A stretch of 64,000 bases of DNA from Mycobacteriales bacterium (GCA_046595815.1 JBKJSN010000088.1:10264-74263); one strand, 5' to 3'; shown: positions 1-64,000, numbered from the stretch's first letter. A program made the numbers and translations. The notes: generated from the sequence alone by a model not told the origin.

Positions 1-246
1 CTGGAGGACCTGCAGCCGCACCAACGGCACACGATCGGGGCCCAACCAGGACTCGGGCAGCAGCCCCGGCTCGGCCGGCTCGCCGACCACGAGGGAACGC
101 GCGAGCCTGGCCAGGTCTGAGGTGCCGGAGCCTCGCCGCAGCAGCGGAGCGCCCTCGCCCCGATCGAGGTGGGAGCGGTAGCCCTGGCCGAGGAGATCCT
201 CGAGGGCCGCGCTTGACCACCCCGACGAGACGAGGGCGTCACGCAC
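1..246 (-). CDS. partial CDS (N-terminal part; gene continues beyond left edge); conserved hypothetical, possibly N-terminal domain of a SAM-dependent methyltransferase
   Basis: Not in ORF track (edge-truncated). The reverse frame ending at nt 1 is open from the TAG at 289-291 and reads ...VRDALVSSGWSSAALEDLLGQGYRSHLDRGEGAPLLRRGSGTSDLARLARSLVVGEPAEPGLLPESW... Candidate starts are GTG 246 or TTG 288. The function guess rests only on remembered similar N-termini. Confidence 0.3.
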   Translation of the reverse strand, partial: MRDALVSSGWSSAALEDLLGQGYRSHLDRGEGAPLLRRGSGTSDLARLARSLVVGEPAEPGLLPESWLGPDRVPLVRLQVLQ

Positions 247-288
247 CCGGGAGGCGCCCGCAAGGAGCGCCTCCGGGTCAGGGAGCAA

Positions 289-1596
289 CTAGCGGCGGCT
301 CAGCTGCAGCCGGCGGGTGCCGACGGCGGCCATGAGCAGCAGCAGGGCGGTACCAGCGAGCGGGGCGCTCAGACCGGTGGGAGCGAAGACCGGCTCCGTG
401 GGCGGCTGCACGACCGGGCTGTCCGGCGGCTGCACGACCGGGCCACCCGGGCGCGGGATGGTGACCGGCGCCAGCGGGCCGCTGACGAAGTCGCCGTTCA
501 GCGCGCAGAAGATCTCGAGCGTGTTGTAGTACGTGCCGGGCGCGGCGTCGTCCTTGACCGTGACCGTGAACAGCTGAGTCACGGACTTGCCGGCTGCGAT
601 CTTCACGCCGGTCGGGCGGAGCACGGCGTCCACGCCACCGTCAGTGCGAGCAGGAGCTGGCGTGTCGAGCTTGGTGCCCAGCGGGCCGCTGGTCGACACG
701 AGCGAGAAGGCCGGCGCGAGGTGGTCGACGAAGCGCAGGACCTCGCACGTGGAGGTGCCCTGGTTCGTGACGGTGGCGGTGTAGGTGACGGTGTCACCGT
801 GGTTGGCCACGCTCGGGGAAGCGTGCTTGGTGAAGGTCATGTCGGGCTTCGGCAGGCCGCCGTTGTCCGTGCCGGGGCCGCCGGGGCACACCACGCCGCT
901 CACCGAGTGGGCGATGATGATGTCGCCGCGGATGACGTTGCCACCGATCGGGATGGTGGCGCCGTTGCTGCTGGCGATGATGTGAATGCCGTTGACGACC
1001 AGACCGCGGCCCTCAGAGGCCGGGTGCTGCTCGTTGAGGATGACGCGGATCCCGAAGTTGTCGAACAACTGCGGAGCCAGCACGTAGTTCGGTGCGATGG
1101 GCTCGCTCGGGATCGGGACGGCGTTGCCACCGACGCTGAGGTTCACGATCTGCGTGGAGCCCTTGGGCGCCTTGTCACAGCTGGTGGTGGACGTCGTCGT
1201 CACCGCGTCGGCGTGGATCTTGATCGGCGCGGCCGCGCCGAGCGCGTCCACGTTGACGACCCGTGACGTGGCCTTGGCGCTCTTGGCGCCGCAGTCCGTG
1301 GTGGCGGTGTCGGTGAGGATCTCGGCCCGAGCCGCTGCGGGGTCACCGACGCCGAGCTCCTGCGCGGTCTTGGTCCCACCCGTCACGGGGCACGAGGAGG
1401 AGGCCTGGGCGCGGGGTCCGATCTTCACGGCCTGAGCACCAGTGAGGATCGTGGTGTCCACGAGAAGCCCGTAGGACTCTGCGTAGGCCCCCGCCGGCGG
1501 CGTGGCGGCCAGCGCAGGCGAAGCCGTGCCGAGGAAGAGTGGGAGCGCCAGGACGGCCACCCCCAGGGCGCGGATCTTGCTGCTGCTGTGACTCAC
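289..1596 (-). CDS. secreted, probably sortase-anchored surface protein with DUF11-type repeat domain
   Basis: N-terminal signal peptide (LGVAVLALPLFLGTASPALAA). DUF11-like segment (DTVTYTATVTNQGTSTCEV). C-terminus is FAPTG plus a hydrophobic stretch plus RRLQLSRR, resembling a class E sortase LAxTG sorting signal. Confidence 0.75.
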   Translation of the reverse strand: MSHSSSKIRALGVAVLALPLFLGTASPALAATPPAGAYAESYGLLVDTTILTGAQAVKIGPRAQASSSCPVTGGTKTAQELGVGDPAAARAEILTDTATTDCGAKSAKATSRVVNVDALGAAAPIKIHADAVTTTSTTSCDKAPKGSTQIVNLSVGGNAVPIPSEPIAPNYVLAPQLFDNFGIRVILNEQHPASEGRGLVVNGIHIIASSNGATIPIGGNVIRGDIIIAHSVSGVVCPGGPGTDNGGLPKPDMTFTKHASPSVANHGDTVTYTATVTNQGTSTCEVLRFVDHLAPAFSLVSTSGPLGTKLDTPAPARTDGGVDAVLRPTGVKIAAGKSVTQLFTVTVKDDAAPGTYYNTLEIFCALNGDFVSGPLAPVTIPRPGGPVVQPPDSPVVQPPTEPVFAPTGLSAPLAGTALLLLMAAVGTRRLQLSRR

Positions 1597-1765
1597 GACG
1601 AACCCCTAAGACTTCTCATGTCGGACATTTCCGACCTTCTCATCGGCGCTTACGGTAGTAGTACTTGACCAACGGAGTCGCGATCCCTGCCTCGCGGTAT
1701 CGAGACATCAGCCACAACTCCCCCTCATCATGACCAAACGGACAGATTTTATGCGCACCGGGCCT

Positions 1766-1807
1766 AAAAAACAGAGGGCCCATCTCACGTGTGAGATGGG
1801 CCCTCTG
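1766..1807 (-). terminator. rho-independent terminator downstream of hppA
   Basis: Near-perfect hairpin CAGAGGGCCCATCTCAC-GT-GTGAGATGGGCCCTCTG (1772-1807), followed on the minus strand by a T6 run (A6 at 1766-1771 on plus). It lies 18 nt after the hppA stop. Confidence 0.85.
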
Positions 1808-1824
1808 AGGGAACGCGCGAGCCG

Positions 1825-4098
1825 TTAGGCCTCTGCAGCCCCTGCCACCGTCCGCTTGTTGCTGATCGTCACCGCGATCACGATGCCCGCGACGGCCACT
1901 GCGGCGATTAAGAAGCGCACCGCGTCGTTCTTGTCCGTCCCGACGCTGTACTTCACCACCGTGGGCACCACGAGCAGGGCCACGAGGTTCATGACCTTCA
2001 TAAGGGGGTTGAGCGCGGGACCCGCGGTGTCCTTGAACGGGTCACCGATCGTGTCGCCGATGACCGTCGCGGCGTGGGCGTCAGAGCCCTTGCCCCCGTG
2101 GTGGCCGTCCTCGACGAGCTTCTTGGCGTTGTCCCAGGCTCCACCGGAGTTGGCCAGGAAGACCGCCATGAGCACGCCGGAGGAGATGGCGCCGGCGAGG
2201 AAGGCACCGAGAGGCGCATACCCGAGGCCGAAGCCCACCGCGATCGGCGCCAAGACCGCCAACAGACCGGGGGTGGCCAGCTCACGGAGGGAGTCCTTGG
2301 TGCAGATGTCGACGACGCGCGCATAGTCGGGCTTCTCGGTGTAGTCCATGATCCCGGGGTGCTCCTTGAACTGCTGGCGCACCTCGTAGACCACGCGGCC
2401 CGCAGCGCGCGAGACAGCGCTGATCGCCAGACCGGAGAACAGGAACACCACGGAGGCCCCGATGATGAGGCCGAACAGCAGGTTGGGCCGCTCGATCGAC
2501 AGCGAGAAGCTGTCCTTGTCCAGACCCGCGGCCACGAGCGCCCGCTCCACCGCCGTACGGAAAGAGCCGAACAGCGCGGTAGCAGCGAGCACGGCGGTCG
2601 CGATCGCGATGCCCTTGGTGATGGCTTTCGTCGTGTTGCCGACCGCGTCAAGGCTGGTGAGGACGGCAGCGCCCTCCTCGCCGACCTCCCCGGACATCTC
2701 CGCCACGCCCTGGGCGTTGTCGGAGATGGGGCCGAAGGTGTCCATCGCCACGATGACGCCGACGGTGGTCAGCAGGCCAGTGCCCGCGAGCGCGACGGCG
2801 AACAGCGACAGCACGACCGAGCCGCCGCCGAGCAGGAAGGCGGCGTAGACCGCCCCGCCGATGAGGATCGCCGAGTAGACCGCCGACTCCAGGCCGACGG
2901 AGATGCCCGCCAGCACAACTGTCGCAGCGCCCGTGAGCGAGCTCTTGCCGATCTCGCGCACAGGCTTGCGGGAGGTCTCGGTGAAGTAACCCGTCAGGAC
3001 CTGGATGAGGCTGGCGAGCACAATGCCGATGACCACGGCGACCAGCGCGACCAGGCGCGGGTCGCGGTCGCTGGTCGTGGCGTCGGTGAGCTCGGCGAAG
3101 GTCGCGGGCAGGTAGGTGTAGGAGGCGATCGCCACGAGTACGGCGGAAACTCCCGCGGAGATGAAGAAACCGCGGTTGATCGCGGTCATGCCCGACCGGT
3201 CGGAGTCGCGCGGCGCGGTTGCGTAGATGCCCACGAGCGCCGTCAGGACGCCGATCGCAGGGACGATGAGCGGGAAGATCAGCCCCTGAGCACCGAATGC
3301 TGCCTGGCCCAAGATGAGCGCCGCGACGAGCATCACGGCGTAGGACTCGAACAGGTCGGCAGCCATGCCTGCACAGTCGCCGACGTTGTCACCGACGTTG
3401 TCGGCGATGGTCGCCGCGTTGCGCGGGTCGTCCTCAGGGATGCCCTGCTCGACCTTGCCGACGAGGTCGGCGCCGACGTCGGCGGCCTTGGTGAAGATGC
3501 CACCGCCGACACGCATGAACATCGCCAGCAGCGCGCCACCGAAGCCGAAGCCCTCGAGCACCTCAGGAGCGTTCTCGTCGAACATCAGCAGCACCGTGGT
3601 GGCTCCGAACAGGCCGAGGCCGACCGTGAACATGCCGACGACGCCACCGGAGCGGAACGCGATCCGCATCGCGGGCTTGCTGCCTGAGGTGTTCGCGGCG
3701 TGCGCGACGCGGACGTTCGCCCGGGTCGCAAGGGTCATCCCGATGAAGCCCACGAGGGCGGAGAACGACGCGCCGACGAGGAAGAACACCGAGCGGCCGA
3801 TCCGCACGTCGCTGCTCCCGGGGAGCAGGAACAGCAGCAGGAAGACCAGCACCGCGAACCCGGCAAGGGTCTTGAACTGGCGGTTCAGGTAGGCGGCAGC
3901 GCCCTCCTGGACGGCGAGGCTGATGTCGCGCATCTTCTGAGGGCCCTGTTCGGCGCTGAGCACCTCACGGGCGAACAGGCCCGCGAATGCCAGGGCCACG
4001 ACGGCGATACCAAGGATGGCGTACAGGATCGGCTTGTCGCCTGAAAGGACCGAGGCGAGCTTCTCGGTCGTTTCGGCAGCCAAGGGCAACGCAGACAA
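1825..4098 (-). CDS. hppA: membrane-bound proton/sodium-translocating pyrophosphatase
   Basis: 757-aa polytopic protein with hallmark H+-PPase motifs (GGGIFTKAADVGADLVGKVE, DNVGDNVGDCAGMAADLFESY, GDTIGDPFKDTAGPALN). TTG start preceded by GGAGGA. Confidence 0.95.
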   Translation of the reverse strand: MSALPLAAETTEKLASVLSGDKPILYAILGIAVVALAFAGLFAREVLSAEQGPQKMRDISLAVQEGAAAYLNRQFKTLAGFAVLVFLLLFLLPGSSDVRIGRSVFFLVGASFSALVGFIGMTLATRANVRVAHAANTSGSKPAMRIAFRSGGVVGMFTVGLGLFGATTVLLMFDENAPEVLEGFGFGGALLAMFMRVGGGIFTKAADVGADLVGKVEQGIPEDDPRNAATIADNVGDNVGDCAGMAADLFESYAVMLVAALILGQAAFGAQGLIFPLIVPAIGVLTALVGIYATAPRDSDRSGMTAINRGFFISAGVSAVLVAIASYTYLPATFAELTDATTSDRDPRLVALVAVVIGIVLASLIQVLTGYFTETSRKPVREIGKSSLTGAATVVLAGISVGLESAVYSAILIGGAVYAAFLLGGGSVVLSLFAVALAGTGLLTTVGVIVAMDTFGPISDNAQGVAEMSGEVGEEGAAVLTSLDAVGNTTKAITKGIAIATAVLAATALFGSFRTAVERALVAAGLDKDSFSLSIERPNLLFGLIIGASVVFLFSGLAISAVSRAAGRVVYEVRQQFKEHPGIMDYTEKPDYARVVDICTKDSLRELATPGLLAVLAPIAVGFGLGYAPLGAFLAGAISSGVLMAVFLANSGGAWDNAKKLVEDGHHGGKGSDAHAATVIGDTIGDPFKDTAGPALNPLMKVMNLVALLVVPTVVKYSVGTDKNDAVRFLIAAVAVAGIVIAVTISNKRTVAGAAEA

Positions 4099-4207
4099 CG
4101 AGAGTCCTCCAGATCAGGGGCCGGGTGCACCGCGAGGCGGGCGGGCGAAGGCTACCCGTATCGGGGTGATCCGGCTCACACCTGGGGCTACGTGATGCCC
4201 GTCACAC

Positions 4208-4627
4208 TCAGCGCACGCGGGTGAGCAGCGGCCAGGTCAGGCGGACCGCCGTACCCCTGCCGTGCGGGCTCACGGCGACGTCTTCCACCAGACCAGCGAG
4301 GAAGGCCAGCGCGACGTTCGGGTCACCCGGGCTGTCCCGCAGCAGTTCGTGAACGGGCGCGTCGAAGGAGCCGGGCGAAGGGCAGACGTCCCGGACCTCG
4401 ACCACCAACTGCCCGTCGTCATCACTGATCGCGATGACGACGGGCTCGTCCGGGGCGTGTTCAGCGTGCAACGCCACGGCCCGCGAGCACGCCTCGCCCA
4501 GGGCAAGGCGCACCTCGTCGACCAGGTCGTCAGGCAGAGTCGTACGACGGGCGGCCGCCACGCCGACGAGGCGGGCGGTCCGCACGTGCACGGGCAGTGG
4601 TGGGATGGAGAGCTCGACGGTCGCCAT
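4208..4627 (-). CDS. anti-sigma factor (RsbW/ApgA-like HATPase-fold protein)
   Basis: 139 aa. Start overlaps the STAS gene stop by 1 nt (TGATG). Position and size match the anti-sigma partner downstream of bldG in Streptomyces (recalled synteny). Confidence 0.65.
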   Translation of the reverse strand: MATVELSIPPLPVHVRTARLVGVAAARRTTLPDDLVDEVRLALGEACSRAVALHAEHAPDEPVVIAISDDDGQLVVEVRDVCPSPGSFDAPVHELLRDSPGDPNVALAFLAGLVEDVAVSPHGRGTAVRLTWPLLTRVR

Positions 4628-4968
4628 CAGTCCCGCGCAGCCACTGCCTCGCTGACGGTGTCATGGATGGGGAAGACCTTGGTCAACCCCGTGATCCTGA
4701 AGATCTTCAAGATCCTCTCCTGGGTACAGACCAGGCGGAGCGAGCCGTCGTGCGCGCGCACGCGCTTGAGGCCCCCCACCAGCACCCCCAGCCCGGTGGA
4801 GTCGAGAAACTCGACCCCCTCCATGTCCACCACCAAGTGGTAGCGCCCGTCGTTCACCAGGTCGACGAGCTGCTCACGCAGTTTCGGGGCGGTGTAGACG
4901 TCGATCTCCCCACCCACCGCGACGACGGTGCGGTCGCCCTCTTCACGGCTCTCGAGCGTCAGGTCCAC
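4627..4968 (-). CDS. bldG: STAS-domain anti-sigma factor antagonist (BldG-like)
   Basis: 113 aa with typical SpoIIAA/RsbV features ([32 protein letters not shown] with phosphorylatable Ser, [16 protein letters not shown]). Confidence 0.9.
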
Positions 4969-5041
4969 GGAAATGTTCCTCTCCTGTCAGGTCGTGCTTA
5001 CCGTCTTACCCCCGATTGACCCCTTGTCACACTTCCCCATC

Positions 5042-7345
5042 ATGCTCTTGCGATCAGAAGATCTGCTCACCCGGCTCGCCGCCGGCCCCGAGCGCGCTGC
5101 CCGGATCACCCACGTCGAGCACGTGCCCGCCAGGGATGGGCGCACTGTGCCCTGGCCCGACTGGGTGTCCGACGACCTTCGCGCCGCCCTTGCCCAGTCG
5201 GGGGTGAGTCGGCCGTGGCAGCACCAGGCGCAGGCGGCAGAGCTCGCCCGCGCGGGCAGACACGTCGTCCTGGCGACCGGCACGGCATCGGGCAAGTCCC
5301 TCGGCTACCTGCTGCCGGTGCTCACGGCGCTGCTCGAAGACGAGCGAGCCACGGCGCTGTACCTGTCCCCGACGAAGGCCCTGGCCACCGACCAGCTCAG
5401 GGCGGTCAACGCCCTCGCCCTTGCGGGCGTGCGCGCCGCCACCTACGACGGCGACACCCCCCACGAAGAGCGCGACTGGGTCCGCCGCTTCGCGGGTCTG
5501 GTCCTGACCAACCCCGATATGCTCCACCGCTCGGTCCTCCCGCGGCACGACGACTTCTCCCGGCTGCTCCGGGGACTCCAATTCGTCGTCGTCGATGAGT
5601 GCCACACCTACCGCGGGGTCTTCGGCTCCCACGTCGCGCAGGTACTGCGCCGGCTCCGCCGGGTGTGCGCCCGATACGGCGCCGACCCCGTGTTCCTGCT
5701 CGCCTCGGCCACGGTCCGTGACCCGGAGGTGTCTGCCTCACGACTGCTCGGGCTGCCCGTCGTACCCGTCACTGACGATGCCTCTGCCCGCGGCTCGACG
5801 GAGTTCGCGCTCTGGGAACCTCCCCTTCTGGAAGGCCGTGGGGGTGAGCACGGAGCGCCGGTACGTCGGACCGCCACCGCCGAAGCCGCCGAACTCCTCG
5901 CCGACCTCGTCGTGGAAGGCGCACGGTCGCTGGTGTTCGTCCGGTCCAGACGCGGGGCCGAGGCGGTGGCGCTGGGGGCCAAGCGGGCGCTGGACGAGTC
6001 GGTCCCGGAGCTGGCCGGCCGGGTCGCGGCGTACCGGGGGGGCTACCTGCCACAGGAGCGGCGCGAGCTCGAGCGACGGCTCCAGTCGGGGGAGCTGCTC
6101 GGCGTCGCCGCGACCAACGCGCTGGAGCTCGGGGTGGACGTGGCCGGACTCGACGCGGTGCTGCTGGCCGGTTGGCCCGGGACGGTGTCCTCGGTCTGGC
6201 AGCAGGCCGGGCGTGCAGGACGGGCCGGCCAGAGCGCCCTCGCCGTGCTGATCGCCCGCGACGACCCGCTGGACACCTACCTTGCACATCACCCGGAGGC
6301 GGTGTTCGGTCGACCCTTCGAGGCCACGGTGCTGGACCCCTCCAACCCGTACGTGCTCGGTCCGCACCTGTGCTGCGCTGCTGCCGAGCTGCCGCTGACC
6401 GAGCAGGACCTCCCGCTCTTCGGGGAGGGAGCAGCAGACGTGCTCACCGATCTGGTCGCGCGCGGGCTGCTCCGACGCCGGCCACGCGGCTGGTTCTGGA
6501 CCTCCCGGGATCGTCCCGACGCCGACCTGCGTGGCGCCGGTGGCCCGCCGATCCGGCTGGTCGAGTCCGGCACCGGCCGGCTCCTCGGCACCGTCGACCA
6601 CAGCTCGGCGCACAGCCAAGTGCACACCGGGGCCGTCTACCTCCACCAGGGCGAGAGCTACCTCGTGGACGCCCTGGACCTCGACGACGGGGTCGCTCTC
6701 GTCAGCCCCGACGACCCCGACTACAGCACCTCCGCCCGCGACGTCACCGAGCTGCGGGTGGTCGCCGAGCTGCAGTCCTCGTCGTACGACGGGCTCCGGC
6801 TGTGCTTCGGAACGGTCGACGTGACGCACCAGGTGGTGTCGTTCCTGCGCAAGCGCCTGGGGTCCGGCGAGGTCCTCGGCGAGGAGCCCCTGGACCTGCC
6901 GCCGCGCGAGCTGCGCACCCGCGCCGTCTGGTACACCGTGACGCCCGAGCTGCTCGCCCACGCCGGTCTCGCACCAGGGGACGTGCCCGGCGCTGCTCAC
7001 GCCGCCGAGCACGCCGCGATCGGCCTGCTGCCGCTGTTCGCGACCTGCGACCGATGGGACATCGGCGGGGTTTCCACCGCGTTGCACGCCGACACCGGCC
7101 TCGCCACCGTCTACGTGTACGACGGCCATCCCGGTGGCGCGGGCTTCGCCGAGCGCGCGTACGGCGAGGCTGCGCGCTGGCTCACCGCCACCCGAGACGC
7201 GATCGCGTCCTGTGAGTGTCTGGCCGGCTGCCCTTCGTGCGTGCAGTCCCCCAAGTGCGGCAACGGCAACGAGCCGTTGGACAAGGCCGGCGCTGTCCGC
7301 CTTCTCGACGTGGTGCTGGCCAGCGGGCTCGGTGGGGCTGGCTAG
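5042..7345 (+). CDS. DEAD/DEAH-box helicase with C-terminal MrfA-type zinc-binding domain (helicase/secretion-neighbourhood helicase)
   Basis: Walker A TGTASGKS, DECH box (VVDECH), helicase C motifs, C-terminal CECLAGCPSCVQSPKCGNGNEPLDK (DUF1998-like). Start moved to ATG 5042 (MLLRSEDLL) because track start 4928 overlaps bldG. Confidence 0.9.
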   Translation: MLLRSEDLLTRLAAGPERAARITHVEHVPARDGRTVPWPDWVSDDLRAALAQSGVSRPWQHQAQAAELARAGRHVVLATGTASGKSLGYLLPVLTALLEDERATALYLSPTKALATDQLRAVNALALAGVRAATYDGDTPHEERDWVRRFAGLVLTNPDMLHRSVLPRHDDFSRLLRGLQFVVVDECHTYRGVFGSHVAQVLRRLRRVCARYGADPVFLLASATVRDPEVSASRLLGLPVVPVTDDASARGSTEFALWEPPLLEGRGGEHGAPVRRTATAEAAELLADLVVEGARSLVFVRSRRGAEAVALGAKRALDESVPELAGRVAAYRGGYLPQERRELERRLQSGELLGVAATNALELGVDVAGLDAVLLAGWPGTVSSVWQQAGRAGRAGQSALAVLIARDDPLDTYLAHHPEAVFGRPFEATVLDPSNPYVLGPHLCCAAAELPLTEQDLPLFGEGAADVLTDLVARGLLRRRPRGWFWTSRDRPDADLRGAGGPPIRLVESGTGRLLGTVDHSSAHSQVHTGAVYLHQGESYLVDALDLDDGVALVSPDDPDYSTSARDVTELRVVAELQSSSYDGLRLCFGTVDVTHQVVSFLRKRLGSGEVLGEEPLDLPPRELRTRAVWYTVTPELLAHAGLAPGDVPGAAHAAEHAAIGLLPLFATCDRWDIGGVSTALHADTGLATVYVYDGHPGGAGFAERAYGEAARWLTATRDAIASCECLAGCPSCVQSPKCGNGNEPLDKAGAVRLLDVVLASGLGGAG

Positions 7346-8637
7346 TCCTCGGTGCTGTGGCTCAGGAAGATCCGCACGTGTGCGGCCGCCACGAGCAGGA
7401 TCAGCGCGACCGCCAGGCTCTTGGCGAGCTGGGCCGTGTCGATGCTGTTGGTGAGCGAGGCGACAGGCGAAGAGAGCACCTTGGTCGTGGTCTTCCCGGG
7501 CTGGTCGGCGTAGGGCAGCGTCGGCTGGTACACCTCCGACCCGGGGGCGGTCACGGGGAAGGTCGTGGCCGGCAGCGGGGGCAGCTTGGGGATGCCCAGG
7601 CTCGGGGAGAACCGGTTGAAGCTCAGCGCGAAGGCACGCCGTGACGCGGCGATCGGCGGCAGGGTCGGGATGGTGATGGGGCGCGTCACGGAACCGCTCG
7701 AGGTGCCCGTCGCGCCGGTGCTGGTGCCCGTAGCGCCGCCTGTGGTGCCGGTGGTGCCGCCGGCCGTCGTACCGCCGGTGCTCGAACCGGTCGTACCACC
7801 GCTGCCGGACCCGGTCGTGCCACCCGTCGTACCCCCGGTGGGCGTAGGCGTCGGGCTCGGCGGCGGCTGAGGAGTCACCAACTGCGCGCCGGCCGTGTTG
7901 GACCACTCGGAGGCCAGGTCGCTGCCGCCGGTCCCGCTCTTGCGGAGCGCCCGCACCGTGTAGCGGTAGTCGTAGGTCCCCGGCGTGGGGTTGTCGTAGT
8001 ACGCGGTGTATGAACGGTCCGACGGGCCGGCGTTGAACGTGCTGCCCTTGCCGTCGCTGATCTCGAACCCGGTGAGGTCGGTTTCTTGGCCGCTGTAACT
8101 CCACTGGACGTCCACACGGCTGGCTCCGGTGCTCTGGGCGCTGACCGAGCTGGGCGTCGTCGTCGGCCCGAAATTGGTGTAAAAGGCCACGGGCGAGGTG
8201 CAGTTGTTGGCAGCGTCGTCGCACGTCTTCGCGGTCCACTTGCCGTTCACGTAGGAGCGCAGCTTGTCCAGGGTGATGGTGAAGCTGGCGGTCTTCGAGC
8301 AGCTGCTGACCAGGTTCGAGGAGCAGCTCGTGATCGACGGCGTGGCGTTGTAGCCGCGCGCCGGGCTCCCGAAGTCGGCCGGTCCGTCGATGACGATCGA
8401 GCCGCCGCTGCTCGTGCCGTCGGTGTTGGTGATGGTGCCCTTGACCATGACGTCCTGGGTGGCCGTCCCGTTGTTGCTGACCCCCGAGAGCGAGACGGTG
8501 AGCGACTGCGCGGCGAGCGCGGGAGTCGCGGTGGCCCCGATAAGGGCACTCGACAGCGGGAAGGCGAGCGCGAGCACCGCGACGGCCGCACGGGGCCGAC
8601 GGTAGGCACGAGTAGTCACATCACGCTCCCTTCTCAC
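7342..8637 (-). CDS. secreted fibronectin-III-like, Gly/Thr-rich protein with C-terminal TM helix
   Basis: Signal peptide (AVAVLALAFPLSSALIGATATPALAA). Long GGTTG/PTPTP low-complexity linker. C-terminal helix LAVALILLVAAAHV. GTG start overlaps the sortase stop (GTGA). Confidence 0.7.
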   Translation of the reverse strand: MRRERDVTTRAYRRPRAAVAVLALAFPLSSALIGATATPALAAQSLTVSLSGVSNNGTATQDVMVKGTITNTDGTSSGGSIVIDGPADFGSPARGYNATPSITSCSSNLVSSCSKTASFTITLDKLRSYVNGKWTAKTCDDAANNCTSPVAFYTNFGPTTTPSSVSAQSTGASRVDVQWSYSGQETDLTGFEISDGKGSTFNAGPSDRSYTAYYDNPTPGTYDYRYTVRALRKSGTGGSDLASEWSNTAGAQLVTPQPPPSPTPTPTGGTTGGTTGSGSGGTTGSSTGGTTAGGTTGTTGGATGTSTGATGTSSGSVTRPITIPTLPPIAASRRAFALSFNRFSPSLGIPKLPPLPATTFPVTAPGSEVYQPTLPYADQPGKTTTKVLSSPVASLTNSIDTAQLAKSLAVALILLVAAAHVRIFLSHSTED

Positions 8638-9326
8638 TTGACGTCCTCGGTCAGTGCTGGGTTCAACTCAAGCCGCAAGATCAGTCGCTGCCGGGCGCTG
8701 CCCTTCGGGTGGCAGGTCGTGAGCGTGAGCAGGTGCTTGCCGGGTGTGTCGAGCAGCACCTCGGTGTTCTCCGGGCTGACCGGCCACGGGTTCGGGTGAC
8801 CATCGAACGCCGGCGTCACGATGTAGTGGAAGACCTTGAACGGGGTCTCCAGGATCACTTCGTCGCCTCGGGTCAGCTCGTCGAGGTGGTTGAAGGGGCG
8901 CCCGAAAGTGGTGCGGTGGCCCGCGATCGCGACGTTCCCGCTCTCGCCCGGAAGTGGCGTGCCCGCGTAGTGGCCGGCGCCGGCGCGGAGCGCGGCAGCA
9001 CTGGTGCCCTCGACCACGAGCACGTTCAACTTGATCTTCGGGATCCTGATCCGGGTCAGCACGCTGCCTTCGGCGAAGCGCCCGTCCAGATAGCTCTGCT
9101 CGAGCCGCGACCCACCGAACTGACCGTCCAGCTTGCCCTGCTGGTAGCGGCTGAAGGCGTCGGTGCCGACGGGGTAGGCGAACATCGCCAGCCCGGACAC
9201 CATCAGCATCACGAAGAGCACCGACAGCGACCGGCGGCCGCCGGGGCGGCGGAGCGCGTCACCACACAGGGCCGCGAAGCCGCGCGGCTGCGCAGGCACT
9301 GCGGGTGTGACGAACGACGGTTCCAT
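8634..9326 (-). CDS. class E sortase
   Basis: N-terminal TM anchor. Catalytic motifs NVAIAGHRTT and LTLTTCHP...R (TLxTC). Confidence 0.9.
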   Translation of the reverse strand: MEPSFVTPAVPAQPRGFAALCGDALRRPGGRRSLSVLFVMLMVSGLAMFAYPVGTDAFSRYQQGKLDGQFGGSRLEQSYLDGRFAEGSVLTRIRIPKIKLNVLVVEGTSAAALRAGAGHYAGTPLPGESGNVAIAGHRTTFGRPFNHLDELTRGDEVILETPFKVFHYIVTPAFDGHPNPWPVSPENTEVLLDTPGKHLLTLTTCHPKGSARQRLILRLELNPALTEDVK

Positions 9327-9469
9327 CTGTGGGTGCTCTTCCTTCGTACGGCGTGACGGTGCTGCCCTTGGACCAACGAAGGCGCGCCCTCGAGGTTACG
9401 CCGGACAGCCCAACGATCCCCGTCTGTACAGGTACGACGGACTTATCCGCCCTTCGGTTCCCGCTCGAC

Positions 9470-9838
9470 TCAGCGGCGTCCCGCTCGGGCGCGGCCCATC
9501 ACCATCCCCAGGGAAGACAAGCGTCCCGGTGGCGCCACGCCCACCGTGACCTCCGTGTCCAGGCCGTCCAACCTGCACGCGAGCAGCACCGCCCGCTGCT
9601 CCTGCACGAGCCGACGGGCGGCACCGCACGCCGCCCGCTCCCCCTCCAGGGCGTGCTTGGCGCCGGCCAGCGCAGCTACGTCGGCCACCGCCTCGGCGCG
9701 ATGCCGACTCCCGTCGACCGTCCGCGCCGCGCCGATCGCTCCGCCCAGGACGAGCAAGGCCATGGCCAGGCCAAGCACCAGGATGGTGGCGAAGCCGTCG
9801 TCCCCATCGCGGACTCGCCTGTGCCGGCGGGCCCTCAC
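9470..9838 (-). CDS. TadE-like pseudopilin (Rv3654c-family, helicase/secretion neighbourhood)
   Basis: 122 aa. N-terminal hydrophobic pilin-like segment (GFATILVLGLAMALLVLGG). 4-nt overlap with the upstream TadE-like gene. Position in the tad operon. Confidence 0.7.
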   Translation of the reverse strand: MRARRHRRVRDGDDGFATILVLGLAMALLVLGGAIGAARTVDGSRHRAEAVADVAALAGAKHALEGERAACGAARRLVQEQRAVLLACRLDGLDTEVTVGVAPPGRLSSLGMVMGRARAGRR

Positions 9839-10221
9839 GGCTGCTCGCGCTCCGCGAGCGTGGACGCCGAGACGGTGACGCTCGGCAGTACGCCGAGCAT
9901 CCGCACCTGGGCCGTGACCAGAGCCTCGACCCAGTGCTCGCGGTCGCGGAGCACCACCGTGGCCTGCTGGGGGCCGAGGCGCTTGCCCGCGGCCACCGCC
10001 ACGGACGTCGACTCGCCGCGTGCTGCCAACCTCGCCGCCTCGCGCGAGGCGTCGATGGCCTTCATCCGGGCGTTGACGACCGCCAACGTGGCGATGAGCA
10101 GCGACAGGAGCAGGAACAGCACGGGCAGCACCATCACTGCCTCGGCAGTGACCATGCCGTCATCGCGGCCGCCGACGAGGCGGCGCCGTACCAACCGGTT
10201 CGCAAACGTGGAACGTGCCAT
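9835..10221 (-). CDS. TadE-family minor pilin
   Basis: 128 aa with the TadE N-terminal motif (GMVTAEAVMVLPVLFLLLSLLI). Confidence 0.75.
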   Translation of the reverse strand: MARSTFANRLVRRRLVGGRDDGMVTAEAVMVLPVLFLLLSLLIATLAVVNARMKAIDASREAARLAARGESTSVAVAAGKRLGPQQATVVLRDREHWVEALVTAQVRMLGVLPSVTVSASTLAEREQP

Positions 10222-10267
10222 GGGAGCTCTCCTTATGAGTGGGGTTGCCGGACAGTGGGCTTGACGG

Positions 10268-10307
10268 GCGCGCGCCCCGGGCCTGGACCCAGGACCGGGG
10301 CGCGCGC
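10268..10307 (-). promoter_or_regulatory. GC-rich intra-operon hairpin immediately downstream of the flp pilin gene
   Basis: 13-bp perfect arms GCGCGCGCCCCGG (10268-10280) and CCGGGGCGCGCGC (10295-10307). No U-tract. Confidence 0.5.
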
Positions 10308-10323
10308 AGGGCTCTGGACCGGC

Positions 10324-10548
10324 CTAGAACCGCAGGAAGCGGCGGAGGATGAACTGCTTCACGACCTCGAGGAACTCGCTGGACGTGACGATCTTGTAGA
10401 GGATTCCGGCGCAGCCAGCCGCGACGGCGGTGCCCATCGCGTACTCGGAGGTGACCATGCCGGCGTCGCCGTCCTCAGCCCGGGACGCGTGCCGGGACTG
10501 GACGCGGGCGGCGATGCGGTCGGTGACCCCGCTGAAGCGGACGCTCAT
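10324..10548 (-). CDS. flp: Flp-family type IVb pilin (DUF4244)
   Basis: 74 aa. Prepilin cleavage-type motif G/MVTSEY followed by hydrophobic AMGTAVAAGCAGILYKIV. Confidence 0.8.
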   Translation of the reverse strand: MSVRFSGVTDRIAARVQSRHASRAEDGDAGMVTSEYAMGTAVAAGCAGILYKIVTSSEFLEVVKQFILRRFLRF

Positions 10549-10671
10549 AGGTGTGCCCTTCTGTCTGATCCGGACCGTGTCGTCCGGCGCCGGTGAGGGT
10601 CGTGGGGGTCCGACAGTTCGTGAACAGGTTGACCAAGCGCTGTGGACGGCAACTGGGCCTGTGGACAGCTC

Positions 10672-11388
10672 TCAGAAGCCGTTGAGGAGGGGACCAGCGA
10701 CGGCGATGACGCACGGCACCGTGCCGAGGAGGAGGAAGGCGGGCAGGAAGCAGACGGTGATCGGGGCAGCGGCCTGCGCCCCCGCGCGCTTGACCTTCTT
10801 ACGCGCGACCGTGTTCGCCGCCCTGCGGGCGTCCTGCGCGACCCGCGACACGGCGGCAGCAACTGGGGTTCCGCCCTCAGCCGCCCGACGCAGGGCGCGC
10901 GACGCTGAGCCGGCGGCACCCGTGTCACCGAGCTCACCGAAGGCTTCTTCAGTCGGCGTACCCACACTGAGCGCCCCAGCGACGCGCGACAGCCTTGCCC
11001 CAGCAGGTCCACCGACCGCGTCGGCGACCGAAGCCAGCGCGTCCGCGAGCGGGCTGCCCCCCGCGAGGCACGCCCCGACGAGGTCAAGGGCGAGCGGCAG
11101 CTGGAGTGCGAGCAACTCTTCGGTGGGGTCGTTGCCCGCATCCAGCCGGGCCAGCAGCGGCGGCCCGCCAAACGCCACCGCGGCGCCAACAGCTGCCCCC
11201 ACCCAGCCGCCGATCAACCACCAGGTGACTCCCCCCAGGACCAGCAAGGCCGGACCGCGGAGGGCACGGTTCGAGGTCTGCCCCACCTCCGGCACCGCCC
11301 GAACCAGCGCGGTGAGCCGGCGGGCCGACGGTGGTCTGACCGCGAGCACGCCGACGCCAGCCCCCAACAACAGCGCAGCGAGAATCAC
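10672..11388 (-). CDS. tadC: type II secretion system F-family protein (TadC)
   Basis: C-terminal part of the track ORF shows the T2SS-F pattern and TM helices. The only in-frame start near the TadB stop is GTG 11388, which overlaps that stop (GTGA). Track ATG 11700 would overlap tadB by over 300 nt. Confidence 0.7.
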   Translation of the reverse strand: MILAALLLGAGVGVLAVRPPSARRLTALVRAVPEVGQTSNRALRGPALLVLGGVTWWLIGGWVGAAVGAAVAFGGPPLLARLDAGNDPTEELLALQLPLALDLVGACLAGGSPLADALASVADAVGGPAGARLSRVAGALSVGTPTEEAFGELGDTGAAGSASRALRRAAEGGTPVAAAVSRVAQDARRAANTVARKKVKRAGAQAAAPITVCFLPAFLLLGTVPCVIAVAGPLLNGF

Positions 11389-12185
11389 CGGGATCCCCCA
11401 GCCGAGCGCACGATCGCCGCGGTCCAGGCCAGGCCGGCGAGCTCGAGACCGACGCCTCCCACCAGACAGCCCCAGCCGATCGGGGTGTGGAGGAGCACGT
11501 TGATCGGGTTGCCGCCAAGCCCTGCTCCGAGCGCCAGGCCGAAGGCCGGCATGAAGCAGATGAGCAACGCCGTCGAGCGAGCCCCCGCGAGTTCGGTGTC
11601 GAGTTCCTCGCGCAACGCCGCCTGCTCGCGCAATGCCTGCTCGAGGCGGTCCACTGCAGCGGCAAGGGAACTTCCCGCACCCTGGCAGACGCTCCAACAC
11701 ACCGCGAGACCCCTCAACAGGTCCGGCACGGCGCTCTCGGGCGCGTGGCGGACGAGCACGTCCCCTGCCTGCTCCCCCAGCCGAATGGCGCCCCCCGCCT
11801 CGGTGAGCGCCATGGCCACTCGACCCTTCGCTACCTGGCCAGCGTTCACGAGCGCGGCGTCCGGAGCACGACCGGCACGCAGCTCCGCAGCGAGCGTGGC
11901 CATCGCCTCTGCCGCGGCAACCCGCTCCTCCTGCCGGGCCTTGTCCACCCGCCGTCCGAGCATGGCTCGGCGGCCAAGGCCAGCGAGGACGGCTCCCACG
12001 CCAGCACCGACGGGCCCGAGGGGGTAGACCAACACGGCGAGTGCCACGACAGCGACGAAGGGGGCCGAAGGCTCCCAGCGCGCGCGCTCGGCGTACGGAA
12101 GCACGCCCGGTCGGATCGGCGCCGGAAATCCCACCGCAATGGCGACGCCCACAGCAGCCAAGGCCGCCGGGAGGAGGTAGTTCAT
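11385..12185 (-). CDS. tadB: type II secretion system F-family protein (TadB)
   Basis: Start set to ATG 12185 (MNYLLPAALAAVGV), which overlaps the ATPase stop (ATGA). Polytopic T2SS-F-like protein. Confidence 0.75.
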   Translation of the reverse strand: MNYLLPAALAAVGVAIAVGFPAPIRPGVLPYAERARWEPSAPFVAVVALAVLVYPLGPVGAGVGAVLAGLGRRAMLGRRVDKARQEERVAAAEAMATLAAELRAGRAPDAALVNAGQVAKGRVAMALTEAGGAIRLGEQAGDVLVRHAPESAVPDLLRGLAVCWSVCQGAGSSLAAAVDRLEQALREQAALREELDTELAGARSTALLICFMPAFGLALGAGLGGNPINVLLHTPIGWGCLVGGVGLELAGLAWTAAIVRSAGGSR

Positions 12186-13336
12186 GTCAGTAGGCGGTCG
12201 AGCTCGTGCGAAGCCGGCCCGCGACTGCCGCTCGCTGAGTGCCCGTCCCACGACCAGGCGGGCACGGCGGCGACGAGCCCGTCTGCTCCGCGCGTGAGCA
12301 CACAGACCTCAGCTAGGTGCCTCGACCCCTCTGGCGTCCGCACAAGGTGGGCAGCGAGCCGCAGCCCGGAGGCCAGCTGGCTGTGAAGGGCGAACCGGTC
12401 CATGCCCGCGACCGCGGCGAGCGCCTCGAGTCGTGCGGGCACGTCCCGAGCGGAGTTGGCATGCAAGGTGCCGCAGCCGCCCTCGTGCCCGGTGTTGAGG
12501 GCAGCGAGCAGGTCCACGACCTCGGCTCCGCGCACCTCCCCCACGACGACCCGATCTGGGCGCATCCGAAGAGCCTGGCGGACGAGGTCACGGAGCGTGA
12601 CCTCGCCGGCCCCTTCGACGTTTGCTGGACGGGCCTCCAGCCGGACGACGTGCGGATGCTCCGGATCGAGCTCGCCGGCGTCCTCCACGAGCAGCAGCCG
12701 CTCCGCCAGGCTGACCCGGGACAGCAACGCCGACAGCAATGTCGTCTTGCCGGTGCCGGTCCCCCCGCTGATCAGGAACGCAGCCCGGGAGGCAATCAGC
12801 TGCGACAGGAGCTCTGCTCCATCCGGGGGGACGCTGCCAGCCGCCTGCAGTTCGTCCAGGGTGAACACGCGGCGGCGGGGCACACGCAGGGACAGGCACG
12901 TGCCACGAGGGGCGACGGGAGGAAGCACGGCATGGAGTCGGACGCCGTCGGCCAACCGGGCGTCGACCCAGGGCTGGGAGTCGTCGAGGCGGCGCCCCGT
13001 CGGTGCGGCCAGTCGGACGGCGAGCCTGCGGACGGCGGCGTCGTCGGCGAAGCGGACGGCGGAACGCTCCAGACCCGCGCCGCGGTCCACCCAGACCTCG
13101 TGAGGGCCGTTGACGAGCACATCCGTGACGCGCGGGTCGGCGAGCAGCGCCTGCAGCGGCCCGGCCCCGACGATCTCGTCTTGCAGCCCGCGCAATACAT
13201 CGTGCGCCTCCGAGCCCACCTGCAGGCCGCCGCTCACCTCGCGCAGCGCCTCGGCCACGCGGGCCGCTGTCGGCACGCCACCCTCAGCGATCAGCCGCTC
13301 CCGGACCCGAGCTAACAGGGCCGAGTCGGCGCTCAC
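12182..13336 (-). CDS. tadA: TadA/CpaF-family secretion ATPase
   Basis: Walker A GGTGTGKTTLL, Asp box/Walker B LLLVEDAGEL, His box GHEGGCGTLHANS. GTGA overlap with ssd. Confidence 0.9.
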   Translation of the reverse strand: MSADSALLARVRERLIAEGGVPTAARVAEALREVSGGLQVGSEAHDVLRGLQDEIVGAGPLQALLADPRVTDVLVNGPHEVWVDRGAGLERSAVRFADDAAVRRLAVRLAAPTGRRLDDSQPWVDARLADGVRLHAVLPPVAPRGTCLSLRVPRRRVFTLDELQAAGSVPPDGAELLSQLIASRAAFLISGGTGTGKTTLLSALLSRVSLAERLLLVEDAGELDPEHPHVVRLEARPANVEGAGEVTLRDLVRQALRMRPDRVVVGEVRGAEVVDLLAALNTGHEGGCGTLHANSARDVPARLEALAAVAGMDRFALHSQLASGLRLAAHLVRTPEGSRHLAEVCVLTRGADGLVAAVPAWSWDGHSASGSRGPASHELDRLLT

Positions 13337-14400
13337 GCGACTGCCCTCTCGGGCGACACGAGGAGCTCTGCGAGCAGGGACTCGCTCAGCGCGGCAAGGG
13401 GTGAGCCTCTGCGCTCACCAGGCGGCACCCCTTCCTCCAGCGACCGGGCCAGCCCGGGCTCGGGCCGCAGCTCACCGGCAAGGGGCAGGGCTAGCGCCTG
13501 CTGGATCTCGGTCGCGGACAGCCCGGCGGGGGCCGGTCCGCGGACCACGAGCCGGACGTCGCGGCACAGGCGCGTGGCCCGGACCGCCACGCGTGCGGCC
13601 GCGGCAGCGGCCCGAACCTCGGCGGGTACGACGAGCAGCGACGTGGTGGCACAGCTCAGGACCTCCTGGCCCACCTCATCGATATGACGCGGCACGTCCA
13701 CGACGACCAGGGGGTGGCTTCGGCGGGCGGCCTGCAGGACTGCGCGCGCAGCTTCGACGGGGACCTGCACGCACTCCCCGCGGTCCCAGGACAGCAGGGC
13801 GAGCTCACCGAGGCGTGGGAGCGCACGGCCCAGCGCCGCCGCCGGCACACGGCCGCGGGTGGCTGCGAGCTCAGGCCAGCGAAGCCCGGGCTGGTCCTCG
13901 GCGCGGAACACCACGTCGATCCCGCCCCCCAGCGGGTCGGCGTCGATGAGCAGCGTGGGAATGCCCCTCCGGCCCGCTGCGTGGGCCAACGCGCAGGCGA
14001 GCGTTGTGGCACCCGCGCCGCCTCGCCCTCCGAGCACGGCGATCACGGTCCCCTCCGCACCGCGGCCTTCGGCGGCTTCAGCGAGGGCCTCCACCAGCCA
14101 GCGCTCCGCATCGGGGAGGAACACCACGCGCTCGGCGCCGAGGTCGACCGCCCGCTGCCAGACCCCGGCGTCGTCGAGGTCGCGGCCAAGCACCAGGACG
14201 CCATCGCGCCGGCCGGGACGCACGAGCGTGGTGGCGTCGAGCACGTCGTCGCCGACGATGACAAGGGAGGCCTGGTCCCAATAGCGTCGAACATGCTGCA
14301 CGTCGTGGATCACGTCCGCCTCCACGCCCGCGAGAGCGGTGAGGCGCAGCAGGTCATCGAGCGTGGCGGGGTCAGCGGTGATGAGAAGCGGTCGCGGCAT
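13333..14400 (-). CDS. ssd: septum-site-determining / CpaE-like ParA-family protein (Ssd)
   Basis: N-terminal receiver-like region plus deviant Walker A (GGRGGAGATTLA). Start moved to ATG 14400 (MPRPLLITADP); the upstream part of the track ORF is Pro-rich and overlaps the 6C RNA. Confidence 0.8.
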   Translation of the reverse strand: MPRPLLITADPATLDDLLRLTALAGVEADVIHDVQHVRRYWDQASLVIVGDDVLDATTLVRPGRRDGVLVLGRDLDDAGVWQRAVDLGAERVVFLPDAERWLVEALAEAAEGRGAEGTVIAVLGGRGGAGATTLACALAHAAGRRGIPTLLIDADPLGGGIDVVFRAEDQPGLRWPELAATRGRVPAAALGRALPRLGELALLSWDRGECVQVPVEAARAVLQAARRSHPLVVVDVPRHIDEVGQEVLSCATTSLLVVPAEVRAAAAAARVAVRATRLCRDVRLVVRGPAPAGLSATEIQQALALPLAGELRPEPGLARSLEEGVPPGERRGSPLAALSESLLAELLVSPERAVA

Positions 14401-14494
14401 GGCTGGAGCCTGGTCAGCCCCAACCTCGTCGAGAGCGTTCGGGCGACCGCCTGTGGACCGTCGTACCTGATCCACAGGGACGCGCCAAGGCCTG

Positions 14495-14600
14495 GACAAA
14501 CGACGACCCCCGCCGGGGGGGGAGGCGGGGGTCGTCGGTGGTCCCGGCTCGGGGGGATGAGACGGGACCGCGGGCGGCACGACCAAGGGGACAGTCGCGC
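14495..14600 (-). ncRNA. 6C sRNA (two stem-loops with C-rich loops); ends approximate
   Basis: On the minus strand: GGTCCCG-TCTCATCCCCCCGAGC-CGGGACC (14540-14569), then CGACGACCCCCGCC-TCCCCCCCC-GGCGGGGGTCGTCG (14501-14537), followed by TTTG. Its location between ssd and the HAD gene matches the recalled position of M. tuberculosis B11/6C (Rv3660c-Rv3661). Confidence 0.7.
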
Positions 14601-14654
14601 TCAAAACAGGGATGCCCTGGCCTCCAGGCGCCTAAACACTTGTAATCACTCGTA

Positions 14655-15461
14655 ATGTCACATGTCGTGAGCGCCGCCTTCTTCGACCTCGACAAGACCG
14701 TGATCGCCAAGAGCAGCACGTTGGCGTTCGGCAAGCCCTTCTACAAGGGCGGCCTGGTCAACCGTCGTGCGGTGTTGAAGAGCTCCTTCGCTCAGTTCCT
14801 GTACCTGCTTCAGGGCGCGGACGAAGACACGATGGACAAGCTCCGGGACTACCTCGCCGCGTTGTGCGCCGGGTGGCCGGTCCAGCAGGTGCGGGACATC
14901 GTCGCGGAGACCCTGCACGAGCTCATCGATCCGCTCGTCTACGAGGAGGCCCTCGACCTTTTCGCGGAGCACCGCGCCGCCGGCCGGGAGATCGTGCTGG
15001 TGTCCAGCTCCGGCGAGGAGATCGTCGGACCTATCGGGGACATGCTCGGGGTCGACCGCGTCATCGCCACGCGGATGGTCGTCGAGGCAGGGATCTACAC
15101 GGGCGAGGTCGAGTTCTACGCGTACGGCGAGAACAAGGCCGTAGCCATCACTGAGCTCGCCGTAGAGCAGGGTTGGGATTTGGCGGGCTGCTACGCCTAC
15201 AGCGACAGCGTCACGGACCTGCCGTTGCTCTGCGCGGTCGGACATCCCGTGGCGGTGAACCCCGACAAGGCGCTGCGCAGGGACGCCACTGAACGTGACT
15301 GGCCCATCCGCGTCTTCGCCCGCCCGGTGCGTGCCCAGCGCCGACTGCCCGCACCGCCGGGCGACACACGCGCCTGGGCTGCTGCGATAGCCGTCGCAAC
15401 GGTGGGGTGCCTTGTGTGGGTGTCGCTGCGTCGGACCCGATCCGTCCCTGGTCAGCTCTGA
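14655..15461 (+). CDS. HAD-IB family hydrolase (SerB-like)
   Basis: DxD motif FFDLDKTV, later SSSGEEIV and YSDSVTDLPLL. C-terminal TM segment. Confidence 0.85.
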   Translation: MSHVVSAAFFDLDKTVIAKSSTLAFGKPFYKGGLVNRRAVLKSSFAQFLYLLQGADEDTMDKLRDYLAALCAGWPVQQVRDIVAETLHELIDPLVYEEALDLFAEHRAAGREIVLVSSSGEEIVGPIGDMLGVDRVIATRMVVEAGIYTGEVEFYAYGENKAVAITELAVEQGWDLAGCYAYSDSVTDLPLLCAVGHPVAVNPDKALRRDATERDWPIRVFARPVRAQRRLPAPPGDTRAWAAAIAVATVGCLVWVSLRRTRSVPGQL

Positions 15462-15750
15462 CTACGCTGAGTGGAATCCCTTGACAGCAAGGGAATCTCA
15501 GCAGATGGTGGCTGCACGGACAGCCGCCTGCGGGCGGACTCGTTCCCCCCGACGGCGGTCCGTGCAGTGCGCGTCCGAGCACCCACGTGCGATCAGCCGC
15601 GAGAGGCACATCGAGCGGGTCCAAAAGAGGTTCACGAAAGGGATCAGGACCCTGGGCGATGACGAAGATGCACGCTTTGGTCACTCGGCCGTAATGCATG
15701 GCGACGGGGCTCCACCCTTCGGGATGGGGCCCCGTTCCGTTGCCCCCGGC

Positions 15751-16644
15751 TCAGGCGGACTCGCGCTGGATCGCCTCGCAGACCGCGATGCCCTCACGGG
15801 CACCGAGCGCCACTGCCTGCGCACAGTGGACGAGCCACCCGGCGAGGCCTTCCTCGCCCCCGGAGACGTAGCCCCTGACGGCCTCGGCGTAGGCGTGGGA
15901 GTGGCTGGCCCGCAGACCGGCTGCATCGAGCTCGACGTGCCCGACCTCCGGAGCACTGACCGCCTTGGGGTCCAGCCCGCGGTCGACCAGCACGAGGCGC
16001 GCAGCGGCCCGGGCGACGAGGCCATCGACGGAGCCGAACGCCCGCAAGGCCAGCAGCTCGCCATGCACGACTGCGGACACCACGACCGCGGGCGCCTTCG
16101 TCGGACTCACGAGCAGTCGACACAAGCCGTCCAGCCGGGCACCGGCCTCCAGCGGATGCGGAGCCTCGCCCAGACCCAGCGGGTCCTCGACCGGGTCGGC
16201 CGGCGAGGTCCTCGGGCGGCCGAGGAAGTCCTCGGTGATGTCGAGGTCGACGGCGGCCAGCAGGTGCAGTCGGGCGAGGGCCTGACGAGGGGAGCTCTTC
16301 CAGGCGGGGAGCACCGAACCGAGCTCAGCGTGCAGGCGCACGGCGTTGGCGACGACCTGACTCTCTCGTGCTTGCCTGCTTTCCTGCGCCGTCTTGCCGT
16401 GGATCGCTGCGGTCACAGGCTGTCCGTTGAGCAGCTGGCCGCGGAGCCGCTCAAGCTCCATGCCCGCGCCCTCGAGCTCCGCAGAGGCTCGGGCGCCGCG
16501 CAGCGCTGACTCCGCTGTGACCTCTGCTGAGCGGCGGCGAAGCATGCGGTGCGACAGCAGGCCATCGATCGCCGTTCGGGCGTGTGCCACGGCATCCGGA
16601 ACACCAGGGAGCTCAAGCAGGGCTGCGAGGGGATCGGTGCTCAC
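15751..16644 (-). CDS. conserved hypothetical protein
   Basis: 297-aa ORF with protein-like composition. No motif I can name. Confidence 0.5.
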   Translation of the reverse strand: MSTDPLAALLELPGVPDAVAHARTAIDGLLSHRMLRRRSAEVTAESALRGARASAELEGAGMELERLRGQLLNGQPVTAAIHGKTAQESRQARESQVVANAVRLHAELGSVLPAWKSSPRQALARLHLLAAVDLDITEDFLGRPRTSPADPVEDPLGLGEAPHPLEAGARLDGLCRLLVSPTKAPAVVVSAVVHGELLALRAFGSVDGLVARAAARLVLVDRGLDPKAVSAPEVGHVELDAAGLRASHSHAYAEAVRGYVSGGEEGLAGWLVHCAQAVALGAREGIAVCEAIQRESA

Positions 16645-16747
16645 GTGGGTTCACGCTAGTCGCGTGGACCGGTAGCACGGCGGGGGCTTCACCTCGACGT
16701 ACCGGTTCGTGCCAGTCTTCTGACGGGACCCGCCACCGGAAGGAGCT

Positions 16748-18706
<1,959 letters not shown>

Positions 18707-18710
18707 GCGC

Positions 18711-19637
18711 GTGAGCGTCGAAGAGAGCGTCGTCCTCGTCGAGGGCCCCTGGCGACATCGGGACGTGACGGCCTCCGGGCTGCGGTTCCACGTTGCCGAG
18801 CACGGGCCGGCCGACGGTCCCTTGGTCCTACTGCTGCACGGTTTTCCCGAGTTCTGGTGGTCCTGGCGGCACCAGCTCGAGGCGTTGGGGAACGCGGGTT
18901 ACCACGCGGTGGCGCCGGACCTTCGGGGGTACGGCGCGACCGACAAGCCACCGCGGGGCTACGACGCCTACACCCTGTCCAACGACGTCGCCGGGCTGAT
19001 CCGAGCTCTCGGCCATCAGGACGCCTGGGTGGTGGGCCATGACTGGGGGGCGGTCCTCGGGTGGGCCACCGCCACGCTGCACCCCAAGGTCGTGAACCGG
19101 CTCGCGGCCCTGTCGGTCCCGCACCCGTTGCGCATGGCCCAGGCACTGCGGGGGGACTGGGCGCAGACCCGGATGTCGGCGTACCTCGGGTTCTTCCAGA
19201 CCCCGAAGGTGCCGGAGCGTCAGCTGATCACTGGCGGCCTGGTGGCCGAGCTGCTGCACCGCTGGGGCGGTCCGGGCTTCCCGGACGTCGAGACGCAACA
19301 GCGCTGCGAACAAGCCATGGCGATCCCCGGGGCGGCACACAGCGCGCTGGAGTACTACCGATGGGCGTTCCGGTCCCAGGTGCGCCCGAGCGGGCGGCGC
19401 TACCTCAGGCTTCTCGCGCAGGGGGTCCACGTGCCCGTGCTGCAGTTGCACGGCGCCGTCGACGGCTGCATCAGAACGCAGAGCGTGCACGGCTCAGGCG
19501 CGTATGCACATGCGGGCTACGCGCTGCACGTGCTCGACGGCCTCGGGCACTTCCCACACCAGGAGGACCCGGCGCTGGTCACCGCGCTCCTGTTGGAGCA
19601 CGCCGGATCACGCCCGGTTACGCCGCCCGGTTCCTGA
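18711..19637 (+). CDS. alpha/beta hydrolase, epoxide-hydrolase-like (EphE-like)
   Basis: HGFPEFWWSWRHQ and GHDWG motifs. Start moved to GTG 18711, just after the acs stop. Confidence 0.8.
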   Translation: MSVEESVVLVEGPWRHRDVTASGLRFHVAEHGPADGPLVLLLHGFPEFWWSWRHQLEALGNAGYHAVAPDLRGYGATDKPPRGYDAYTLSNDVAGLIRALGHQDAWVVGHDWGAVLGWATATLHPKVVNRLAALSVPHPLRMAQALRGDWAQTRMSAYLGFFQTPKVPERQLITGGLVAELLHRWGGPGFPDVETQQRCEQAMAIPGAAHSALEYYRWAFRSQVRPSGRRYLRLLAQGVHVPVLQLHGAVDGCIRTQSVHGSGAYAHAGYALHVLDGLGHFPHQEDPALVTALLLEHAGSRPVTPPGS

Positions 19638-20070
19638 GCTCGGCGGCGTGAGCGAGGTTCGCGAGGAACCCGCGAGCCATCTCCTCGAGCAGGTCCTCGT
19701 CCAGGACCGTGCCCTCGAAACCGGTGCCCGTCAGGACGAGCTCGGCGGTCGTGGCGATCTCCGGGCCCTCGGAGGGCGCGTAGCTGAGGGTGAGCTCGCC
19801 GTGGGTGGCGGGCAGGCCCGGGCCGGCCCACTCGAAGCGGGTGAGGAACGACGTGGGGGTGCGCTGCGGGGGAAGAGCCCGGACGCTGGCCGCACGGGCC
19901 AAGTCGCGGATGTCGGTCTCGACGACCACACGGCCGCTGACCTCGGCGACCCGGCGCAGGCCGGGCCAGAGGTCGATCGCCGTCGAGCCGGCGAGCAGCA
20001 GCGCGGTGCTGGTGGGATCTGCCGCTATGCGTCGGGAGACGCACGTACGGTTCGCCGCTACGGGGGTCAC
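19618..20070 (-). CDS. hypothetical protein (possibly SRPBCC-like)
   Basis: 150-aa ORF, convergent with and overlapping the hydrolase 3' end by 20 nt. No recognisable motif. Confidence 0.45.
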   Translation of the reverse strand: MTPVAANRTCVSRRIAADPTSTALLLAGSTAIDLWPGLRRVAEVSGRVVVETDIRDLARAASVRALPPQRTPTSFLTRFEWAGPGLPATHGELTLSYAPSEGPEIATTAELVLTGTGFEGTVLDEDLLEEMARGFLANLAHAAELRNRAA

Positions 20071-20244
20071 GGCGTACCTCCTGGTTTGGGTGTCGAAGGG
20101 GTGACCGGAGAGTTACCCACCTGCTTGCAACTGTAAGCACTCAACGACCACATCGGCGTTTGGACGCGCTGTGACAGCACCCACCCGGGTGGCTCCCTGC
20201 CCGTTTTGACGCGGATTCAGCCGCTCGCCGGTTCGGCCTGACGC

Positions 20245-21429
20245 TCAGTCGCAGCGACCGGTGCTGACCTCGGCCGTCGCCGTACGCCCCTGCGCCGCGT
20301 CGCCCGCGACCTCCTTGGCGGTGAGCGCGTAGCCCGTCTGGGGATCATCGGCGGCGGCGGCGAACACCACGCCGAGGACCTGACCACTCGTGCTGACCAG
20401 GGGTCCGCCTGAATTCCCGGGGCGCACCCGCGACCGGAGGGCGTAGATCTCGCGAACGACTGTCCGGTTGTTGTAGATGTTGGGGCCCTTGGCGTCCTGG
20501 ATCCCTCGGACTCGGGCTGCGTCCGCGCGGTAGGGCCCGTCCAGCGGGTAGCCGATCACGATCGCGCTCTCACCGGTCCGGGCACGCCCGGAGAACACCA
20601 AGGGGCGGGCGTTGAGGCCAGGCACATCCAGCACGGCGATGTCGCGGTTCGGGTCGTACAGCACCACGGTCGCGTCGAGCTCCCGGTCCCCCACGTGGAC
20701 CTTGGGCTCGCGCACCCCCGCGACGACGTGCGCGTTGGTCATGACCCGCCGTGCGGCGTACAGGAATCCGGTGCCCTCGATGCGCTTGGAGCACGAGCGG
20801 GCCACGCCCGTGATCTTGAAGATGCGGCTGCGTACGGCGGTCACCACGGCGGACCGGGCCAGCGCCGGGTCGGGCGGGTCGACCGGGCGGACCTGCGTCG
20901 GGACCAGGTCGCCGAACACCTCGGGGAAGCCGCGGTCGTCCACGAGCTTGCGGAAGCTCGCGAACAGACCCTTGGCCCCGCCGGGAACTGTGTCGTCCAC
21001 CACCGCGAGGACCTGCGAGCGGCGTACCTGCGCAGCAAGTCCTGTGAAGGGCGACGAGGCGACTGCGGTGCCGACCAGCCACGCCACCAGGAGAAGGGAG
21101 ACCACAGAGATCCCGGCCCCGGCCACGGCGTCGACGACCCGTGCCGGTTTCCACACCAAATGCTTACGCACCCAGGCCCCACCGACGCTCGCGATGACCT
21201 GGCCCAGCGAGGCGAGCAGGAAGACGAGCCCGATCGCCACGGGCGTGCGGGGCAGGTCGGACAGCGGACCCGTCCGCAGCAGCGTGGGAGCGATCGTGGC
21301 GCCGAGCACCCCGCCGCCGAGGAAGCCGATGAAGGAGAGCACGCCGACCACGAAGCCCTGGCGGTACCCGGAGACCGCGAACAGGACGACGGCACCGAGC
21401 AGGATCAGGTCGAGCAGGTCTCCGTGCAT
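20245..21429 (-). CDS. marP: MarP-family membrane serine protease (CvpA-like TM domain plus trypsin-like domain)
   Basis: Start moved to ATG 21429 (MHGDLLDLILLGAVVLFAVSGYRQGF). C-terminal chymotrypsin-fold motifs TNAHVV, DIAVL, PGNSGGPL. Confidence 0.9.
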   Translation of the reverse strand: MHGDLLDLILLGAVVLFAVSGYRQGFVVGVLSFIGFLGGGVLGATIAPTLLRTGPLSDLPRTPVAIGLVFLLASLGQVIASVGGAWVRKHLVWKPARVVDAVAGAGISVVSLLLVAWLVGTAVASSPFTGLAAQVRRSQVLAVVDDTVPGGAKGLFASFRKLVDDRGFPEVFGDLVPTQVRPVDPPDPALARSAVVTAVRSRIFKITGVARSCSKRIEGTGFLYAARRVMTNAHVVAGVREPKVHVGDRELDATVVLYDPNRDIAVLDVPGLNARPLVFSGRARTGESAIVIGYPLDGPYRADAARVRGIQDAKGPNIYNNRTVVREIYALRSRVRPGNSGGPLVSTSGQVLGVVFAAAADDPQTGYALTAKEVAGDAAQGRTATAEVSTGRCD

Positions 21430-21440
21430 CCGCCTGCCCC

Positions 21441-21836
21441 TTAGCCCGCGACCACGATCTGGCCGTCCATCCCCGGATGGAACGTGCACGTGAAGCGGAA
21501 GGTGCCCGCCGCGGCCAGCGACACCGTCAGGGTCTGCGTCGCTCCGCCGTCGACCGTGTCGGTCTTGCCGAGCTTGCTGTCGGCGAACACGAGGTTGTGG
21601 GGGATGCGACCTGCGTTCTCCAAGGTCAGGATGACCGAGCCCACGCGCGCCTCGACGACGTTCGGCACGAAGGTCCGGGCATCGGTCATGTCGAGGGAGG
21701 CGCTCTGCGCTCCCGCCTCGCCGATCGTCGCCACCCGTCCTGTCTCCTTCAGCGTCGACTCGCCTCCGCCGGAGCCTCCGCACCCGGCGACGAGGAGCAC
21801 GGTGGTCGTCGCCACCGCGGTGAAGGTGCGGTTCAT
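21441..21836 (-). CDS. cupredoxin-like lipoprotein
   Basis: Lipobox LLVAGCGG. Type-1 copper ligand pattern (PHN ... CTFHPGM). ATGA overlap with the upstream NUDIX gene. Confidence 0.75.
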   Translation of the reverse strand: MNRTFTAVATTTVLLVAGCGGSGGGESTLKETGRVATIGEAGAQSASLDMTDARTFVPNVVEARVGSVILTLENAGRIPHNLVFADSKLGKTDTVDGGATQTLTVSLAAAGTFRFTCTFHPGMDGQIVVAG

Positions 21837-22534
21837 CGGTTCTCCTCGTGGTGCTGCGCGGTGGGGTGCGATGGGGTTGCATGCGATGTGCGTTGGGCCA
21901 GCCGAACGGTCTCCGGGTCGAGCTCCCGGGTCCGCGAGTCGTCCCATGGGAGCTCCCAGCCTGCCAGCGTCAGCATCCCGGCGAGCAGCCCGGCGGTGAA
22001 ACCCCACACCATGAGGCCGCGGACCTGGAACGCAGGGCCGGTGAAGCCGCTCGGGTGGACGACCCGGAAGCGGTTCTGCGGGTCGGTGAGCTCGGCGATC
22101 GGGACACGCACGACGGCGGCCACCTCGGCCTCGTCGACCACGTCCACGGGGTGCGGCGCGTGCCACCATGCCACGACTGGATGCACGACGAATCCCGAAG
22201 GCGGCAGCCACAGGGCGGGCAGGATCCCCAGGACCTCAACCGTCGAGGGGTCGAGCCCGACCTCCTCCTGCGCCTCGCGCAAGGCCGCCGCGACCGGCCC
22301 GTCGTCCTCCGGGTCCTGGGCCCCGCCGGGAAAGGCCGGCTGGCCTGCGTGAGAGCGCAGCGTCGCAGCGCGCTCGATGAGCAGCAGGTCGGGCCCGTCC
22401 CCTCCTTCGCCGAAGAGCACGAGCACGGCACTCGCCCGGCCGCCCCCGGCCGGCGGCAGGAACCGGGTGAAGTACTCCCCCTGCACATGGGGGATCGCCT
22501 CAGCAAGCGGCTGCAACCAGGCGGGGACGGTCAC
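21833..22534 (-). CDS. NUDIX hydrolase, CoA pyrophosphatase-like
   Basis: CoA-type motif LLIERAATLRSHAGQPAFPGG and Nudix box GGAQDPEDDGPVAAALREAQEEVGL. GTGA overlap with tlpA. Confidence 0.85.
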   Translation of the reverse strand: MTVPAWLQPLAEAIPHVQGEYFTRFLPPAGGGRASAVLVLFGEGGDGPDLLLIERAATLRSHAGQPAFPGGAQDPEDDGPVAAALREAQEEVGLDPSTVEVLGILPALWLPPSGFVVHPVVAWWHAPHPVDVVDEAEVAAVVRVPIAELTDPQNRFRVVHPSGFTGPAFQVRGLMVWGFTAGLLAGMLTLAGWELPWDDSRTRELDPETVRLAQRTSHATPSHPTAQHHEENR

Positions 22535-23082
22535 ACCTTCACCCCCAGGTGCCGGCGTACGGCGGTGGTCAACTGCTGCAGCGACGTGAACTCGCCGCGA
22601 TGCACGAAGGCGACCTTGCCCTTCCCATCGACGAAGAGGGTGACCGGAGGACCGGTGCTGTAGCGCCGCATGAAGGTTCCGCTGTCGTCCACAACGGCTG
22701 GCCAGTGCTGGCCCACGTCCTTGGCGAAGAGCAGGGCCAGACGTGGCTCGTCCTGCGTGTCGACGCCCAGCAGGGCCACCCTGTCCCCCGCCTTCGCGGC
22801 GAAGGCGGCGAGCACCGGCATCTCACGCTGGCAGGGGCCGCACCACGAGCCGTAGACGTTGACGAGCGTCGGCACGCCGGAGGGAGGCCCATCGAGGACG
22901 ACGTCCGGCCCGCCGCCCAGGCACGGCAGCACCAGGTGCGGCACGTCCCCGATGCCGGTCGGGCAGGGCTTGAGCGCGGCCGCCTGGCGCAGCGGCGCGA
23001 GGTCGACCTTCTTGGCAGCGCTCGGCGTGCTGCCACAGGCGGCGACGAGCAGGAGCAAGGCGCCAGCGGCGAGCCTTCTCAT
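22531..23082 (-). CDS. TlpA-family thiol:disulfide oxidoreductase lipoprotein
   Basis: Lipobox LLVAACGS, thioredoxin motif WCGPC. Start at ATG 23082 overlaps the nth stop (ATGA). Confidence 0.85.
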
Positions 23083-23807
23083 GCCTGCTCCGCCGGGCTG
23101 AAGAACTCCTCCGGGCGCACGAGGGCTTGCGCGCGGCTCGGATCGGTCTCGCCCTCGCCGTACGACGGGCACAGGCTTGCGAGAGCGCAGGCCCCGCACG
23201 CCGGCTTGCGGGAGTGGCAGACCCGGCGACCGTGGAAGATCACGCGGTGGCTGAACAGCGTCCACTCGGACTTGGGCAGCAACTGCGCGACCGCTGCCTC
23301 GACCTTGACCGGGTCGCTCTCTGCCGTCCAGCCGAAGCGGCGGACCAGCCGCCCGAAGTGCGTGTCGACCGTCAGGCCAGGCACGCCGAAGGCGTTGCCG
23401 AGGACGACATTGGCCGTCTTGCGCCCGATGCCGGGCAGCGTCACGAGGTCCTCTATCCGCGCGGGAAGCTGCCCGCCGTACCGCTCCTCGAGGGCCGCAC
23501 CGAGGCCGATCAGCGAAGCGGCCTTGTTGCGGAAGAAGCCGGTGCTGCGAATCTGCTCCTCCAGCACGGCGCGGTCGGCGGCGGCGTAGTCCCGCGCGGT
23601 GGGGTAGGCGCGGAACAGCGCGGGTGTGACCTCGTTCACCCGCTTGTCGGTGCACTGCGCCGACAAGATCGTGGCTACCGCCAACTCAAGGGGAGTCGTG
23701 AAGTTCAGTTCGCAGTGCGCGTGGGGGTAGAGAACGGCGAGCTCTCGGTTGGTACGCCGCGCCTTGCGCGTGAGGGCCAGCGCTGACTGCTCCGCACCGC
23801 TGCCCAT
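23079..23807 (-). CDS. nth: endonuclease III
   Basis: HhH-GPD motif ([14 protein letters not shown]) and C-terminal 4Fe-4S cluster CX6CX2CX5C ([17 protein letters not shown]). Confidence 0.95.
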
Positions 23808-23917
23808 GCATCAACCCTATGCGCGGCTCCCCCAAGCGGGTGAATCCTCCTCAAGGACTTGGCGGAACGTGACGACGCAACAGGTGTCCGCCGAAGAACC
23901 CCAGGAGTTGAGCCCCG

Positions 23918-24484
23918 ATGGATGCGATGAGCAGCACGCCGGTCCCGGCCGGACGCTCCGCGGCGGCCCCAGCGCCGCGCAAAACCACGGTGCGCCCCAC
24001 TCCTGTGCGTACGGAGGAGCATGCCCACCTGACGCTGGACGAGCTCCGGGAGTACCGCAAGGTGCTGTCCGCAGAGGAGTCCCGTGTCTCCTACTGGCGT
24101 CGCATCCTGCAGGCCCGACTGGACGTCGTGCTGGCCGGCGCGGAGGCGGACAGTGAGACGCTGCGACCGGTGCTCACCGACCAGCGCGTAGGAGCAGGCC
24201 GCCGGGCCCTCGTCGAGATCACGCCCGTCGACGACATCCCGCCGCTGCCCGACCTTGCCTCGCTCTGGGACCGCGTTGTCGACGTGACCGACGAGGCCGC
24301 GCTCGCAGCGCTCGCCGAGGACCTCACCGAGGCCGAGAAGCAGCTCTCGGAGTACCGCTCCGTACTGCACCGTCGCCTGGGTGCGGCCACCAGCGAGCTC
24401 ATCGCGCGCTACCGCGACGAACCGACCCTGTGCCTGTCGGCGCTTCCGCTGCGCCAGCCGTCGCGTCGCAGCGTTCCCGCCTGA
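23918..24484 (+). CDS. RsiG-like protein (c-di-GMP-binding anti-sigma family)
   Basis: Exact E-x3-S-x2-R-x3-Q-x3-D at aa 54-69 (EESRVSYWRRILQARLD). Second helix carries E-x3-S-x2-R-x3-H-x3-G at aa 140-155. Confidence 0.6.
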   Translation: MDAMSSTPVPAGRSAAAPAPRKTTVRPTPVRTEEHAHLTLDELREYRKVLSAEESRVSYWRRILQARLDVVLAGAEADSETLRPVLTDQRVGAGRRALVEITPVDDIPPLPDLASLWDRVVDVTDEAALAALAEDLTEAEKQLSEYRSVLHRRLGAATSELIARYRDEPTLCLSALPLRQPSRRSVPA

Positions 24485-24496
24485 CACACTGGATCT

Positions 24497-24616
24497 GTGC
24501 CCGTTCTCTGGCTTGCCCTGCTGACCCCTTTCGTGCTGCTGCTCGCGATGCTGGCGATGGAACGGGTGGAGAGCGGCCTCGGCGAACACGAGCCGGACCC
24601 GCACCGCCAAGCTTGA
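24497..24616 (+). CDS. candidate 39-aa small membrane protein
   Basis: Below the ORF-track cutoff. GTG-initiated frame VPVLWLALLTPFVLLLAMLAMERVESGLGEHEPDPHRQA has one TM helix plus an acidic tail, and mostly G/C at third positions. Confidence 0.35.
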   Translation: MPVLWLALLTPFVLLLAMLAMERVESGLGEHEPDPHRQA

Positions 24617-24667
24617 TCTGACACACTTCCTGCCGACGGGGGATCACCGGCATGGGGAGGACGCAGC

Positions 24668-25342
24668 GTGGACGAGGTCCTGGCGAAGGCAGGGCTGTTC
24701 CAGGGCATCGCGACCGAGGCCGCAGAGGCCGTCGCGGCGTCGCTGGAGTTCGGTGACTACGCCCGAGGCGAGACGGTCTTCGTCGAGGGCGAGCAGGGCG
24801 ACACGCTCTACATCGTCCTCGAGGGAAAGGTGAAGATCGGTCGCCGTGCCGCGGACGGTCGAGAGAACATGCTCTCGGTCATGGGCCCGTCCGACATGTT
24901 CGGCGAGCTGTCGCTGTTCGACCCCGGCCCGCGCACGGCCACGGCCACCGTCGTCACGGACGCGCGGCTGGCCTCGCTGGCACACGCCTCGCTGCGGCCC
25001 TGGCTCACCAACCGTCCGGAGATCGCCGAGCAGTTGCTGCGTGTGCTCGCCCGGCGTCTCCGTCGTACCAACGACTCCCTTGCGGACCTCATCTTCACCG
25101 ACGTGCCCGGCCGCGTTGCCAAGCAGCTCCTGGCGCTGTCGGAGCGTTTCGGCTCTGCCGAGCCCGAGGGCACCCGCGTGCACCACGACCTCACGCAGGA
25201 GGAACTCGCGCAGCTCGTTGGCGCCTCGCGCGAGACGGTGAACAAGGCTCTCGCCGACTTCGCCTCCCGCGGCTGGGTGCGCGTGGACTCGCGGGCCCTA
25301 ACGATCCTCGACGCCGAGCGGCTCGCCCGCCGGGCTAGGTGA
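24668..25342 (+). CDS. crp: Crp/Fnr-family cAMP receptor protein
   Basis: cNMP-binding domain ([27 protein letters not shown]) and C-terminal HTH ([20 protein letters not shown]). GTG start. Confidence 0.95.
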
Positions 25343-25739
25343 GTCCCGCAAGCTCCCGCAAGCCCTGGTACGACGGGTCCTGCGTCTCCAGGACGCTGAG
25401 CCCGATCGCCTTCAGCGGCTGGGCCCAGTGGGTCATGCGCGCGTAGAAGGTCCACTCGCGCACGCCCTCCAACGTCATGACCGCGACAAGCCGCGCCTCG
25501 CCCGCTCCGGCATCGACGAGCTGCTGCTCCATCTCCCTGAGCCGCGGGATCTCAGGTGCGGCGGGCAGCCCGTCCTCCTCGGCGAGGTAGGGCACTCCCA
25601 CGGCGACCTGGAAAGGGTGGTCGGGATAGGGGCAGGTGGTCGCCACGGCCTGATCGACGAGCACGACGACGGCGAGGCCGTCCTCCGTCAACGTGCGCAG
25701 CGTCACCCACTGGGCGAGAACGGCGGTGAGGTCGGTCAT
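25335..25739 (-). CDS. DUF695-like hypothetical protein
   Basis: 134 aa. The pattern ([18 protein letters not shown] ... REMEQQL ... REWTFYA) resembles DUF695/RraB-like proteins from memory. Confidence 0.5.
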
Positions 25740-25743
25740 GGCC

Positions 25744-28700
25744 TCATCCTTGCGCAGCGATCAGAGCCTGGGTGGCGGCAACCTCGGAGGTCTGGGCGGT
25801 GCTGCTGGCTACCTCAAGGGCCCGCTGGAGCGTGGCCCGTCCTCCCGCCGGATCCCCCGTGGCATGCAGCGCGGAACCAAGCACCCGCAGGGCGATGACC
25901 TCCGAACGGACGTCCTCGGCGGGGCAGTCGACTGCCTCACGTGCTACGTGGAGGGCCTCAGCGGGACGGCCGAGCTCCAGGAGGGTGCCAGCCCGATGCG
26001 CCAGCGCCTGCCGCCGGGGAAACAGCAATCCCGGTTCCTCGGCGGTGGTCGCGAGGGCCGCATCGAGCTCGGCGAGGGCCTGCTCCAGCTCACCGCGCTT
26101 GCGGAGGACCTGCGCGTGCAGGACGCGTGCGCCCAGGGCGGCGTGCGGCTTGAGGTCCAGCCCGCCGAGCGAGACGCTGACCGCCAGGAAGCAGGAGTCT
26201 GCGTCGTCCAGGCGCCCCTGGTCGAGGAACGCATAGCCCAGCGCCACGTGCGCGAGGGCCGCGGTGACGGGGTGGTGGCCCCGCTCCGACAGGTCGACGG
26301 CCTCGGACAAGAAGGCGATCGCGCGGTCGGGGAGGTCGGCACCACGGGCCGCCGCGCCTGCCGCGACCAGGGCCAGCGCCTGACCCCAGGCATCTCCGGC
26401 CTCGGCGAAGCGCGCTCGTGCTCGCTCGGCCTCGGCCGCCGCGACGATCACGTCCCCCTGCTCCGCTGCGGCCATCGCGTCGATGGTCAAGGTCGCGGCG
26501 ACTCCCCAGCGGTCGCCGTTCTGCTCGCCCAGCGGCAGAACGGAGGCAGCCAGGTCGCGGGCCTCCGCAAAGCGCCCCTGCAGCAGCCGCACGAACCCCT
26601 CGGTGCCCGCGACCCACGACAACCCGGCGGTGTCCTCCAAAGCTTCGAAGTGCTCTTCAGCCTGGTTCAGAGCGGTCATCGCCAGGCCGTAGTCGCCTCG
26701 GGTCGTGGCGCTCCAGGCCAGGTGCTGCAGCGCCCAGCCGACGCCGCGACGGTCGCCGACCTGCTCGGCGAGCACCCGAGCCTGCTCTACGTGCCGCTCG
26801 GCGTCCCGGAAGCGCCCCTCGAAGTAGTCCAGCAAGCCCAGCGCCCGCAGCGCCTCCGCCGCACGTCGCTCGTCGCCCTGGTCCGAGGCGGAGGCGAGCG
26901 CACCCACGAAGGCGGCGCGGGCGCCGCGCAGGTCTCCGCGACGCCGGCGCACCGAGCCCAGGACTAGTGCTGCCTGCACCGCGTGACCGGGCTCGTCCAG
27001 GGCGCCCCGGAGTTCGTCCTCCGCCTCGTCCAACCGGCTCTGCACCGCGAGCGCCTCAGCCCGAGCGAGCCGAACGGGGATGAGCACCGAACTGGCGAAA
27101 GGCTCACCCAACTTCGGGTCGGCGAGGCCCAAGGCCCTGCTCATCAGGTGCTCTGCGGCAAGAGCGTCGTCCCGGCCGAGCGCCGCGTGCCCGAGCCGCA
27201 CCAACGCGTCGAAGGCGATCCGACGGGCGGCCCAGGCGGGGTCGCCCGGGGGCAGGCTCATCTCGGCCGCCAGGTGCACGGCTCGCTCCCCTTGCGTGGC
27301 GGTGATGAGGTCCGCCTCGGCCCCGAGCGCCTTGTTGTCGGCGGACCACGCTGCGGCTGCCCCGTGCCGACGGGCGCGATCAGCCTTGGCCAGGCCGGCG
27401 TACGCGACGTCGCGGACCAGGGTGTGGGCGAAGCGATACCCCTCCCGCTCGGGCTCGAGCAGACGGCGGTCGACGAGAGCGCCCACGGCAGCAAGGACGA
27501 CGTCGGGCTCGCCATGACCGCTCGCCCGGCCGACGGCCTCGAGCTCGGGCAGGGTCACGTGCAGGCCGATCACGCTGGCGTCACGAAGGACACCCTTCGC
27601 CGCACCGTCGAGGTCGTCGATCCGCGCAGCGAGTACGGCCTGCACCCCGGCAGGCAGGAGGTCCTCGGGCACCTCGCCCTGCAGGATCCATCGGTTTCCC
27701 GTGCGCACCAAGGCGCCACGGTCGATGAGCAGGTGCAGCAGCTCGGCGAGGAAGAACGGGTTCCCCTGCGCCCGGTCGAGCAGCGCCGAGCGGACCGCGT
27801 CATCAAGCTCGCTGGCCCCCAAGTAGGCGCGCAGTAGTCGCTCGGCCGCACCCGGCTCTAGCGGCAGCAAGGGGACGAGCTCGGTGCTGCCCTGCAACCA
27901 CCACTGCGGCCGGCCCGGCACGTCGAGCATGTCCATACGCCCGAGCGCCAGGAGCAGGACTGGGCCGCGCGTCGCGGAGGCGACCTCGAGAAGCCCATCG
28001 ATCAGGGTCGGGGTGGCCCAGTGCAGGTCGTCGATCACGAGCAGCAGCGGGCCCTCCGCAGCGAGGCCGGTGAACAGCTCTGCCACGGCTTCGCGGACCG
28101 CGCTGCCGCCGGTCGGCGGGCCTGGCGCAGCCGTCTCAAGCGGACCGTCCACGGCGAGATCCTCGAGCCCGAGCAGCAAGCGCAGTCGCTCGGTCGTCTG
28201 TGCCGTGACCGAGCTCCCGGAGGAGGCCTGGGACAACCGGGCAACGGTGCGTGCGACACGCTCCCGGGCCACGTCCACGCTGTCGCCTTGCTCGATGCCG
28301 CAGGCGGTGCGGACCATCTCGGAGACTGCCGCGAGGTCTCGGCCCTCGCCGTACGGCGCGCAACGGCCCCAGAGGACTCGTACGCCGGTCACCTCGCCGG
28401 CGCGGCGGGCAACCTCCTGCGCCAGCCGCGTCTTGCCTACGCCAGCCTCACCGGTGACGAGCACGGCGTGCGGCTCGCATGAGTCAATGGTCTCGTGGAA
28501 GCGCCCGACCAGCAGCCCCAGCTCGGCGTCCCTTCCGAGGAAAGGCGCGTCGTCGCCGAGGCCAAGCCGAGTGGCCCCCGCAGGGCGTAGGCCGAGCAAC
28601 TCGAAAGCCTCGACGGGTTCGCGTTTTCCCTTGAGCCGCAAGGGCTTCAGGGCTCGCCAACTCGCCGTCGCCATGGTGATGAGCGCCGTGTCACGCCCCG

Positions 28701-29235
28701 CAACGACCGCACCCACACCTGCCGAGTCAGCGAGGCGCGAGGCGGTGTTCACGGTGTCACCGACGACGGTGTACGACAGGTGCGCCTGCACACCGGCGAT
28801 GACCTCGCCGGTGTTGAGGCCGACCCGCAAGCCGAGTTGACGGCCACCGCCGCTCTCCTGAGCAACTAGGCGGCGCACCGAGGCCTGCATCTTGTAGGCG
28901 GCTCGGACCGCACGCTCCGCGTCGTCCTCGTGAGCAGTCGGCGCTCCGAAGACCGCCATGATGCCGTCCCCCACGAGCTTGTCGACGTGGCCTCCGTGCT
29001 CGGTGACGATCGCGGCGAGGGTCGCGAGCACCCGGTCCGTGACGACACCCACCCGCTCCGGGTCGAGGTCCTCAGCCCAGCTCGTGAAGTCGGACAGGTC
29101 ACCGAACAGGACCGTCACGACGCGACGCTCGGTCTCGATCTCGGTCGGCGCCACGTCGCTCACCAGCGCGGCACCGCAGGAGAAGCAGAACCGGGCGCCG
29201 GGCACGATCGGCGTGCCGCACACCGGGCACGTCAT
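25744..29235 (-). CDS. class III adenylate/guanylate cyclase fused to STAND AAA ATPase and TPR repeats
   Basis: N-terminal zinc ribbon CPVCG...CFSCG. Cyclase motifs VTVLFGDLSDFT, GDGIMAVFGAP, YTVVGDTVNTASRL. P-loop GEAGVGKT. Long TPR-like C-terminus. Start set to ATG 29235 (MTCPVCG). Confidence 0.9.
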   Translation of the reverse strand: MTCPVCGTPIVPGARFCFSCGAALVSDVAPTEIETERRVVTVLFGDLSDFTSWAEDLDPERVGVVTDRVLATLAAIVTEHGGHVDKLVGDGIMAVFGAPTAHEDDAERAVRAAYKMQASVRRLVAQESGGGRQLGLRVGLNTGEVIAGVQAHLSYTVVGDTVNTASRLADSAGVGAVVAGRDTALITMATASWRALKPLRLKGKREPVEAFELLGLRPAGATRLGLGDDAPFLGRDAELGLLVGRFHETIDSCEPHAVLVTGEAGVGKTRLAQEVARRAGEVTGVRVLWGRCAPYGEGRDLAAVSEMVRTACGIEQGDSVDVARERVARTVARLSQASSGSSVTAQTTERLRLLLGLEDLAVDGPLETAAPGPPTGGSAVREAVAELFTGLAAEGPLLLVIDDLHWATPTLIDGLLEVASATRGPVLLLALGRMDMLDVPGRPQWWLQGSTELVPLLPLEPGAAERLLRAYLGASELDDAVRSALLDRAQGNPFFLAELLHLLIDRGALVRTGNRWILQGEVPEDLLPAGVQAVLAARIDDLDGAAKGVLRDASVIGLHVTLPELEAVGRASGHGEPDVVLAAVGALVDRRLLEPEREGYRFAHTLVRDVAYAGLAKADRARRHGAAAAWSADNKALGAEADLITATQGERAVHLAAEMSLPPGDPAWAARRIAFDALVRLGHAALGRDDALAAEHLMSRALGLADPKLGEPFASSVLIPVRLARAEALAVQSRLDEAEDELRGALDEPGHAVQAALVLGSVRRRRGDLRGARAAFVGALASASDQGDERRAAEALRALGLLDYFEGRFRDAERHVEQARVLAEQVGDRRGVGWALQHLAWSATTRGDYGLAMTALNQAEEHFEALEDTAGLSWVAGTEGFVRLLQGRFAEARDLAASVLPLGEQNGDRWGVAATLTIDAMAAAEQGDVIVAAAEAERARARFAEAGDAWGQALALVAAGAAARGADLPDRAIAFLSEAVDLSERGHHPVTAALAHVALGYAFLDQGRLDDADSCFLAVSVSLGGLDLKPHAALGARVLHAQVLRKRGELEQALAELDAALATTAEEPGLLFPRRQALAHRAGTLLELGRPAEALHVAREAVDCPAEDVRSEVIALRVLGSALHATGDPAGGRATLQRALEVASSTAQTSEVAATQALIAAQG

Positions 29236-29266
29236 GCGCGGTTCCCGCACAAGCGTGGGGTGGAAA

Positions 29267-30010
29267 TCATGTCGCTGCCAGGTAGTCGAGCTGGGCGCGC
29301 ACCGACATCTCGGCGGCCGGCCACAGCACGCGGTCGACATCGACGTAGACCACCTCCACTACCTGACGCGGGGTGGTGGCACCGGCGTCCAGTGCCGCGC
29401 GTACCTGCTCCAGGCGCTGCTGGCGGTGATCGAGGTAGTGCTGAGCCGCGAGGCCCGCGTGAGGCAGTTCCGGTCCGTGGCCGGGCAGGACCGCGACCTC
29501 CCCGAGGTCGCGGAGCCGATGCAGGGACTCGAGGTAGTCGGCCAGGACGCCGTCAGGATGGGCGACGACGGTCGTGCCGCGGCCCAGGATCGTGTCGCCG
29601 GTGAGCACCGCATCGGGCAGGACGAAAGACAGGCTGTCGCTCGAGTGCCCGGGGGTGTGGGCGACCCGAAGCTCCAACCCTGCGGCCGCGATGACGTCAC
29701 CGTCGGTCAGGCCCTCGTCGCCGAGCCGGTGCCGACGGTCCAGCGCCCGCACGGGCGCACCGGTGAGAGCGGCGAGCCGGGCCGCTCCCTCACTGTGGTC
29801 AGCGTGGCCGTGCGTCAGCAGGATCACAGCAACCGGGCCGTGGGCCGCGACCGCTCGCAGGTGCGCCTCTTCGAGCGGTCCCGGGTCGATGACGACCGCG
29901 CTCTCAGAGTGAGGGTCACGCAGGACCCAGGTGTTGGTCCCCTCGAGCGTCATCGGGCCGGGGTTGGGCGCGAGCACCACCCCTGCAGTCGGCGTCACCT
30001 GCCGCAGCAT
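29267..30010 (-). CDS. MBL-fold metallo-hydrolase
   Basis: HxHxDH motif (LLTHGHADHSEG). Start at ATG 30010 (MLRQVTPTAG) overlaps the upstream stop by 1 nt. Confidence 0.85.
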   Translation of the reverse strand: MLRQVTPTAGVVLAPNPGPMTLEGTNTWVLRDPHSESAVVIDPGPLEEAHLRAVAAHGPVAVILLTHGHADHSEGAARLAALTGAPVRALDRRHRLGDEGLTDGDVIAAAGLELRVAHTPGHSSDSLSFVLPDAVLTGDTILGRGTTVVAHPDGVLADYLESLHRLRDLGEVAVLPGHGPELPHAGLAAQHYLDHRQQRLEQVRAALDAGATTPRQVVEVVYVDVDRVLWPAAEMSVRAQLDYLAAT

Positions 30011-30801
30011 CACGGGATCGTGAACTCCACGCTGCCGTCCGGGTGGACAACCAACTGGGGCGCGACGGGCGAGATGCTCCGCTCGGCTGCGAGAGCGCTT
30101 GCCACGTCTGGGAAGTCGGCGAGGGCCTGGAGGTTGGTCCACGTGGGGGGGAGCATGTTCAGGCTCTGCTCCAAGGCATCCGCAGGGCGGATCCATAGGC
30201 GCTGGTCGGCCTCGCCCCCCACGTGACGGCACACCTGGCCAGCGGGCATCTCGGCGAGGAAGAAGCGGGTGTCGAAGCGCTTGGGCTCGATCTCGGGGGT
30301 GATCCAGTGCGCCAGAGGGCGCAGCAGGTCGGCGCGGAGCACCAGCCCACGACGGGTCAGCAACTGCGACAGCGACTGTTCCCGGGACTCCAAGGCGACG
30401 CGCTCGGCCTCCCACTCGTCACTGCTGACGTCGGCGAGCAGCTCGGGATCGCCCGCAAGCAGGACCCCGCACTCCTCGAAGGTCTCCCGCACCGCTGCGC
30501 ACACCAGCGCCCGCGCCGTACGTTCGTCGGCGCTGAACCACTCGCCCCACTGCTTCGCGCTGGGGCCCTCCCACGCGATGTCAGCGTCCGCGTCGGTCTC
30601 ATCGACCGACCCTCCGGGGAACACGTGCATCCCGCCCGCGAAGGCCATGCCCTTCACCCGCCGCAGCAGGTAGACCTCCGGGCCGGGGTCGCGCAGGAGC
30701 ACGACCGTGCTGGCGTCACGGGGCGCGCTCGGTGTCTTGTCTCCGCGCGCGAAGGCGCGGGCCAGCTCCTCGAGCTCGTGCAACCCCGCGGGTCCGCTCA
30801 T
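30010..30801 (-). CDS. NUDIX-family hydrolase (atypical box spacing)
   Basis: FPGGSVD ... AVRETFEECGVLL. ATGA overlap with ridA. Confidence 0.7.
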   Translation of the reverse strand: MSGPAGLHELEELARAFARGDKTPSAPRDASTVVLLRDPGPEVYLLRRVKGMAFAGGMHVFPGGSVDETDADADIAWEGPSAKQWGEWFSADERTARALVCAAVRETFEECGVLLAGDPELLADVSSDEWEAERVALESREQSLSQLLTRRGLVLRADLLRPLAHWITPEIEPKRFDTRFFLAEMPAGQVCRHVGGEADQRLWIRPADALEQSLNMLPPTWTNLQALADFPDVASALAAERSISPVAPQLVVHPDGSVEFTIP

Positions 30802-31256
30802 GAGCCCGGCGCGACCTCGACGACGAGCTCGACCTCGACGGGCGCGTCGAGCGGCAGGATCGCGACACCGACAGCCGACCGTGCGTGGGGGGTGCCGAAC
30901 ACGTCGCCCAGCAGCTCGGACGCACCGTTGATGACCCCTGGCTGTCCGGTGAAGCCCGGCGCGCTGGCCACGAAGCCCACGACCTTGACCACGCGGACCA
31001 CGTTGTCGATCCCGACGAGGGCGTCGATCGCTGCGAGGGCGTTCAGGGCGCAGGTGCGGGCCAGCTCCTTCGCGGTGTCGGCGTCGACCGCCGTACCCAC
31101 CAGACCGTGGGCGAGCATTTCGCCGGCGACCGTGGGGAGCTGCCCCGAGGTGAAGACGAGGTCACCGGTGCGTACGGCGGGTACGTAGGCAGCGACCGGC
31201 GTAGCGACCTTCGGCAGTTCGATGCCGAGCTCGCTCAGGCGAGCGGTCACGCTCAC
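30798..31256 (-). CDS. ridA: RidA/YjgF-family protein
   Basis: GTG start 31256 (VSVTARLSELGIELP) overlaps the upstream stop (GTGA). Typical YjgF-fold C-terminus (ARSAVGVAILPLDAPVEVE). Confidence 0.85.
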   Translation of the reverse strand: MSVTARLSELGIELPKVATPVAAYVPAVRTGDLVFTSGQLPTVAGEMLAHGLVGTAVDADTAKELARTCALNALAAIDALVGIDNVVRVVKVVGFVASAPGFTGQPGVINGASELLGDVFGTPHARSAVGVAILPLDAPVEVELVVEVAPGS

Positions 31257-31408
31257 TGCCGCGCCCGCTTGAAGTAGGCGACCAGCTGCTCGGCGTTCGG
31301 GCCGGGCACGACCTGGACCAGTTCCCAGCCGTCCTCGCCGAAGTTGTCGAGGATCTGCTTGGTCGCATGGATGAGCAAGGGCGCCGTCATGTACTCCCAC
31401 TTCTGCAT
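31253..31408 (-). CDS. DUF4177-domain small protein
   Basis: 51 aa: MQKWEYMTAPLLIHATKQILDNFGEDGWELVQVVPGPNAEQLVAYFKRARQ. Confidence 0.75.
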   Translation of the reverse strand: MQKWEYMTAPLLIHATKQILDNFGEDGWELVQVVPGPNAEQLVAYFKRARQ

Positions 31409-31473
31409 GTGCGGGAGCCTAGCGAGCGAGCAAAACGGAGCGAGTGCGGCAGCCGACGTCGGCCTGACCCAGG

Positions 31474-31767
31474 TCAGGCGGTGCGCTGGATGAGGCCGCG
31501 CTGGCGCAGCATGCGCCGACGCTCGAGCTCGTTGAGCCCGCCCCAGATGCCGTGCGGCTCCTGCACGGACAGCGAGTACTCCAAGCACTCCTGCTGGACG
31601 GGGCAGGCGCGGCACAAGGCTCTGGCCTTGTCCTCGCGCTCGTCCTTCTCCGGCTTCATCTCAAAGTGCGGGGGCGGGAAGAAGACGGTGGCGTTCTCAC
31701 GACGGCAGGTGGCGCTACCGCGCCACGGGTTGTCGTCGGTCAGGAAGACCCGGGCTGGGGTGCGCAT
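31474..31767 (-). CDS. WhiB-family transcriptional regulator
   Basis: 97 aa. Cys pattern C...C-x2-C-x5-C (ATCRRE ... LCRACPVQQEC) and GIWGG turn. Start set to ATG 31767; the rest of the track ORF is antisense to the ArsA gene. Confidence 0.85.
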   Translation of the reverse strand: MRTPARVFLTDDNPWRGSATCRRENATVFFPPPHFEMKPEKDEREDKARALCRACPVQQECLEYSLSVQEPHGIWGGLNELERRRMLRQRGLIQRTA

Positions 31768-31911
31768 CCTCTGCTGACTCCTTGGAGGTACCGGACACAG
31801 CGTGTGGCCTGTGTCACACGCTGAGTGTTCGTCGGCTCCGGGGGAACTCCTGCTTGAGTGCCCCAAGATCTCTTTTGCCCTGTTGAGGTGACCCAGCCGT
31901 ACTCTCGCGGC

Positions 31912-32889
31912 ATGGCCGACTTCCCCGCTGCCCGCCTGCACGTGGTGACCGGCAAGGGCGGAACCGGCAAGACGACCGTCGCCGCCGCCCTCGCCCTGGC
32001 CCTGGCCCGGGACGGCAAACGCGTCCTGCTGATGGAGGTCGAAGGTCGACAGGGCCTCGGGCAGCTGTTCGACACGCCACCGCTGCCGTACCAGGAGACC
32101 AAGGTCGCGGTTGCCCCCGGCGGGGGGGTCGTGTTCGCGCTGGCCGTCGACGCCGAGGGCGCGCTGCTGGACTACCTGCACATGTTCTACAAGATCTCCC
32201 CGAACGGCATCCCGGCTCGGACCCTGCGGCGGATCGGCGCGATCGACTTCGCCACGACCATCGCGCCCGGGGTGCGGGACGTCTTGCTGACGGGGAAGAT
32301 CAAGGAGGTCGTCACCCGCAAGGACGGCACGCGTCCCTGGTACGACGCCGTCGTGGTCGACGCTCCGCCCACCGGACGCATCGGCCGCTTCCTCAACATC
32401 ACCCACCAGGTCGGCGGGATCGCCAAGGTGGGCCCGCTCAAGGCCCAGAGCGACGGCGTAATGGCGGTGCTGCAGAGCAAGGTGACCGCCGTGCACCTGG
32501 TGACGCTGCTGGAGGAGATGCCGGTGCAGGAAACCCTCGACGCCGTGGAGGAGCTGCGGGCCCTCGACCTCCCCGTCGGCGGGATCGTGGTCAACATGGT
32601 CCGCCCGCCGGAGCTGCAGCCGGCCGAGCTGCTGGCCGCAGAGCGGGACGCGCTGGACCTCGCGGCCCTGGAGACTGGGCTCAAGGAGGCCGGCCTGGAT
32701 CCCACGCTGGCACCTGCTCTGGCACGGGAGGCAGGCGAGCACGCTGCTCGAGTGGGGCTCGAGGAGCGGGGAAGGGATGCCCTCCACGAGGTCGACCGCC
32801 CGACGTACGAGCTGCCGCTGCTGGCCGAGGTGGACCTCGGGTCGCTGTATGAGCTGGCCGATGCCCTCCACGAGCAGGGGATGGCGTGA
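31912..32889 (+). CDS. ArsA-family ATPase (anion-transporter-ATPase-like), first of pair
   Basis: Deviant Walker A TGKGGTGKTTVAAALA. Start at ATG 31912 (MADFPAARL). Confidence 0.85.
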   Translation: MADFPAARLHVVTGKGGTGKTTVAAALALALARDGKRVLLMEVEGRQGLGQLFDTPPLPYQETKVAVAPGGGVVFALAVDAEGALLDYLHMFYKISPNGIPARTLRRIGAIDFATTIAPGVRDVLLTGKIKEVVTRKDGTRPWYDAVVVDAPPTGRIGRFLNITHQVGGIAKVGPLKAQSDGVMAVLQSKVTAVHLVTLLEEMPVQETLDAVEELRALDLPVGGIVVNMVRPPELQPAELLAAERDALDLAALETGLKEAGLDPTLAPALAREAGEHAARVGLEERGRDALHEVDRPTYELPLLAEVDLGSLYELADALHEQGMA

Positions 32890-34010
32890 TGAACGTCGAC
32901 GAGCTGCTCGACACCGCCGAGATCATCGTCTGCTGCGGCTCCGGCGGAGTCGGCAAGACGACGACGGCTGCCGCCCTTGCCCTTCGAGCTGCTGAGCGTG
33001 GACGCAAGACCGTCGTGCTCACCATCGACCCGGCGCGCCGGCTGGCACAGTCGATGGGGCTCAGCGAGCTCGACAACATCCCCCGAGCCGTCAAAGGAGT
33101 CGAGGGAGACCTCGACGCCATGATGCTCGACATGAAACGCACGTTCGATGAGATCGTTCTTGCGCACGCGGACCCGGAGAAGGCAGAGCAGATCCTCGCG
33201 AACCCCTTCTACCAAGCCCTGTCGTCGTCGTTCGCCGGGACGCAGGAGTACATGGCGATGGAGAAGCTGGGGCAGCTCAAGGCGACCGGCGAGTACGACC
33301 TCATCGTCGTCGACACCCCGCCGACCCGGTCCGCGCTGGACTTCCTGGACGCGCCCGAGCACCTGAGCACCTTCCTCGACGGCCGGCTGGTCAAGGTGCT
33401 GCTGGCACCCGCGAAGGCCGGTGGCCGCGCGTACCTGAAGGTGTTTGGCGTCTTCACCAACGCGATCAGCCGCATCATCGGGGCCTCGTTCCTGCAGGAC
33501 GTCTCGCAGTTCGTCGGGGCGATGGAGTCGATGTTCGGCGGGTTCCGCGAGCGGGCGCAGGGCACCTACGACCTGCTCAAGGACCCGGCCACGGCCTTCG
33601 TCGTCGTCGCCACACCCGAGCGCGACGCCCTGCGCGAAGCGGCCTACTTCGTCGAGCGCCTGCACCAGGAGGACATGCCGCTGGCAGGGCTCGTCCTGAA
33701 CCGTGTCCACCGCGTCGCCGACACAGGCCTCACCTCAGGTCGTGCCCTGTCGGTCGCTGACGGCCTGGAGCCGGACTCCCTGACGGCCGGTGTCCTGCGA
33801 CTGCACGCCCAGCGAGTCGCTCAGGTACGGCGAGAGGCTCACCTCACGGAGCGCTTCACCAGCGCGCACCCCAAGGTGCCCATGGTGGAGGTAAGCGCTC
33901 AGCCCGGCGACGTGCACGACCTGGACGGCCTGCGCGCCGTGGGCGGCGACCTCAGCGCTGGTGGACGATCGACGCCTGCGCCTCGGAGAACAACCGCGCC
34001 CAGGACGTGA
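32886..34010 (+). CDS. ArsA-family ATPase, second of pair
   Basis: P-loop CGSGGVGKTTTAAALA. GTGATGA junction with the first ATPase (start GTG 32886 or ATG 32889). Confidence 0.85.
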   Translation: MMNVDELLDTAEIIVCCGSGGVGKTTTAAALALRAAERGRKTVVLTIDPARRLAQSMGLSELDNIPRAVKGVEGDLDAMMLDMKRTFDEIVLAHADPEKAEQILANPFYQALSSSFAGTQEYMAMEKLGQLKATGEYDLIVVDTPPTRSALDFLDAPEHLSTFLDGRLVKVLLAPAKAGGRAYLKVFGVFTNAISRIIGASFLQDVSQFVGAMESMFGGFRERAQGTYDLLKDPATAFVVVATPERDALREAAYFVERLHQEDMPLAGLVLNRVHRVADTGLTSGRALSVADGLEPDSLTAGVLRLHAQRVAQVRREAHLTERFTSAHPKVPMVEVSAQPGDVHDLDGLRAVGGDLSAGGRSTPAPRRTTAPRT

Positions 34011-34251
34011 CGTCGGGCCTGCGCCTGAGCAGCGCCCGCCGCTCGCGTTCGGTCATGCCGCCCCACACGCCGTACTCGACGCGGTTGTCGAGGGCGTCGG
34101 CCAGGCACGCGGTGCGTACCGGGCAACTGCGGCAGACGAGCTTGGCCAGATTCTGTGCCGCTCCACGTGCGAAGAGCAGGTCAGGGTCACTGGTGTGACA
34201 CAGCGCTTGGGCCGTCCACTCGCGGGTCAGGGTGTCAGTCGTCACCGTCAC
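33952..34251 (-). CDS. whiB4: WhiB-family regulator, WhiB4/WblA ortholog type
   Basis: ALCHTSDPDLLF ... VCRSCPVRTACLADALDNRVEYGVWGGMTERERRALLRRRP closely matches remembered WblA/WhiB4 sequences. Position between the ArsA pair and the PBP matches recalled synteny. Confidence 0.85.
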   Translation of the reverse strand: MTVTTDTLTREWTAQALCHTSDPDLLFARGAAQNLAKLVCRSCPVRTACLADALDNRVEYGVWGGMTERERRALLRRRPDVTSWARLFSEAQASIVHQR

Positions 34252-34411
34252 GGTTCATGTCCTTGCTCTCCGTGCTGCCAGGGATCAGGCGGCAGTGCAC
34301 AGAACGTACGAGACAGGCACGAACGTGCGGCAGTGTCCGAACGGACCTTTACGGGTAGTCCGTGCGGGCCATAGGCGTAACCCCCTCGAGGTGTCGTCAT
34401 AGGCTCGACAG

Positions 34412-36781
34412 GTGACGACCTCGCCCGTCCTGGCCCGCATCGCAGGCGCCCTGGCCCTCTGCGTCTTGGCTGGCATCTGCCTGGCCGGGCTGCTGCTCCC
34501 CGTGATCGGCACGGTGGGCCTGCTCGGCAAGGCGGGCGCAGATGAATTCCTCGGGCTGCCCGCCGACCTGGACACCCCCGCGCTGGCCCAGCGAAGCAAG
34601 ATCCTGGACCGGGACGGTCGGGTGCTCGCCACGCTGTTCACGGAGAACCGCGTGCGGGTGACCCTCTCCCAGGTCCCCAAGAGCGCGCAGGACGCACTCA
34701 TCGCGATCGAGGACAGCCGGTTCAGGGAGCACCGCGGGATCGACGTGAAGGGCACTTTCCGCGCCCTCGCCCGCAACTCCAGCTCCGGCTCGGTGCAGCA
34801 GGGCGGCTCGACCCTCACGCAGCAGTACGTCAAGAACGTGCTCATCGAGAGCGCCCGGACCAAGGCTGGGCAGGACGCCGCACGGGAGCGCTCGGTGCAG
34901 CGCAAGCTCCAGGAGGCGCGCTACGCGCTCACTCTGGAACGCACGCTCACCAAGGACCAGATCCTCGAGGGCTACCTGAACATCGCCTACTACGGCAACG
35001 GGGTCTACGGGATCGGTACGGCGGCGGCTCACTACTGGGGTGTTCCGGTGTCCAAGCTGACGGTGGCCCAGGGCGCACTGCTCGCCGGCATGGTGCAGAA
35101 CCCCCGAAGGTTCGACCCACAGGACAACCCGCGCGACTCCGTGGCCCGCCGCAACGTCGTGCTGCGTCGGATGCGCGACCTTGGGTACCTCACCGAGCAG
35201 CAGGCGACGGCCGCCTCGCGCGCTGGGCTGGGGCTGCGCATCACCAATGTCCGCAGCGGGTGCGAGGCGCCGGGCGTCACCGCCCCGTTCTTCTGCGACT
35301 ACGTCCGCCGCTACCTCGAGGACGGGCCCGCGGGCAGTGCCCTCGGTGCCACGCGGCAGGAGCGGCAAGCCGTGCTGCTCGCGGGTGGGTTGACGATCAA
35401 GACCACCCTCGACGCGAAGGTGCAGCGGGCCGCGCAAGGGGCGGTGGACCAGCAGGTCCCCCGCAACGACCCCTTCGGCGCGGCGGCGGTCGCAGACGTG
35501 GTGGAGCCCGGGACCGGGGCGGTGCGGGCGATGGCCGTCAACCGGGGCTTCGGGAGCGGTCGACGCGAGACCAAGGTCAACCTCGCCCTCGGCGGAACCC
35601 TTGGTTTCCAAGGTGGTTCGACCTTCAAGATGTTCACGCTGGCGCATGCGATCCAAATGGGCATCTCGCCCCAGCTCACGCTCTACGCACCTCGCAGCTA
35701 CTGCCCCAAGGCCTACTCCTACAAGCTCGCCGACGGCGGCTGCCCCGGCAACGCCGGCGACTCGGAGTCTGGGCGCTTCACGTTGGTCAAGGCGACGTGG
35801 GAGTCGGTGAACACCTACTTCCTGCAGCTGGCTGAACGCACCGGGCTCGCGGCGCCGATCGGACTGGCCGAGGCCATGGGCGTGCGCCAGGTGAACGGCA
35901 CCTTCGAGGGCGAGCGGTTCAAGCGCTACGGCTCCTTCGTGCTCGGGTCGCCGGGTGTGAGCCCGCTCGCCATGGCCGGTGCGTACGCAGCACTGGCCGC
36001 CCGCGGGCAGTACTGCCCCCCGAACCCCATCGCCGGCATCACCGACAGCCAGGGAAAGCCCCTGCCGCTGCCGAGCTCGCCGTGCTCACAGGCGCTCGAG
36101 CCGGACGCGGCAGACACGGTCACGGCGATCCTGCGCGGCGTCATCGACGGGCCACTGCCGGCACGGACCGGCAAGGGTGCCTCGATCGGGCGGCCCGCGG
36201 CGGGCAAGACCGGCACCACAAATGACAGCAAGGCCGCCTGGTTCGTCGGCTACACGCCGGAGCTGGCCACGGCGGTCTGGGTCGGCAAGCCCACGCCCAC
36301 TCCGATGCGGGGGGTGCGCATCAACGGCCGCTACTACAAGGCTGTGTACGGCGGATCGCTCCCGGCACCCATCTGGCGCCAGGTGATGAAGGGGGCTCTC
36401 AAGGGCGTTCCGGTGTCGAACTTCCAGGCCCCGGCCACGCTGGACGAGGGGACCAAGGTCGCGGTGCCGAACGTTGCCGGACTGCCCGTGGACGCCGCCA
36501 CCGACCTTCTGCGTGAGGCGGGCTTCGGCGTCACGGTGGGCGCTGCGGTGAACGCGGGCCCTGTCCCCGCCGGGATCGTGGCCCGCACCAACCCCGCAGC
36601 GGGCACCGAGCTGCCGGCCGGGTCGTCGGTGACGATCCTGCCGTCCAACGGGATCGCTCCGGTCGCGACGCCGACACCCACGCCCTCACCGACGAAGCCG
36701 GGCAACGGACCACCTCCGCCGCCACCCACGGGCACGCCCTCACCGACCCCGAGCCCGACGAAGAAGAACAACGGCCGCTAG
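34412..36781 (+). CDS. ponA2: class A penicillin-binding protein (transglycosylase/transpeptidase) with C-terminal PASTA domain (PonA2-like)
   Basis: GT51 motifs ([24 protein letters not shown]). Transpeptidase motifs STFK and KTGT. PASTA-like segment and Pro-rich tail. GTG start. Confidence 0.9.
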
Positions 36782-37230
36782 CCCAGCGCCGCCCGCACAG
36801 CAGTAGCGACGCGACCACCCTCGGCGCGGCCGGCGACCTTGGCCCCGGCAGCCTTCATGACCGCGCCCATCGCCTGGGGCCCGCTCGCCCCGGTCTCGGC
36901 GACCGCCTCGGCGACAACAGCGGCGAGCTCCTCGTCGGAGAGCTGGGCGGGCAGGTAGGCCGCGATGACCACCTCCTCGGCGAGCTCGCGCTCGGCCCGC
37001 TCCTGGGCGCCCCCGGCGTGGTAGGCCTCGGCCGCCTCCCGCCGCTTCTTGCCCTCGCGGGCAAGCACCTTCAGCTCCTCGTCCTCCGACAGCGAGCGCG
37101 CCTGCTTGCCGGCGACCTCCTCGTTGCCGATCGCCGTCAGCACCATGCGAAGAGTGGCTCGCACGAGCTCGTCCTGAGCCTTCATCGCAGCCGTCAGGTC
37201 TGTCTGCAGTCGATCCTTCAGCGCTCCCAT
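36778..37230 (-). CDS. GatB/YqeY-domain protein
   Basis: Start at ATG 37230 ([21 protein letters not shown]). Typical YqeY sequence throughout. Confidence 0.85.
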
Positions 37231-37294
37231 GGGGCGAAGGCTAGCGACCACACCGGCGCCACGGCTGCGTCCGGTAGTCTCGTCCCCGTTCCAT

Positions 37295-37368
37295 CGGGGT
37301 GTGGCGCAGCTTGGTAGCGCGCTACGTTCGGGACGTAGAGGCCGCAGGTTCAAATCCTGTCACCCCGA
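37295..37368 (+). tRNA. tRNA-Pro (anticodon CGG)
   Basis: Hand-folded cloverleaf: acceptor CGGGGTG/CACCCCG, D arm GCGC/GCGC, anticodon stem CTACG/CGTAG with loop TTCGGGA, T arm GCAGG-TTCAAAT-CCTGT, discriminator A. No encoded CCA. Confidence 0.9.
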
Positions 37369-37423
37369 CTGAGCGAGTGCGAGAGCGCTCGCGTTCTGAG
37401 CCCCTGGCGAGTGATGCCGACGG

Positions 37424-37885
37424 CTACATCTTGAACGGCTGCGGGGGCGGCGCCAGGTCGGCCCGCGGGCAGTCCGCCAGGGTGTACCCGCCGTACCCCA
37501 GCGCCTCGTCGCACATCGACTCGACGGTCCAGCCCTGCGAGGCGCCGATCTTGGTGACCGTTGCGCGGTAGATCGTGATCGCGTACTTCGTCGGCGTGCC
37601 ATAGGCCACGTGCAGGCTCCCCACCAGCTCGGAGCTCCCCGGCTCGTCGGGTGAGTCCCACGGTCGGTCGTAGCGCTGCCAGAGCGTGGGGCTGCTGGAC
37701 CACGTGCCTTCCTGGCGCACGTCGCGCATGGCCAGCTCGACCAGCACCGCACGTGCCGCACTCTCCGGCAGCACCGCCGAAGGTCGGATCACCTCAGTGA
37801 CGGCAACGTCTTCGTACACGGCCGCGGCGAGCTCTTCGAAGGGGTTCACCGTTGCATCATCGGCTACTGGGGCGTCCGAGTTCAC
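37424..37885 (-). CDS. conserved hypothetical protein
   Basis: 153-aa ORF with protein-like composition. No named motif. Confidence 0.55.
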   Translation of the reverse strand: MNSDAPVADDATVNPFEELAAAVYEDVAVTEVIRPSAVLPESAARAVLVELAMRDVRQEGTWSSSPTLWQRYDRPWDSPDEPGSSELVGSLHVAYGTPTKYAITIYRATVTKIGASQGWTVESMCDEALGYGGYTLADCPRADLAPPPQPFKM

Positions 37886-37919
37886 CCCCCAAGCGACTTT
37901 CGTGGGGGATGCCCCGACC

Positions 37920-38374
37920 TCAGGAGGTGGCTGAGGGCTGAGCGGACGGGAACAGCGGTGGGAGCGACTCGGTGGGCGGCGGCGGCGTGGTCTCCACCGG
38001 CGTCGGGCTGGGCGTGGCCGAGGGAGTCGGGCTCGGCGTTGGCGAAGGCGTCGCGCTCGGGGTGGCCGAGGGGGTTGCGCTCGGGGTGGCCGAAGGCGTC
38101 GGCGTGGCGGTCACGAGAGCGGCGTCGCGCTGGATGGCCGCGATCAGCCCGAGCAGCAGCTGAGCGCGAGCCCGGGTGAGCTGGCCGGCGCGTACCTGGT
38201 CCTCGACCTCCTGCTGGAGGTCGGCGGCCGCCGCCCGCAGCCCGGCAAGGTCCCGTGCGTTGGCCTGCTCGACCAGTTGAGCGGTCAGGTCCTGCAACCG
38301 CCCCTGCGGGGTCAGCGTCCCGCCGCTGCACCCCGTCAGCAGGACTGCGCACAGCACGAGCCCGGCGAGGCGCC

Positions 38375-38378
<4 letters not shown>
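37920..38378 (-). CDS. lipoprotein with Pro/Thr/Ser-rich repeat tail
   Basis: Lipobox LLTGCSGG. C-terminal PTPSATPSATPSATPS... repeats. ATGA overlap with the kinase stop. Confidence 0.7.
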
Positions 38379-41750
<3,372 letters not shown>

Positions 41751-41795
41751 GCGGCTAAGGGTACCGAGAGGGGCGCAACCCGTTACGTTCTGGCC

Positions 41796-42710
41796 ATGGC
41801 AGACGCAGCAGTTGTCGCGACCGGCGTACGGCGGTCCTTCGGCACAGTGGAAGCGGTGCGCGGGATCGACCTGACGGCGAGGGCCGGTGAGGTGACTGCG
41901 CTCGTCGGACCCAACGGCGCGGGCAAGACGACGCTGCTGCTGGTGCTGGCGACGCTGCTCGTACCCGACGCGGGCTCGGTGCGGATCGCCGGGTTCGACC
42001 CGGTCACCCAGGCGGACGAGGTGCGGGCCCGGATGGGCTGGAGCCCTGACGTCTTCGGGCTCTACGACAACCTGACCTGCCGCGAGTACCTCACGTTCGT
42101 GGCCGCCGCAATGCGCCTGCCCAAGGCCGCGGGCGAGAGCCGCACCCGCGAGCTGCTCGCGCTGGCCCACCTCGAGGACAAGGCCGACCTGCCGGTGCAC
42201 ACGCTGTCGCGTGGGCAGAAGCAGCGGCTGGGCTTGATGCGCGCACTCGTGCACGACCCTGCGGTGCTGCTGCTCGACGAACCCGCTTCCGGCCTGGACC
42301 CGCGCAGCCGGGTGGACCTGCGGGCGCTGCTGCGCGAGCTGGCCGGGCAGGGCAAGGCGGTGCTCGTCTCCAGCCACCTGCTCGGCGACCTCGAGGAGCT
42401 GTCGGACCGGGTGGTGTTCGTCGACCGGGGTCTCACGGTGGGCGAGCACGCGATGGACGCGCTGCCGACCAACACCGCGGCACACCCCTGGCGACTGCGG
42501 GCGCTGGCTGCGGAGGCCCTCGTGACTGCCCTCGACAGCCTCGCGGTGCCGCACGGAGACCCGACGCCCGCGGGGGTCGACGTGCTGCTGGACGGCGACG
42601 ATGCCGCCGCGGACCTGATAGCGAAACTGGTGAAGGCGAAGGTGCCCCTCGTGTCCTGCCAACCCGTCGGAGGCCACCTCGAGGCTGCCTACCTGGAGCT
42701 GACGCGATGA
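41796..42710 (+). CDS. ABC transporter ATP-binding protein
   Basis: Walker [10 protein letters not shown], signature LSRGQKQRL, Walker B LLLDEP. Start at ATG 41796. Confidence 0.9.
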
Positions 42711-43789
42711 GCCAGCTTCGCTGGGACGGGATCGTCACCGTGGCGCGCCAGGAGTTCACGCTCCGCATCCGCGCAGGTCGCTGGCGCTGGCTGCTCGCGA
42801 TCTGGTTCGTCGTCGTGAGCGGCTTCACGGTGCTGGTGCACCTGGCGGTCCGAGCCGGCTACCGGGACGCGGAGAACAAGGGCGTCGTGGTCTACGGCGC
42901 GCTGGTGCTGTTCGTGCTGGCGCTCGCGCTGCTCGTCGTACCGTCCCTCACCGGACAGTCGGTGAACGGCGACCGTGAGCGCGGAACCCTGGCCACGCTG
43001 CAGGTCACGCGGCTGTCGGCACTGGAGATCGCCGTCGGCAAGCTCGTCGCGGCCTGGGGCACGGCGCTGGTGTTCCTGGCCCTGGCGTTCCCCGCCGTCC
43101 TCTACAGCCTGTCCCTCGGAGGCATCCCGTTCTCCCGGGTGCCGGTGGTGACGGTCGTCGTCGCGCTGCTGCTCGGCGTGATCGCCGCGCTGGCGCTGTG
43201 CCTGTCCTCACTGCTGGCCCGCAGCACCACCTCCGGCGTGCTGTCCTATCTCGTGGTGTTCGTCCTCTCCCTGGGGACCCTGATCGTCTTCGGCATCGGG
43301 GCTGCGCTGAGCACCGAGCACTACATCGAGAACAGCACTTGCCCCTCGCGGGAGGAGCTGCTGCAGCAGGGCTTCCCGGAGAACGACATCGACCGCATCA
43401 CCTCCGACTGCCAGGTCTCGACGTACGAGACGACGCGCGCTCGCACGGACCGGGTGTGGTGGCTGCTCGCCCCCAACCCCTTCGTCATCGTGGCCGATGC
43501 CGCGCCGCAACTGCCGAAGGAGACCGCGGCCGAGCGACAGTCCCGCCTCGCCGATGAGCAGGCCGGGCGCAACCACGAGGACCTGCGCGGCAGCGACCCG
43601 CTGGGCGCGATCGGCCGAGGGGTACGCGACCTGCGCCACCCGCCGGGCAAGGAGGGCGGCGAGCGCAAGCCGGTCTGGCCGTATGGCCTGGCGTTCGACG
43701 TACTCCTCGGGGTCGGCGCGGTGTGGCTGACATCTCGGCGGCTGCAGGCCCCGTCGCGCACGCTGCCGAAGGGGCAGCGGGTCGCCTGA
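42707..43789 (+). CDS. ABC-2-type transporter permease
   Basis: 360 aa with multiple TM helices. 4-nt overlap with the ATPase gene. Confidence 0.75.
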
Positions 43790-43810
43790 GGCTGCCCCTA
43801 CGCCTGCGGC

Positions 43811-44638
43811 TTAGCCGAAGGCGCCGCTGGGCAGGTACGGCGACATCATCGGCTGACCGCGCAGCGCGATCGAGGCACCGCTGCTGAGGGTGAGGCGTGC
43901 GTCCAAGCAGACGTCGATCGCCCACTGCTGGTTGGCCGCCAGCCAGTCCACCTCGACCGGCTCGGTGGCCTCGGCGAGCACCGTCCAGAGCAGGTCGCGC
44001 GCGGTCTGTTCCTCGGTCGCGGCGAGCAACAGGGCCGAGTCCTTACGGAAGACGGCGAAGCCCTTGCCCGGCCGGACCACGATGCGATTGGGCCCCTGCA
44101 CGAAGTAGTCGACCTCCGTTCCGAGCCGTGCGCCGCGGACCGCTAGGAGCACGTCGTCGAGGGTCCCGCGGTCGCCGTCGTACTCGCGGATCCCTGTGAT
44201 CGCAGGCATTTTGCTCAGGTCAGGGCGGCCCTTGGCGGTGTACGTCGGGTGCATCGCAAAGCCGGCCCGCTGGTATCGCCGTACCGCTGCGGGCTCCACG
44301 GTGGACAGGATCCAGGAGCGGTCGGTCGCGGTGGTCAGCGCGGCATCAAGCAGCTCGCGGCCGATCCCCTTGCCCTGCAGGCCCGGTTTGACGATGAGCA
44401 GCGACAGGAACCACATGCCGTCGCGGACCAGCGCCAGCGCGCAGCCGACGGGCTCGCCGTCGATCTCGGCGACCCAGGCGCTGTCCGGATCGGTGCGCCG
44501 CAGGTGGGAGATGCGCATGGTGCCGCGGGCGCGGACCTCGTCGGTGAACTCGTGAGGCGGCTCGCCCATGCGCACGGCCAGGTCGTGGAAGGTCACGTAC
44601 TGGACGTCGACGAGGGCCGCGACGTCCTCAGGCAGCAT
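43811..44638 (-). CDS. GNAT-family N-acetyltransferase
   Basis: Acetyl-CoA motif LQGKGIGRELLD. Start ATG 44638 (alternative GTG 44650); the track ORF upstream overlaps recR. Confidence 0.75.
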   Translation of the reverse strand: MLPEDVAALVDVQYVTFHDLAVRMGEPPHEFTDEVRARGTMRISHLRRTDPDSAWVAEIDGEPVGCALALVRDGMWFLSLLIVKPGLQGKGIGRELLDAALTTATDRSWILSTVEPAAVRRYQRAGFAMHPTYTAKGRPDLSKMPAITGIREYDGDRGTLDDVLLAVRGARLGTEVDYFVQGPNRIVVRPGKGFAVFRKDSALLLAATEEQTARDLLWTVLAEATEPVEVDWLAANQQWAIDVCLDARLTLSSGASIALRGQPMMSPYLPSGAFG

Positions 44639-44691
44639 CGGTCGGATCACCCGGCCACCCCACCACAGAGCGGCGCGGCCGCCCAGTGGTT

Positions 44692-45291
44692 TCAGACGTC
44701 GAGGGTGCGCCGGCCCTCGAAGGCCCGGCCGAGGGTGACCTCGTCGGCGTACTCGAGGTCGCCGCCGACCGGCAGGCCACTGGCGAGCCGGGTCACCCGC
44801 AGGCCCATCGGCTTCACGAGACGGGCGAGGTACGCCGCCGTGGCCTCCCCCTCGAGGTTCGGGTCGGTGGCGAGGATGAGCTCGGTGACCACGCCGTCGG
44901 CCAGGCGCGTCATGAGCTCGCGTACGCGGAGGTCGTCCGGGCCGATGCCTTCGATCGGGGAGATCGCGCCGCCGAGCACGTGGTAGCGGCCGCGGAACTC
45001 GCGGGTCTTCTCGACTGCGACGACGTCCTTGCTCTCCTCGACGACGCAGATCACCGACAGGTCGCGCCGGGGGTCGCGGCAGATGCGGCACTCGTCCTGC
45101 TCGCTGACGTTGCCGCAGATGCGGCAGAACCGCACCTTGTCCTTCACCTCGGTGAGGACGTGCACCAGCCGCTTCACATCCGCCGGGTCGGAGGCCAGCA
45201 GGTGGAAGGCGATCCGCTGCGCGCTCTTGGGACCGACGCCCGGCAGTCGCCCGAGCTCATCGATCAGGTCCTGGACCGCGCCCTCGTACAC
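44692..45291 (-). CDS. recR: recombination protein RecR
   Basis: HhH ([17 protein letters not shown]), C4 zinc finger (CRICGNV...CRIC), Toprim domain. Confidence 0.95.
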
Positions 45292-45618
45292 CTACAGGCC
45301 CGCAATGCCGAGGCCACCGGTCATCGGGCCCATCGTCTGCGCACCGAGCTCGTGCGCCTGCTCCTGGCCGTTGCGGGCGGCGGCGAGCACGAGGTCCTCG
45401 ATGCTCTCCACGTCGTCCGGGTCCACGGCCTTCGGGTCGATCTTGATGCGCAGCACCTCACCGGCGCCGCTGACGATGACCTCAACGAGCCCGCCACCCG
45501 CCGTACCCGTGAGCTCGGTCGCGGCGAGCTGCTCCTGCGCCTGCAGCATCTGCTGCTGCATCTTCTGCGCCTGCTTCATCAGCTGCTGCATGTTCGGCTG
45601 TCCGCCGGGCTTGGCCAC
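45292..45618 (-). CDS. ybaB: YbaB/EbfC-family nucleoid-associated protein
   Basis: 108 aa: MQQLMKQAQKMQQQMLQAQEQL... Directly abuts recR. Confidence 0.9.
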   Translation of the reverse strand: MAKPGGQPNMQQLMKQAQKMQQQMLQAQEQLAATELTGTAGGGLVEVIVSGAGEVLRIKIDPKAVDPDDVESIEDLVLAAARNGQEQAHELGAQTMGPMTGGLGIAGL

Positions 45619-45651
45619 GTCTTGCTCCTCGCTGTTCCTGGTCCGGTGAGA

Positions 45652-47451
45652 CTAGGTCTCGTTGATGACACGGCCGCCGAGCTGGTCCTGCAGCAGCGCG
45701 ATGGCGGCGTCCTCGCCGTGCTGCACCGCGCGCTCCGGCTCGGGCGCCTCGGGGTCCACGGGCTCGATCTCGTCGCCGGGGGCGAACCCCTCATAAGCGG
45801 GTACGGCGGCAGCTGGCGCCTCGGGCAAGGTCGGGGACTCGGCACCCACGACCAGGGCCAGATCGACCTGGAGCCCGAGCACCTCGGCCAAGGCCTCCTT
45901 CAGGACGGCTTCGTTCGTGCCGGTCTGGAAGGTGCGGATCAGGCCGGCCGTCGAGAAGCCGAGGGTCAGGGTCCGGCCGGTGAGGCTGAGCACGGTGGCG
46001 TTGAGCAGCAGCGCCTTCGTGGCCCGCTTGCGGCTGTTCGCGGCGTCGAGCACCGCATCCCAGGACCGGCGCAACGCGGTGGCGTCCAGGCCCCCTGCGG
46101 CAGCCGGTTCGGCGGGCGTGCTCGCTGCGGGCTGGGGTTCCGCCGTACCGCCGAGGGTTGCGGCGGCCGGCCACGCGGCGGGGGCGGGAGCGGGCGCTGC
46201 TGGAGGCGCTGCTGCGGGGGTCGGTGCCGGCGTCGCGGCGGGCGGGGGTGCGACGGGAGCCGAGCGAGGCGCGGCCGCGGGGGCGTCACCGATGTCGAAG
46301 CGACGCTCCAACCGCTCGAGGCGGGTGAGCAGCGCGGCCTCGTCGGTCGAGGCGCCCGGAAGGAGGACGCGCGCGCACAGCAGCTCCAGTAGCAACCGGG
46401 GCGCGGTCGTGCCCTTGAGCTCGGTGAGGCCGTCGTGGAACAGGTCGGCGGCACGGGAGAGCCCAGCGGGCCCCATCGCCTGCGCCTGCCGGAGCATCGC
46501 GGGGAGCTGGTCCTCGGGGACGTCGAGGAGCTTTTTGTCCAGGGCCTCGGGTACGGCGGCCAGCACGACCAGGTCACGAAGCCGCTGCAGGACGTCCTCG
46601 ACGAAGCGACGCGGCGCCAACCCGCTCTCCAGCACCTGGTCGACGGTCGCGAAGACAGCCGCGCCGTCCTTGGCCGCGAAGGCCTCCACGACGTCGTCCA
46701 GCAGGGTGTCCGGGGTGACGCCGAGCAGCGACGCGGCGCCTTCACGGGTGACCCCGTCCGGACCGGCAGCCGCGAGAACCTGGTCCAGGATCGACAGGCC
46801 GTCACGGGCACTGCCGGCGGCGGCGCGCACGACGAGGGGCATGACGGTCGGGTCGACCGGCACGCCCTCCTTGGCGACGACCTCCTCCAGCAGGGCGGTG
46901 AGGTCGGCGCGCGGCATGAGCCGGAAGGGGTAGTGGTGGGTGCGCGAGCGGATGGTGCCGAGCACCTTCTCCGGCTCGGTGGTGGCGAACACGAAGCGCA
47001 GGAACTCCGGCGGCTCCTCGACGAGCTTGAGCAGCGCGTTGAACGCCGCCGTCGTCACCATATGAGCCTCGTCGATGATGTAGATCTTGTAGCGGCTCAA
47101 CACCGGGGCGTAGAAGGCCCGCTCACGCAGGTCTCGGGCGTCGTCGACGCCGTTGTTGGAGGCCGCATCGATCTCGATGACGTCGAGGGTTCCGCTGCCG
47201 TTCGGCGCCAGCCCGACGCAGCTGTCGCACTCGCCGCACGGGTCGGGGGTCGGACCCTGCTCGCAGTTGAGCGACCGCGCGAGGATGCGCGCGCTGGAGG
47301 TCTTGCCGCACCCGCGCGGACCGCTGAACAGGTAGGCGTGGTTCACCTTGCCGTTCAGCAGCGCCTGTCGGAGCGGACCGGTGACGTGCTCTTGGCCCTT
47401 GACCTCAGCCAAGGTCCCGGGACGGTACTTGCGGTACAGCGCCAACGACAC
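45652..47451 (-). CDS. dnaX: DNA polymerase III subunits gamma/tau
   Basis: GTG start 47451 (VSLALYRKYRPGTLAEV), Walker A GPRGCGKTS, zinc module CGECDSC, DEAH (IIDEAHM). The track start further upstream would run through the SRP RNA. Confidence 0.9.
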   Translation of the reverse strand: MSLALYRKYRPGTLAEVKGQEHVTGPLRQALLNGKVNHAYLFSGPRGCGKTSSARILARSLNCEQGPTPDPCGECDSCVGLAPNGSGTLDVIEIDAASNNGVDDARDLRERAFYAPVLSRYKIYIIDEAHMVTTAAFNALLKLVEEPPEFLRFVFATTEPEKVLGTIRSRTHHYPFRLMPRADLTALLEEVVAKEGVPVDPTVMPLVVRAAAGSARDGLSILDQVLAAAGPDGVTREGAASLLGVTPDTLLDDVVEAFAAKDGAAVFATVDQVLESGLAPRRFVEDVLQRLRDLVVLAAVPEALDKKLLDVPEDQLPAMLRQAQAMGPAGLSRAADLFHDGLTELKGTTAPRLLLELLCARVLLPGASTDEAALLTRLERLERRFDIGDAPAAAPRSAPVAPPPAATPAPTPAAAPPAAPAPAPAAWPAAATLGGTAEPQPAASTPAEPAAAGGLDATALRRSWDAVLDAANSRKRATKALLLNATVLSLTGRTLTLGFSTAGLIRTFQTGTNEAVLKEALAEVLGLQVDLALVVGAESPTLPEAPAAAVPAYEGFAPGDEIEPVDPEAPEPERAVQHGEDAAIALLQDQLGGRVINET

Positions 47452-47471
47452 CCGCAGGTCCTCCTTCAAGG

Positions 47472-47565
47472 AAAGGACCCCTCGCGCACCCGCCAAGAGC
47501 CCGCCTGCCCTTGCTGCCTTCCGGCCCTGGGGGGGTTCAGCGAGAAGAGCGCCGCACGAGGGGTC
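47472..47565 (-). ncRNA. ffs: signal recognition particle RNA (small bacterial type); ends approximate
   Basis: The minus strand contains the conserved domain IV core CCAGGGCCGGAAGGCAGCAAGGGCAGG, closed by the long helix GACCCCTCG...CGAGGGGTC. Canonical position between tRNA-Ser and dnaX. Confidence 0.75.
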
Positions 47566-47627
47566 TGCGCCCATCCTAGGGGTACGGCGGTCAGGTGCTG
47601 CTCGGGCGCTGCGCTAATCTCATCGAC

Positions 47628-47716
47628 GGAGGATTCGCCTAGTTGGCCTATGGCGCACGCTTGGAAAGCGTGTTGGGGGCAACCCCTCGCGAGTTCGAAT
47701 CTCGCATCCTCCGCCA
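47628..47716 (+). tRNA. tRNA-Ser (anticodon GGA), CCA encoded
   Basis: Acceptor GGAGGAT/ATCCTCC, anticodon stem CACGC/GCGTG with loop TTGGAAA, long variable arm (GGGG/CCCC), T arm GCGAG-TTCGAAT-CTCGC, then G plus CCA. Confidence 0.9.
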
Positions 47717-47756
47717 CGACTCTCCCGGGTCTTCGGATCCTGACGGGGTGCTGGGC

Positions 47757-48360
47757 TCATCGGACGACGATGGAGCCCAGCACTCGCCAGTTCGGTTTGC
47801 CGGCATAGAGCAGGGCACGGACTCGGTAGTTGCGGAAGTTGCGGAAGCCGAACCCGATCCGCTTGATGCGCTTGATCAGGTTGTTGAGCGCCTCGGTGGG
47901 GCCGTTGCCGACGCGGGCGATGTGGAAGTTGCAGATCTTGTCGAACCACTTCTCGAGTGTGCCGCCGAGTTTGCGGAGCTCGAAGGGCATGGTGGGTCGC
48001 TTGCAGTGCTCGATCAGCTCGCGGAGCATCGCTCGGGCGGGGTCGATGTCGGTGCAGCGGTAGAACTCGCGCAGCCGTTCTTTGACCCGGTAGGCGATCG
48101 CGACCTCACCGTTGGGGTCGCCCTGGGCCAGCAGTGAAGCCAGTCGTTGCTGGGCTGCTTCGGTGAGCCGTTCCTCACCGGTCAGCAATACGCGACGCAC
48201 CCGGAACAGTGGGTCGCGCGCGACGTCCGCGGTGGCCCTTGTCCTCGCGTTGCACCCGGCGCCGGACCTCATCCAGCGCCCGGTTGGCGAGCTGGATGCA
48301 AGGGAAGGCGTCAACGACCTGCTTGGCCTTGGGCAGCGCTGCGGGGCTCGCGCGCAGGTC
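47757..48360 (-). pseudogene. ISL3-family transposase remnant (5'-truncated, frameshifted)
   Basis: C-terminal ISL3-like sequence (RVRRVLLTGEERL ... NGPTEALNNLIKRIKRIGFGFRNFRNYRVR). A different frame upstream reads KQVVDAFPCIQLANRALDEVRRRVQRE..GHRGR. Frameshift near 48214-48222, in-frame TAG at about 48361. No N-terminal half. Confidence 0.8.
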
Positions 48361-48449
48361 CTAGGCGTCGCTATTCGGTCGGCGGCGTCGGCGTTCTCGA
48401 GTGTTGGGGAAGGGAACGTTTGGTGCGTGCAGAGCCGACGTTCTGGACA

Positions 48450-49238
48450 TCACCGACCGACCCGCTTCAGGGGCGGAACCTGAGCAGCGCCGAAGATGGC
48501 GGGCCGGGACACCTGCACCGCGACCACGAAGCACACCGCCCACAGCACGGCGACCGCAGCCCAGGTCCGCCCGATGCTGCCCGCCAGGTCCGGCTCAAAC
48601 CACGAAACGACTGCCAGCCAGACAGTCGCGGTCCCGACACACCAGGTCGGCACACGCCACCCCTGGGGGTGCCCCGCGGCCAGAGTTGCTCCCAGCAGCA
48701 ACGCGATGGGGAGCGCCGCCTGGATGGGCCAGTGGTCAAGGCCCCAGGTGTCATCTGCGACGAGATTGGTGCCGGTCGCTCGGGCTGAGTTCCACGAATA
48801 GGCGAAGGCCGGGGCGGCGGCCAGGACCACGAGCGCGGCCGGTAGCAGAGACGGCCGCCAGTACGACGGCCACGCTCGGAGCCCACCCCCCGTCGCCGCG
48901 AGAACGGCCGTGGTCACTGCGAGAGCGGCCGCGACGACGAGGTGCCCAGCCGACCCGCTCACTGCCGAAGCCGTCGCGACCGCCACGGCCACTGCGACCA
49001 CCAGGCCGAGCGCGGCTGGCGTGGCAGCCGCCGGCCTCACCACGAGTGCCAGCAGCGGCGCAGCCACCAGGAACAGAAAGAGCAGCCCCCAGCCGGTGGA
49101 CAGCAGCAGGGTCCGGTGGAAGTCCGGACCCTGCGCGAAAGCTAAGAGGTCGGTCAGGCCGAAGAAGAAAAATCCCCACAAGACGGCGAGGGCGGCGGCC
49201 AGAGTGCGGTGCAGGCGGGCCACAGACAGGCACCTCAT
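48450..49238 (-). CDS. integral membrane protein, function unknown
   Basis: 262 aa with about 8 hydrophobic helices. No motif recognised. Confidence 0.6.
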   Translation of the reverse strand: MRCLSVARLHRTLAAALAVLWGFFFFGLTDLLAFAQGPDFHRTLLLSTGWGLLFLFLVAAPLLALVVRPAAATPAALGLVVAVAVAVATASAVSGSAGHLVVAAALAVTTAVLAATGGGLRAWPSYWRPSLLPAALVVLAAAPAFAYSWNSARATGTNLVADDTWGLDHWPIQAALPIALLLGATLAAGHPQGWRVPTWCVGTATVWLAVVSWFEPDLAGSIGRTWAAVAVLWAVCFVVAVQVSRPAIFGAAQVPPLKRVGR

Positions 49239-49681
49239 TGCGGGGCGTTAGGACGTCGGTGACGGGCCCGGCGGCGCCCGCTTGTGAACTGAACTGCGGC
49301 CAGCGTCGTGACTAGAACGAGGTCCCCCGTGCTTCTGTGTGACCCAAGACGACGTCCAAAGCGGCGACCCCCAGGGGCCGCAAGATCACCGGCATCACTG
49401 GGTCATCCAGCGCGTTCAGTCGCGTCACCAGGGTCATGGGCGCCAGTATGTCCCATCCTGCGCGTACTCGCGGCGATCGTGACCGGCATCCCTGCCGTTC
49501 TCATCAGTCCAGGCGATCTTGCTCCCACGCACTTACCCGCCCCGATCCCAGCCCGCTGCCGTACGGGCCGTTGTTCGTCGCTGTGCCGGACCTGGGTGAA
49601 GGCGCTTCCTGCCGGCGAGCTACCCGCCTTCGTGGCGGATGTCATCAGTGCGGCCCGCCAGCGGGAAGCTCCCGGTGCCGG

Positions 49682-49732
49682 CGAAAGCGTCTTGGGGGCA
49701 ACCCCTCGCGAGTTCGAATCTCGCATCCTCCG
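49682..49732 (+). repeat. duplicate of the 3' half of tRNA-Ser(GGA) (att-type direct repeat; partner 47664-47714)
   Basis: GAAAGCGTcTTGGGGGCAACCCCTCGCGAGTTCGAATCTCGCATCCTCCGC is identical to 47664-47714 except for one base (50/51). It starts in the anticodon loop and ends in the acceptor stem. Confidence 0.9.
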
Positions 49733-49737
49733 CGCAA

Positions 49738-49775
49738 CCGACGACCCCGGTCCCTCCCTTGGGCCCGGGGTCGTC
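49738..49775 (+). terminator. strong hairpin just downstream of the tRNA-Ser fragment (probable original tRNA terminator/processing stem)
   Basis: 12-bp perfect arms CGACGACCCCGG (49738-49749) and CCGGGGTCGTCG (49764-49775) with a 14-nt loop. No clear T-run. Confidence 0.5.
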
Positions 49776-49834
49776 GTCGTGCGTCGTGTCATGGCTTGTA
49801 CGCCGTCCCGCTCGGGGCTGGCCGTGACATCGAA

Positions 49835-49870
49835 AACCCCTGAACCCGCTCAGCTGTGGGTTCAGGGGTT
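49835..49870 (-). terminator. hairpin terminator candidate (minus strand)
   Basis: 13-bp perfect arms AACCCCTGAACCC / GGGTTCAGGGGTT with a 10-nt loop. On the minus strand the stem runs into TTTTCG. It lies about 310 nt downstream of the 644-aa gene. Confidence 0.5.
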
Positions 49871-50181
49871 CTCGATCTCCGAAGAGATCACATTGGCGGG
49901 GTGGCGACGAAACTCCAAACCCGCAGGTCACAGTCATGGTCAACGAGATTCGCCCAAGGCGGTGCACGCGTTTTGCCCCGGACCTTGCACACTCCACAAA
50001 CCGACTCTCGAGGCGCGGAGCCTGAGTCGTACGGTGCGGTTCTGGGTGCGGTTCTGGGTGCGAGCGGGTGCCGTTGCCTGCCGGGTGAAGCCAGGGGCTG
50101 TCTTCGCAGCGAGCTGGTCGAAAGCGAGGTTGCGCTACTGGCAGATCCTGACCTGCTCAAAGCTTGGCGCCGCAGGTCTTC

Positions 50182-52116
50182 CTATCGGGTCTGACCGGTG
50201 CTCTCGGGCGCAGGCTGAGCTGCAGTCGGCTGCTGACGCAATCGGTGCGCCAGCAGGCTCTCCCGTCCTGCATCTGTGAGCCGGAAGGTCGAGGTGGGGC
50301 TCAGGGGGTTGTCGGTTGTACGGAGGATGAACCCCTTCTTCTCCGCCTCAGAAATCCAGCGGGTGCGGCTCTTGGTGGAGGCGAGGCTGAGCGCCTCAGC
50401 GATGCCCTTGGGTGAGAGCTCTCCGCCGCTACTGGCGTCGATGGCTGCGAGGAGCTCAGGCACCCGGCTCTCCCTGCTCCGGCCGTCCCTCACGGGCTTC
50501 TGCTGCTCATGCGCTGGCGCCTCGATAGCGCCAGCTCCCCGATCAGCTCCCCCGGTGCCCGCGGGCTCGTTGCTCAGCCTCCACGACGAGCTGTGCTTGC
50601 TACTTAGACGGTGAAGAATGCCGGCATCTTCGAGTGCCCGCAGTTCCGCTGCGGCGTCCACAAGCGCGCACGGTGCCAGGCTTCGGGCGGCCAAGTGCGT
50701 CCCGAAGGAAACGCCTGCCAGACCTGACTCGTTCACCTCCTCGCGCAACTGCATCAGACGGAGCAGAACGCTGACTAGGCGCAATCGGGCCGGGGAGCCC
50801 TCGACCTTCTTCTTCTCGAGCACCTGCCGGGCTGGCTCAAGGTCCAGCGTTCCCCTCAGCATGATGACCTGGAATGCGTTGGGCTTGTCTACGAACAGGA
50901 TTGGCATGCAGCCTGCAACGTGACACGCCTCGTCGGCGGCGGCAATGCCTGAGGTTTGATGCTCAACGATGCGAGCCCCGCTTGGGGAACGCAGCTCCTC
51001 AGCGATCCGCACCAGGCTGACGTTGCGTACGCCGGACATGTGGGTCATCCCAAGCTTCTCCAGGTCTGCATCCACGTGCAGTCCCCCTGGGCTGGTCACC
51101 ACAACCGAGGAGTCTGCTACCTCCACGAGCACGCTCGTGTCTCGTTGCGAAGGGGCGAACCCCCGGTGCACGAGGGCGTTGGACAAGACTTCTCGGAGTG
51201 TCTCGCGGGGAATGTCGAGCTCATCGAAGAGCTGCCCGCGCCGAACGACCTGCATGATGCCAAGTTCTTGATTCAGCGCCTCGAGTGTTTTGTCGAGCAG
51301 CTCCCCGGCGGTGCCGTCGATGTTGTGCGAAGCGAAGCGGGTGTCAGGAGGATCCGTGGCCTTGGGGTGCCTGCGGTAGCCGATGCGGCCGCTGTCGCTC
51401 CGGGTGTGGGGGTTCTCGCCTAGCGTCACTAGTCCGGCGTAGGTGAGCGTGCCGTCATCTCGCAGAACCCCCCACTGACGAAGCAAGTGCTCGTTGCCGT
51501 GCTCGGCCGACTTGGGGTTGGCGTTCCGTAGCGCCTGACAGAAGGCGTCGGCGGCAACGGTGTTCAGCGTGCTTCCCTCAGGGGCAGCCGCCCGGCTGAG
51601 GTCCTCACGCTTGCGGTTTGCCAACATTCCCGCGACCTCGGAAGGTGTCAGTCGCTGGTCGCCATCGCCCACTCGGATGAACGACCCCTTCTCGGGCCCA
51701 TCGCCCGCTCGGTGGCAGGGACGCTCATCTCTGGGTACCGCAGGAATGTCTGCGATCAGGACGGTGCCGTCGGGGTGGCTGACCAAGCTGATGGTGGCCC
51801 TCAGCGGTGGCTGCATCGATGCGCAGACTGCCTGAAACTCCGAGAGCATCTTTTGGGGGTTGTCCACGCCCGTCACGTCGAACGTGCCCGAGTTCTCGAA
51901 CACACCCAGCAAGAAGATGCCGCCCTCGCCGTTTGCAAAGGCACTGAGGGTTTCGTGGGTGGTCTCTGGAAGCGCTCGTTGCGCCCGCTTGGCTTCGATG
52001 AACTGATGGTCCGTTTTGACATCCCGAAGCTCGGCCAAAAGAGCATCCAAGGCATCGACATCCATCGGTGAGGCAGCTCCTGTCACGCGCAGCACGGTCC
52101 GCTCAGGAGTCCTCAA
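50182..52116 (-). CDS. AlbA_2 (Schlafen-like) plus HATPase_c_4 plus C-terminal winged-helix protein (putative DNA-binding ATPase/regulator)
   Basis: AlbA_2 signature (FIEAKRA ... LSAFANGEGGIFLLGV). HATPase_c_4 signature (REVLSNALVHRGF ... VVVTSPGGL). C-terminal wHTH-like segment (LSPKGIAEALSLASTKSRTRWISEAEKKGFILR). Track start 52116 is TTG; ATG 52065 (MDVDALDALL) is an alternative. Confidence 0.8.
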   Translation of the reverse strand: MRTPERTVLRVTGAASPMDVDALDALLAELRDVKTDHQFIEAKRAQRALPETTHETLSAFANGEGGIFLLGVFENSGTFDVTGVDNPQKMLSEFQAVCASMQPPLRATISLVSHPDGTVLIADIPAVPRDERPCHRAGDGPEKGSFIRVGDGDQRLTPSEVAGMLANRKREDLSRAAAPEGSTLNTVAADAFCQALRNANPKSAEHGNEHLLRQWGVLRDDGTLTYAGLVTLGENPHTRSDSGRIGYRRHPKATDPPDTRFASHNIDGTAGELLDKTLEALNQELGIMQVVRRGQLFDELDIPRETLREVLSNALVHRGFAPSQRDTSVLVEVADSSVVVTSPGGLHVDADLEKLGMTHMSGVRNVSLVRIAEELRSPSGARIVEHQTSGIAAADEACHVAGCMPILFVDKPNAFQVIMLRGTLDLEPARQVLEKKKVEGSPARLRLVSVLLRLMQLREEVNESGLAGVSFGTHLAARSLAPCALVDAAAELRALEDAGILHRLSSKHSSSWRLSNEPAGTGGADRGAGAIEAPAHEQQKPVRDGRSRESRVPELLAAIDASSGGELSPKGIAEALSLASTKSRTRWISEAEKKGFILRTTDNPLSPTSTFRLTDAGRESLLAHRLRQQPTAAQPAPESTGQTR

Positions 52117-52122
52117 CGCTCG

Positions 52123-52310
52123 AACCCTTTACCCAAACCTTACACCCAACTCCTGACTTCCCGCCCACTTGGGTAAAGGGTTCCCTGGCGCTCGGCCTGC
52201 GATACACGCTCAGAACTACCCCATGTGAGCAAGTTGGGTAAAGGGTTTCGGGCAAGTTGGGTAAAGGGTTGGTGCCTTGGGTAAAGGGTTGGTGCCTTGG
52301 GTAAAGGGTC
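52123..52310. repeat. iteron array: 14-bp motif TTGGGTAAAGGGTT, five direct copies plus one or two inverted copies
   Basis: Direct copies at 52169-52182, 52234-52247, 52257-52270, 52277-52290 and 52297-52310 (last base C). Inverted copy AACCCTTTACCCAA at 52123-52136. Degenerate inverted copy (11/14) at 52136-52149. The last three form 20-bp tandem units TTGGGTAAAGGGTTGGTGCC. Confidence 0.9.
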
Positions 52311-52514
52311 TCTGACGAGGGGGTGTGCCAGGTAACTGTTCAAGTAGAAGCGCTACCGACCCCGGACGTCCACTTCTGCCGGTGCCTGAGAGGGCCTGGT
52401 GGCGGCGCTACCGCGTTGCAGCCAGCAGTCAGGTTCTCATGAGCACGCCTAACAAGCCGGAAAGATGGGTCCAACCGCGCGCATTGTCGTGCTTGCTCGC
52501 AGGAGCGGCGTACG

Positions 52515-52748
52515 GTGCACACAATGGACCCTCTTGACGGTTTGCCGTCCGAGTCGCGCGCCGAGGTAGTGGCCGCTGTACAAGCCGCTTGGGACGTGAG
52601 CCCGGCCGCGGCTGAGGAGATTCTCCGCGCCGCTGAGCCGCTGTGGAACGTGCTCGAGGAACACGGCGGAGTGGATACCTGGGGCGGTATGGAGTTCGTC
52701 AATGTCTTCCCGCAGGCACTTGTACTCATCCGCAAAGCGTGCAACTGA
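52515..52748 (+). CDS. small acidic hypothetical protein (77 aa)
   Basis: GTG start 9 nt after AGGAG. About 70% G/C at third codon positions, within a locally lower-GC region. No motif recognised. Confidence 0.55.
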   Translation: MHTMDPLDGLPSESRAEVVAAVQAAWDVSPAAAEEILRAAEPLWNVLEEHGGVDTWGGMEFVNVFPQALVLIRKACN

Positions 52749-52833
52749 CGTACGTTCCAACGAGGCGCAGCCGATCCAAGCAGGTGCACCAGTTAGACCC
52801 ATCCCATCCGTCTTGTTAGCCGTACTCAGGTTC

Positions 52834-54375
52834 TCACAAGCGACGCAGAAGCCTCAGCCACCTGGGCCGTACCGGGCTTACGTCGTCCGGCAGGGGCTCG
52901 GGACTCGGTTCTGGCGCGAGTTCGAGGCCCGCATGGAAGGCGAGCTCCCGCCGCTCGTTCCGGCTGAGCCCACTCGTAGCAAGCCGCGCGGTCATCCGGT
53001 TGCGCAGCGCGGGAGCTGGCTGCCCCCAGGTCGTCGCGGCGCCTGCATGGAGCCAGTTGCGTAGTGCCGCCCGACCGAGGCCCGACAGCTGCGCATCGTC
53101 ATCAGCGGCGGCGCGCAGGTCGGCGTCAACCCGGTCCCAACTTCCAGCAGAGCGGCTGAGCCGCCACCCCGCCCTCCGGCTCCACGGTTGCTCGGACGCC
53201 CACGCCGGTTCAGCATCCGTGCCCGATGCCCCCGCCCGGGCGAGGCCGCGAGCTGCGGCAGAGCAGACTCGGCTACTGGGATCGAGCAGCAGCGGCCGGA
53301 GCTGTTCCCGGACACGGGCAGGTGTGCCGAGGACGGCGACAGCGGCGACAGCGTTGGCGCGCACCGCCGGGCTCGCGTGCGGCAAGTAGGTGCCAGCGAG
53401 GTCGGCGTCGTCCTGGCCGGCGCCGACGACCGAGAGTCCGTCGAGCGCTGCGGCGACTCGCCGGGTGCCGCGTGCACCCTCGACGAGCCAGCCGCGGTAC
53501 ATCGACGCAGGGTTCACATCTCGTCGCCGAGTCCGCCACTGCGCCGTTTCGCGGACCCGAGCGGATGGGTCGTCGAGAAGACTCAGCAGCGTCGTGGTGT
53601 CCAGGGCGCCGTCGTCGAGGCATGTGAGGGCAAGAAGCCGTCCGTCGACGAAGCGTGAGCCAAGTAGCTCGAGCAACTGTGCGGGTGTTGCGGTCGCCTT
53701 CAACCACTGAGCGGCAAGGGCTCGCACGAACTGGTCCCTCTCGCCGCGGACCGCAGCCATGAGCTCGTCGGTACTGAGCAGGCCCCGGTCGTGTGCAGCC
53801 TCGAAAGCCCATCTGCGAACGCGCCGGTCGGCGCTTGCTTGCAACGTCGGGAGCAGGCTCTGCTCGTCATGGACGGCGAAGAGCGCATCGAGGTAGCTGG
53901 CGAGTGCCTGTGGGGCGTGCTGCCGCTGCCGCCCGGCCAGCAGCACGCCGAGTGCGGACGAGGCAGCCTCGGGCGCGGTCTGCAATCGCAGCCCAAGCAG
54001 CGCGTCTTCGCGTACTTGCGGGACGTGGTCAAGGCAGCGCAAAGCTAGGGCCGCTGCTCGCAGCACGCCGGGGCTGCCGGCGAGGACCTTGGTGGCGCGC
54101 TGCCGAATGCGTCCGTCCGCGTGCAGGCTCGTTACCGCGGCCACGAACCCGGTCTTCTCCGCGAGGTTCGACCCGAGCCAGCCTCTCGTGCCGCTGACGG
54201 GCGCACCGCCGCTCATGTATCCGTAACTGCGGGCGTGGTCGTCGAGCTGGAGCCAGTCCCTGCCGCCTAGGACGCGAAGCCATGTTGCGCCTTCGATGCA
54301 GGCGGTCGTGTCGTTACCTGTGACGGCGTCCGCGAACGCCTGTAACGCCTCGCGGGCCTGCGACGGTGTGAGCAC
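52834..54375 (-). CDS. HEAT/ARM-like repeat protein, function unknown
   Basis: 513 aa. Recurrent HEAT-type signatures (DGRIRQRATKVL, DRRVRRWAFEAA, DPSARVRETA, HASPAVRANAVAA, DPSSRVCSAAARGL). GTG start abutting a palindrome. Confidence 0.65.
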   Translation of the reverse strand: MLTPSQAREALQAFADAVTGNDTTACIEGATWLRVLGGRDWLQLDDHARSYGYMSGGAPVSGTRGWLGSNLAEKTGFVAAVTSLHADGRIRQRATKVLAGSPGVLRAAALALRCLDHVPQVREDALLGLRLQTAPEAASSALGVLLAGRQRQHAPQALASYLDALFAVHDEQSLLPTLQASADRRVRRWAFEAAHDRGLLSTDELMAAVRGERDQFVRALAAQWLKATATPAQLLELLGSRFVDGRLLALTCLDDGALDTTTLLSLLDDPSARVRETAQWRTRRRDVNPASMYRGWLVEGARGTRRVAAALDGLSVVGAGQDDADLAGTYLPHASPAVRANAVAAVAVLGTPARVREQLRPLLLDPSSRVCSAAARGLARAGASGTDAEPAWASEQPWSRRAGWRLSRSAGSWDRVDADLRAAADDDAQLSGLGRAALRNWLHAGAATTWGQPAPALRNRMTARLATSGLSRNERRELAFHAGLELAPEPSPEPLPDDVSPVRPRWLRLLRRL

Positions 54376-54408
54376 GTCCTAGATCGTGACGTAGTTCGGT
54401 CTAGGACG
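54375..54408. promoter_or_regulatory. 9-bp inverted repeat with 16-nt spacer at the HEAT-gene start (candidate operator)
   Basis: CGTCCTAGA (54375-54383) and TCTAGGACG (54400-54408), in the divergent region between the HEAT gene and the recombinase-like gene. Confidence 0.45.
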
Positions 54409-54547
54409 CGCGGAGGTTACTGGGCGAACGCAAGAACTTGAGCTCCGCTAGGTCGTGCGTGTTCCTTTCGCTTCCGGCCGTTCTCACAAACCTGGCTAAC
54501 CGTCGCCGATGTGAGGGAGTCCCTGGCCGCGACGCAGGACGCAGCGG

Positions 54548-56401
54548 TTGCAACCGCGGATCGAGACCGGACCTGTGTTCGTTGTGACCACAGAGGGTTC
54601 GACGGAGACGACGGTGCAGCGGCTTGCCCGCTACACCCCGTATCTGCTGACCGCGGCGCAGTGGGCGCTCGCACAGGCTCCGGTGACGAACGCCGTCCTC
54701 GCTGCTGCTCCTGCCGATGCTGCTGACGCGATGGGGTTGGCCTCTCGGCTGTGCCGGCTACTTGTCGAACACCCTGGCTGGGACGGCCTGAGCGTTCCGG
54801 ACCTGGCCTTGTTGGTGACCGACCCGGGGATCAGCGCGCACATAGCGCGACTGGCGGCTTCCGGGACTTCCAGCCAGGGTCAGGGCAAGCATCTGTGCGA
54901 TCTTCGCCGGCTCAAGCACGCTCTCGCCGGGACCGTTGCCCCTGTGCGGGCACCCGTTCGCAAGCCAGTGGCTCCGTCGGCCGCCACCCGGCCACTGATG
55001 TCCTGGCTGGCAGCGGGCGAGCCGCTGCTCACGGCGGTGGCCGCGTATGAGAAGTCAACCGGCCGCAGCCTGAGCAAGAAGGTGATGAACCGGGCTGCTG
55101 AGGGAGCGCCGGCGTCGAGTGCGGCGGCGCCAGATCCGGGCACCGTGCTCTCGCTGAGCTCCGTCGGGGCTCCTGCGTGGGAAGTGGTGAGTCCACGAAC
55201 ATGGGCACGGTCATCCTCTGAGAGCACCTCCGGACCACTCAGGTCCGCCGCCCGGGCAGCGAGCGCGACGTCGAGCGCGACCTCGCGCACCTCGGGACCT
55301 GCTACTTCGGTGAAGCCGTCACGAGCTGCGGCGCTGCGTGCGGCGAAGGCAGCTGCCAGCGCGCGTTCAGCCCCGACTGTGACTGCCCTGCCCGACGTGA
55401 GCCTGCTGCCTGCAAAGGTGCAAGAAGCGATCGCCGAGTACCGCCCAGCAGCTCTCAGCGCCGAGCGCTGGGAGATCCTTGGGCCCCTGTGCCGCCGCCT
55501 CATCGCCAGCTACGCACCAGTCACTGCCGGGGTTGCCCGTTCGAGCGCGACCTCTATTGCCGCGTTCGTCGCGTGGATCCAGACGCGGCCGGGGCGGGCC
55601 GACGTTGGTGGCTCCGTTGCGGTTGAGGAGCTTCAGACCGCGGGCCTTCTCGATGTGTACCTGACGGAGTTGGCTGCTAGCGGGACGCCAGATCCGTCGC
55701 TGGCGACGTACCGGTCTGTGCTTCGGCGAACACTGAAGGCGCTGGACCCCAGCCCTCCCGCGGCGATCGCCTACCAGCCGATCGCTGGGCCGTACAGCGC
55801 CGCAGAGTGCGCCGCGTACGTGCGGCTGGCCCGCAACCAGCCCACCTCCCCTCGCCGTCGGGAACTCTCGACGATCGTCGGGCTCGGTCTCGGTGCCGGG
55901 CTGGACGGCAAAGACCTCCGCGCGGTGTGCCCGACCGATTTCAGTGACGCGACGCTCCCTGACGGAACGCTCGTGCTCCTTGTGCAGGTCCGCGGCGGCC
56001 GCCCCCGGACGGTGCCCGTCCGCGCGCTTTACGCCGATCTGGTCCGGGAAGCGCTGGCCCTGCACGCCAGCGATCGTCGGGGTTCCAACACGCCGCTGTT
56101 GGGCGTGAAGCCGACGCGGAAGAGCATCACGAGCCCAGCTATCCGCGACGCCGTCACCGCTACCGATGACAGCGTTGACATCGCGGTGAACCGGCTCCGC
56201 GCGACGTGGCTGGTGGCGTGTCTGGCCGCAGGCATCCCCCTCGGGCCGCTGCTGCACGCTGCTGGGCTGCGCTCAGCCAGGACCCTTACGGACCTGCTCG
56301 CGTACTGCCCCGCGCCGAACCCAGGCGACGTCAACCGACTCCTCGCGACCCTTCCCGCCGGTCCTTCTGGAACGCCTCCTGCGCCGGCAGGTGCGACATG
56401 A
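54548..56401 (+). CDS. tyrosine-recombinase-like protein with long N-terminal extension; catalytic residues appear partly substituted
   Basis: The C-terminal half has a core-binding-like segment (SIAAFVAWIQ ... ATYRSVLRRTLKAL) and an integrase-fold-like segment (GLGAGLDGKDLRAV, RGGRPRTVPV, NRLRATWLVACLAAGIPL, AGLRSARTLTDLLAY). TTG start is uncertain. The middle is low-complexity Ser/Ala/Arg. Confidence 0.55.
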   Translation: MQPRIETGPVFVVTTEGSTETTVQRLARYTPYLLTAAQWALAQAPVTNAVLAAAPADAADAMGLASRLCRLLVEHPGWDGLSVPDLALLVTDPGISAHIARLAASGTSSQGQGKHLCDLRRLKHALAGTVAPVRAPVRKPVAPSAATRPLMSWLAAGEPLLTAVAAYEKSTGRSLSKKVMNRAAEGAPASSAAAPDPGTVLSLSSVGAPAWEVVSPRTWARSSSESTSGPLRSAARAASATSSATSRTSGPATSVKPSRAAALRAAKAAASARSAPTVTALPDVSLLPAKVQEAIAEYRPAALSAERWEILGPLCRRLIASYAPVTAGVARSSATSIAAFVAWIQTRPGRADVGGSVAVEELQTAGLLDVYLTELAASGTPDPSLATYRSVLRRTLKALDPSPPAAIAYQPIAGPYSAAECAAYVRLARNQPTSPRRRELSTIVGLGLGAGLDGKDLRAVCPTDFSDATLPDGTLVLLVQVRGGRPRTVPVRALYADLVREALALHASDRRGSNTPLLGVKPTRKSITSPAIRDAVTATDDSVDIAVNRLRATWLVACLAAGIPLGPLLHAAGLRSARTLTDLLAYCPAPNPGDVNRLLATLPAGPSGTPPAPAGAT

Positions 56402-58104
56402 TTCCTCGGACCGAGCTCGACCGTGCGGTCGCGCTCGTGCGGCGCTCCGGCGTGCATAAGGACCTCGAAGCAAGGCTGCGTCCAGACGGCGCGGGCGGGC
56501 GGCCCCGGCAACTGCCCGTTGACGTGTTTCTCGCCGGCGTGATCTTGGCCGCGGGCAGCCGCAAGAACCTGGCCTTGACGAACGTGCATGCGCTCCTGAC
56601 CGGCGACATCGCCCGGTCGGCCCAGATCCAGTACGGGATCCGTTGGACGGACAAGGCCGGCGCCAGCCGCTGCCTGACGCTCCGGCAGGTCCGGTACTTG
56701 CTGGAAGCTCTCGAAGGAAAACTTGCCGCGACCCCAGGGCGGGCACCTGACCTGGACGACGTTGAGCGCGCCGAGCGCACCGACGCGCTCCAGTCCGTGC
56801 TGGACAAGCTCCTCGCCGCGACCATGCCGGTCCACCTACCGCCCGCAGACCGCTTCGCGCTCGACGCGACCTCGATGGAGTCCTGGGGCAAAGGCAAGCG
56901 CCGCACGGCCGTCGCGGTGCCCCAGGTGGAGCCGGAGGGCACTGGCGCGCACCCGCCGGCGGGGGTCGCTGAAGGTGACCTGCTGGCCATTGCACTCGAG
57001 GCTGGTGCCTCGTTCGACCCTGATGCTGACTGGGGCTACCGGACCCGCACGTACGACAACAAGACCAAGATGTGCTTTGGGTACGACGTGTTCGCGATCA
57101 CTGCGATGCCCAAGCCTGGTGGCACCGGAGTGCTCGACCGGCCGGTTCTGACCGAACGGCTCGTGGTCGCGCCGGCGAGTGCCGATGTCGTCGCTCCCGC
57201 GCTCGGGATGTTCGACCGGCTCACCGACGACGGCCGGACGGTCGTGGAGGTCGCCGCCGACCGCGCCTGGTCCTACAAGCTTCCCGATCGGTGGGCGGAT
57301 GAGCTTCGCGCACGGGAGATAGAAGCCGTGCTGGACCTGCACCCTAACGATCAGGGCGTCCGGGACTTCGAGGGAATCCGGATGGTCGCCGGGACGCCGC
57401 ACTGCCCTTCGATGCCCGATGAGCTGATCAACATCGTCCGGCCCGCGAACCTCTCCGCTGGCCGCGACCGGCCCCGTGCCAGTGCTGTACAGAAGGCCGA
57501 GCGAGCAAAGCGCAACTCGGAGCTCGAGGAGTTCGCGGCCAAGATCGCCGAGCGTGAAGCGTGGGCTTTCCGCCGGGTCGCCGGACCCGACGAGACCGGC
57601 AAGGAGCGCTGGGAGTGCCCCGCGCAGGCCGGCAAGCGCAGCTGCGGCAACTGCCCGTTCAGCAAGGACTTTCCGGTCGGCACCCCGACGGTCGAGAACC
57701 CGCCTGAGCTCACGACCGCGCCCAAGTGCTGCACCCAACGGACCGTGACGATCCCCGGGTCGGTCACGCCCAAGATCCGTCAGCGCCTGTACTGGGGCAG
57801 CCCCGAGTGGATCGCGTCGTTCAACCGACGGACCTACATCGAGGGCGTGTTCGGCAACATGAAGTCCCCCAAGACCGAGAACGTCCGCCGCGGCTGGACG
57901 TTCGTCGTCGGGATCGTCAAGACCAGCCTCATGGTCGGGTGTGTTGCTGCTGCCGCGAACCTTCGCACGCTCCGGGCATGGGCGGCACGAACCGGAGACC
58001 ACAGGGACCCCCTCACCGTCATCGACCCCGTCAGCGCCGGGTTCGAGGAGCTCGAACCCGACTGCGGCGCCACCGGTATCCACGGGCCACCGCTCGCCGC
58101 CTGA
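56398..58104 (+). CDS. DDE transposase-like protein (IS4/IS5-superfamily type, YREK-like signature) with Cys-rich insertion
   Basis: ATG 56398 overlaps the upstream stop (ATGA). DUF772/InsH-N-like N-terminus (GRPRQLPVDVFLAGVILAAGS). Candidate D (FALDATSMESW), D (EVAADRAWSY), E in F-x2-R-x3-E-x6-K (FNRRTYIEGVFGNMK). Cys cluster WECPAQAGKRSCGNCPFS. Confidence 0.65.
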   Translation: MIPRTELDRAVALVRRSGVHKDLEARLRPDGAGGRPRQLPVDVFLAGVILAAGSRKNLALTNVHALLTGDIARSAQIQYGIRWTDKAGASRCLTLRQVRYLLEALEGKLAATPGRAPDLDDVERAERTDALQSVLDKLLAATMPVHLPPADRFALDATSMESWGKGKRRTAVAVPQVEPEGTGAHPPAGVAEGDLLAIALEAGASFDPDADWGYRTRTYDNKTKMCFGYDVFAITAMPKPGGTGVLDRPVLTERLVVAPASADVVAPALGMFDRLTDDGRTVVEVAADRAWSYKLPDRWADELRAREIEAVLDLHPNDQGVRDFEGIRMVAGTPHCPSMPDELINIVRPANLSAGRDRPRASAVQKAERAKRNSELEEFAAKIAEREAWAFRRVAGPDETGKERWECPAQAGKRSCGNCPFSKDFPVGTPTVENPPELTTAPKCCTQRTVTIPGSVTPKIRQRLYWGSPEWIASFNRRTYIEGVFGNMKSPKTENVRRGWTFVVGIVKTSLMVGCVAAAANLRTLRAWAARTGDHRDPLTVIDPVSAGFEELEPDCGATGIHGPPLAA

Positions 58105-58351
58105 CGTTCGTACAGCGAAACACCAGCTCCACCCCGTACCCGCTCGGCCCCTGGCCGGACGGGCTACAGCCATGCCCGCAGTACGCCTCGCGTGGGAGCG
58201 ATGAGCAGCTACGGCCGGTCGCCGTGCCCGGAGAGCTCCCCGGAAGCGACGCGACGACGCTCCGAAACGGCAACTCCCCGTGTTCTCGCCACCTGGGCAA
58301 GATCACGGGGAGTTTCGTAAGTCGGAACCCCTGAGTTTCGTCAGGACCCCT

Positions 58352-58441
58352 TGGCGGTGGCGGTGGGATTTGAACCCACGGAGGAGTTGCCCCCTCACAC
58401 GCTTTCGAGGCGTGCTCCTTCGGCCGCTCGGACACGCCACC
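58352..58441 (-). tRNA. tRNA-Ser (anticodon CGA), CCA encoded
   Basis: The minus strand reads GGTGGCGTGTCCGAGCGGCCGAAGGAGCACGCCTCGAAAGCGTGTGAGGGGGCAACTCCTCCGTGGGTTCAAATCCCACCGCCACCGCCA. Anticodon loop CTCGAAA, long variable arm, T loop TTCAAAT. Confidence 0.9.
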
Positions 58442-58555
58442 GGCGGAGACTCTAGCGGAATCTGGCCGTGTGACCCTCGTCATAGTTGCGCCGGAAACAA
58501 TTGAGCGTGCAACTTCATTGGGAACAGTGAGCCCATCCCGTCGCAAGGAGCCACC

Positions 58556-59158
58556 ATGACGCACGCTGCTGACCTCACCCTGGCGAAGGACGCACAGGAC
58601 CTGCTGTTCCGCGCCGCCCGCACCGCGAACCGCTTCACCCCGGACCCGGTGACCGACGAGCAGATCCAGGCCGTCTACGACCTCGTGCAGTACGGCCCGA
58701 CGTCGATGAACTCCCAGCCTCTGCGGGTGGTGCTGATCCGCTCCGAGTCGGCCAAGGCACGGCTTCTTCCGCACCTGGGCGAGGGCAACCGGGCGAAGAC
58801 CGCTGAGGCGCCGCTCGTCGCCGTACTCGCCTTTGCTGCTGACTTCCACGACCACCTGCCGACCGTCTTCCCGCACTTCCCGGGGGCCCGCGACATGTTC
58901 GCCGACGAGTCGCTGCGACACCGCGTGGCACGCGACAACGCGCACCTGCAGGCCGGGTACTTCCTGCTCGGGGTGCGGGCTGCGGGCCTGGCCGCCGGTC
59001 CGATGGGCGGCTACGACAGTGCCGGCCTGGACGCCGAGTTGTTCCCGGCCGGCGACCTGCGCTCGATCATGGTGGTCAACATCGGCCTTCCCGCGGTTGA
59101 CGCGTGGGCCGAGCGGCTCCCGCGCCTTGCCTACGACGAGGTCGTCACTGTCCTGTGA
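58556..59158 (+). CDS. nitroreductase-family protein (malonic semialdehyde reductase RutE-like)
   Basis: 200 aa. AAGGAG RBS. Sequence pattern (RTANRFTPDPVTDEQI ... GPTSMNSQP ... GPMGG) typical of RutE-like nitroreductases. Confidence 0.8.
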   Translation: MTHAADLTLAKDAQDLLFRAARTANRFTPDPVTDEQIQAVYDLVQYGPTSMNSQPLRVVLIRSESAKARLLPHLGEGNRAKTAEAPLVAVLAFAADFHDHLPTVFPHFPGARDMFADESLRHRVARDNAHLQAGYFLLGVRAAGLAAGPMGGYDSAGLDAELFPAGDLRSIMVVNIGLPAVDAWAERLPRLAYDEVVTVL

Positions 59159-59164
59159 CGCCGG

Positions 59165-59596
59165 TCAGCGGTGGGGTGTGAAGAACTCCCGCAGGATCGT
59201 GCCGCACTCCTCGGCGAGCACGCCGGCGACCACCTCGGGCCGATGGTTGAGCCGACGGTCCCGGACCACGTCCCACAGCGACCCCACCGCGCCGGCCTTC
59301 GGGTCGACGGCTCCGTAGACCACCCGAGCCAACCGGGCGAGTACGGCGGCACCCGCGCACATCGTGCAGGGCTCCAGAGTCACCACCAAGGTGCAGCCCT
59401 CGAGGCGCCAGGAGCCGAGGCGTTCGGCGGCCCGGCGGAGCGCGAGCACCTCGGCGTGCGCCGTCGGGTCCCCGGTCAGCTCACGCTCGTTGTGGGCCGC
59501 GGCCAGCAGCCCCCCGTCCGGCCCGAGGACCACAGCGCCGATGGGCACGTCCCCGTGGCGACTTGCGCTCGCTGCCTCGGCCAGGGCGAGCCGCAT
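59165..59596 (-). CDS. tadA: tRNA adenosine(34) deaminase
   Basis: CDA motifs HAEVLALR and TLEPCTMCAGA. Start ATG 59596 is chosen because the track ORF upstream overlaps the preceding gene; the exact start is uncertain. Confidence 0.85.
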   Translation of the reverse strand: MRLALAEAASASRHGDVPIGAVVLGPDGGLLAAAHNERELTGDPTAHAEVLALRRAAERLGSWRLEGCTLVVTLEPCTMCAGAAVLARLARVVYGAVDPKAGAVGSLWDVVRDRRLNHRPEVVAGVLAEECGTILREFFTPHR

Positions 59597-59613
59597 GAGG
59601 TCGTCGTACAGGG

Positions 59614-60093
59614 CTAGACCTCGCGCAGGGCGTCGAGGGCCTCGAGGAACCCGGCCTTCTCGCCCAGCGCCGTGATGACGTCGGCCGGCAGCATGCCCTC
59701 GTGAGCGCACAGGGCGAGCAGCTTCTCGCCTGGAGTTCCGAGGTCCGCAAGCAGGTCGGGATCGCCGACCGGCTCGGCGACCGCGCGGGTGCCTTCCTCG
59801 TCGTCAGGATCGACGACGGGCTCCGGGTCGTGCTCCCAGATGAGGGCTGCGAGCTCGCTCACCTCCACAGCGCGACGGTCGGAGAGGAAGACGCGCGGGT
59901 CCTGGTCCCCGTCCACGCGGACGACGCCGAGCCACTCGTCGTCCTGCTCGAGGAACAGCAGCGCCGGCCCCTCGGCGTCCAGGTCGCGCATCATCTCGAC
60001 GATGTCCTCGAGGTCCTCGAGCTCGTCGAGGTCCAGGTCACGTGCGGTCCATCCATCCGGCGAGCGGACCACGGCAGCGGCGAAGTACCCCAC
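59614..60093 (-). CDS. tRNA adenosine deaminase-associated protein (paralog 1)
   Basis: 159-aa acidic protein (AAAVVRSPDGWTARDLDLDELEDLEDI...) immediately upstream of tadA. Matches the remembered actinobacterial family. Confidence 0.7.
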   Translation of the reverse strand: MGYFAAAVVRSPDGWTARDLDLDELEDLEDIVEMMRDLDAEGPALLFLEQDDEWLGVVRVDGDQDPRVFLSDRRAVEVSELAALIWEHDPEPVVDPDDEEGTRAVAEPVGDPDLLADLGTPGEKLLALCAHEGMLPADVITALGEKAGFLEALDALREV

Positions 60094-60096
60094 GAC

Positions 60097-60624
60097 TCAG
60101 ACCAGGGCCTCGACGACCTGCTCGTACGCGTCGGCAAATCCCAGCCGGCGGGCAAGAGAGGAGAGCATTTCGTCAGCGTAGGCGGACTCGTCGCCGAGGA
60201 TGGCGCTGAGCTCCATCGCGTCCAGACCGAGGTCCTCGAAGACCGCGAGCTCACCCACCGGCCACAACTCCATCGAGTCCTCGTCGTCCGGCGGGTCGAG
60301 GTCCAACCGGTCCATGACCTGCATCGCCAGGTCCCAGTCGAGCGCGGCACCGGCGTCGCTGAGCAAGAACCGCTCCTCGCCGCCTACGAAGCGCACCACC
60401 ACGAAGAACTCATCCTCGACGTCGACCAGCGCAAAGGCACCTGCACTTTGATTTCGTACGGCGGAGACGACCGCCTCCAGATCCTCCGAGATGCCAGGTG
60501 GCAGCTGCGAGACCTGCCAGCCGCCTTCCCCACGGAAGACGACCACTGCCCACGCCCCGAACGACTCGACCACGTGCCGGACTCTGACAGAGGGCGGCCC
60601 CTGTTGGGAAGGGGCCGAAGGCAT
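60097..60624 (-). CDS. tRNA adenosine deaminase-associated protein (paralog 2)
   Basis: 175 aa with the same architecture (WAVVVFRGEGGWQVSQL ... DLEAVVSAV ... FALVDVEDEFFVVVR). Confidence 0.65.
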   Translation of the reverse strand: MPSAPSQQGPPSVRVRHVVESFGAWAVVVFRGEGGWQVSQLPPGISEDLEAVVSAVRNQSAGAFALVDVEDEFFVVVRFVGGEERFLLSDAGAALDWDLAMQVMDRLDLDPPDDEDSMELWPVGELAVFEDLGLDAMELSAILGDESAYADEMLSSLARRLGFADAYEQVVEALV

Positions 60625-60657
60625 CAGTACCGCGCCGGCGCCTGGCCGCGGTGACTG

Positions 60658-61383
60658 CTAGAGCGGGGCGGGGGCGCCGAGGAGGCGACCACGGCCGGCG
60701 ACCGCACCCAGCTCGATGGCGAGCGCCTTGCGGGGCTCGAGATCGATGCCGGTGGCATGCACCTGGGCGCCGTTGGCCGCGGCCCAGTCGAGCACCTGCC
60801 GCGTTTGGGCGCCGCTCGCGGCGGGCTTGGAGACATCCACCTGGACGACGTCGGGACGCAGTACGTCGAGCCGGCGGAGCAGGGCGGTGTCGACGACGTG
60901 GCTCACGTCGGCGAGCACGACCCGCCAGCCCCAGGAGCGCCACTCGGTGACAGCGCTCTCCAGGCGGGGGTGCGTCAGGCCGTAGTCGTGCACCTCGGCG
61001 GCGATCTTCAGCTCGCGCCGGCCACGCCCGAAGGAGGTCGCGAGCCGGGGCGGGCAAGGGCTGCCGAAGGTCTCCGGCTCGGGCGTGAGGTGCAGCTCGG
61101 CCGCGACGGCCTTCTCTGCGAACTGGTCGAAGGCCAGGCACCGGAAGGCCCAGTCGAGGCGCTCCACCAGACCCGTGGACTGCGCACTCGACAGCAGCGC
61201 CAGCGTGTTGTCCAGCTCCGTGCCGGTCTGGCCGCGACCGGTGGCTTTGTACCCGATGACCGCGCCGGAGCTCAGGTCCTTGATCGGCTGGTAGTCCGGT
61301 CCCAACCGAGACGGATCCTCGATGAGGGCCTCGATGAGAACTCGGTCACGACGGGCCTTCTCCGTGCTGTCGAGCAGGTTCAT
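60658..61383 (-). CDS. degenerate EAL-like domain protein
   Basis: Begins like an EAL domain (YQPIKDLSSGAVIGYKATGRG), but EAL is replaced by KAT. The N, DDFG, K-x-D and EGVE positions also appear substituted by eye. Confidence 0.55.
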   Translation of the reverse strand: MNLLDSTEKARRDRVLIEALIEDPSRLGPDYQPIKDLSSGAVIGYKATGRGQTGTELDNTLALLSSAQSTGLVERLDWAFRCLAFDQFAEKAVAAELHLTPEPETFGSPCPPRLATSFGRGRRELKIAAEVHDYGLTHPRLESAVTEWRSWGWRVVLADVSHVVDTALLRRLDVLRPDVVQVDVSKPAASGAQTRQVLDWAAANGAQVHATGIDLEPRKALAIELGAVAGRGRLLGAPAPL

Positions 61384-62407
61384 CTGCTGGGTTCTCGCTC
61401 ACTGGGCTGAGTGGGTCTTCTCGGTGGCTTCCGACCACCACGGGTTCGGGCACGAGGGTAATGCCGAACGTGGCCTTCACACCGTCTCTGACGCTCCGCG
61501 CCACGCCGAGCAGATCAGCCGCCGTCGCACCCCCGCGGTTGACCAGCGCCAGCGTGTGCTTGGTGGACAGCCCGACCGGCCCCTCGCCCCACCCCTTGCT
61601 GAAGCCTGACTGCTCGATGAGCCAGGCAGCGCTGACCTTCACGCCACCGTCCACCGGCCAGCTCGGAGCGCCCTCCGGCGCCTGTGCCACAACGGGATTG
61701 GTGAAAAAAGAGCCTGCGCTCACGCTGTCCGGATCTTCCGGGGCGAGGACCATCCCCTTGCCGCGGCGCAGTGTCAGGACGGCCTCTCGCACCCGATCAG
61801 CCGGCGCCGTCGACCCCAGCTCGACCCCGAGGGCGCGAGCCAGCTCGGCGTACCGGATCGGTGACGAGGCTGTGCCGCTCGCGAGCCGCAAGCGCAAACC
61901 GAGCACGACGCGACGGCCCGGTTCGGCCTTGAAAACGCTGTGTCGATAGGCGAATCCGCAGTCGGAGGCGGGCAGGTCCGAGACTTCCCCGGTACGGCGG
62001 TCGAGCACGCGCACCGAGACCACAGCCGACGCGACCTCGGCTCCGTAGGCGCCGATGTTCTGGATCGGCGCCGCGCCGACCGTCCCCGGGATGCCGGACA
62101 GCGCCTCCAGGCCCACCAGTCCCTCGTCGAGCGTCCGCGCGACCAGGCCGTCCCAGTCCTCCCCTGCCTGCACCACCAGGTCTTCGACCTCGCGCACCAC
62201 ACCGCGGCTGCGGACGACGATCACCTCGTCGAGCCCGACGTCGGGCATCACCACGTTGCTGCCGCCACCGAGCACGAAAGCTGCGGGGTGGGTGGCAACG
62301 GCCTCCACCAGCTCCGCCTCCGAGGTCACTTCGACAAGCAGCCGTGCGGGCCCGCCAAGCCGCAGGGAGGTGAGTCCCGCAAGGGGAACGTCGTGTCGGG
62401 TCAGCAC
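61346..62407 (-). CDS. murB: UDP-N-acetylenolpyruvoylglucosamine reductase
   Basis: GTG start 62407 (VLTRHDVPLAGLTSLRLGGPA). FAD-binding GGGSN motif. The remaining N-terminal part of the track ORF overlaps rarD in another frame. Confidence 0.9.
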   Translation of the reverse strand: MLTRHDVPLAGLTSLRLGGPARLLVEVTSEAELVEAVATHPAAFVLGGGSNVVMPDVGLDEVIVVRSRGVVREVEDLVVQAGEDWDGLVARTLDEGLVGLEALSGIPGTVGAAPIQNIGAYGAEVASAVVSVRVLDRRTGEVSDLPASDCGFAYRHSVFKAEPGRRVVLGLRLRLASGTASSPIRYAELARALGVELGSTAPADRVREAVLTLRRGKGMVLAPEDPDSVSAGSFFTNPVVAQAPEGAPSWPVDGGVKVSAAWLIEQSGFSKGWGEGPVGLSTKHTLALVNRGGATAADLLGVARSVRDGVKATFGITLVPEPVVVGSHREDPLSPVSENPADEPARQHGEGPS

Positions 62408-63288
62408 GCGACCACCCTGACCTTCCGGTGGTGGCGCACGAGGTCGGTCGTGAAGATCGCCAGCGCGATCCAGACCAGGACGAAGCCCACCAGCTGGGCG
62501 GTCCCGAAGGGCTCGTGCCGCACGCCGAGGCCCACGATGAGCTGCAGCGTCGGGGCGAGGTACTGCAGCACGCCGAGGGTGACGAGCGGGACGCGGGTGG
62601 CTGCGGCCCCGAACAGCAGCAGGGGTACGGCGGTCACCACACCGGCGGACATCAGCAGCAGCGAGTGGTCCGGGCCGTGGGCGGTGAAGGTGCCGTGACC
62701 GCTGATCGCCAGCCCGAGCAGGTAGATCACCGCGACCGGACCGAGCACGGCGGTCTCGATGCTGAACGACGCCAGGGCTCCGACGTTGGCCTGCTTCTTG
62801 AGCAGTCCGTAGGTGCCGAAGGAGAAGGCCAGCCCCAGGGCGATGTACGGCGGGCGGCCGTTCTCGATGGTCAGCACCAGGACCGCGACGGCCGCAAACC
62901 CGATAGCCACCTGTTGCACCCGGCGCAGCCGCTCGCCTAGGACCAGCACTCCGAGCGCCACGCTGACGAGGGGGTTGATGAAGTAACCCAGCGAGGTCTC
63001 GACGACCTGACCGCTGTTCACGCCGTAGATGTACAGCCCCCAGTTGCCGGCCAGCAGGACCGACGCCAGTGCCAGTCGCCGTACCTGGGAGCGGTCGGCG
63101 GCGCGCACCGCGGGCCAGCCTCGGGTGAGGCGGAGCAGCAGGGCCATGAGCAGCAGCGACCACAGCACCCGGTGGCCAAGGACCTCGACCGCCGTCGCGG
63201 GCTGGAGCAGCGGCCAGAAGAGCGGGAACAGACCCCAGATCGCGTACGCCGAGACGCCGTACGTCAGCCCCTCGCGCGTGCGGTCCAC
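62401..63288 (-). CDS. rarD: EamA-family transporter RarD
   Basis: 295 aa, 10 TM helices. N-terminus GLTYGVSAYAIWGLFPLFW is typical of RarD. Confidence 0.85.
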   Translation of the reverse strand: MDRTREGLTYGVSAYAIWGLFPLFWPLLQPATAVEVLGHRVLWSLLLMALLLRLTRGWPAVRAADRSQVRRLALASVLLAGNWGLYIYGVNSGQVVETSLGYFINPLVSVALGVLVLGERLRRVQQVAIGFAAVAVLVLTIENGRPPYIALGLAFSFGTYGLLKKQANVGALASFSIETAVLGPVAVIYLLGLAISGHGTFTAHGPDHSLLLMSAGVVTAVPLLLFGAAATRVPLVTLGVLQYLAPTLQLIVGLGVRHEPFGTAQLVGFVLVWIALAIFTTDLVRHHRKVRVVAC

Positions 63289-63298
63289 TCGGGAAAGC

Positions 63299-64000
63299 CT
63301 ACGGGCGGGACTTCCAGGCGCTGGGACCCGAGGACTGCTTGGCGAAACCGACCCCCGTCTTGGCGTCCCCGTCCTGGCGGTTGTTGTCGCTCCAGACCAC
63401 GGCGGGCTTGCCGTCCGGCAGCACCGTCACCTTGAAGAAGTCCAGCAGCGAACGATCATCGCTCGAGCCAGGCAGGATCCCGCAGAACAGCCCGAGGGTG
63501 CAGATCGGGCCGTGGTGCACCGAGTGGTCGCTGGCGTAGCCCCAGAGGACCTTCGGCTTGGGCGTGCCGAGCTCGCGCACCTGGGCGACGGCGACCTTCC
63601 AATCGATGCCGTTGGCGTCCTTGTCGGGGGCGGCCGTGTGGTACCAGCTCACGACCGCGACTCCCTTGCCCCCACCTGCGACCCAGCCGAACAGGTCCTG
63701 ACCGGTGGCACCCGGGAGGGCGTTGTCGACGGCGTACGGCGTGGACCAGGTGAGTCCGTGATCCTTCGACTGCTGCAGCCACACGTGCATCGGCTGGCCC
63801 TTGTGGGCGTAACCGCTGTAGACGGCGTAGACGTACCCGCCGCGGTCGACGGCGCTGGCCATCCAGAAGTTGCCGTAGTTGGCGTCGTCGGCTCCCGCGT
63901 TGACGAGGTGGTCCGACCACAGCCCGGTCTCCGGGTCACGAACGGCCATCTTCACCGTGTTCACCGGCGGAACGCCGTACGTCGTGTCGGTCGTCGTCAT
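63299..64000 (-). CDS. BNR/sialidase-like beta-propeller protein (partial; N-terminus beyond right edge)
   Basis: Asp-box SKDHGLTW. Open to the window edge. Confidence 0.6.
   Translation of the reverse strand: MTTTDTTYGVPPVNTVKMAVRDPETGLWSDHLVNAGADDANYGNFWMASAVDRGGYVYAVYSGYAHKGQPMHVWLQQSKDHGLTWSTPYAVDNALPGATGQDLFGWVAGGGKGVAVVSWYHTAAPDKDANGIDWKVAVAQVRELGTPKPKVLWGYASDHSVHHGPICTLGLFCGILPGSSDDRSLLDFFKVTVLPDGKPAVVWSDNNRQDGDAKTGVGFAKQSSGPSAWKSRP

Follow-up and report, generated by a model that had tools for sequence, protein, structure and literature searches.

A transposon at the 3' end of a tRNA-Ser gene couples a DDE transposase with a degenerate tyrosine-recombinase-like protein

Positions 49898–58350 (8,453 bp) of a 64,000-nucleotide stretch of DNA from a Mycobacteriales bacterium (the window) hold an intact member of a DDE transposon family that has not been described before and whose insertions are directed to tRNA and tmRNA genes, at their 3' ends. 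This element combines terminal inverted repeats (TIRs) with a target-site duplication (TSD) and an empty site in a relative, as expected of a transposon, and we hold its DDE-type identity, boundaries and tRNA-end specificity with high confidence. Its layout is variable cargo on the left and a translationally coupled orf1-orf2 operon on the right; beyond these four large ORFs, no further long ORF with coding-like base composition was found within 49898–58350. The gene pair, on which the sequence-only reading had focused, is the mobility module and only a part of the element. The coordinates of its 617-aa ORF1 (54548–56401, plus strand, from TTG) and 568-aa ORF2 (56398–58104, plus strand, from ATG) were confirmed; the NCBI gene call P0001 starts ORF1 22 aa further downstream. 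The two genes overlap by 4 bp (ATGA), an arrangement that recurs in most related loci and is kept down to 28% ORF2 identity, Streptomyces plasmids included. In every annotation checked (Cellulomonas, Nocardioides and Streptomyces plasmids), RefSeq labels either protein "hypothetical protein".

The TIRs are 18 bp long and imperfect, with the layout GGGGT-N3-GACGAAAC. The left TIR (GGGGTGGCGACGAAACTC, 49898–49915, plus strand) and the right TIR (GGGGTCCTGACGAAACTC, 58333–58350, minus strand) were located by a pattern search of the window; homologous left ends exist elsewhere, and 24 loci have the same right-end architecture directly beside a tRNA 3' end. The TIR sequence GGGGTnnnGACGAAACTC occurs twice in the 64-kb window against an expectation of 0.01, and the pattern GGGGTNNNGACGAAACTC is present at 49898–49915, inverted at 58333–58350, and nowhere else in the 64 kb. 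The earlier statement that no clear TIRs exist is correct within 54548–58104 and incorrect for the whole element, which has repeats 4.6 kb further left; the ends had been missed because the left one lies outside the span then reported. The TSD, TTGGC, is present at 49893–49897 and 58351–58355, the right copy comprising one nucleotide past the tRNA end together with A76, C75, C74 and the discriminator base G73. The tRNA-Ser(cga) gene itself (58352–58441, minus strand, ARAGORN), whose 3' end faces ORF2, retains 7/7 acceptor-stem pairs. It had been regarded as adjacent to the gene pair, which it is; rather than merely a neighbor, it is the target of the insertion and has stayed intact. Beyond the left end, the flank (49815–49892, minus strand; fold −44.8 kcal/mol, z −6.0) contains the terminator hairpin of tRNA-Ser(cga), now displaced from its gene, and after it UUUUCGAU. 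The empty site was observed on the metagenome contig L042, where tadA is syntenic with the window: tRNA-Ser(cga), one TTGGC and then the window's left flank follow each other uninterrupted, with the part of the flank beside the insertion point (49870–49892) coming directly after the tRNA 3' end. In the whole window, no part of tRNA-Ser(cga) is repeated beyond the length expected by chance, TTGGC (5 bp) being the only repeated part. The tRNA-Ser(gga) gene in the same window has a 51-nt direct repeat of its 3' part, as in classical islands.

Comparison with related loci revealed the same site precision: the right end adjoins an opposite-strand tRNA-Ser (cga, gga, gct), tRNA-Leu, tRNA-Arg or tmRNA gene in 24 loci, and the spacing between the acceptor stem and the CGAAA motif is 14 nt (19 loci) or 15 nt (5 loci). 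The search for further copies that had been proposed from the sequence did define ends and duplications: both ends, together with a 5-bp duplication, are present at four other loci (L002, CTGGC; L007, TGAGC; L010 and L031, GCAGC), with the TSD length uncertain by 1–2 nt in some loci because of the G-run at the TIR tips. The left ends of these four loci are homologous to that of the window element over more than 100 nt. The left subterminal region (49916–49992, plus strand) has two conserved TGCAC(G/A)C boxes (49963–49969 and 49986–49992), whose blocks are kept across five left ends (alignment A6); the boxes are also present in the tandem-copy left ends of L011, L018 and L027. The right end has extra subterminal GACGAAAC copies, two direct and one inverted, the latter within a subterminal hairpin (58261–58326, plus strand; −40 kcal/mol, z −4.7) that is the probable ORF2 terminator. 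Within this hairpin, the CGAAAC motif forms an inverted third copy at 58263–58268 and a second direct copy at 58310–58318, and pairing of the stem is maintained despite sequence changes in L001 and L002. In L041, the last ~85 nt of the right end are identical to those of the window element, and the sequence further upstream has diverged.

Re-insertion at an occupied site is seen in L010, L011 and L018, where tandem arrays follow the order right end, 5 bp, left end; what is recognized must therefore lie towards the tRNA, and an insertion does not destroy the site. The 5-bp repeat varies by site (GCCAA, GCTCA, GCTGC, ACAAC, ACTAT and ACTTG), and no similarity was found between the tRNA side and the element repeats. 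The more distantly related pairs in L037, L038 and two Streptomyces plasmids (L039 and L040) have neither a tRNA gene nearby nor recognizable ends, so that tRNA homing is established solely for the subfamily around the window element. Such relatives would suit a domesticated, immobile host module lying beside a tRNA gene by chance, which had been raised as an option. For the window copy and its subfamily, that idea is almost certainly wrong in view of the TIRs, the TSD, the relative's empty site, the tandem arrays, the several tRNA targets and the turnover of cargo.

The cargo of the window copy consists of two minus-strand genes. One (50182–52116) encodes a protein of 644 aa that contains the Pfam domains Schlafen AlbA_2 and HATPase_c_4 (E 1.4e-11 and 2.1e-10) and a C-terminal wHTH-like region, for which PADLOC gave weak matches only; the other (52834–54375) encodes a 513-aa HEAT-repeat protein (Pfam HEAT_2, E 8e-8) with no PADLOC match. 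Between them lie four tandem 20-nt repeats (TTGGGTAAAGGGTT..., 52234–52316; repeat families D1, I16 and I17), an inverted copy of which is found at 52114–52136. The G+C content across the cargo region is 0.62–0.66, compared with 0.70 in the flanks. Cargo varies even among close relatives such as L041 (86% ORF2 identity), amounting to 2–4.6 kb in elements of 5.75–8.45 kb. The suggestion of a novel two-gene mobile element thus stands as to mobility and a non-standard design, and the element is probably novel; a two-gene IS it is not, being an 8,453-bp transposon with two cargo genes besides the pair.

ORF2 contains the DDE triad (D156, D288 and E482) and the Y/F-x2-R-x3-E-x6-K signature of the IS4/IS5/IS1182 supergroup, with the YREK-type positions F475, R478, E482 and K489. 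The candidate residues named earlier proved to be conserved: D156, R289, R478 and E482 are the same in all 31 ORF2 sequences, D288 and K489 in at least 90% of them, and position 475 is F or Y. The Cys-rich insertion was likewise borne out as a conserved His/Cys cluster between the second D and the E (H335, C336, C407, C416 and C445). In the AF2 model (pLDDT 84, pTM 0.81), D156 is located in the strand 152–161, D288 right after the strand 284–287, and E482 in the helix 469–489, the triad bracketing an insertion domain; together with the alignment, the model indicates that the N-terminal region is large and helical and that the insertion is Zn-like. The DUF772-like N-terminus suggested before had no Pfam match (E ≤ 1 for ORF2, E ≤ 0.01 for 31 relatives). 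DDE_Tnp_1_6 matches 25 of the 31 family members and DDE_Tnp_1 matches 3 of them, while ORF2 itself scores 22.6 bits, below the curated Pfam cut-off of 25.1. The IS1182 model (NCBIfam NF033551) aligns with residues 440–527 at E 1.3e-6 and 27.6 bits, against a cut-off of 270. Foldseek matches to solved transposases and integrases were non-significant (best E 0.19); the assignment of ORF2 as a DDE transposase stands on sequence profiles and conserved residues. Judged by sequence, ORF2 is a distant relative of IS1182.

ORF1 belongs to a family of 2,713 cluster representatives (50% identity clusters, E ≤ 1e-3) and has the two-domain fold of tyrosine recombinases, core binding (CB) plus catalytic. 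The integrase-like nature of its C-terminal half was upheld: the C-terminal ~330 aa of the AF2 model resemble Cre, XerA, XerH and Tn1549 Int in the PDB (Foldseek, E 7e-6 to 1e-3, ~350 aligned columns), and the profile of the catalytic-like domain matches XerA (4a8e) at E 9.8e-5. No Pfam match to Phage_integrase (PF00589) was found in ORF1 at E ≤ 1. The protein consists of CB-like domain 1 (~18–135), a disordered linker, CB-like domain 2 (~283–405) and a degenerate catalytic domain (~406–600). The ~290-aa N-terminal region noted before is indeed present, and its supposedly unknown content is a duplicate of the CB-like domain (hhalign probability 99.1%, E 1.8e-18); the Ser/Ala/Arg-rich linker, also noted, is predicted to be disordered (pLDDT <50, residues 203–262). 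Alignment with XerA confirmed the substitution of the first catalytic Arg (D453, GAGL-D) and of the HxLR His (N548), and further placed R485 at the Lys position, L574 at His/Trp-III and L583/L584 at the Tyr position, leaving Arg-II (R551) and no intact RKHRHY set. In total, four of the six catalytic residues are lost, Tyr included. Arg-I, His-II and His/Trp-III are replaced in 24/24 aligned sequences, with Leu at the nucleophile position in the clade; the nearby Y586 varies (Y/H/F/L in 24 sequences). With Tyr, Arg-I, His-II and His/Trp-III lost, ORF1 cannot recombine DNA. The distant relative P0123 retains GLR (Arg-I), Arg-II and Tyr and is alone in exceeding the Pfam Phage_integrase threshold (30.3 versus 27.1 bits).

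We weighed two readings in which ORF1 is nevertheless catalytic. It could still be a recombinase with non-canonical chemistry that integrates a circular form across a 5-bp overlap, ORF2 being an accessory or passenger: the junction of right end, 5 bp and left end resembles inverted binding sites flanking a short spacer, a 5-bp direct repeat between such sites also fits a tyrosine-recombinase core site, the position at a tRNA 3' end is that of classical islands, and P0123 keeps Arg-I, Arg-II and Tyr. This is very unlikely given the Leu nucleophile position and the replacements in all 24 sequences; moreover, strand exchange over an overlap would not tolerate a 5-bp repeat that varies among sites, the tRNA side has no similarity to the element repeats, a long att repeat of the tRNA is absent, and the DDE/YREK residues of ORF2 are strictly conserved. 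Elements of the Tn4430/Tn5401 type unite a DDE transposase with a tyrosine recombinase and make 5-bp duplications, a layout that invites the reading of ORF1 as a cointegrate resolvase, like TnpI of Tn4430 (Tn3 family), for a replicative DDE transposon. Here, the residues required for resolution are missing in ORF1, the 568-aa ORF2 has no Tn3-type Pfam or NCBIfam match, and no res-like site was identified, which makes a resolvase exceedingly improbable.

The roles of the two proteins and the chemistry are inferred as follows. ORF2, with a predicted RNase-H-fold DDE domain of the IS4/IS5/IS1182 (YREK) supergroup, would cleave the element ends and join them to a target cut with a 5-bp stagger. 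The stagger would duplicate CCA together with the discriminator base before it and a single nucleotide after it, and because of this duplication the tRNA gene would stay intact. ORF1 descends from a tyrosine recombinase, has kept the two-domain DNA-binding fold and has gained a second core-binding domain. It would be the partner that binds DNA sequence-specifically, and selecting the target would be its most likely task. Integrases specific for tRNA genes classically recognize the T-arm/acceptor part; by binding this part, ORF1 could set ORF2 at a fixed distance downstream, and it may additionally, or alternatively, bind the transposon ends. Transpososome assembly or regulation would be other conceivable roles. 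We favor, with moderate confidence, the overall explanation of a tRNA-end-homing DDE transposon in which ORF2 inserts and the dead ORF1 is its DNA-binding partner. Whether ORF1 is specifically the target selector is, in our analysis, evenly poised. The fuller proposal, a compact two-protein system in which a dead descendant of a tRNA-gene integrase, with its core-binding domain duplicated, reads the tRNA/tmRNA gene and positions an IS1182-like transposase exactly 5 bp past the acceptor stem, is put forward tentatively, at somewhat less than even confidence.

In another arrangement, ORF1 would be an architectural or regulatory subunit that binds the ends (GACGAAAC, the TGCACRC repeats or abutted ends), and ORF2 alone, by means of either its N-terminal or its Cys-rich domain, would recognize the tRNA gene. 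The ends are asymmetric, each with several subterminal repeats; the motif co-varies with protein divergence (CCCACAAAG in L015, TTAGCCGAAAA in L030); abutted ends 5 bp apart look like a recombinase core site; and the helical N-terminal region and Zn-like insertion of ORF2 could bind DNA. However, reading of tRNA genes at their 3' parts is known from tyrosine integrases, and TnsF of Tn6022, to our knowledge the one dead tyrosine recombinase of a transposon characterized so far, is a target selector. We consider this arrangement rather doubtful; end binding and target selection by ORF1 are not mutually exclusive.

These findings point to a widespread mobile-element family that current annotation has missed and that carries cargo into tRNA-adjacent hot spots of Actinomycetota. 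They suggest that an "integrase-like" occupation of tRNA 3' ends is achievable by DDE transposition, and island finders that look for an integrase together with a long repeat of the tRNA would miss them. A target-selector role would make ORF1 the second case, after TnsF, of a disarmed recombinase reused for DNA targeting; if the two-protein reading is true, the recruitment was presumably independent of TnsF and the first outside the Tn7 machinery, and a large unannotated transposon family in Actinomycetota is defined. With two proteins that add up to ~1,185 aa and ends of ~100 bp, the system is much more compact than Tn7, a size attractive for mechanistic work and possibly for a safe-harbor insertion tool.

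Comparison with known systems shows partial likeness to each. As in IS1182 (NF033551; DDE_Tnp_1_6), the TIRs and target duplication are short, and the C-terminal ~90 aa of ORF2, the R-x3-E-x6-K part, match both models; membership of the IS1182 family was rejected (27.6 bits versus 270, no full-length match). An IS is typically ~1.3–2 kb long, and the window family differs from IS1182 in a second obligatory gene, 2–4.6 kb of cargo, strict tRNA-end targeting and no DUF772 N-terminus. The Tn3 family with a TnpI-type resolvase was also dismissed (ORF2 of 568 versus ~1000 aa, TIRs of 18 versus 38 bp). Classical tRNA/tmRNA islands and prophages with tyrosine integrases likewise occupy tRNA 3' ends without inactivating them, place the mobility gene next to the tRNA, form tandem arrays at one site and carry variable cargo. 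However, they recombine inside the tRNA gene, whose 3' part then flanks them as direct repeats tens of bp long, whereas the window element has a dead recombinase-like protein, a 5-bp repeat and inverted-repeat ends; a classical att-recombination island was discarded as a candidate, the far-end direct repeat of a tRNA 3' segment being absent except for the 5-bp TTGGC. Tn7 (TnsD, attTn7) and tRNA-homing CRISPR-associated transposons share the "safe-harbor" homing at a fixed distance from a conserved gene with a dedicated selector; they are multi-subunit systems (TnsABC with TnsD/TniQ or Cas) with another transposase family, whereas two proteins are present here. Tn6022/TnsF and the Tsy elements likewise combine a DDE transposon, inserting site-specifically with target duplication, with an inactivated protein of the tyrosine-recombinase fold that has tandem core-binding domains, and TnsF of Tn6022 has been experimentally shown to be the target selector (Faure et al. 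2023, PMC10293859). The ORF1–TnsF likeness is one of domain layout, with no sequence relationship claimed, and more canonical recombinase-like relatives persist in both systems (Tsy TnsF there, P0123-like proteins with GLR and Tyr here). Unlike TnsF, ORF1 lacks zinc fingers at the N-terminus and retains a catalytic domain that is dead but full-length. Unlike Tn6022, the window element is without TnsA, TnsB, TnsC and TniQ (no Pfam or NCBIfam match among its four large ORFs), one 568-aa protein of the IS4/IS5/IS1182 type makes up its transposase, and its target is a tRNA/tmRNA 3' end instead of comM.

The two genes lie at 54548..56401 (ORF1, the degenerate tyrosine-recombinase-like protein, 617 aa from a TTG) and 56398..58104 (ORF2, the DDE transposase-like protein, 568 aa), and their overlap by ATGA was confirmed; the NCBI gene call for the identical ORF1 protein, P0001, begins 22 aa downstream of that TTG. 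The adjoining tRNA gene is tRNA-Ser(cga) (58352-58441, minus strand), with its 3' end toward ORF2. Analysis of the boundaries revealed exactly two copies of the 18-mer GGGGTNNNGACGAAACTC in the 64-kb window, inverted relative to each other (49898-49915 and 58333-58350; 0.01 expected by chance), with TTGGC flanking both (49893-49897 and 58351-58355). These boundaries give the element a length of 8,453 bp, in place of the 3.6-kb span of the pair that the sequence-only reading had considered. The right, tRNA-facing end is conserved across loci: GGGGTCCT-GACGAAAC lies directly against the tRNA 3' end, TGACGAAAC recurs about 23 nt inward, and next comes a hairpin that carries an inverted third copy of the motif in its far arm; the end motif in the clade of locus L030 is TTAGCCGAAAA. 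The left, cargo-side ends show homology across more than 100 nt and have two TGCACRC boxes in common. The window's own left end was located by motif search, an ungapped 30-mer search having missed it as flank bases diluted the score. The search for further copies that the sequence-only reading had proposed yielded both ends and 5-bp duplications in four other loci, L002 (CTGGC), L007 (TGAGC), L010 (GCAGC), and L031 (GCAGC), with elements of 5.75-7.7 kb; because of a G-run at the repeat tips, the duplication length is uncertain by 1-2 nt in some loci. A palindrome at 54367-54398, considered as a left end directly upstream of ORF1, was rejected because the regions upstream are not conserved among loci. 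This perfect palindrome (8-bp arms, GTCCTAGA...TCTAGGAC) lies where the HEAT-repeat cargo gene begins, within the divergent intergenic region preceding ORF1, and is not kept in other loci.

The sequence of the empty site was predicted from these boundaries and then searched for in the metagenome collection, where one contig, L042, matched exactly. In L042, tRNA-Ser(cga) is followed by a single TTGGC and then, uninterrupted, by the left-flank sequence of the window. On the opposite side of the site, tadA is syntenic. The match settles the element boundaries. On the strand of the tRNA, the sequence left of the window's element forms a strong hairpin with UUUUCGAU after it (-44.8 kcal/mol, z -6, hairpins being judged by folding), and this hairpin is the tRNA-Ser(cga) terminator, displaced by the element. 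A scan for consensus promoters and terminators returned nothing relevant. The window was searched throughout for the classical att signature, a directly repeated 3' end of tRNA-Ser(cga), and none was found. Two directly repeated 51-nt copies of the 3' part of tRNA-Ser(gga), 98% identical, at 47664-47714 and 49683-49733, enclose a remnant of about 2 kb (47717-49682) whose sole recognisable gene is a C-terminal ISL3 transposase fragment (47757-48314, minus); the repeats resemble att sites, now decayed, that would have belonged to a classical tRNA-integrated island adjoining the transposon. Beyond it, the longest dnaX ORF (45652-47574, minus; ATG at 47574) overlaps an Rfam SRP RNA gene (47470-47568, minus), and the real dnaX start probably lies further downstream of that ATG.

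Homologues of ORF2 form more than 110 clusters, nearly all without a name, and an HMM search collected 2,713 cluster representatives of the ORF1 family (E<=1e-3). In Cellulomonas, Nocardioides, and Streptomyces, PGAP annotates the proteins of both genes as 'hypothetical'. An ORF1-like gene is located upstream of the ORF2 homologue in Cellulomonas sp. CW35 and on a 274-kb metagenome contig, with an opposite-strand tRNA-Ser gene about 250 bp past the ORF2 homologue. A scan restricted to one genome per species gave 33 loci, and those with sufficient downstream sequence have an opposite-strand tRNA-Ser (cga, gga, gct), tRNA-Leu, tRNA-Arg, or tmRNA gene; in the remaining loci the contig ends within the tRNA, or a tRNA 3' fragment or a further element copy comes next. 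The 4-bp overlap was found again in most loci, likewise in L041, and also in very distant pairs (L037, L038, and a Streptomyces plasmid). One distant pair, L038 (643-3083), joins P0123, a distant ORF1-family member, to a 550-aa ORF2-like protein, while two others lie on Streptomyces linear plasmids (L039, 3562-6290; L040, 3970-6752), where a divergently transcribed HTH regulator is located upstream. Neither a tRNA nor recognisable ends were found near L038, L039, and L040, which belong to distant clades. Demonstrated tRNA homing is confined to the subfamily that includes the window's element and does not extend to these clades.

Insertion is precise with respect to the target gene. The duplicated five nucleotides are the discriminator base and the next four (in the window G73, C74, C75, A76, and one more). 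Counted from the last base of the acceptor stem, the CGAAA core lies 14 nt away in 19 of 24 loci and 15 nt away in the other 5, across six kinds of target gene; L031 was adjusted by eye, and L041 was left out because its tRNA coordinates were approximate. Tandem arrays, in the order right end, 5 bp, and left end of the next copy, occur in L010 (~166-202), L011 (~6560-6620), and L018 (~7915-7960). In L027 (~3737-3900), a right end lies against a tRNA-Ser 3' fragment of only 18 nt, a hint that very little target sequence may suffice. The arrays and this fragment together indicate that the site survives insertion and that recognition is on the tRNA side.

The cargo differs between copies: a Schlafen/AlbA_2-HATPase_c_4 protein and a HEAT-repeat protein in the window, a DUF6281 protein in L002, and a DUF433 protein in L007, with no family match in the other copies (Pfam gave almost nothing). 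In locus L041, where ORF2 has 86% identity and the last ~85 nt of the right end are identical, the DNA upstream of ORF1 is nevertheless different. The G+C content of the cargo region is below that of the flanks, and PADLOC assigned no defence system to the window cargo or to the pair. Just upstream of the Schlafen/AlbA_2 gene are four tandem 20-nt repeats (TTGGGTAAAGGGTT..., 52234-52316) and an inverted copy (52114-52136), which may function as an operator or as an iteron-like array. In L030 (6651-8980), an IS3-like orfA (RYPPELRERAVRMV...) between the ORF2 homologue and the right end beside a tmRNA gene is an insertion inside the transposon.

Alignment of ORF2 with 31 relatives bore out the YREK signature and the candidate DDE residues: D156, R478, and E482 are present in every sequence, at least 90% of the sequences have D288 and K489, and position 475 is F or Y. 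The resulting signature, Y/F-x2-R-x3-E-x6-K, is that of the IS4/IS5/IS1182 supergroup. The Cys-rich insertion corresponds to a conserved His/Cys cluster between the second Asp and the Glu, while the proposed DUF772-like N-terminus found no support in Pfam searches of ORF2 and its relatives. Neither ORF2 nor ORF1 could be assigned to a family with confidence. ORF2 scored 22.6 bits against DDE_Tnp_1_6 (cut-off 25.1) and 27.6 bits against the IS1182 model (cut-off 270), both matches being confined to the last ~90 residues; among the 31 relatives, 25 match DDE_Tnp_1_6 and 3 match DDE_Tnp_1. In the AF2 model, which is of high confidence (pLDDT 84, pTM 0.81), D156 is in strand 152-161, D288 directly follows strand 284-287, and E482 is in helix 469-489. 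Foldseek against the PDB ranked Mos1, PFV integrase, P element, and Mu first, none of them significantly (E >= 0.19), and a full-length ORF2 profile gave nothing useful there.

ORF1 has no match in Pfam or NCBIfam, and its full-length profile likewise retrieved nothing useful from the PDB, while the profile of the catalytic-like domain alone reached Pyrococcus XerA (4a8e, E 9.8e-5). The AF2 model (mean pLDDT 72; 80-90 in folded parts) matches Cre, XerA, XerH, and Tn1549 Int over ~350 columns (E 7e-6), in agreement with the integrase-like C-terminal half read from the sequence. In the XerA profile alignment, GAGLR of recombinases corresponds to GAGL-D in the ORF1 family (Arg-I lost), GKDR to RPR (Lys to Arg), HQLRH to xRLRxTW (His-II lost, Arg-II R551 kept), and GH to GL (His/Trp-III lost). 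The Tyr position, 9-10 residues past GL, is L583/L584, and the neighbouring Y586 is variable (Y, H, F, L). The substitutions, among them those of the first Arg and of the His of HxLR that were first noticed by eye, hold in 24 of 24 aligned sequences. An hhalign comparison of the family with an approximate E. coli XerD sequence was not significant (probability 0.3%) and served only to check the consistency of the residue mapping. P0123 scores above the Pfam Phage_integrase threshold and retains GLR and a canonically spaced Tyr; the ORF1 family therefore derives from real recombinases, and P0123 may be an evolutionary intermediate with Arg-I and Tyr retained. ORF1 itself is unlikely to act as an active recombinase, since its nucleophile is absent, the 5-bp repeat varies between sites, the tRNA side is unlike the repeats of the element, and the catalytic residues of ORF2 are strictly conserved.

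In the N-terminal region of ORF1, to which no function had been ascribed, the N-terminal ~120 residues are a second copy of the core-binding-like domain (hhalign 99.1%, E 1.8e-18). The Ser/Ala/Arg-rich linker lies between the two core-binding-like domains and is predicted to be disordered. Short versions (260-360 aa) lack the extra domain and are paired with ORF2 in Acidimicrobiia, metagenomes, and Streptomyces plasmids. Some homologues are N-terminally extended to ~730-760 aa (L012:3590-6001, L013:2704-4989, L021:3524-6001, and P0126). P0126 (758 aa), the one extension checked, carries a Dam-like N6-adenine DNA methyltransferase domain (PF05869, E 4e-21) and so fuses the dead recombinase to a methyltransferase; several further top matches of the family are similar in length.

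We infer the functional roles of both proteins from their sequences. Most likely, ORF2 would perform DDE transposition with a 5-bp staggered target cut, and ORF1 would be its sequence-specific DNA-binding partner. Target selection is the favoured role for ORF1, because tRNA-specific tyrosine integrases recognise the 3' regions of tRNA genes, the tandem arrays show recognition to be on the tRNA side, insertion occurs at a fixed distance, and a dead tyrosine recombinase, TnsF of Tn6022, is a target selector. Among dead tyrosine recombinases of transposons, TnsF alone has been characterised; it was also the sole precedent to emerge from full-text literature searches, which returned no description of a DDE transposase paired at tRNA genes with a dead tyrosine recombinase. 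TnsF has tandem CB domains and was identified experimentally as a target selector (PMC10293859). ORF1 may bind the subterminal repeats, instead of or besides the target.

The element is classified as a DDE transposon with a dedicated accessory protein and belongs to none of the known systems compared. It behaves as a safe-harbour homing transposon, as do Tn7, Tn6022, and CASTs, but without Tns proteins. Its transposase falls far under the cut-off of the IS1182 family. It fills the same niche as classical tRNA islands, but has neither a long att repeat nor an active integrase, a contrast that the 51-nt tRNA-Ser(gga) repeat provides within the same window.
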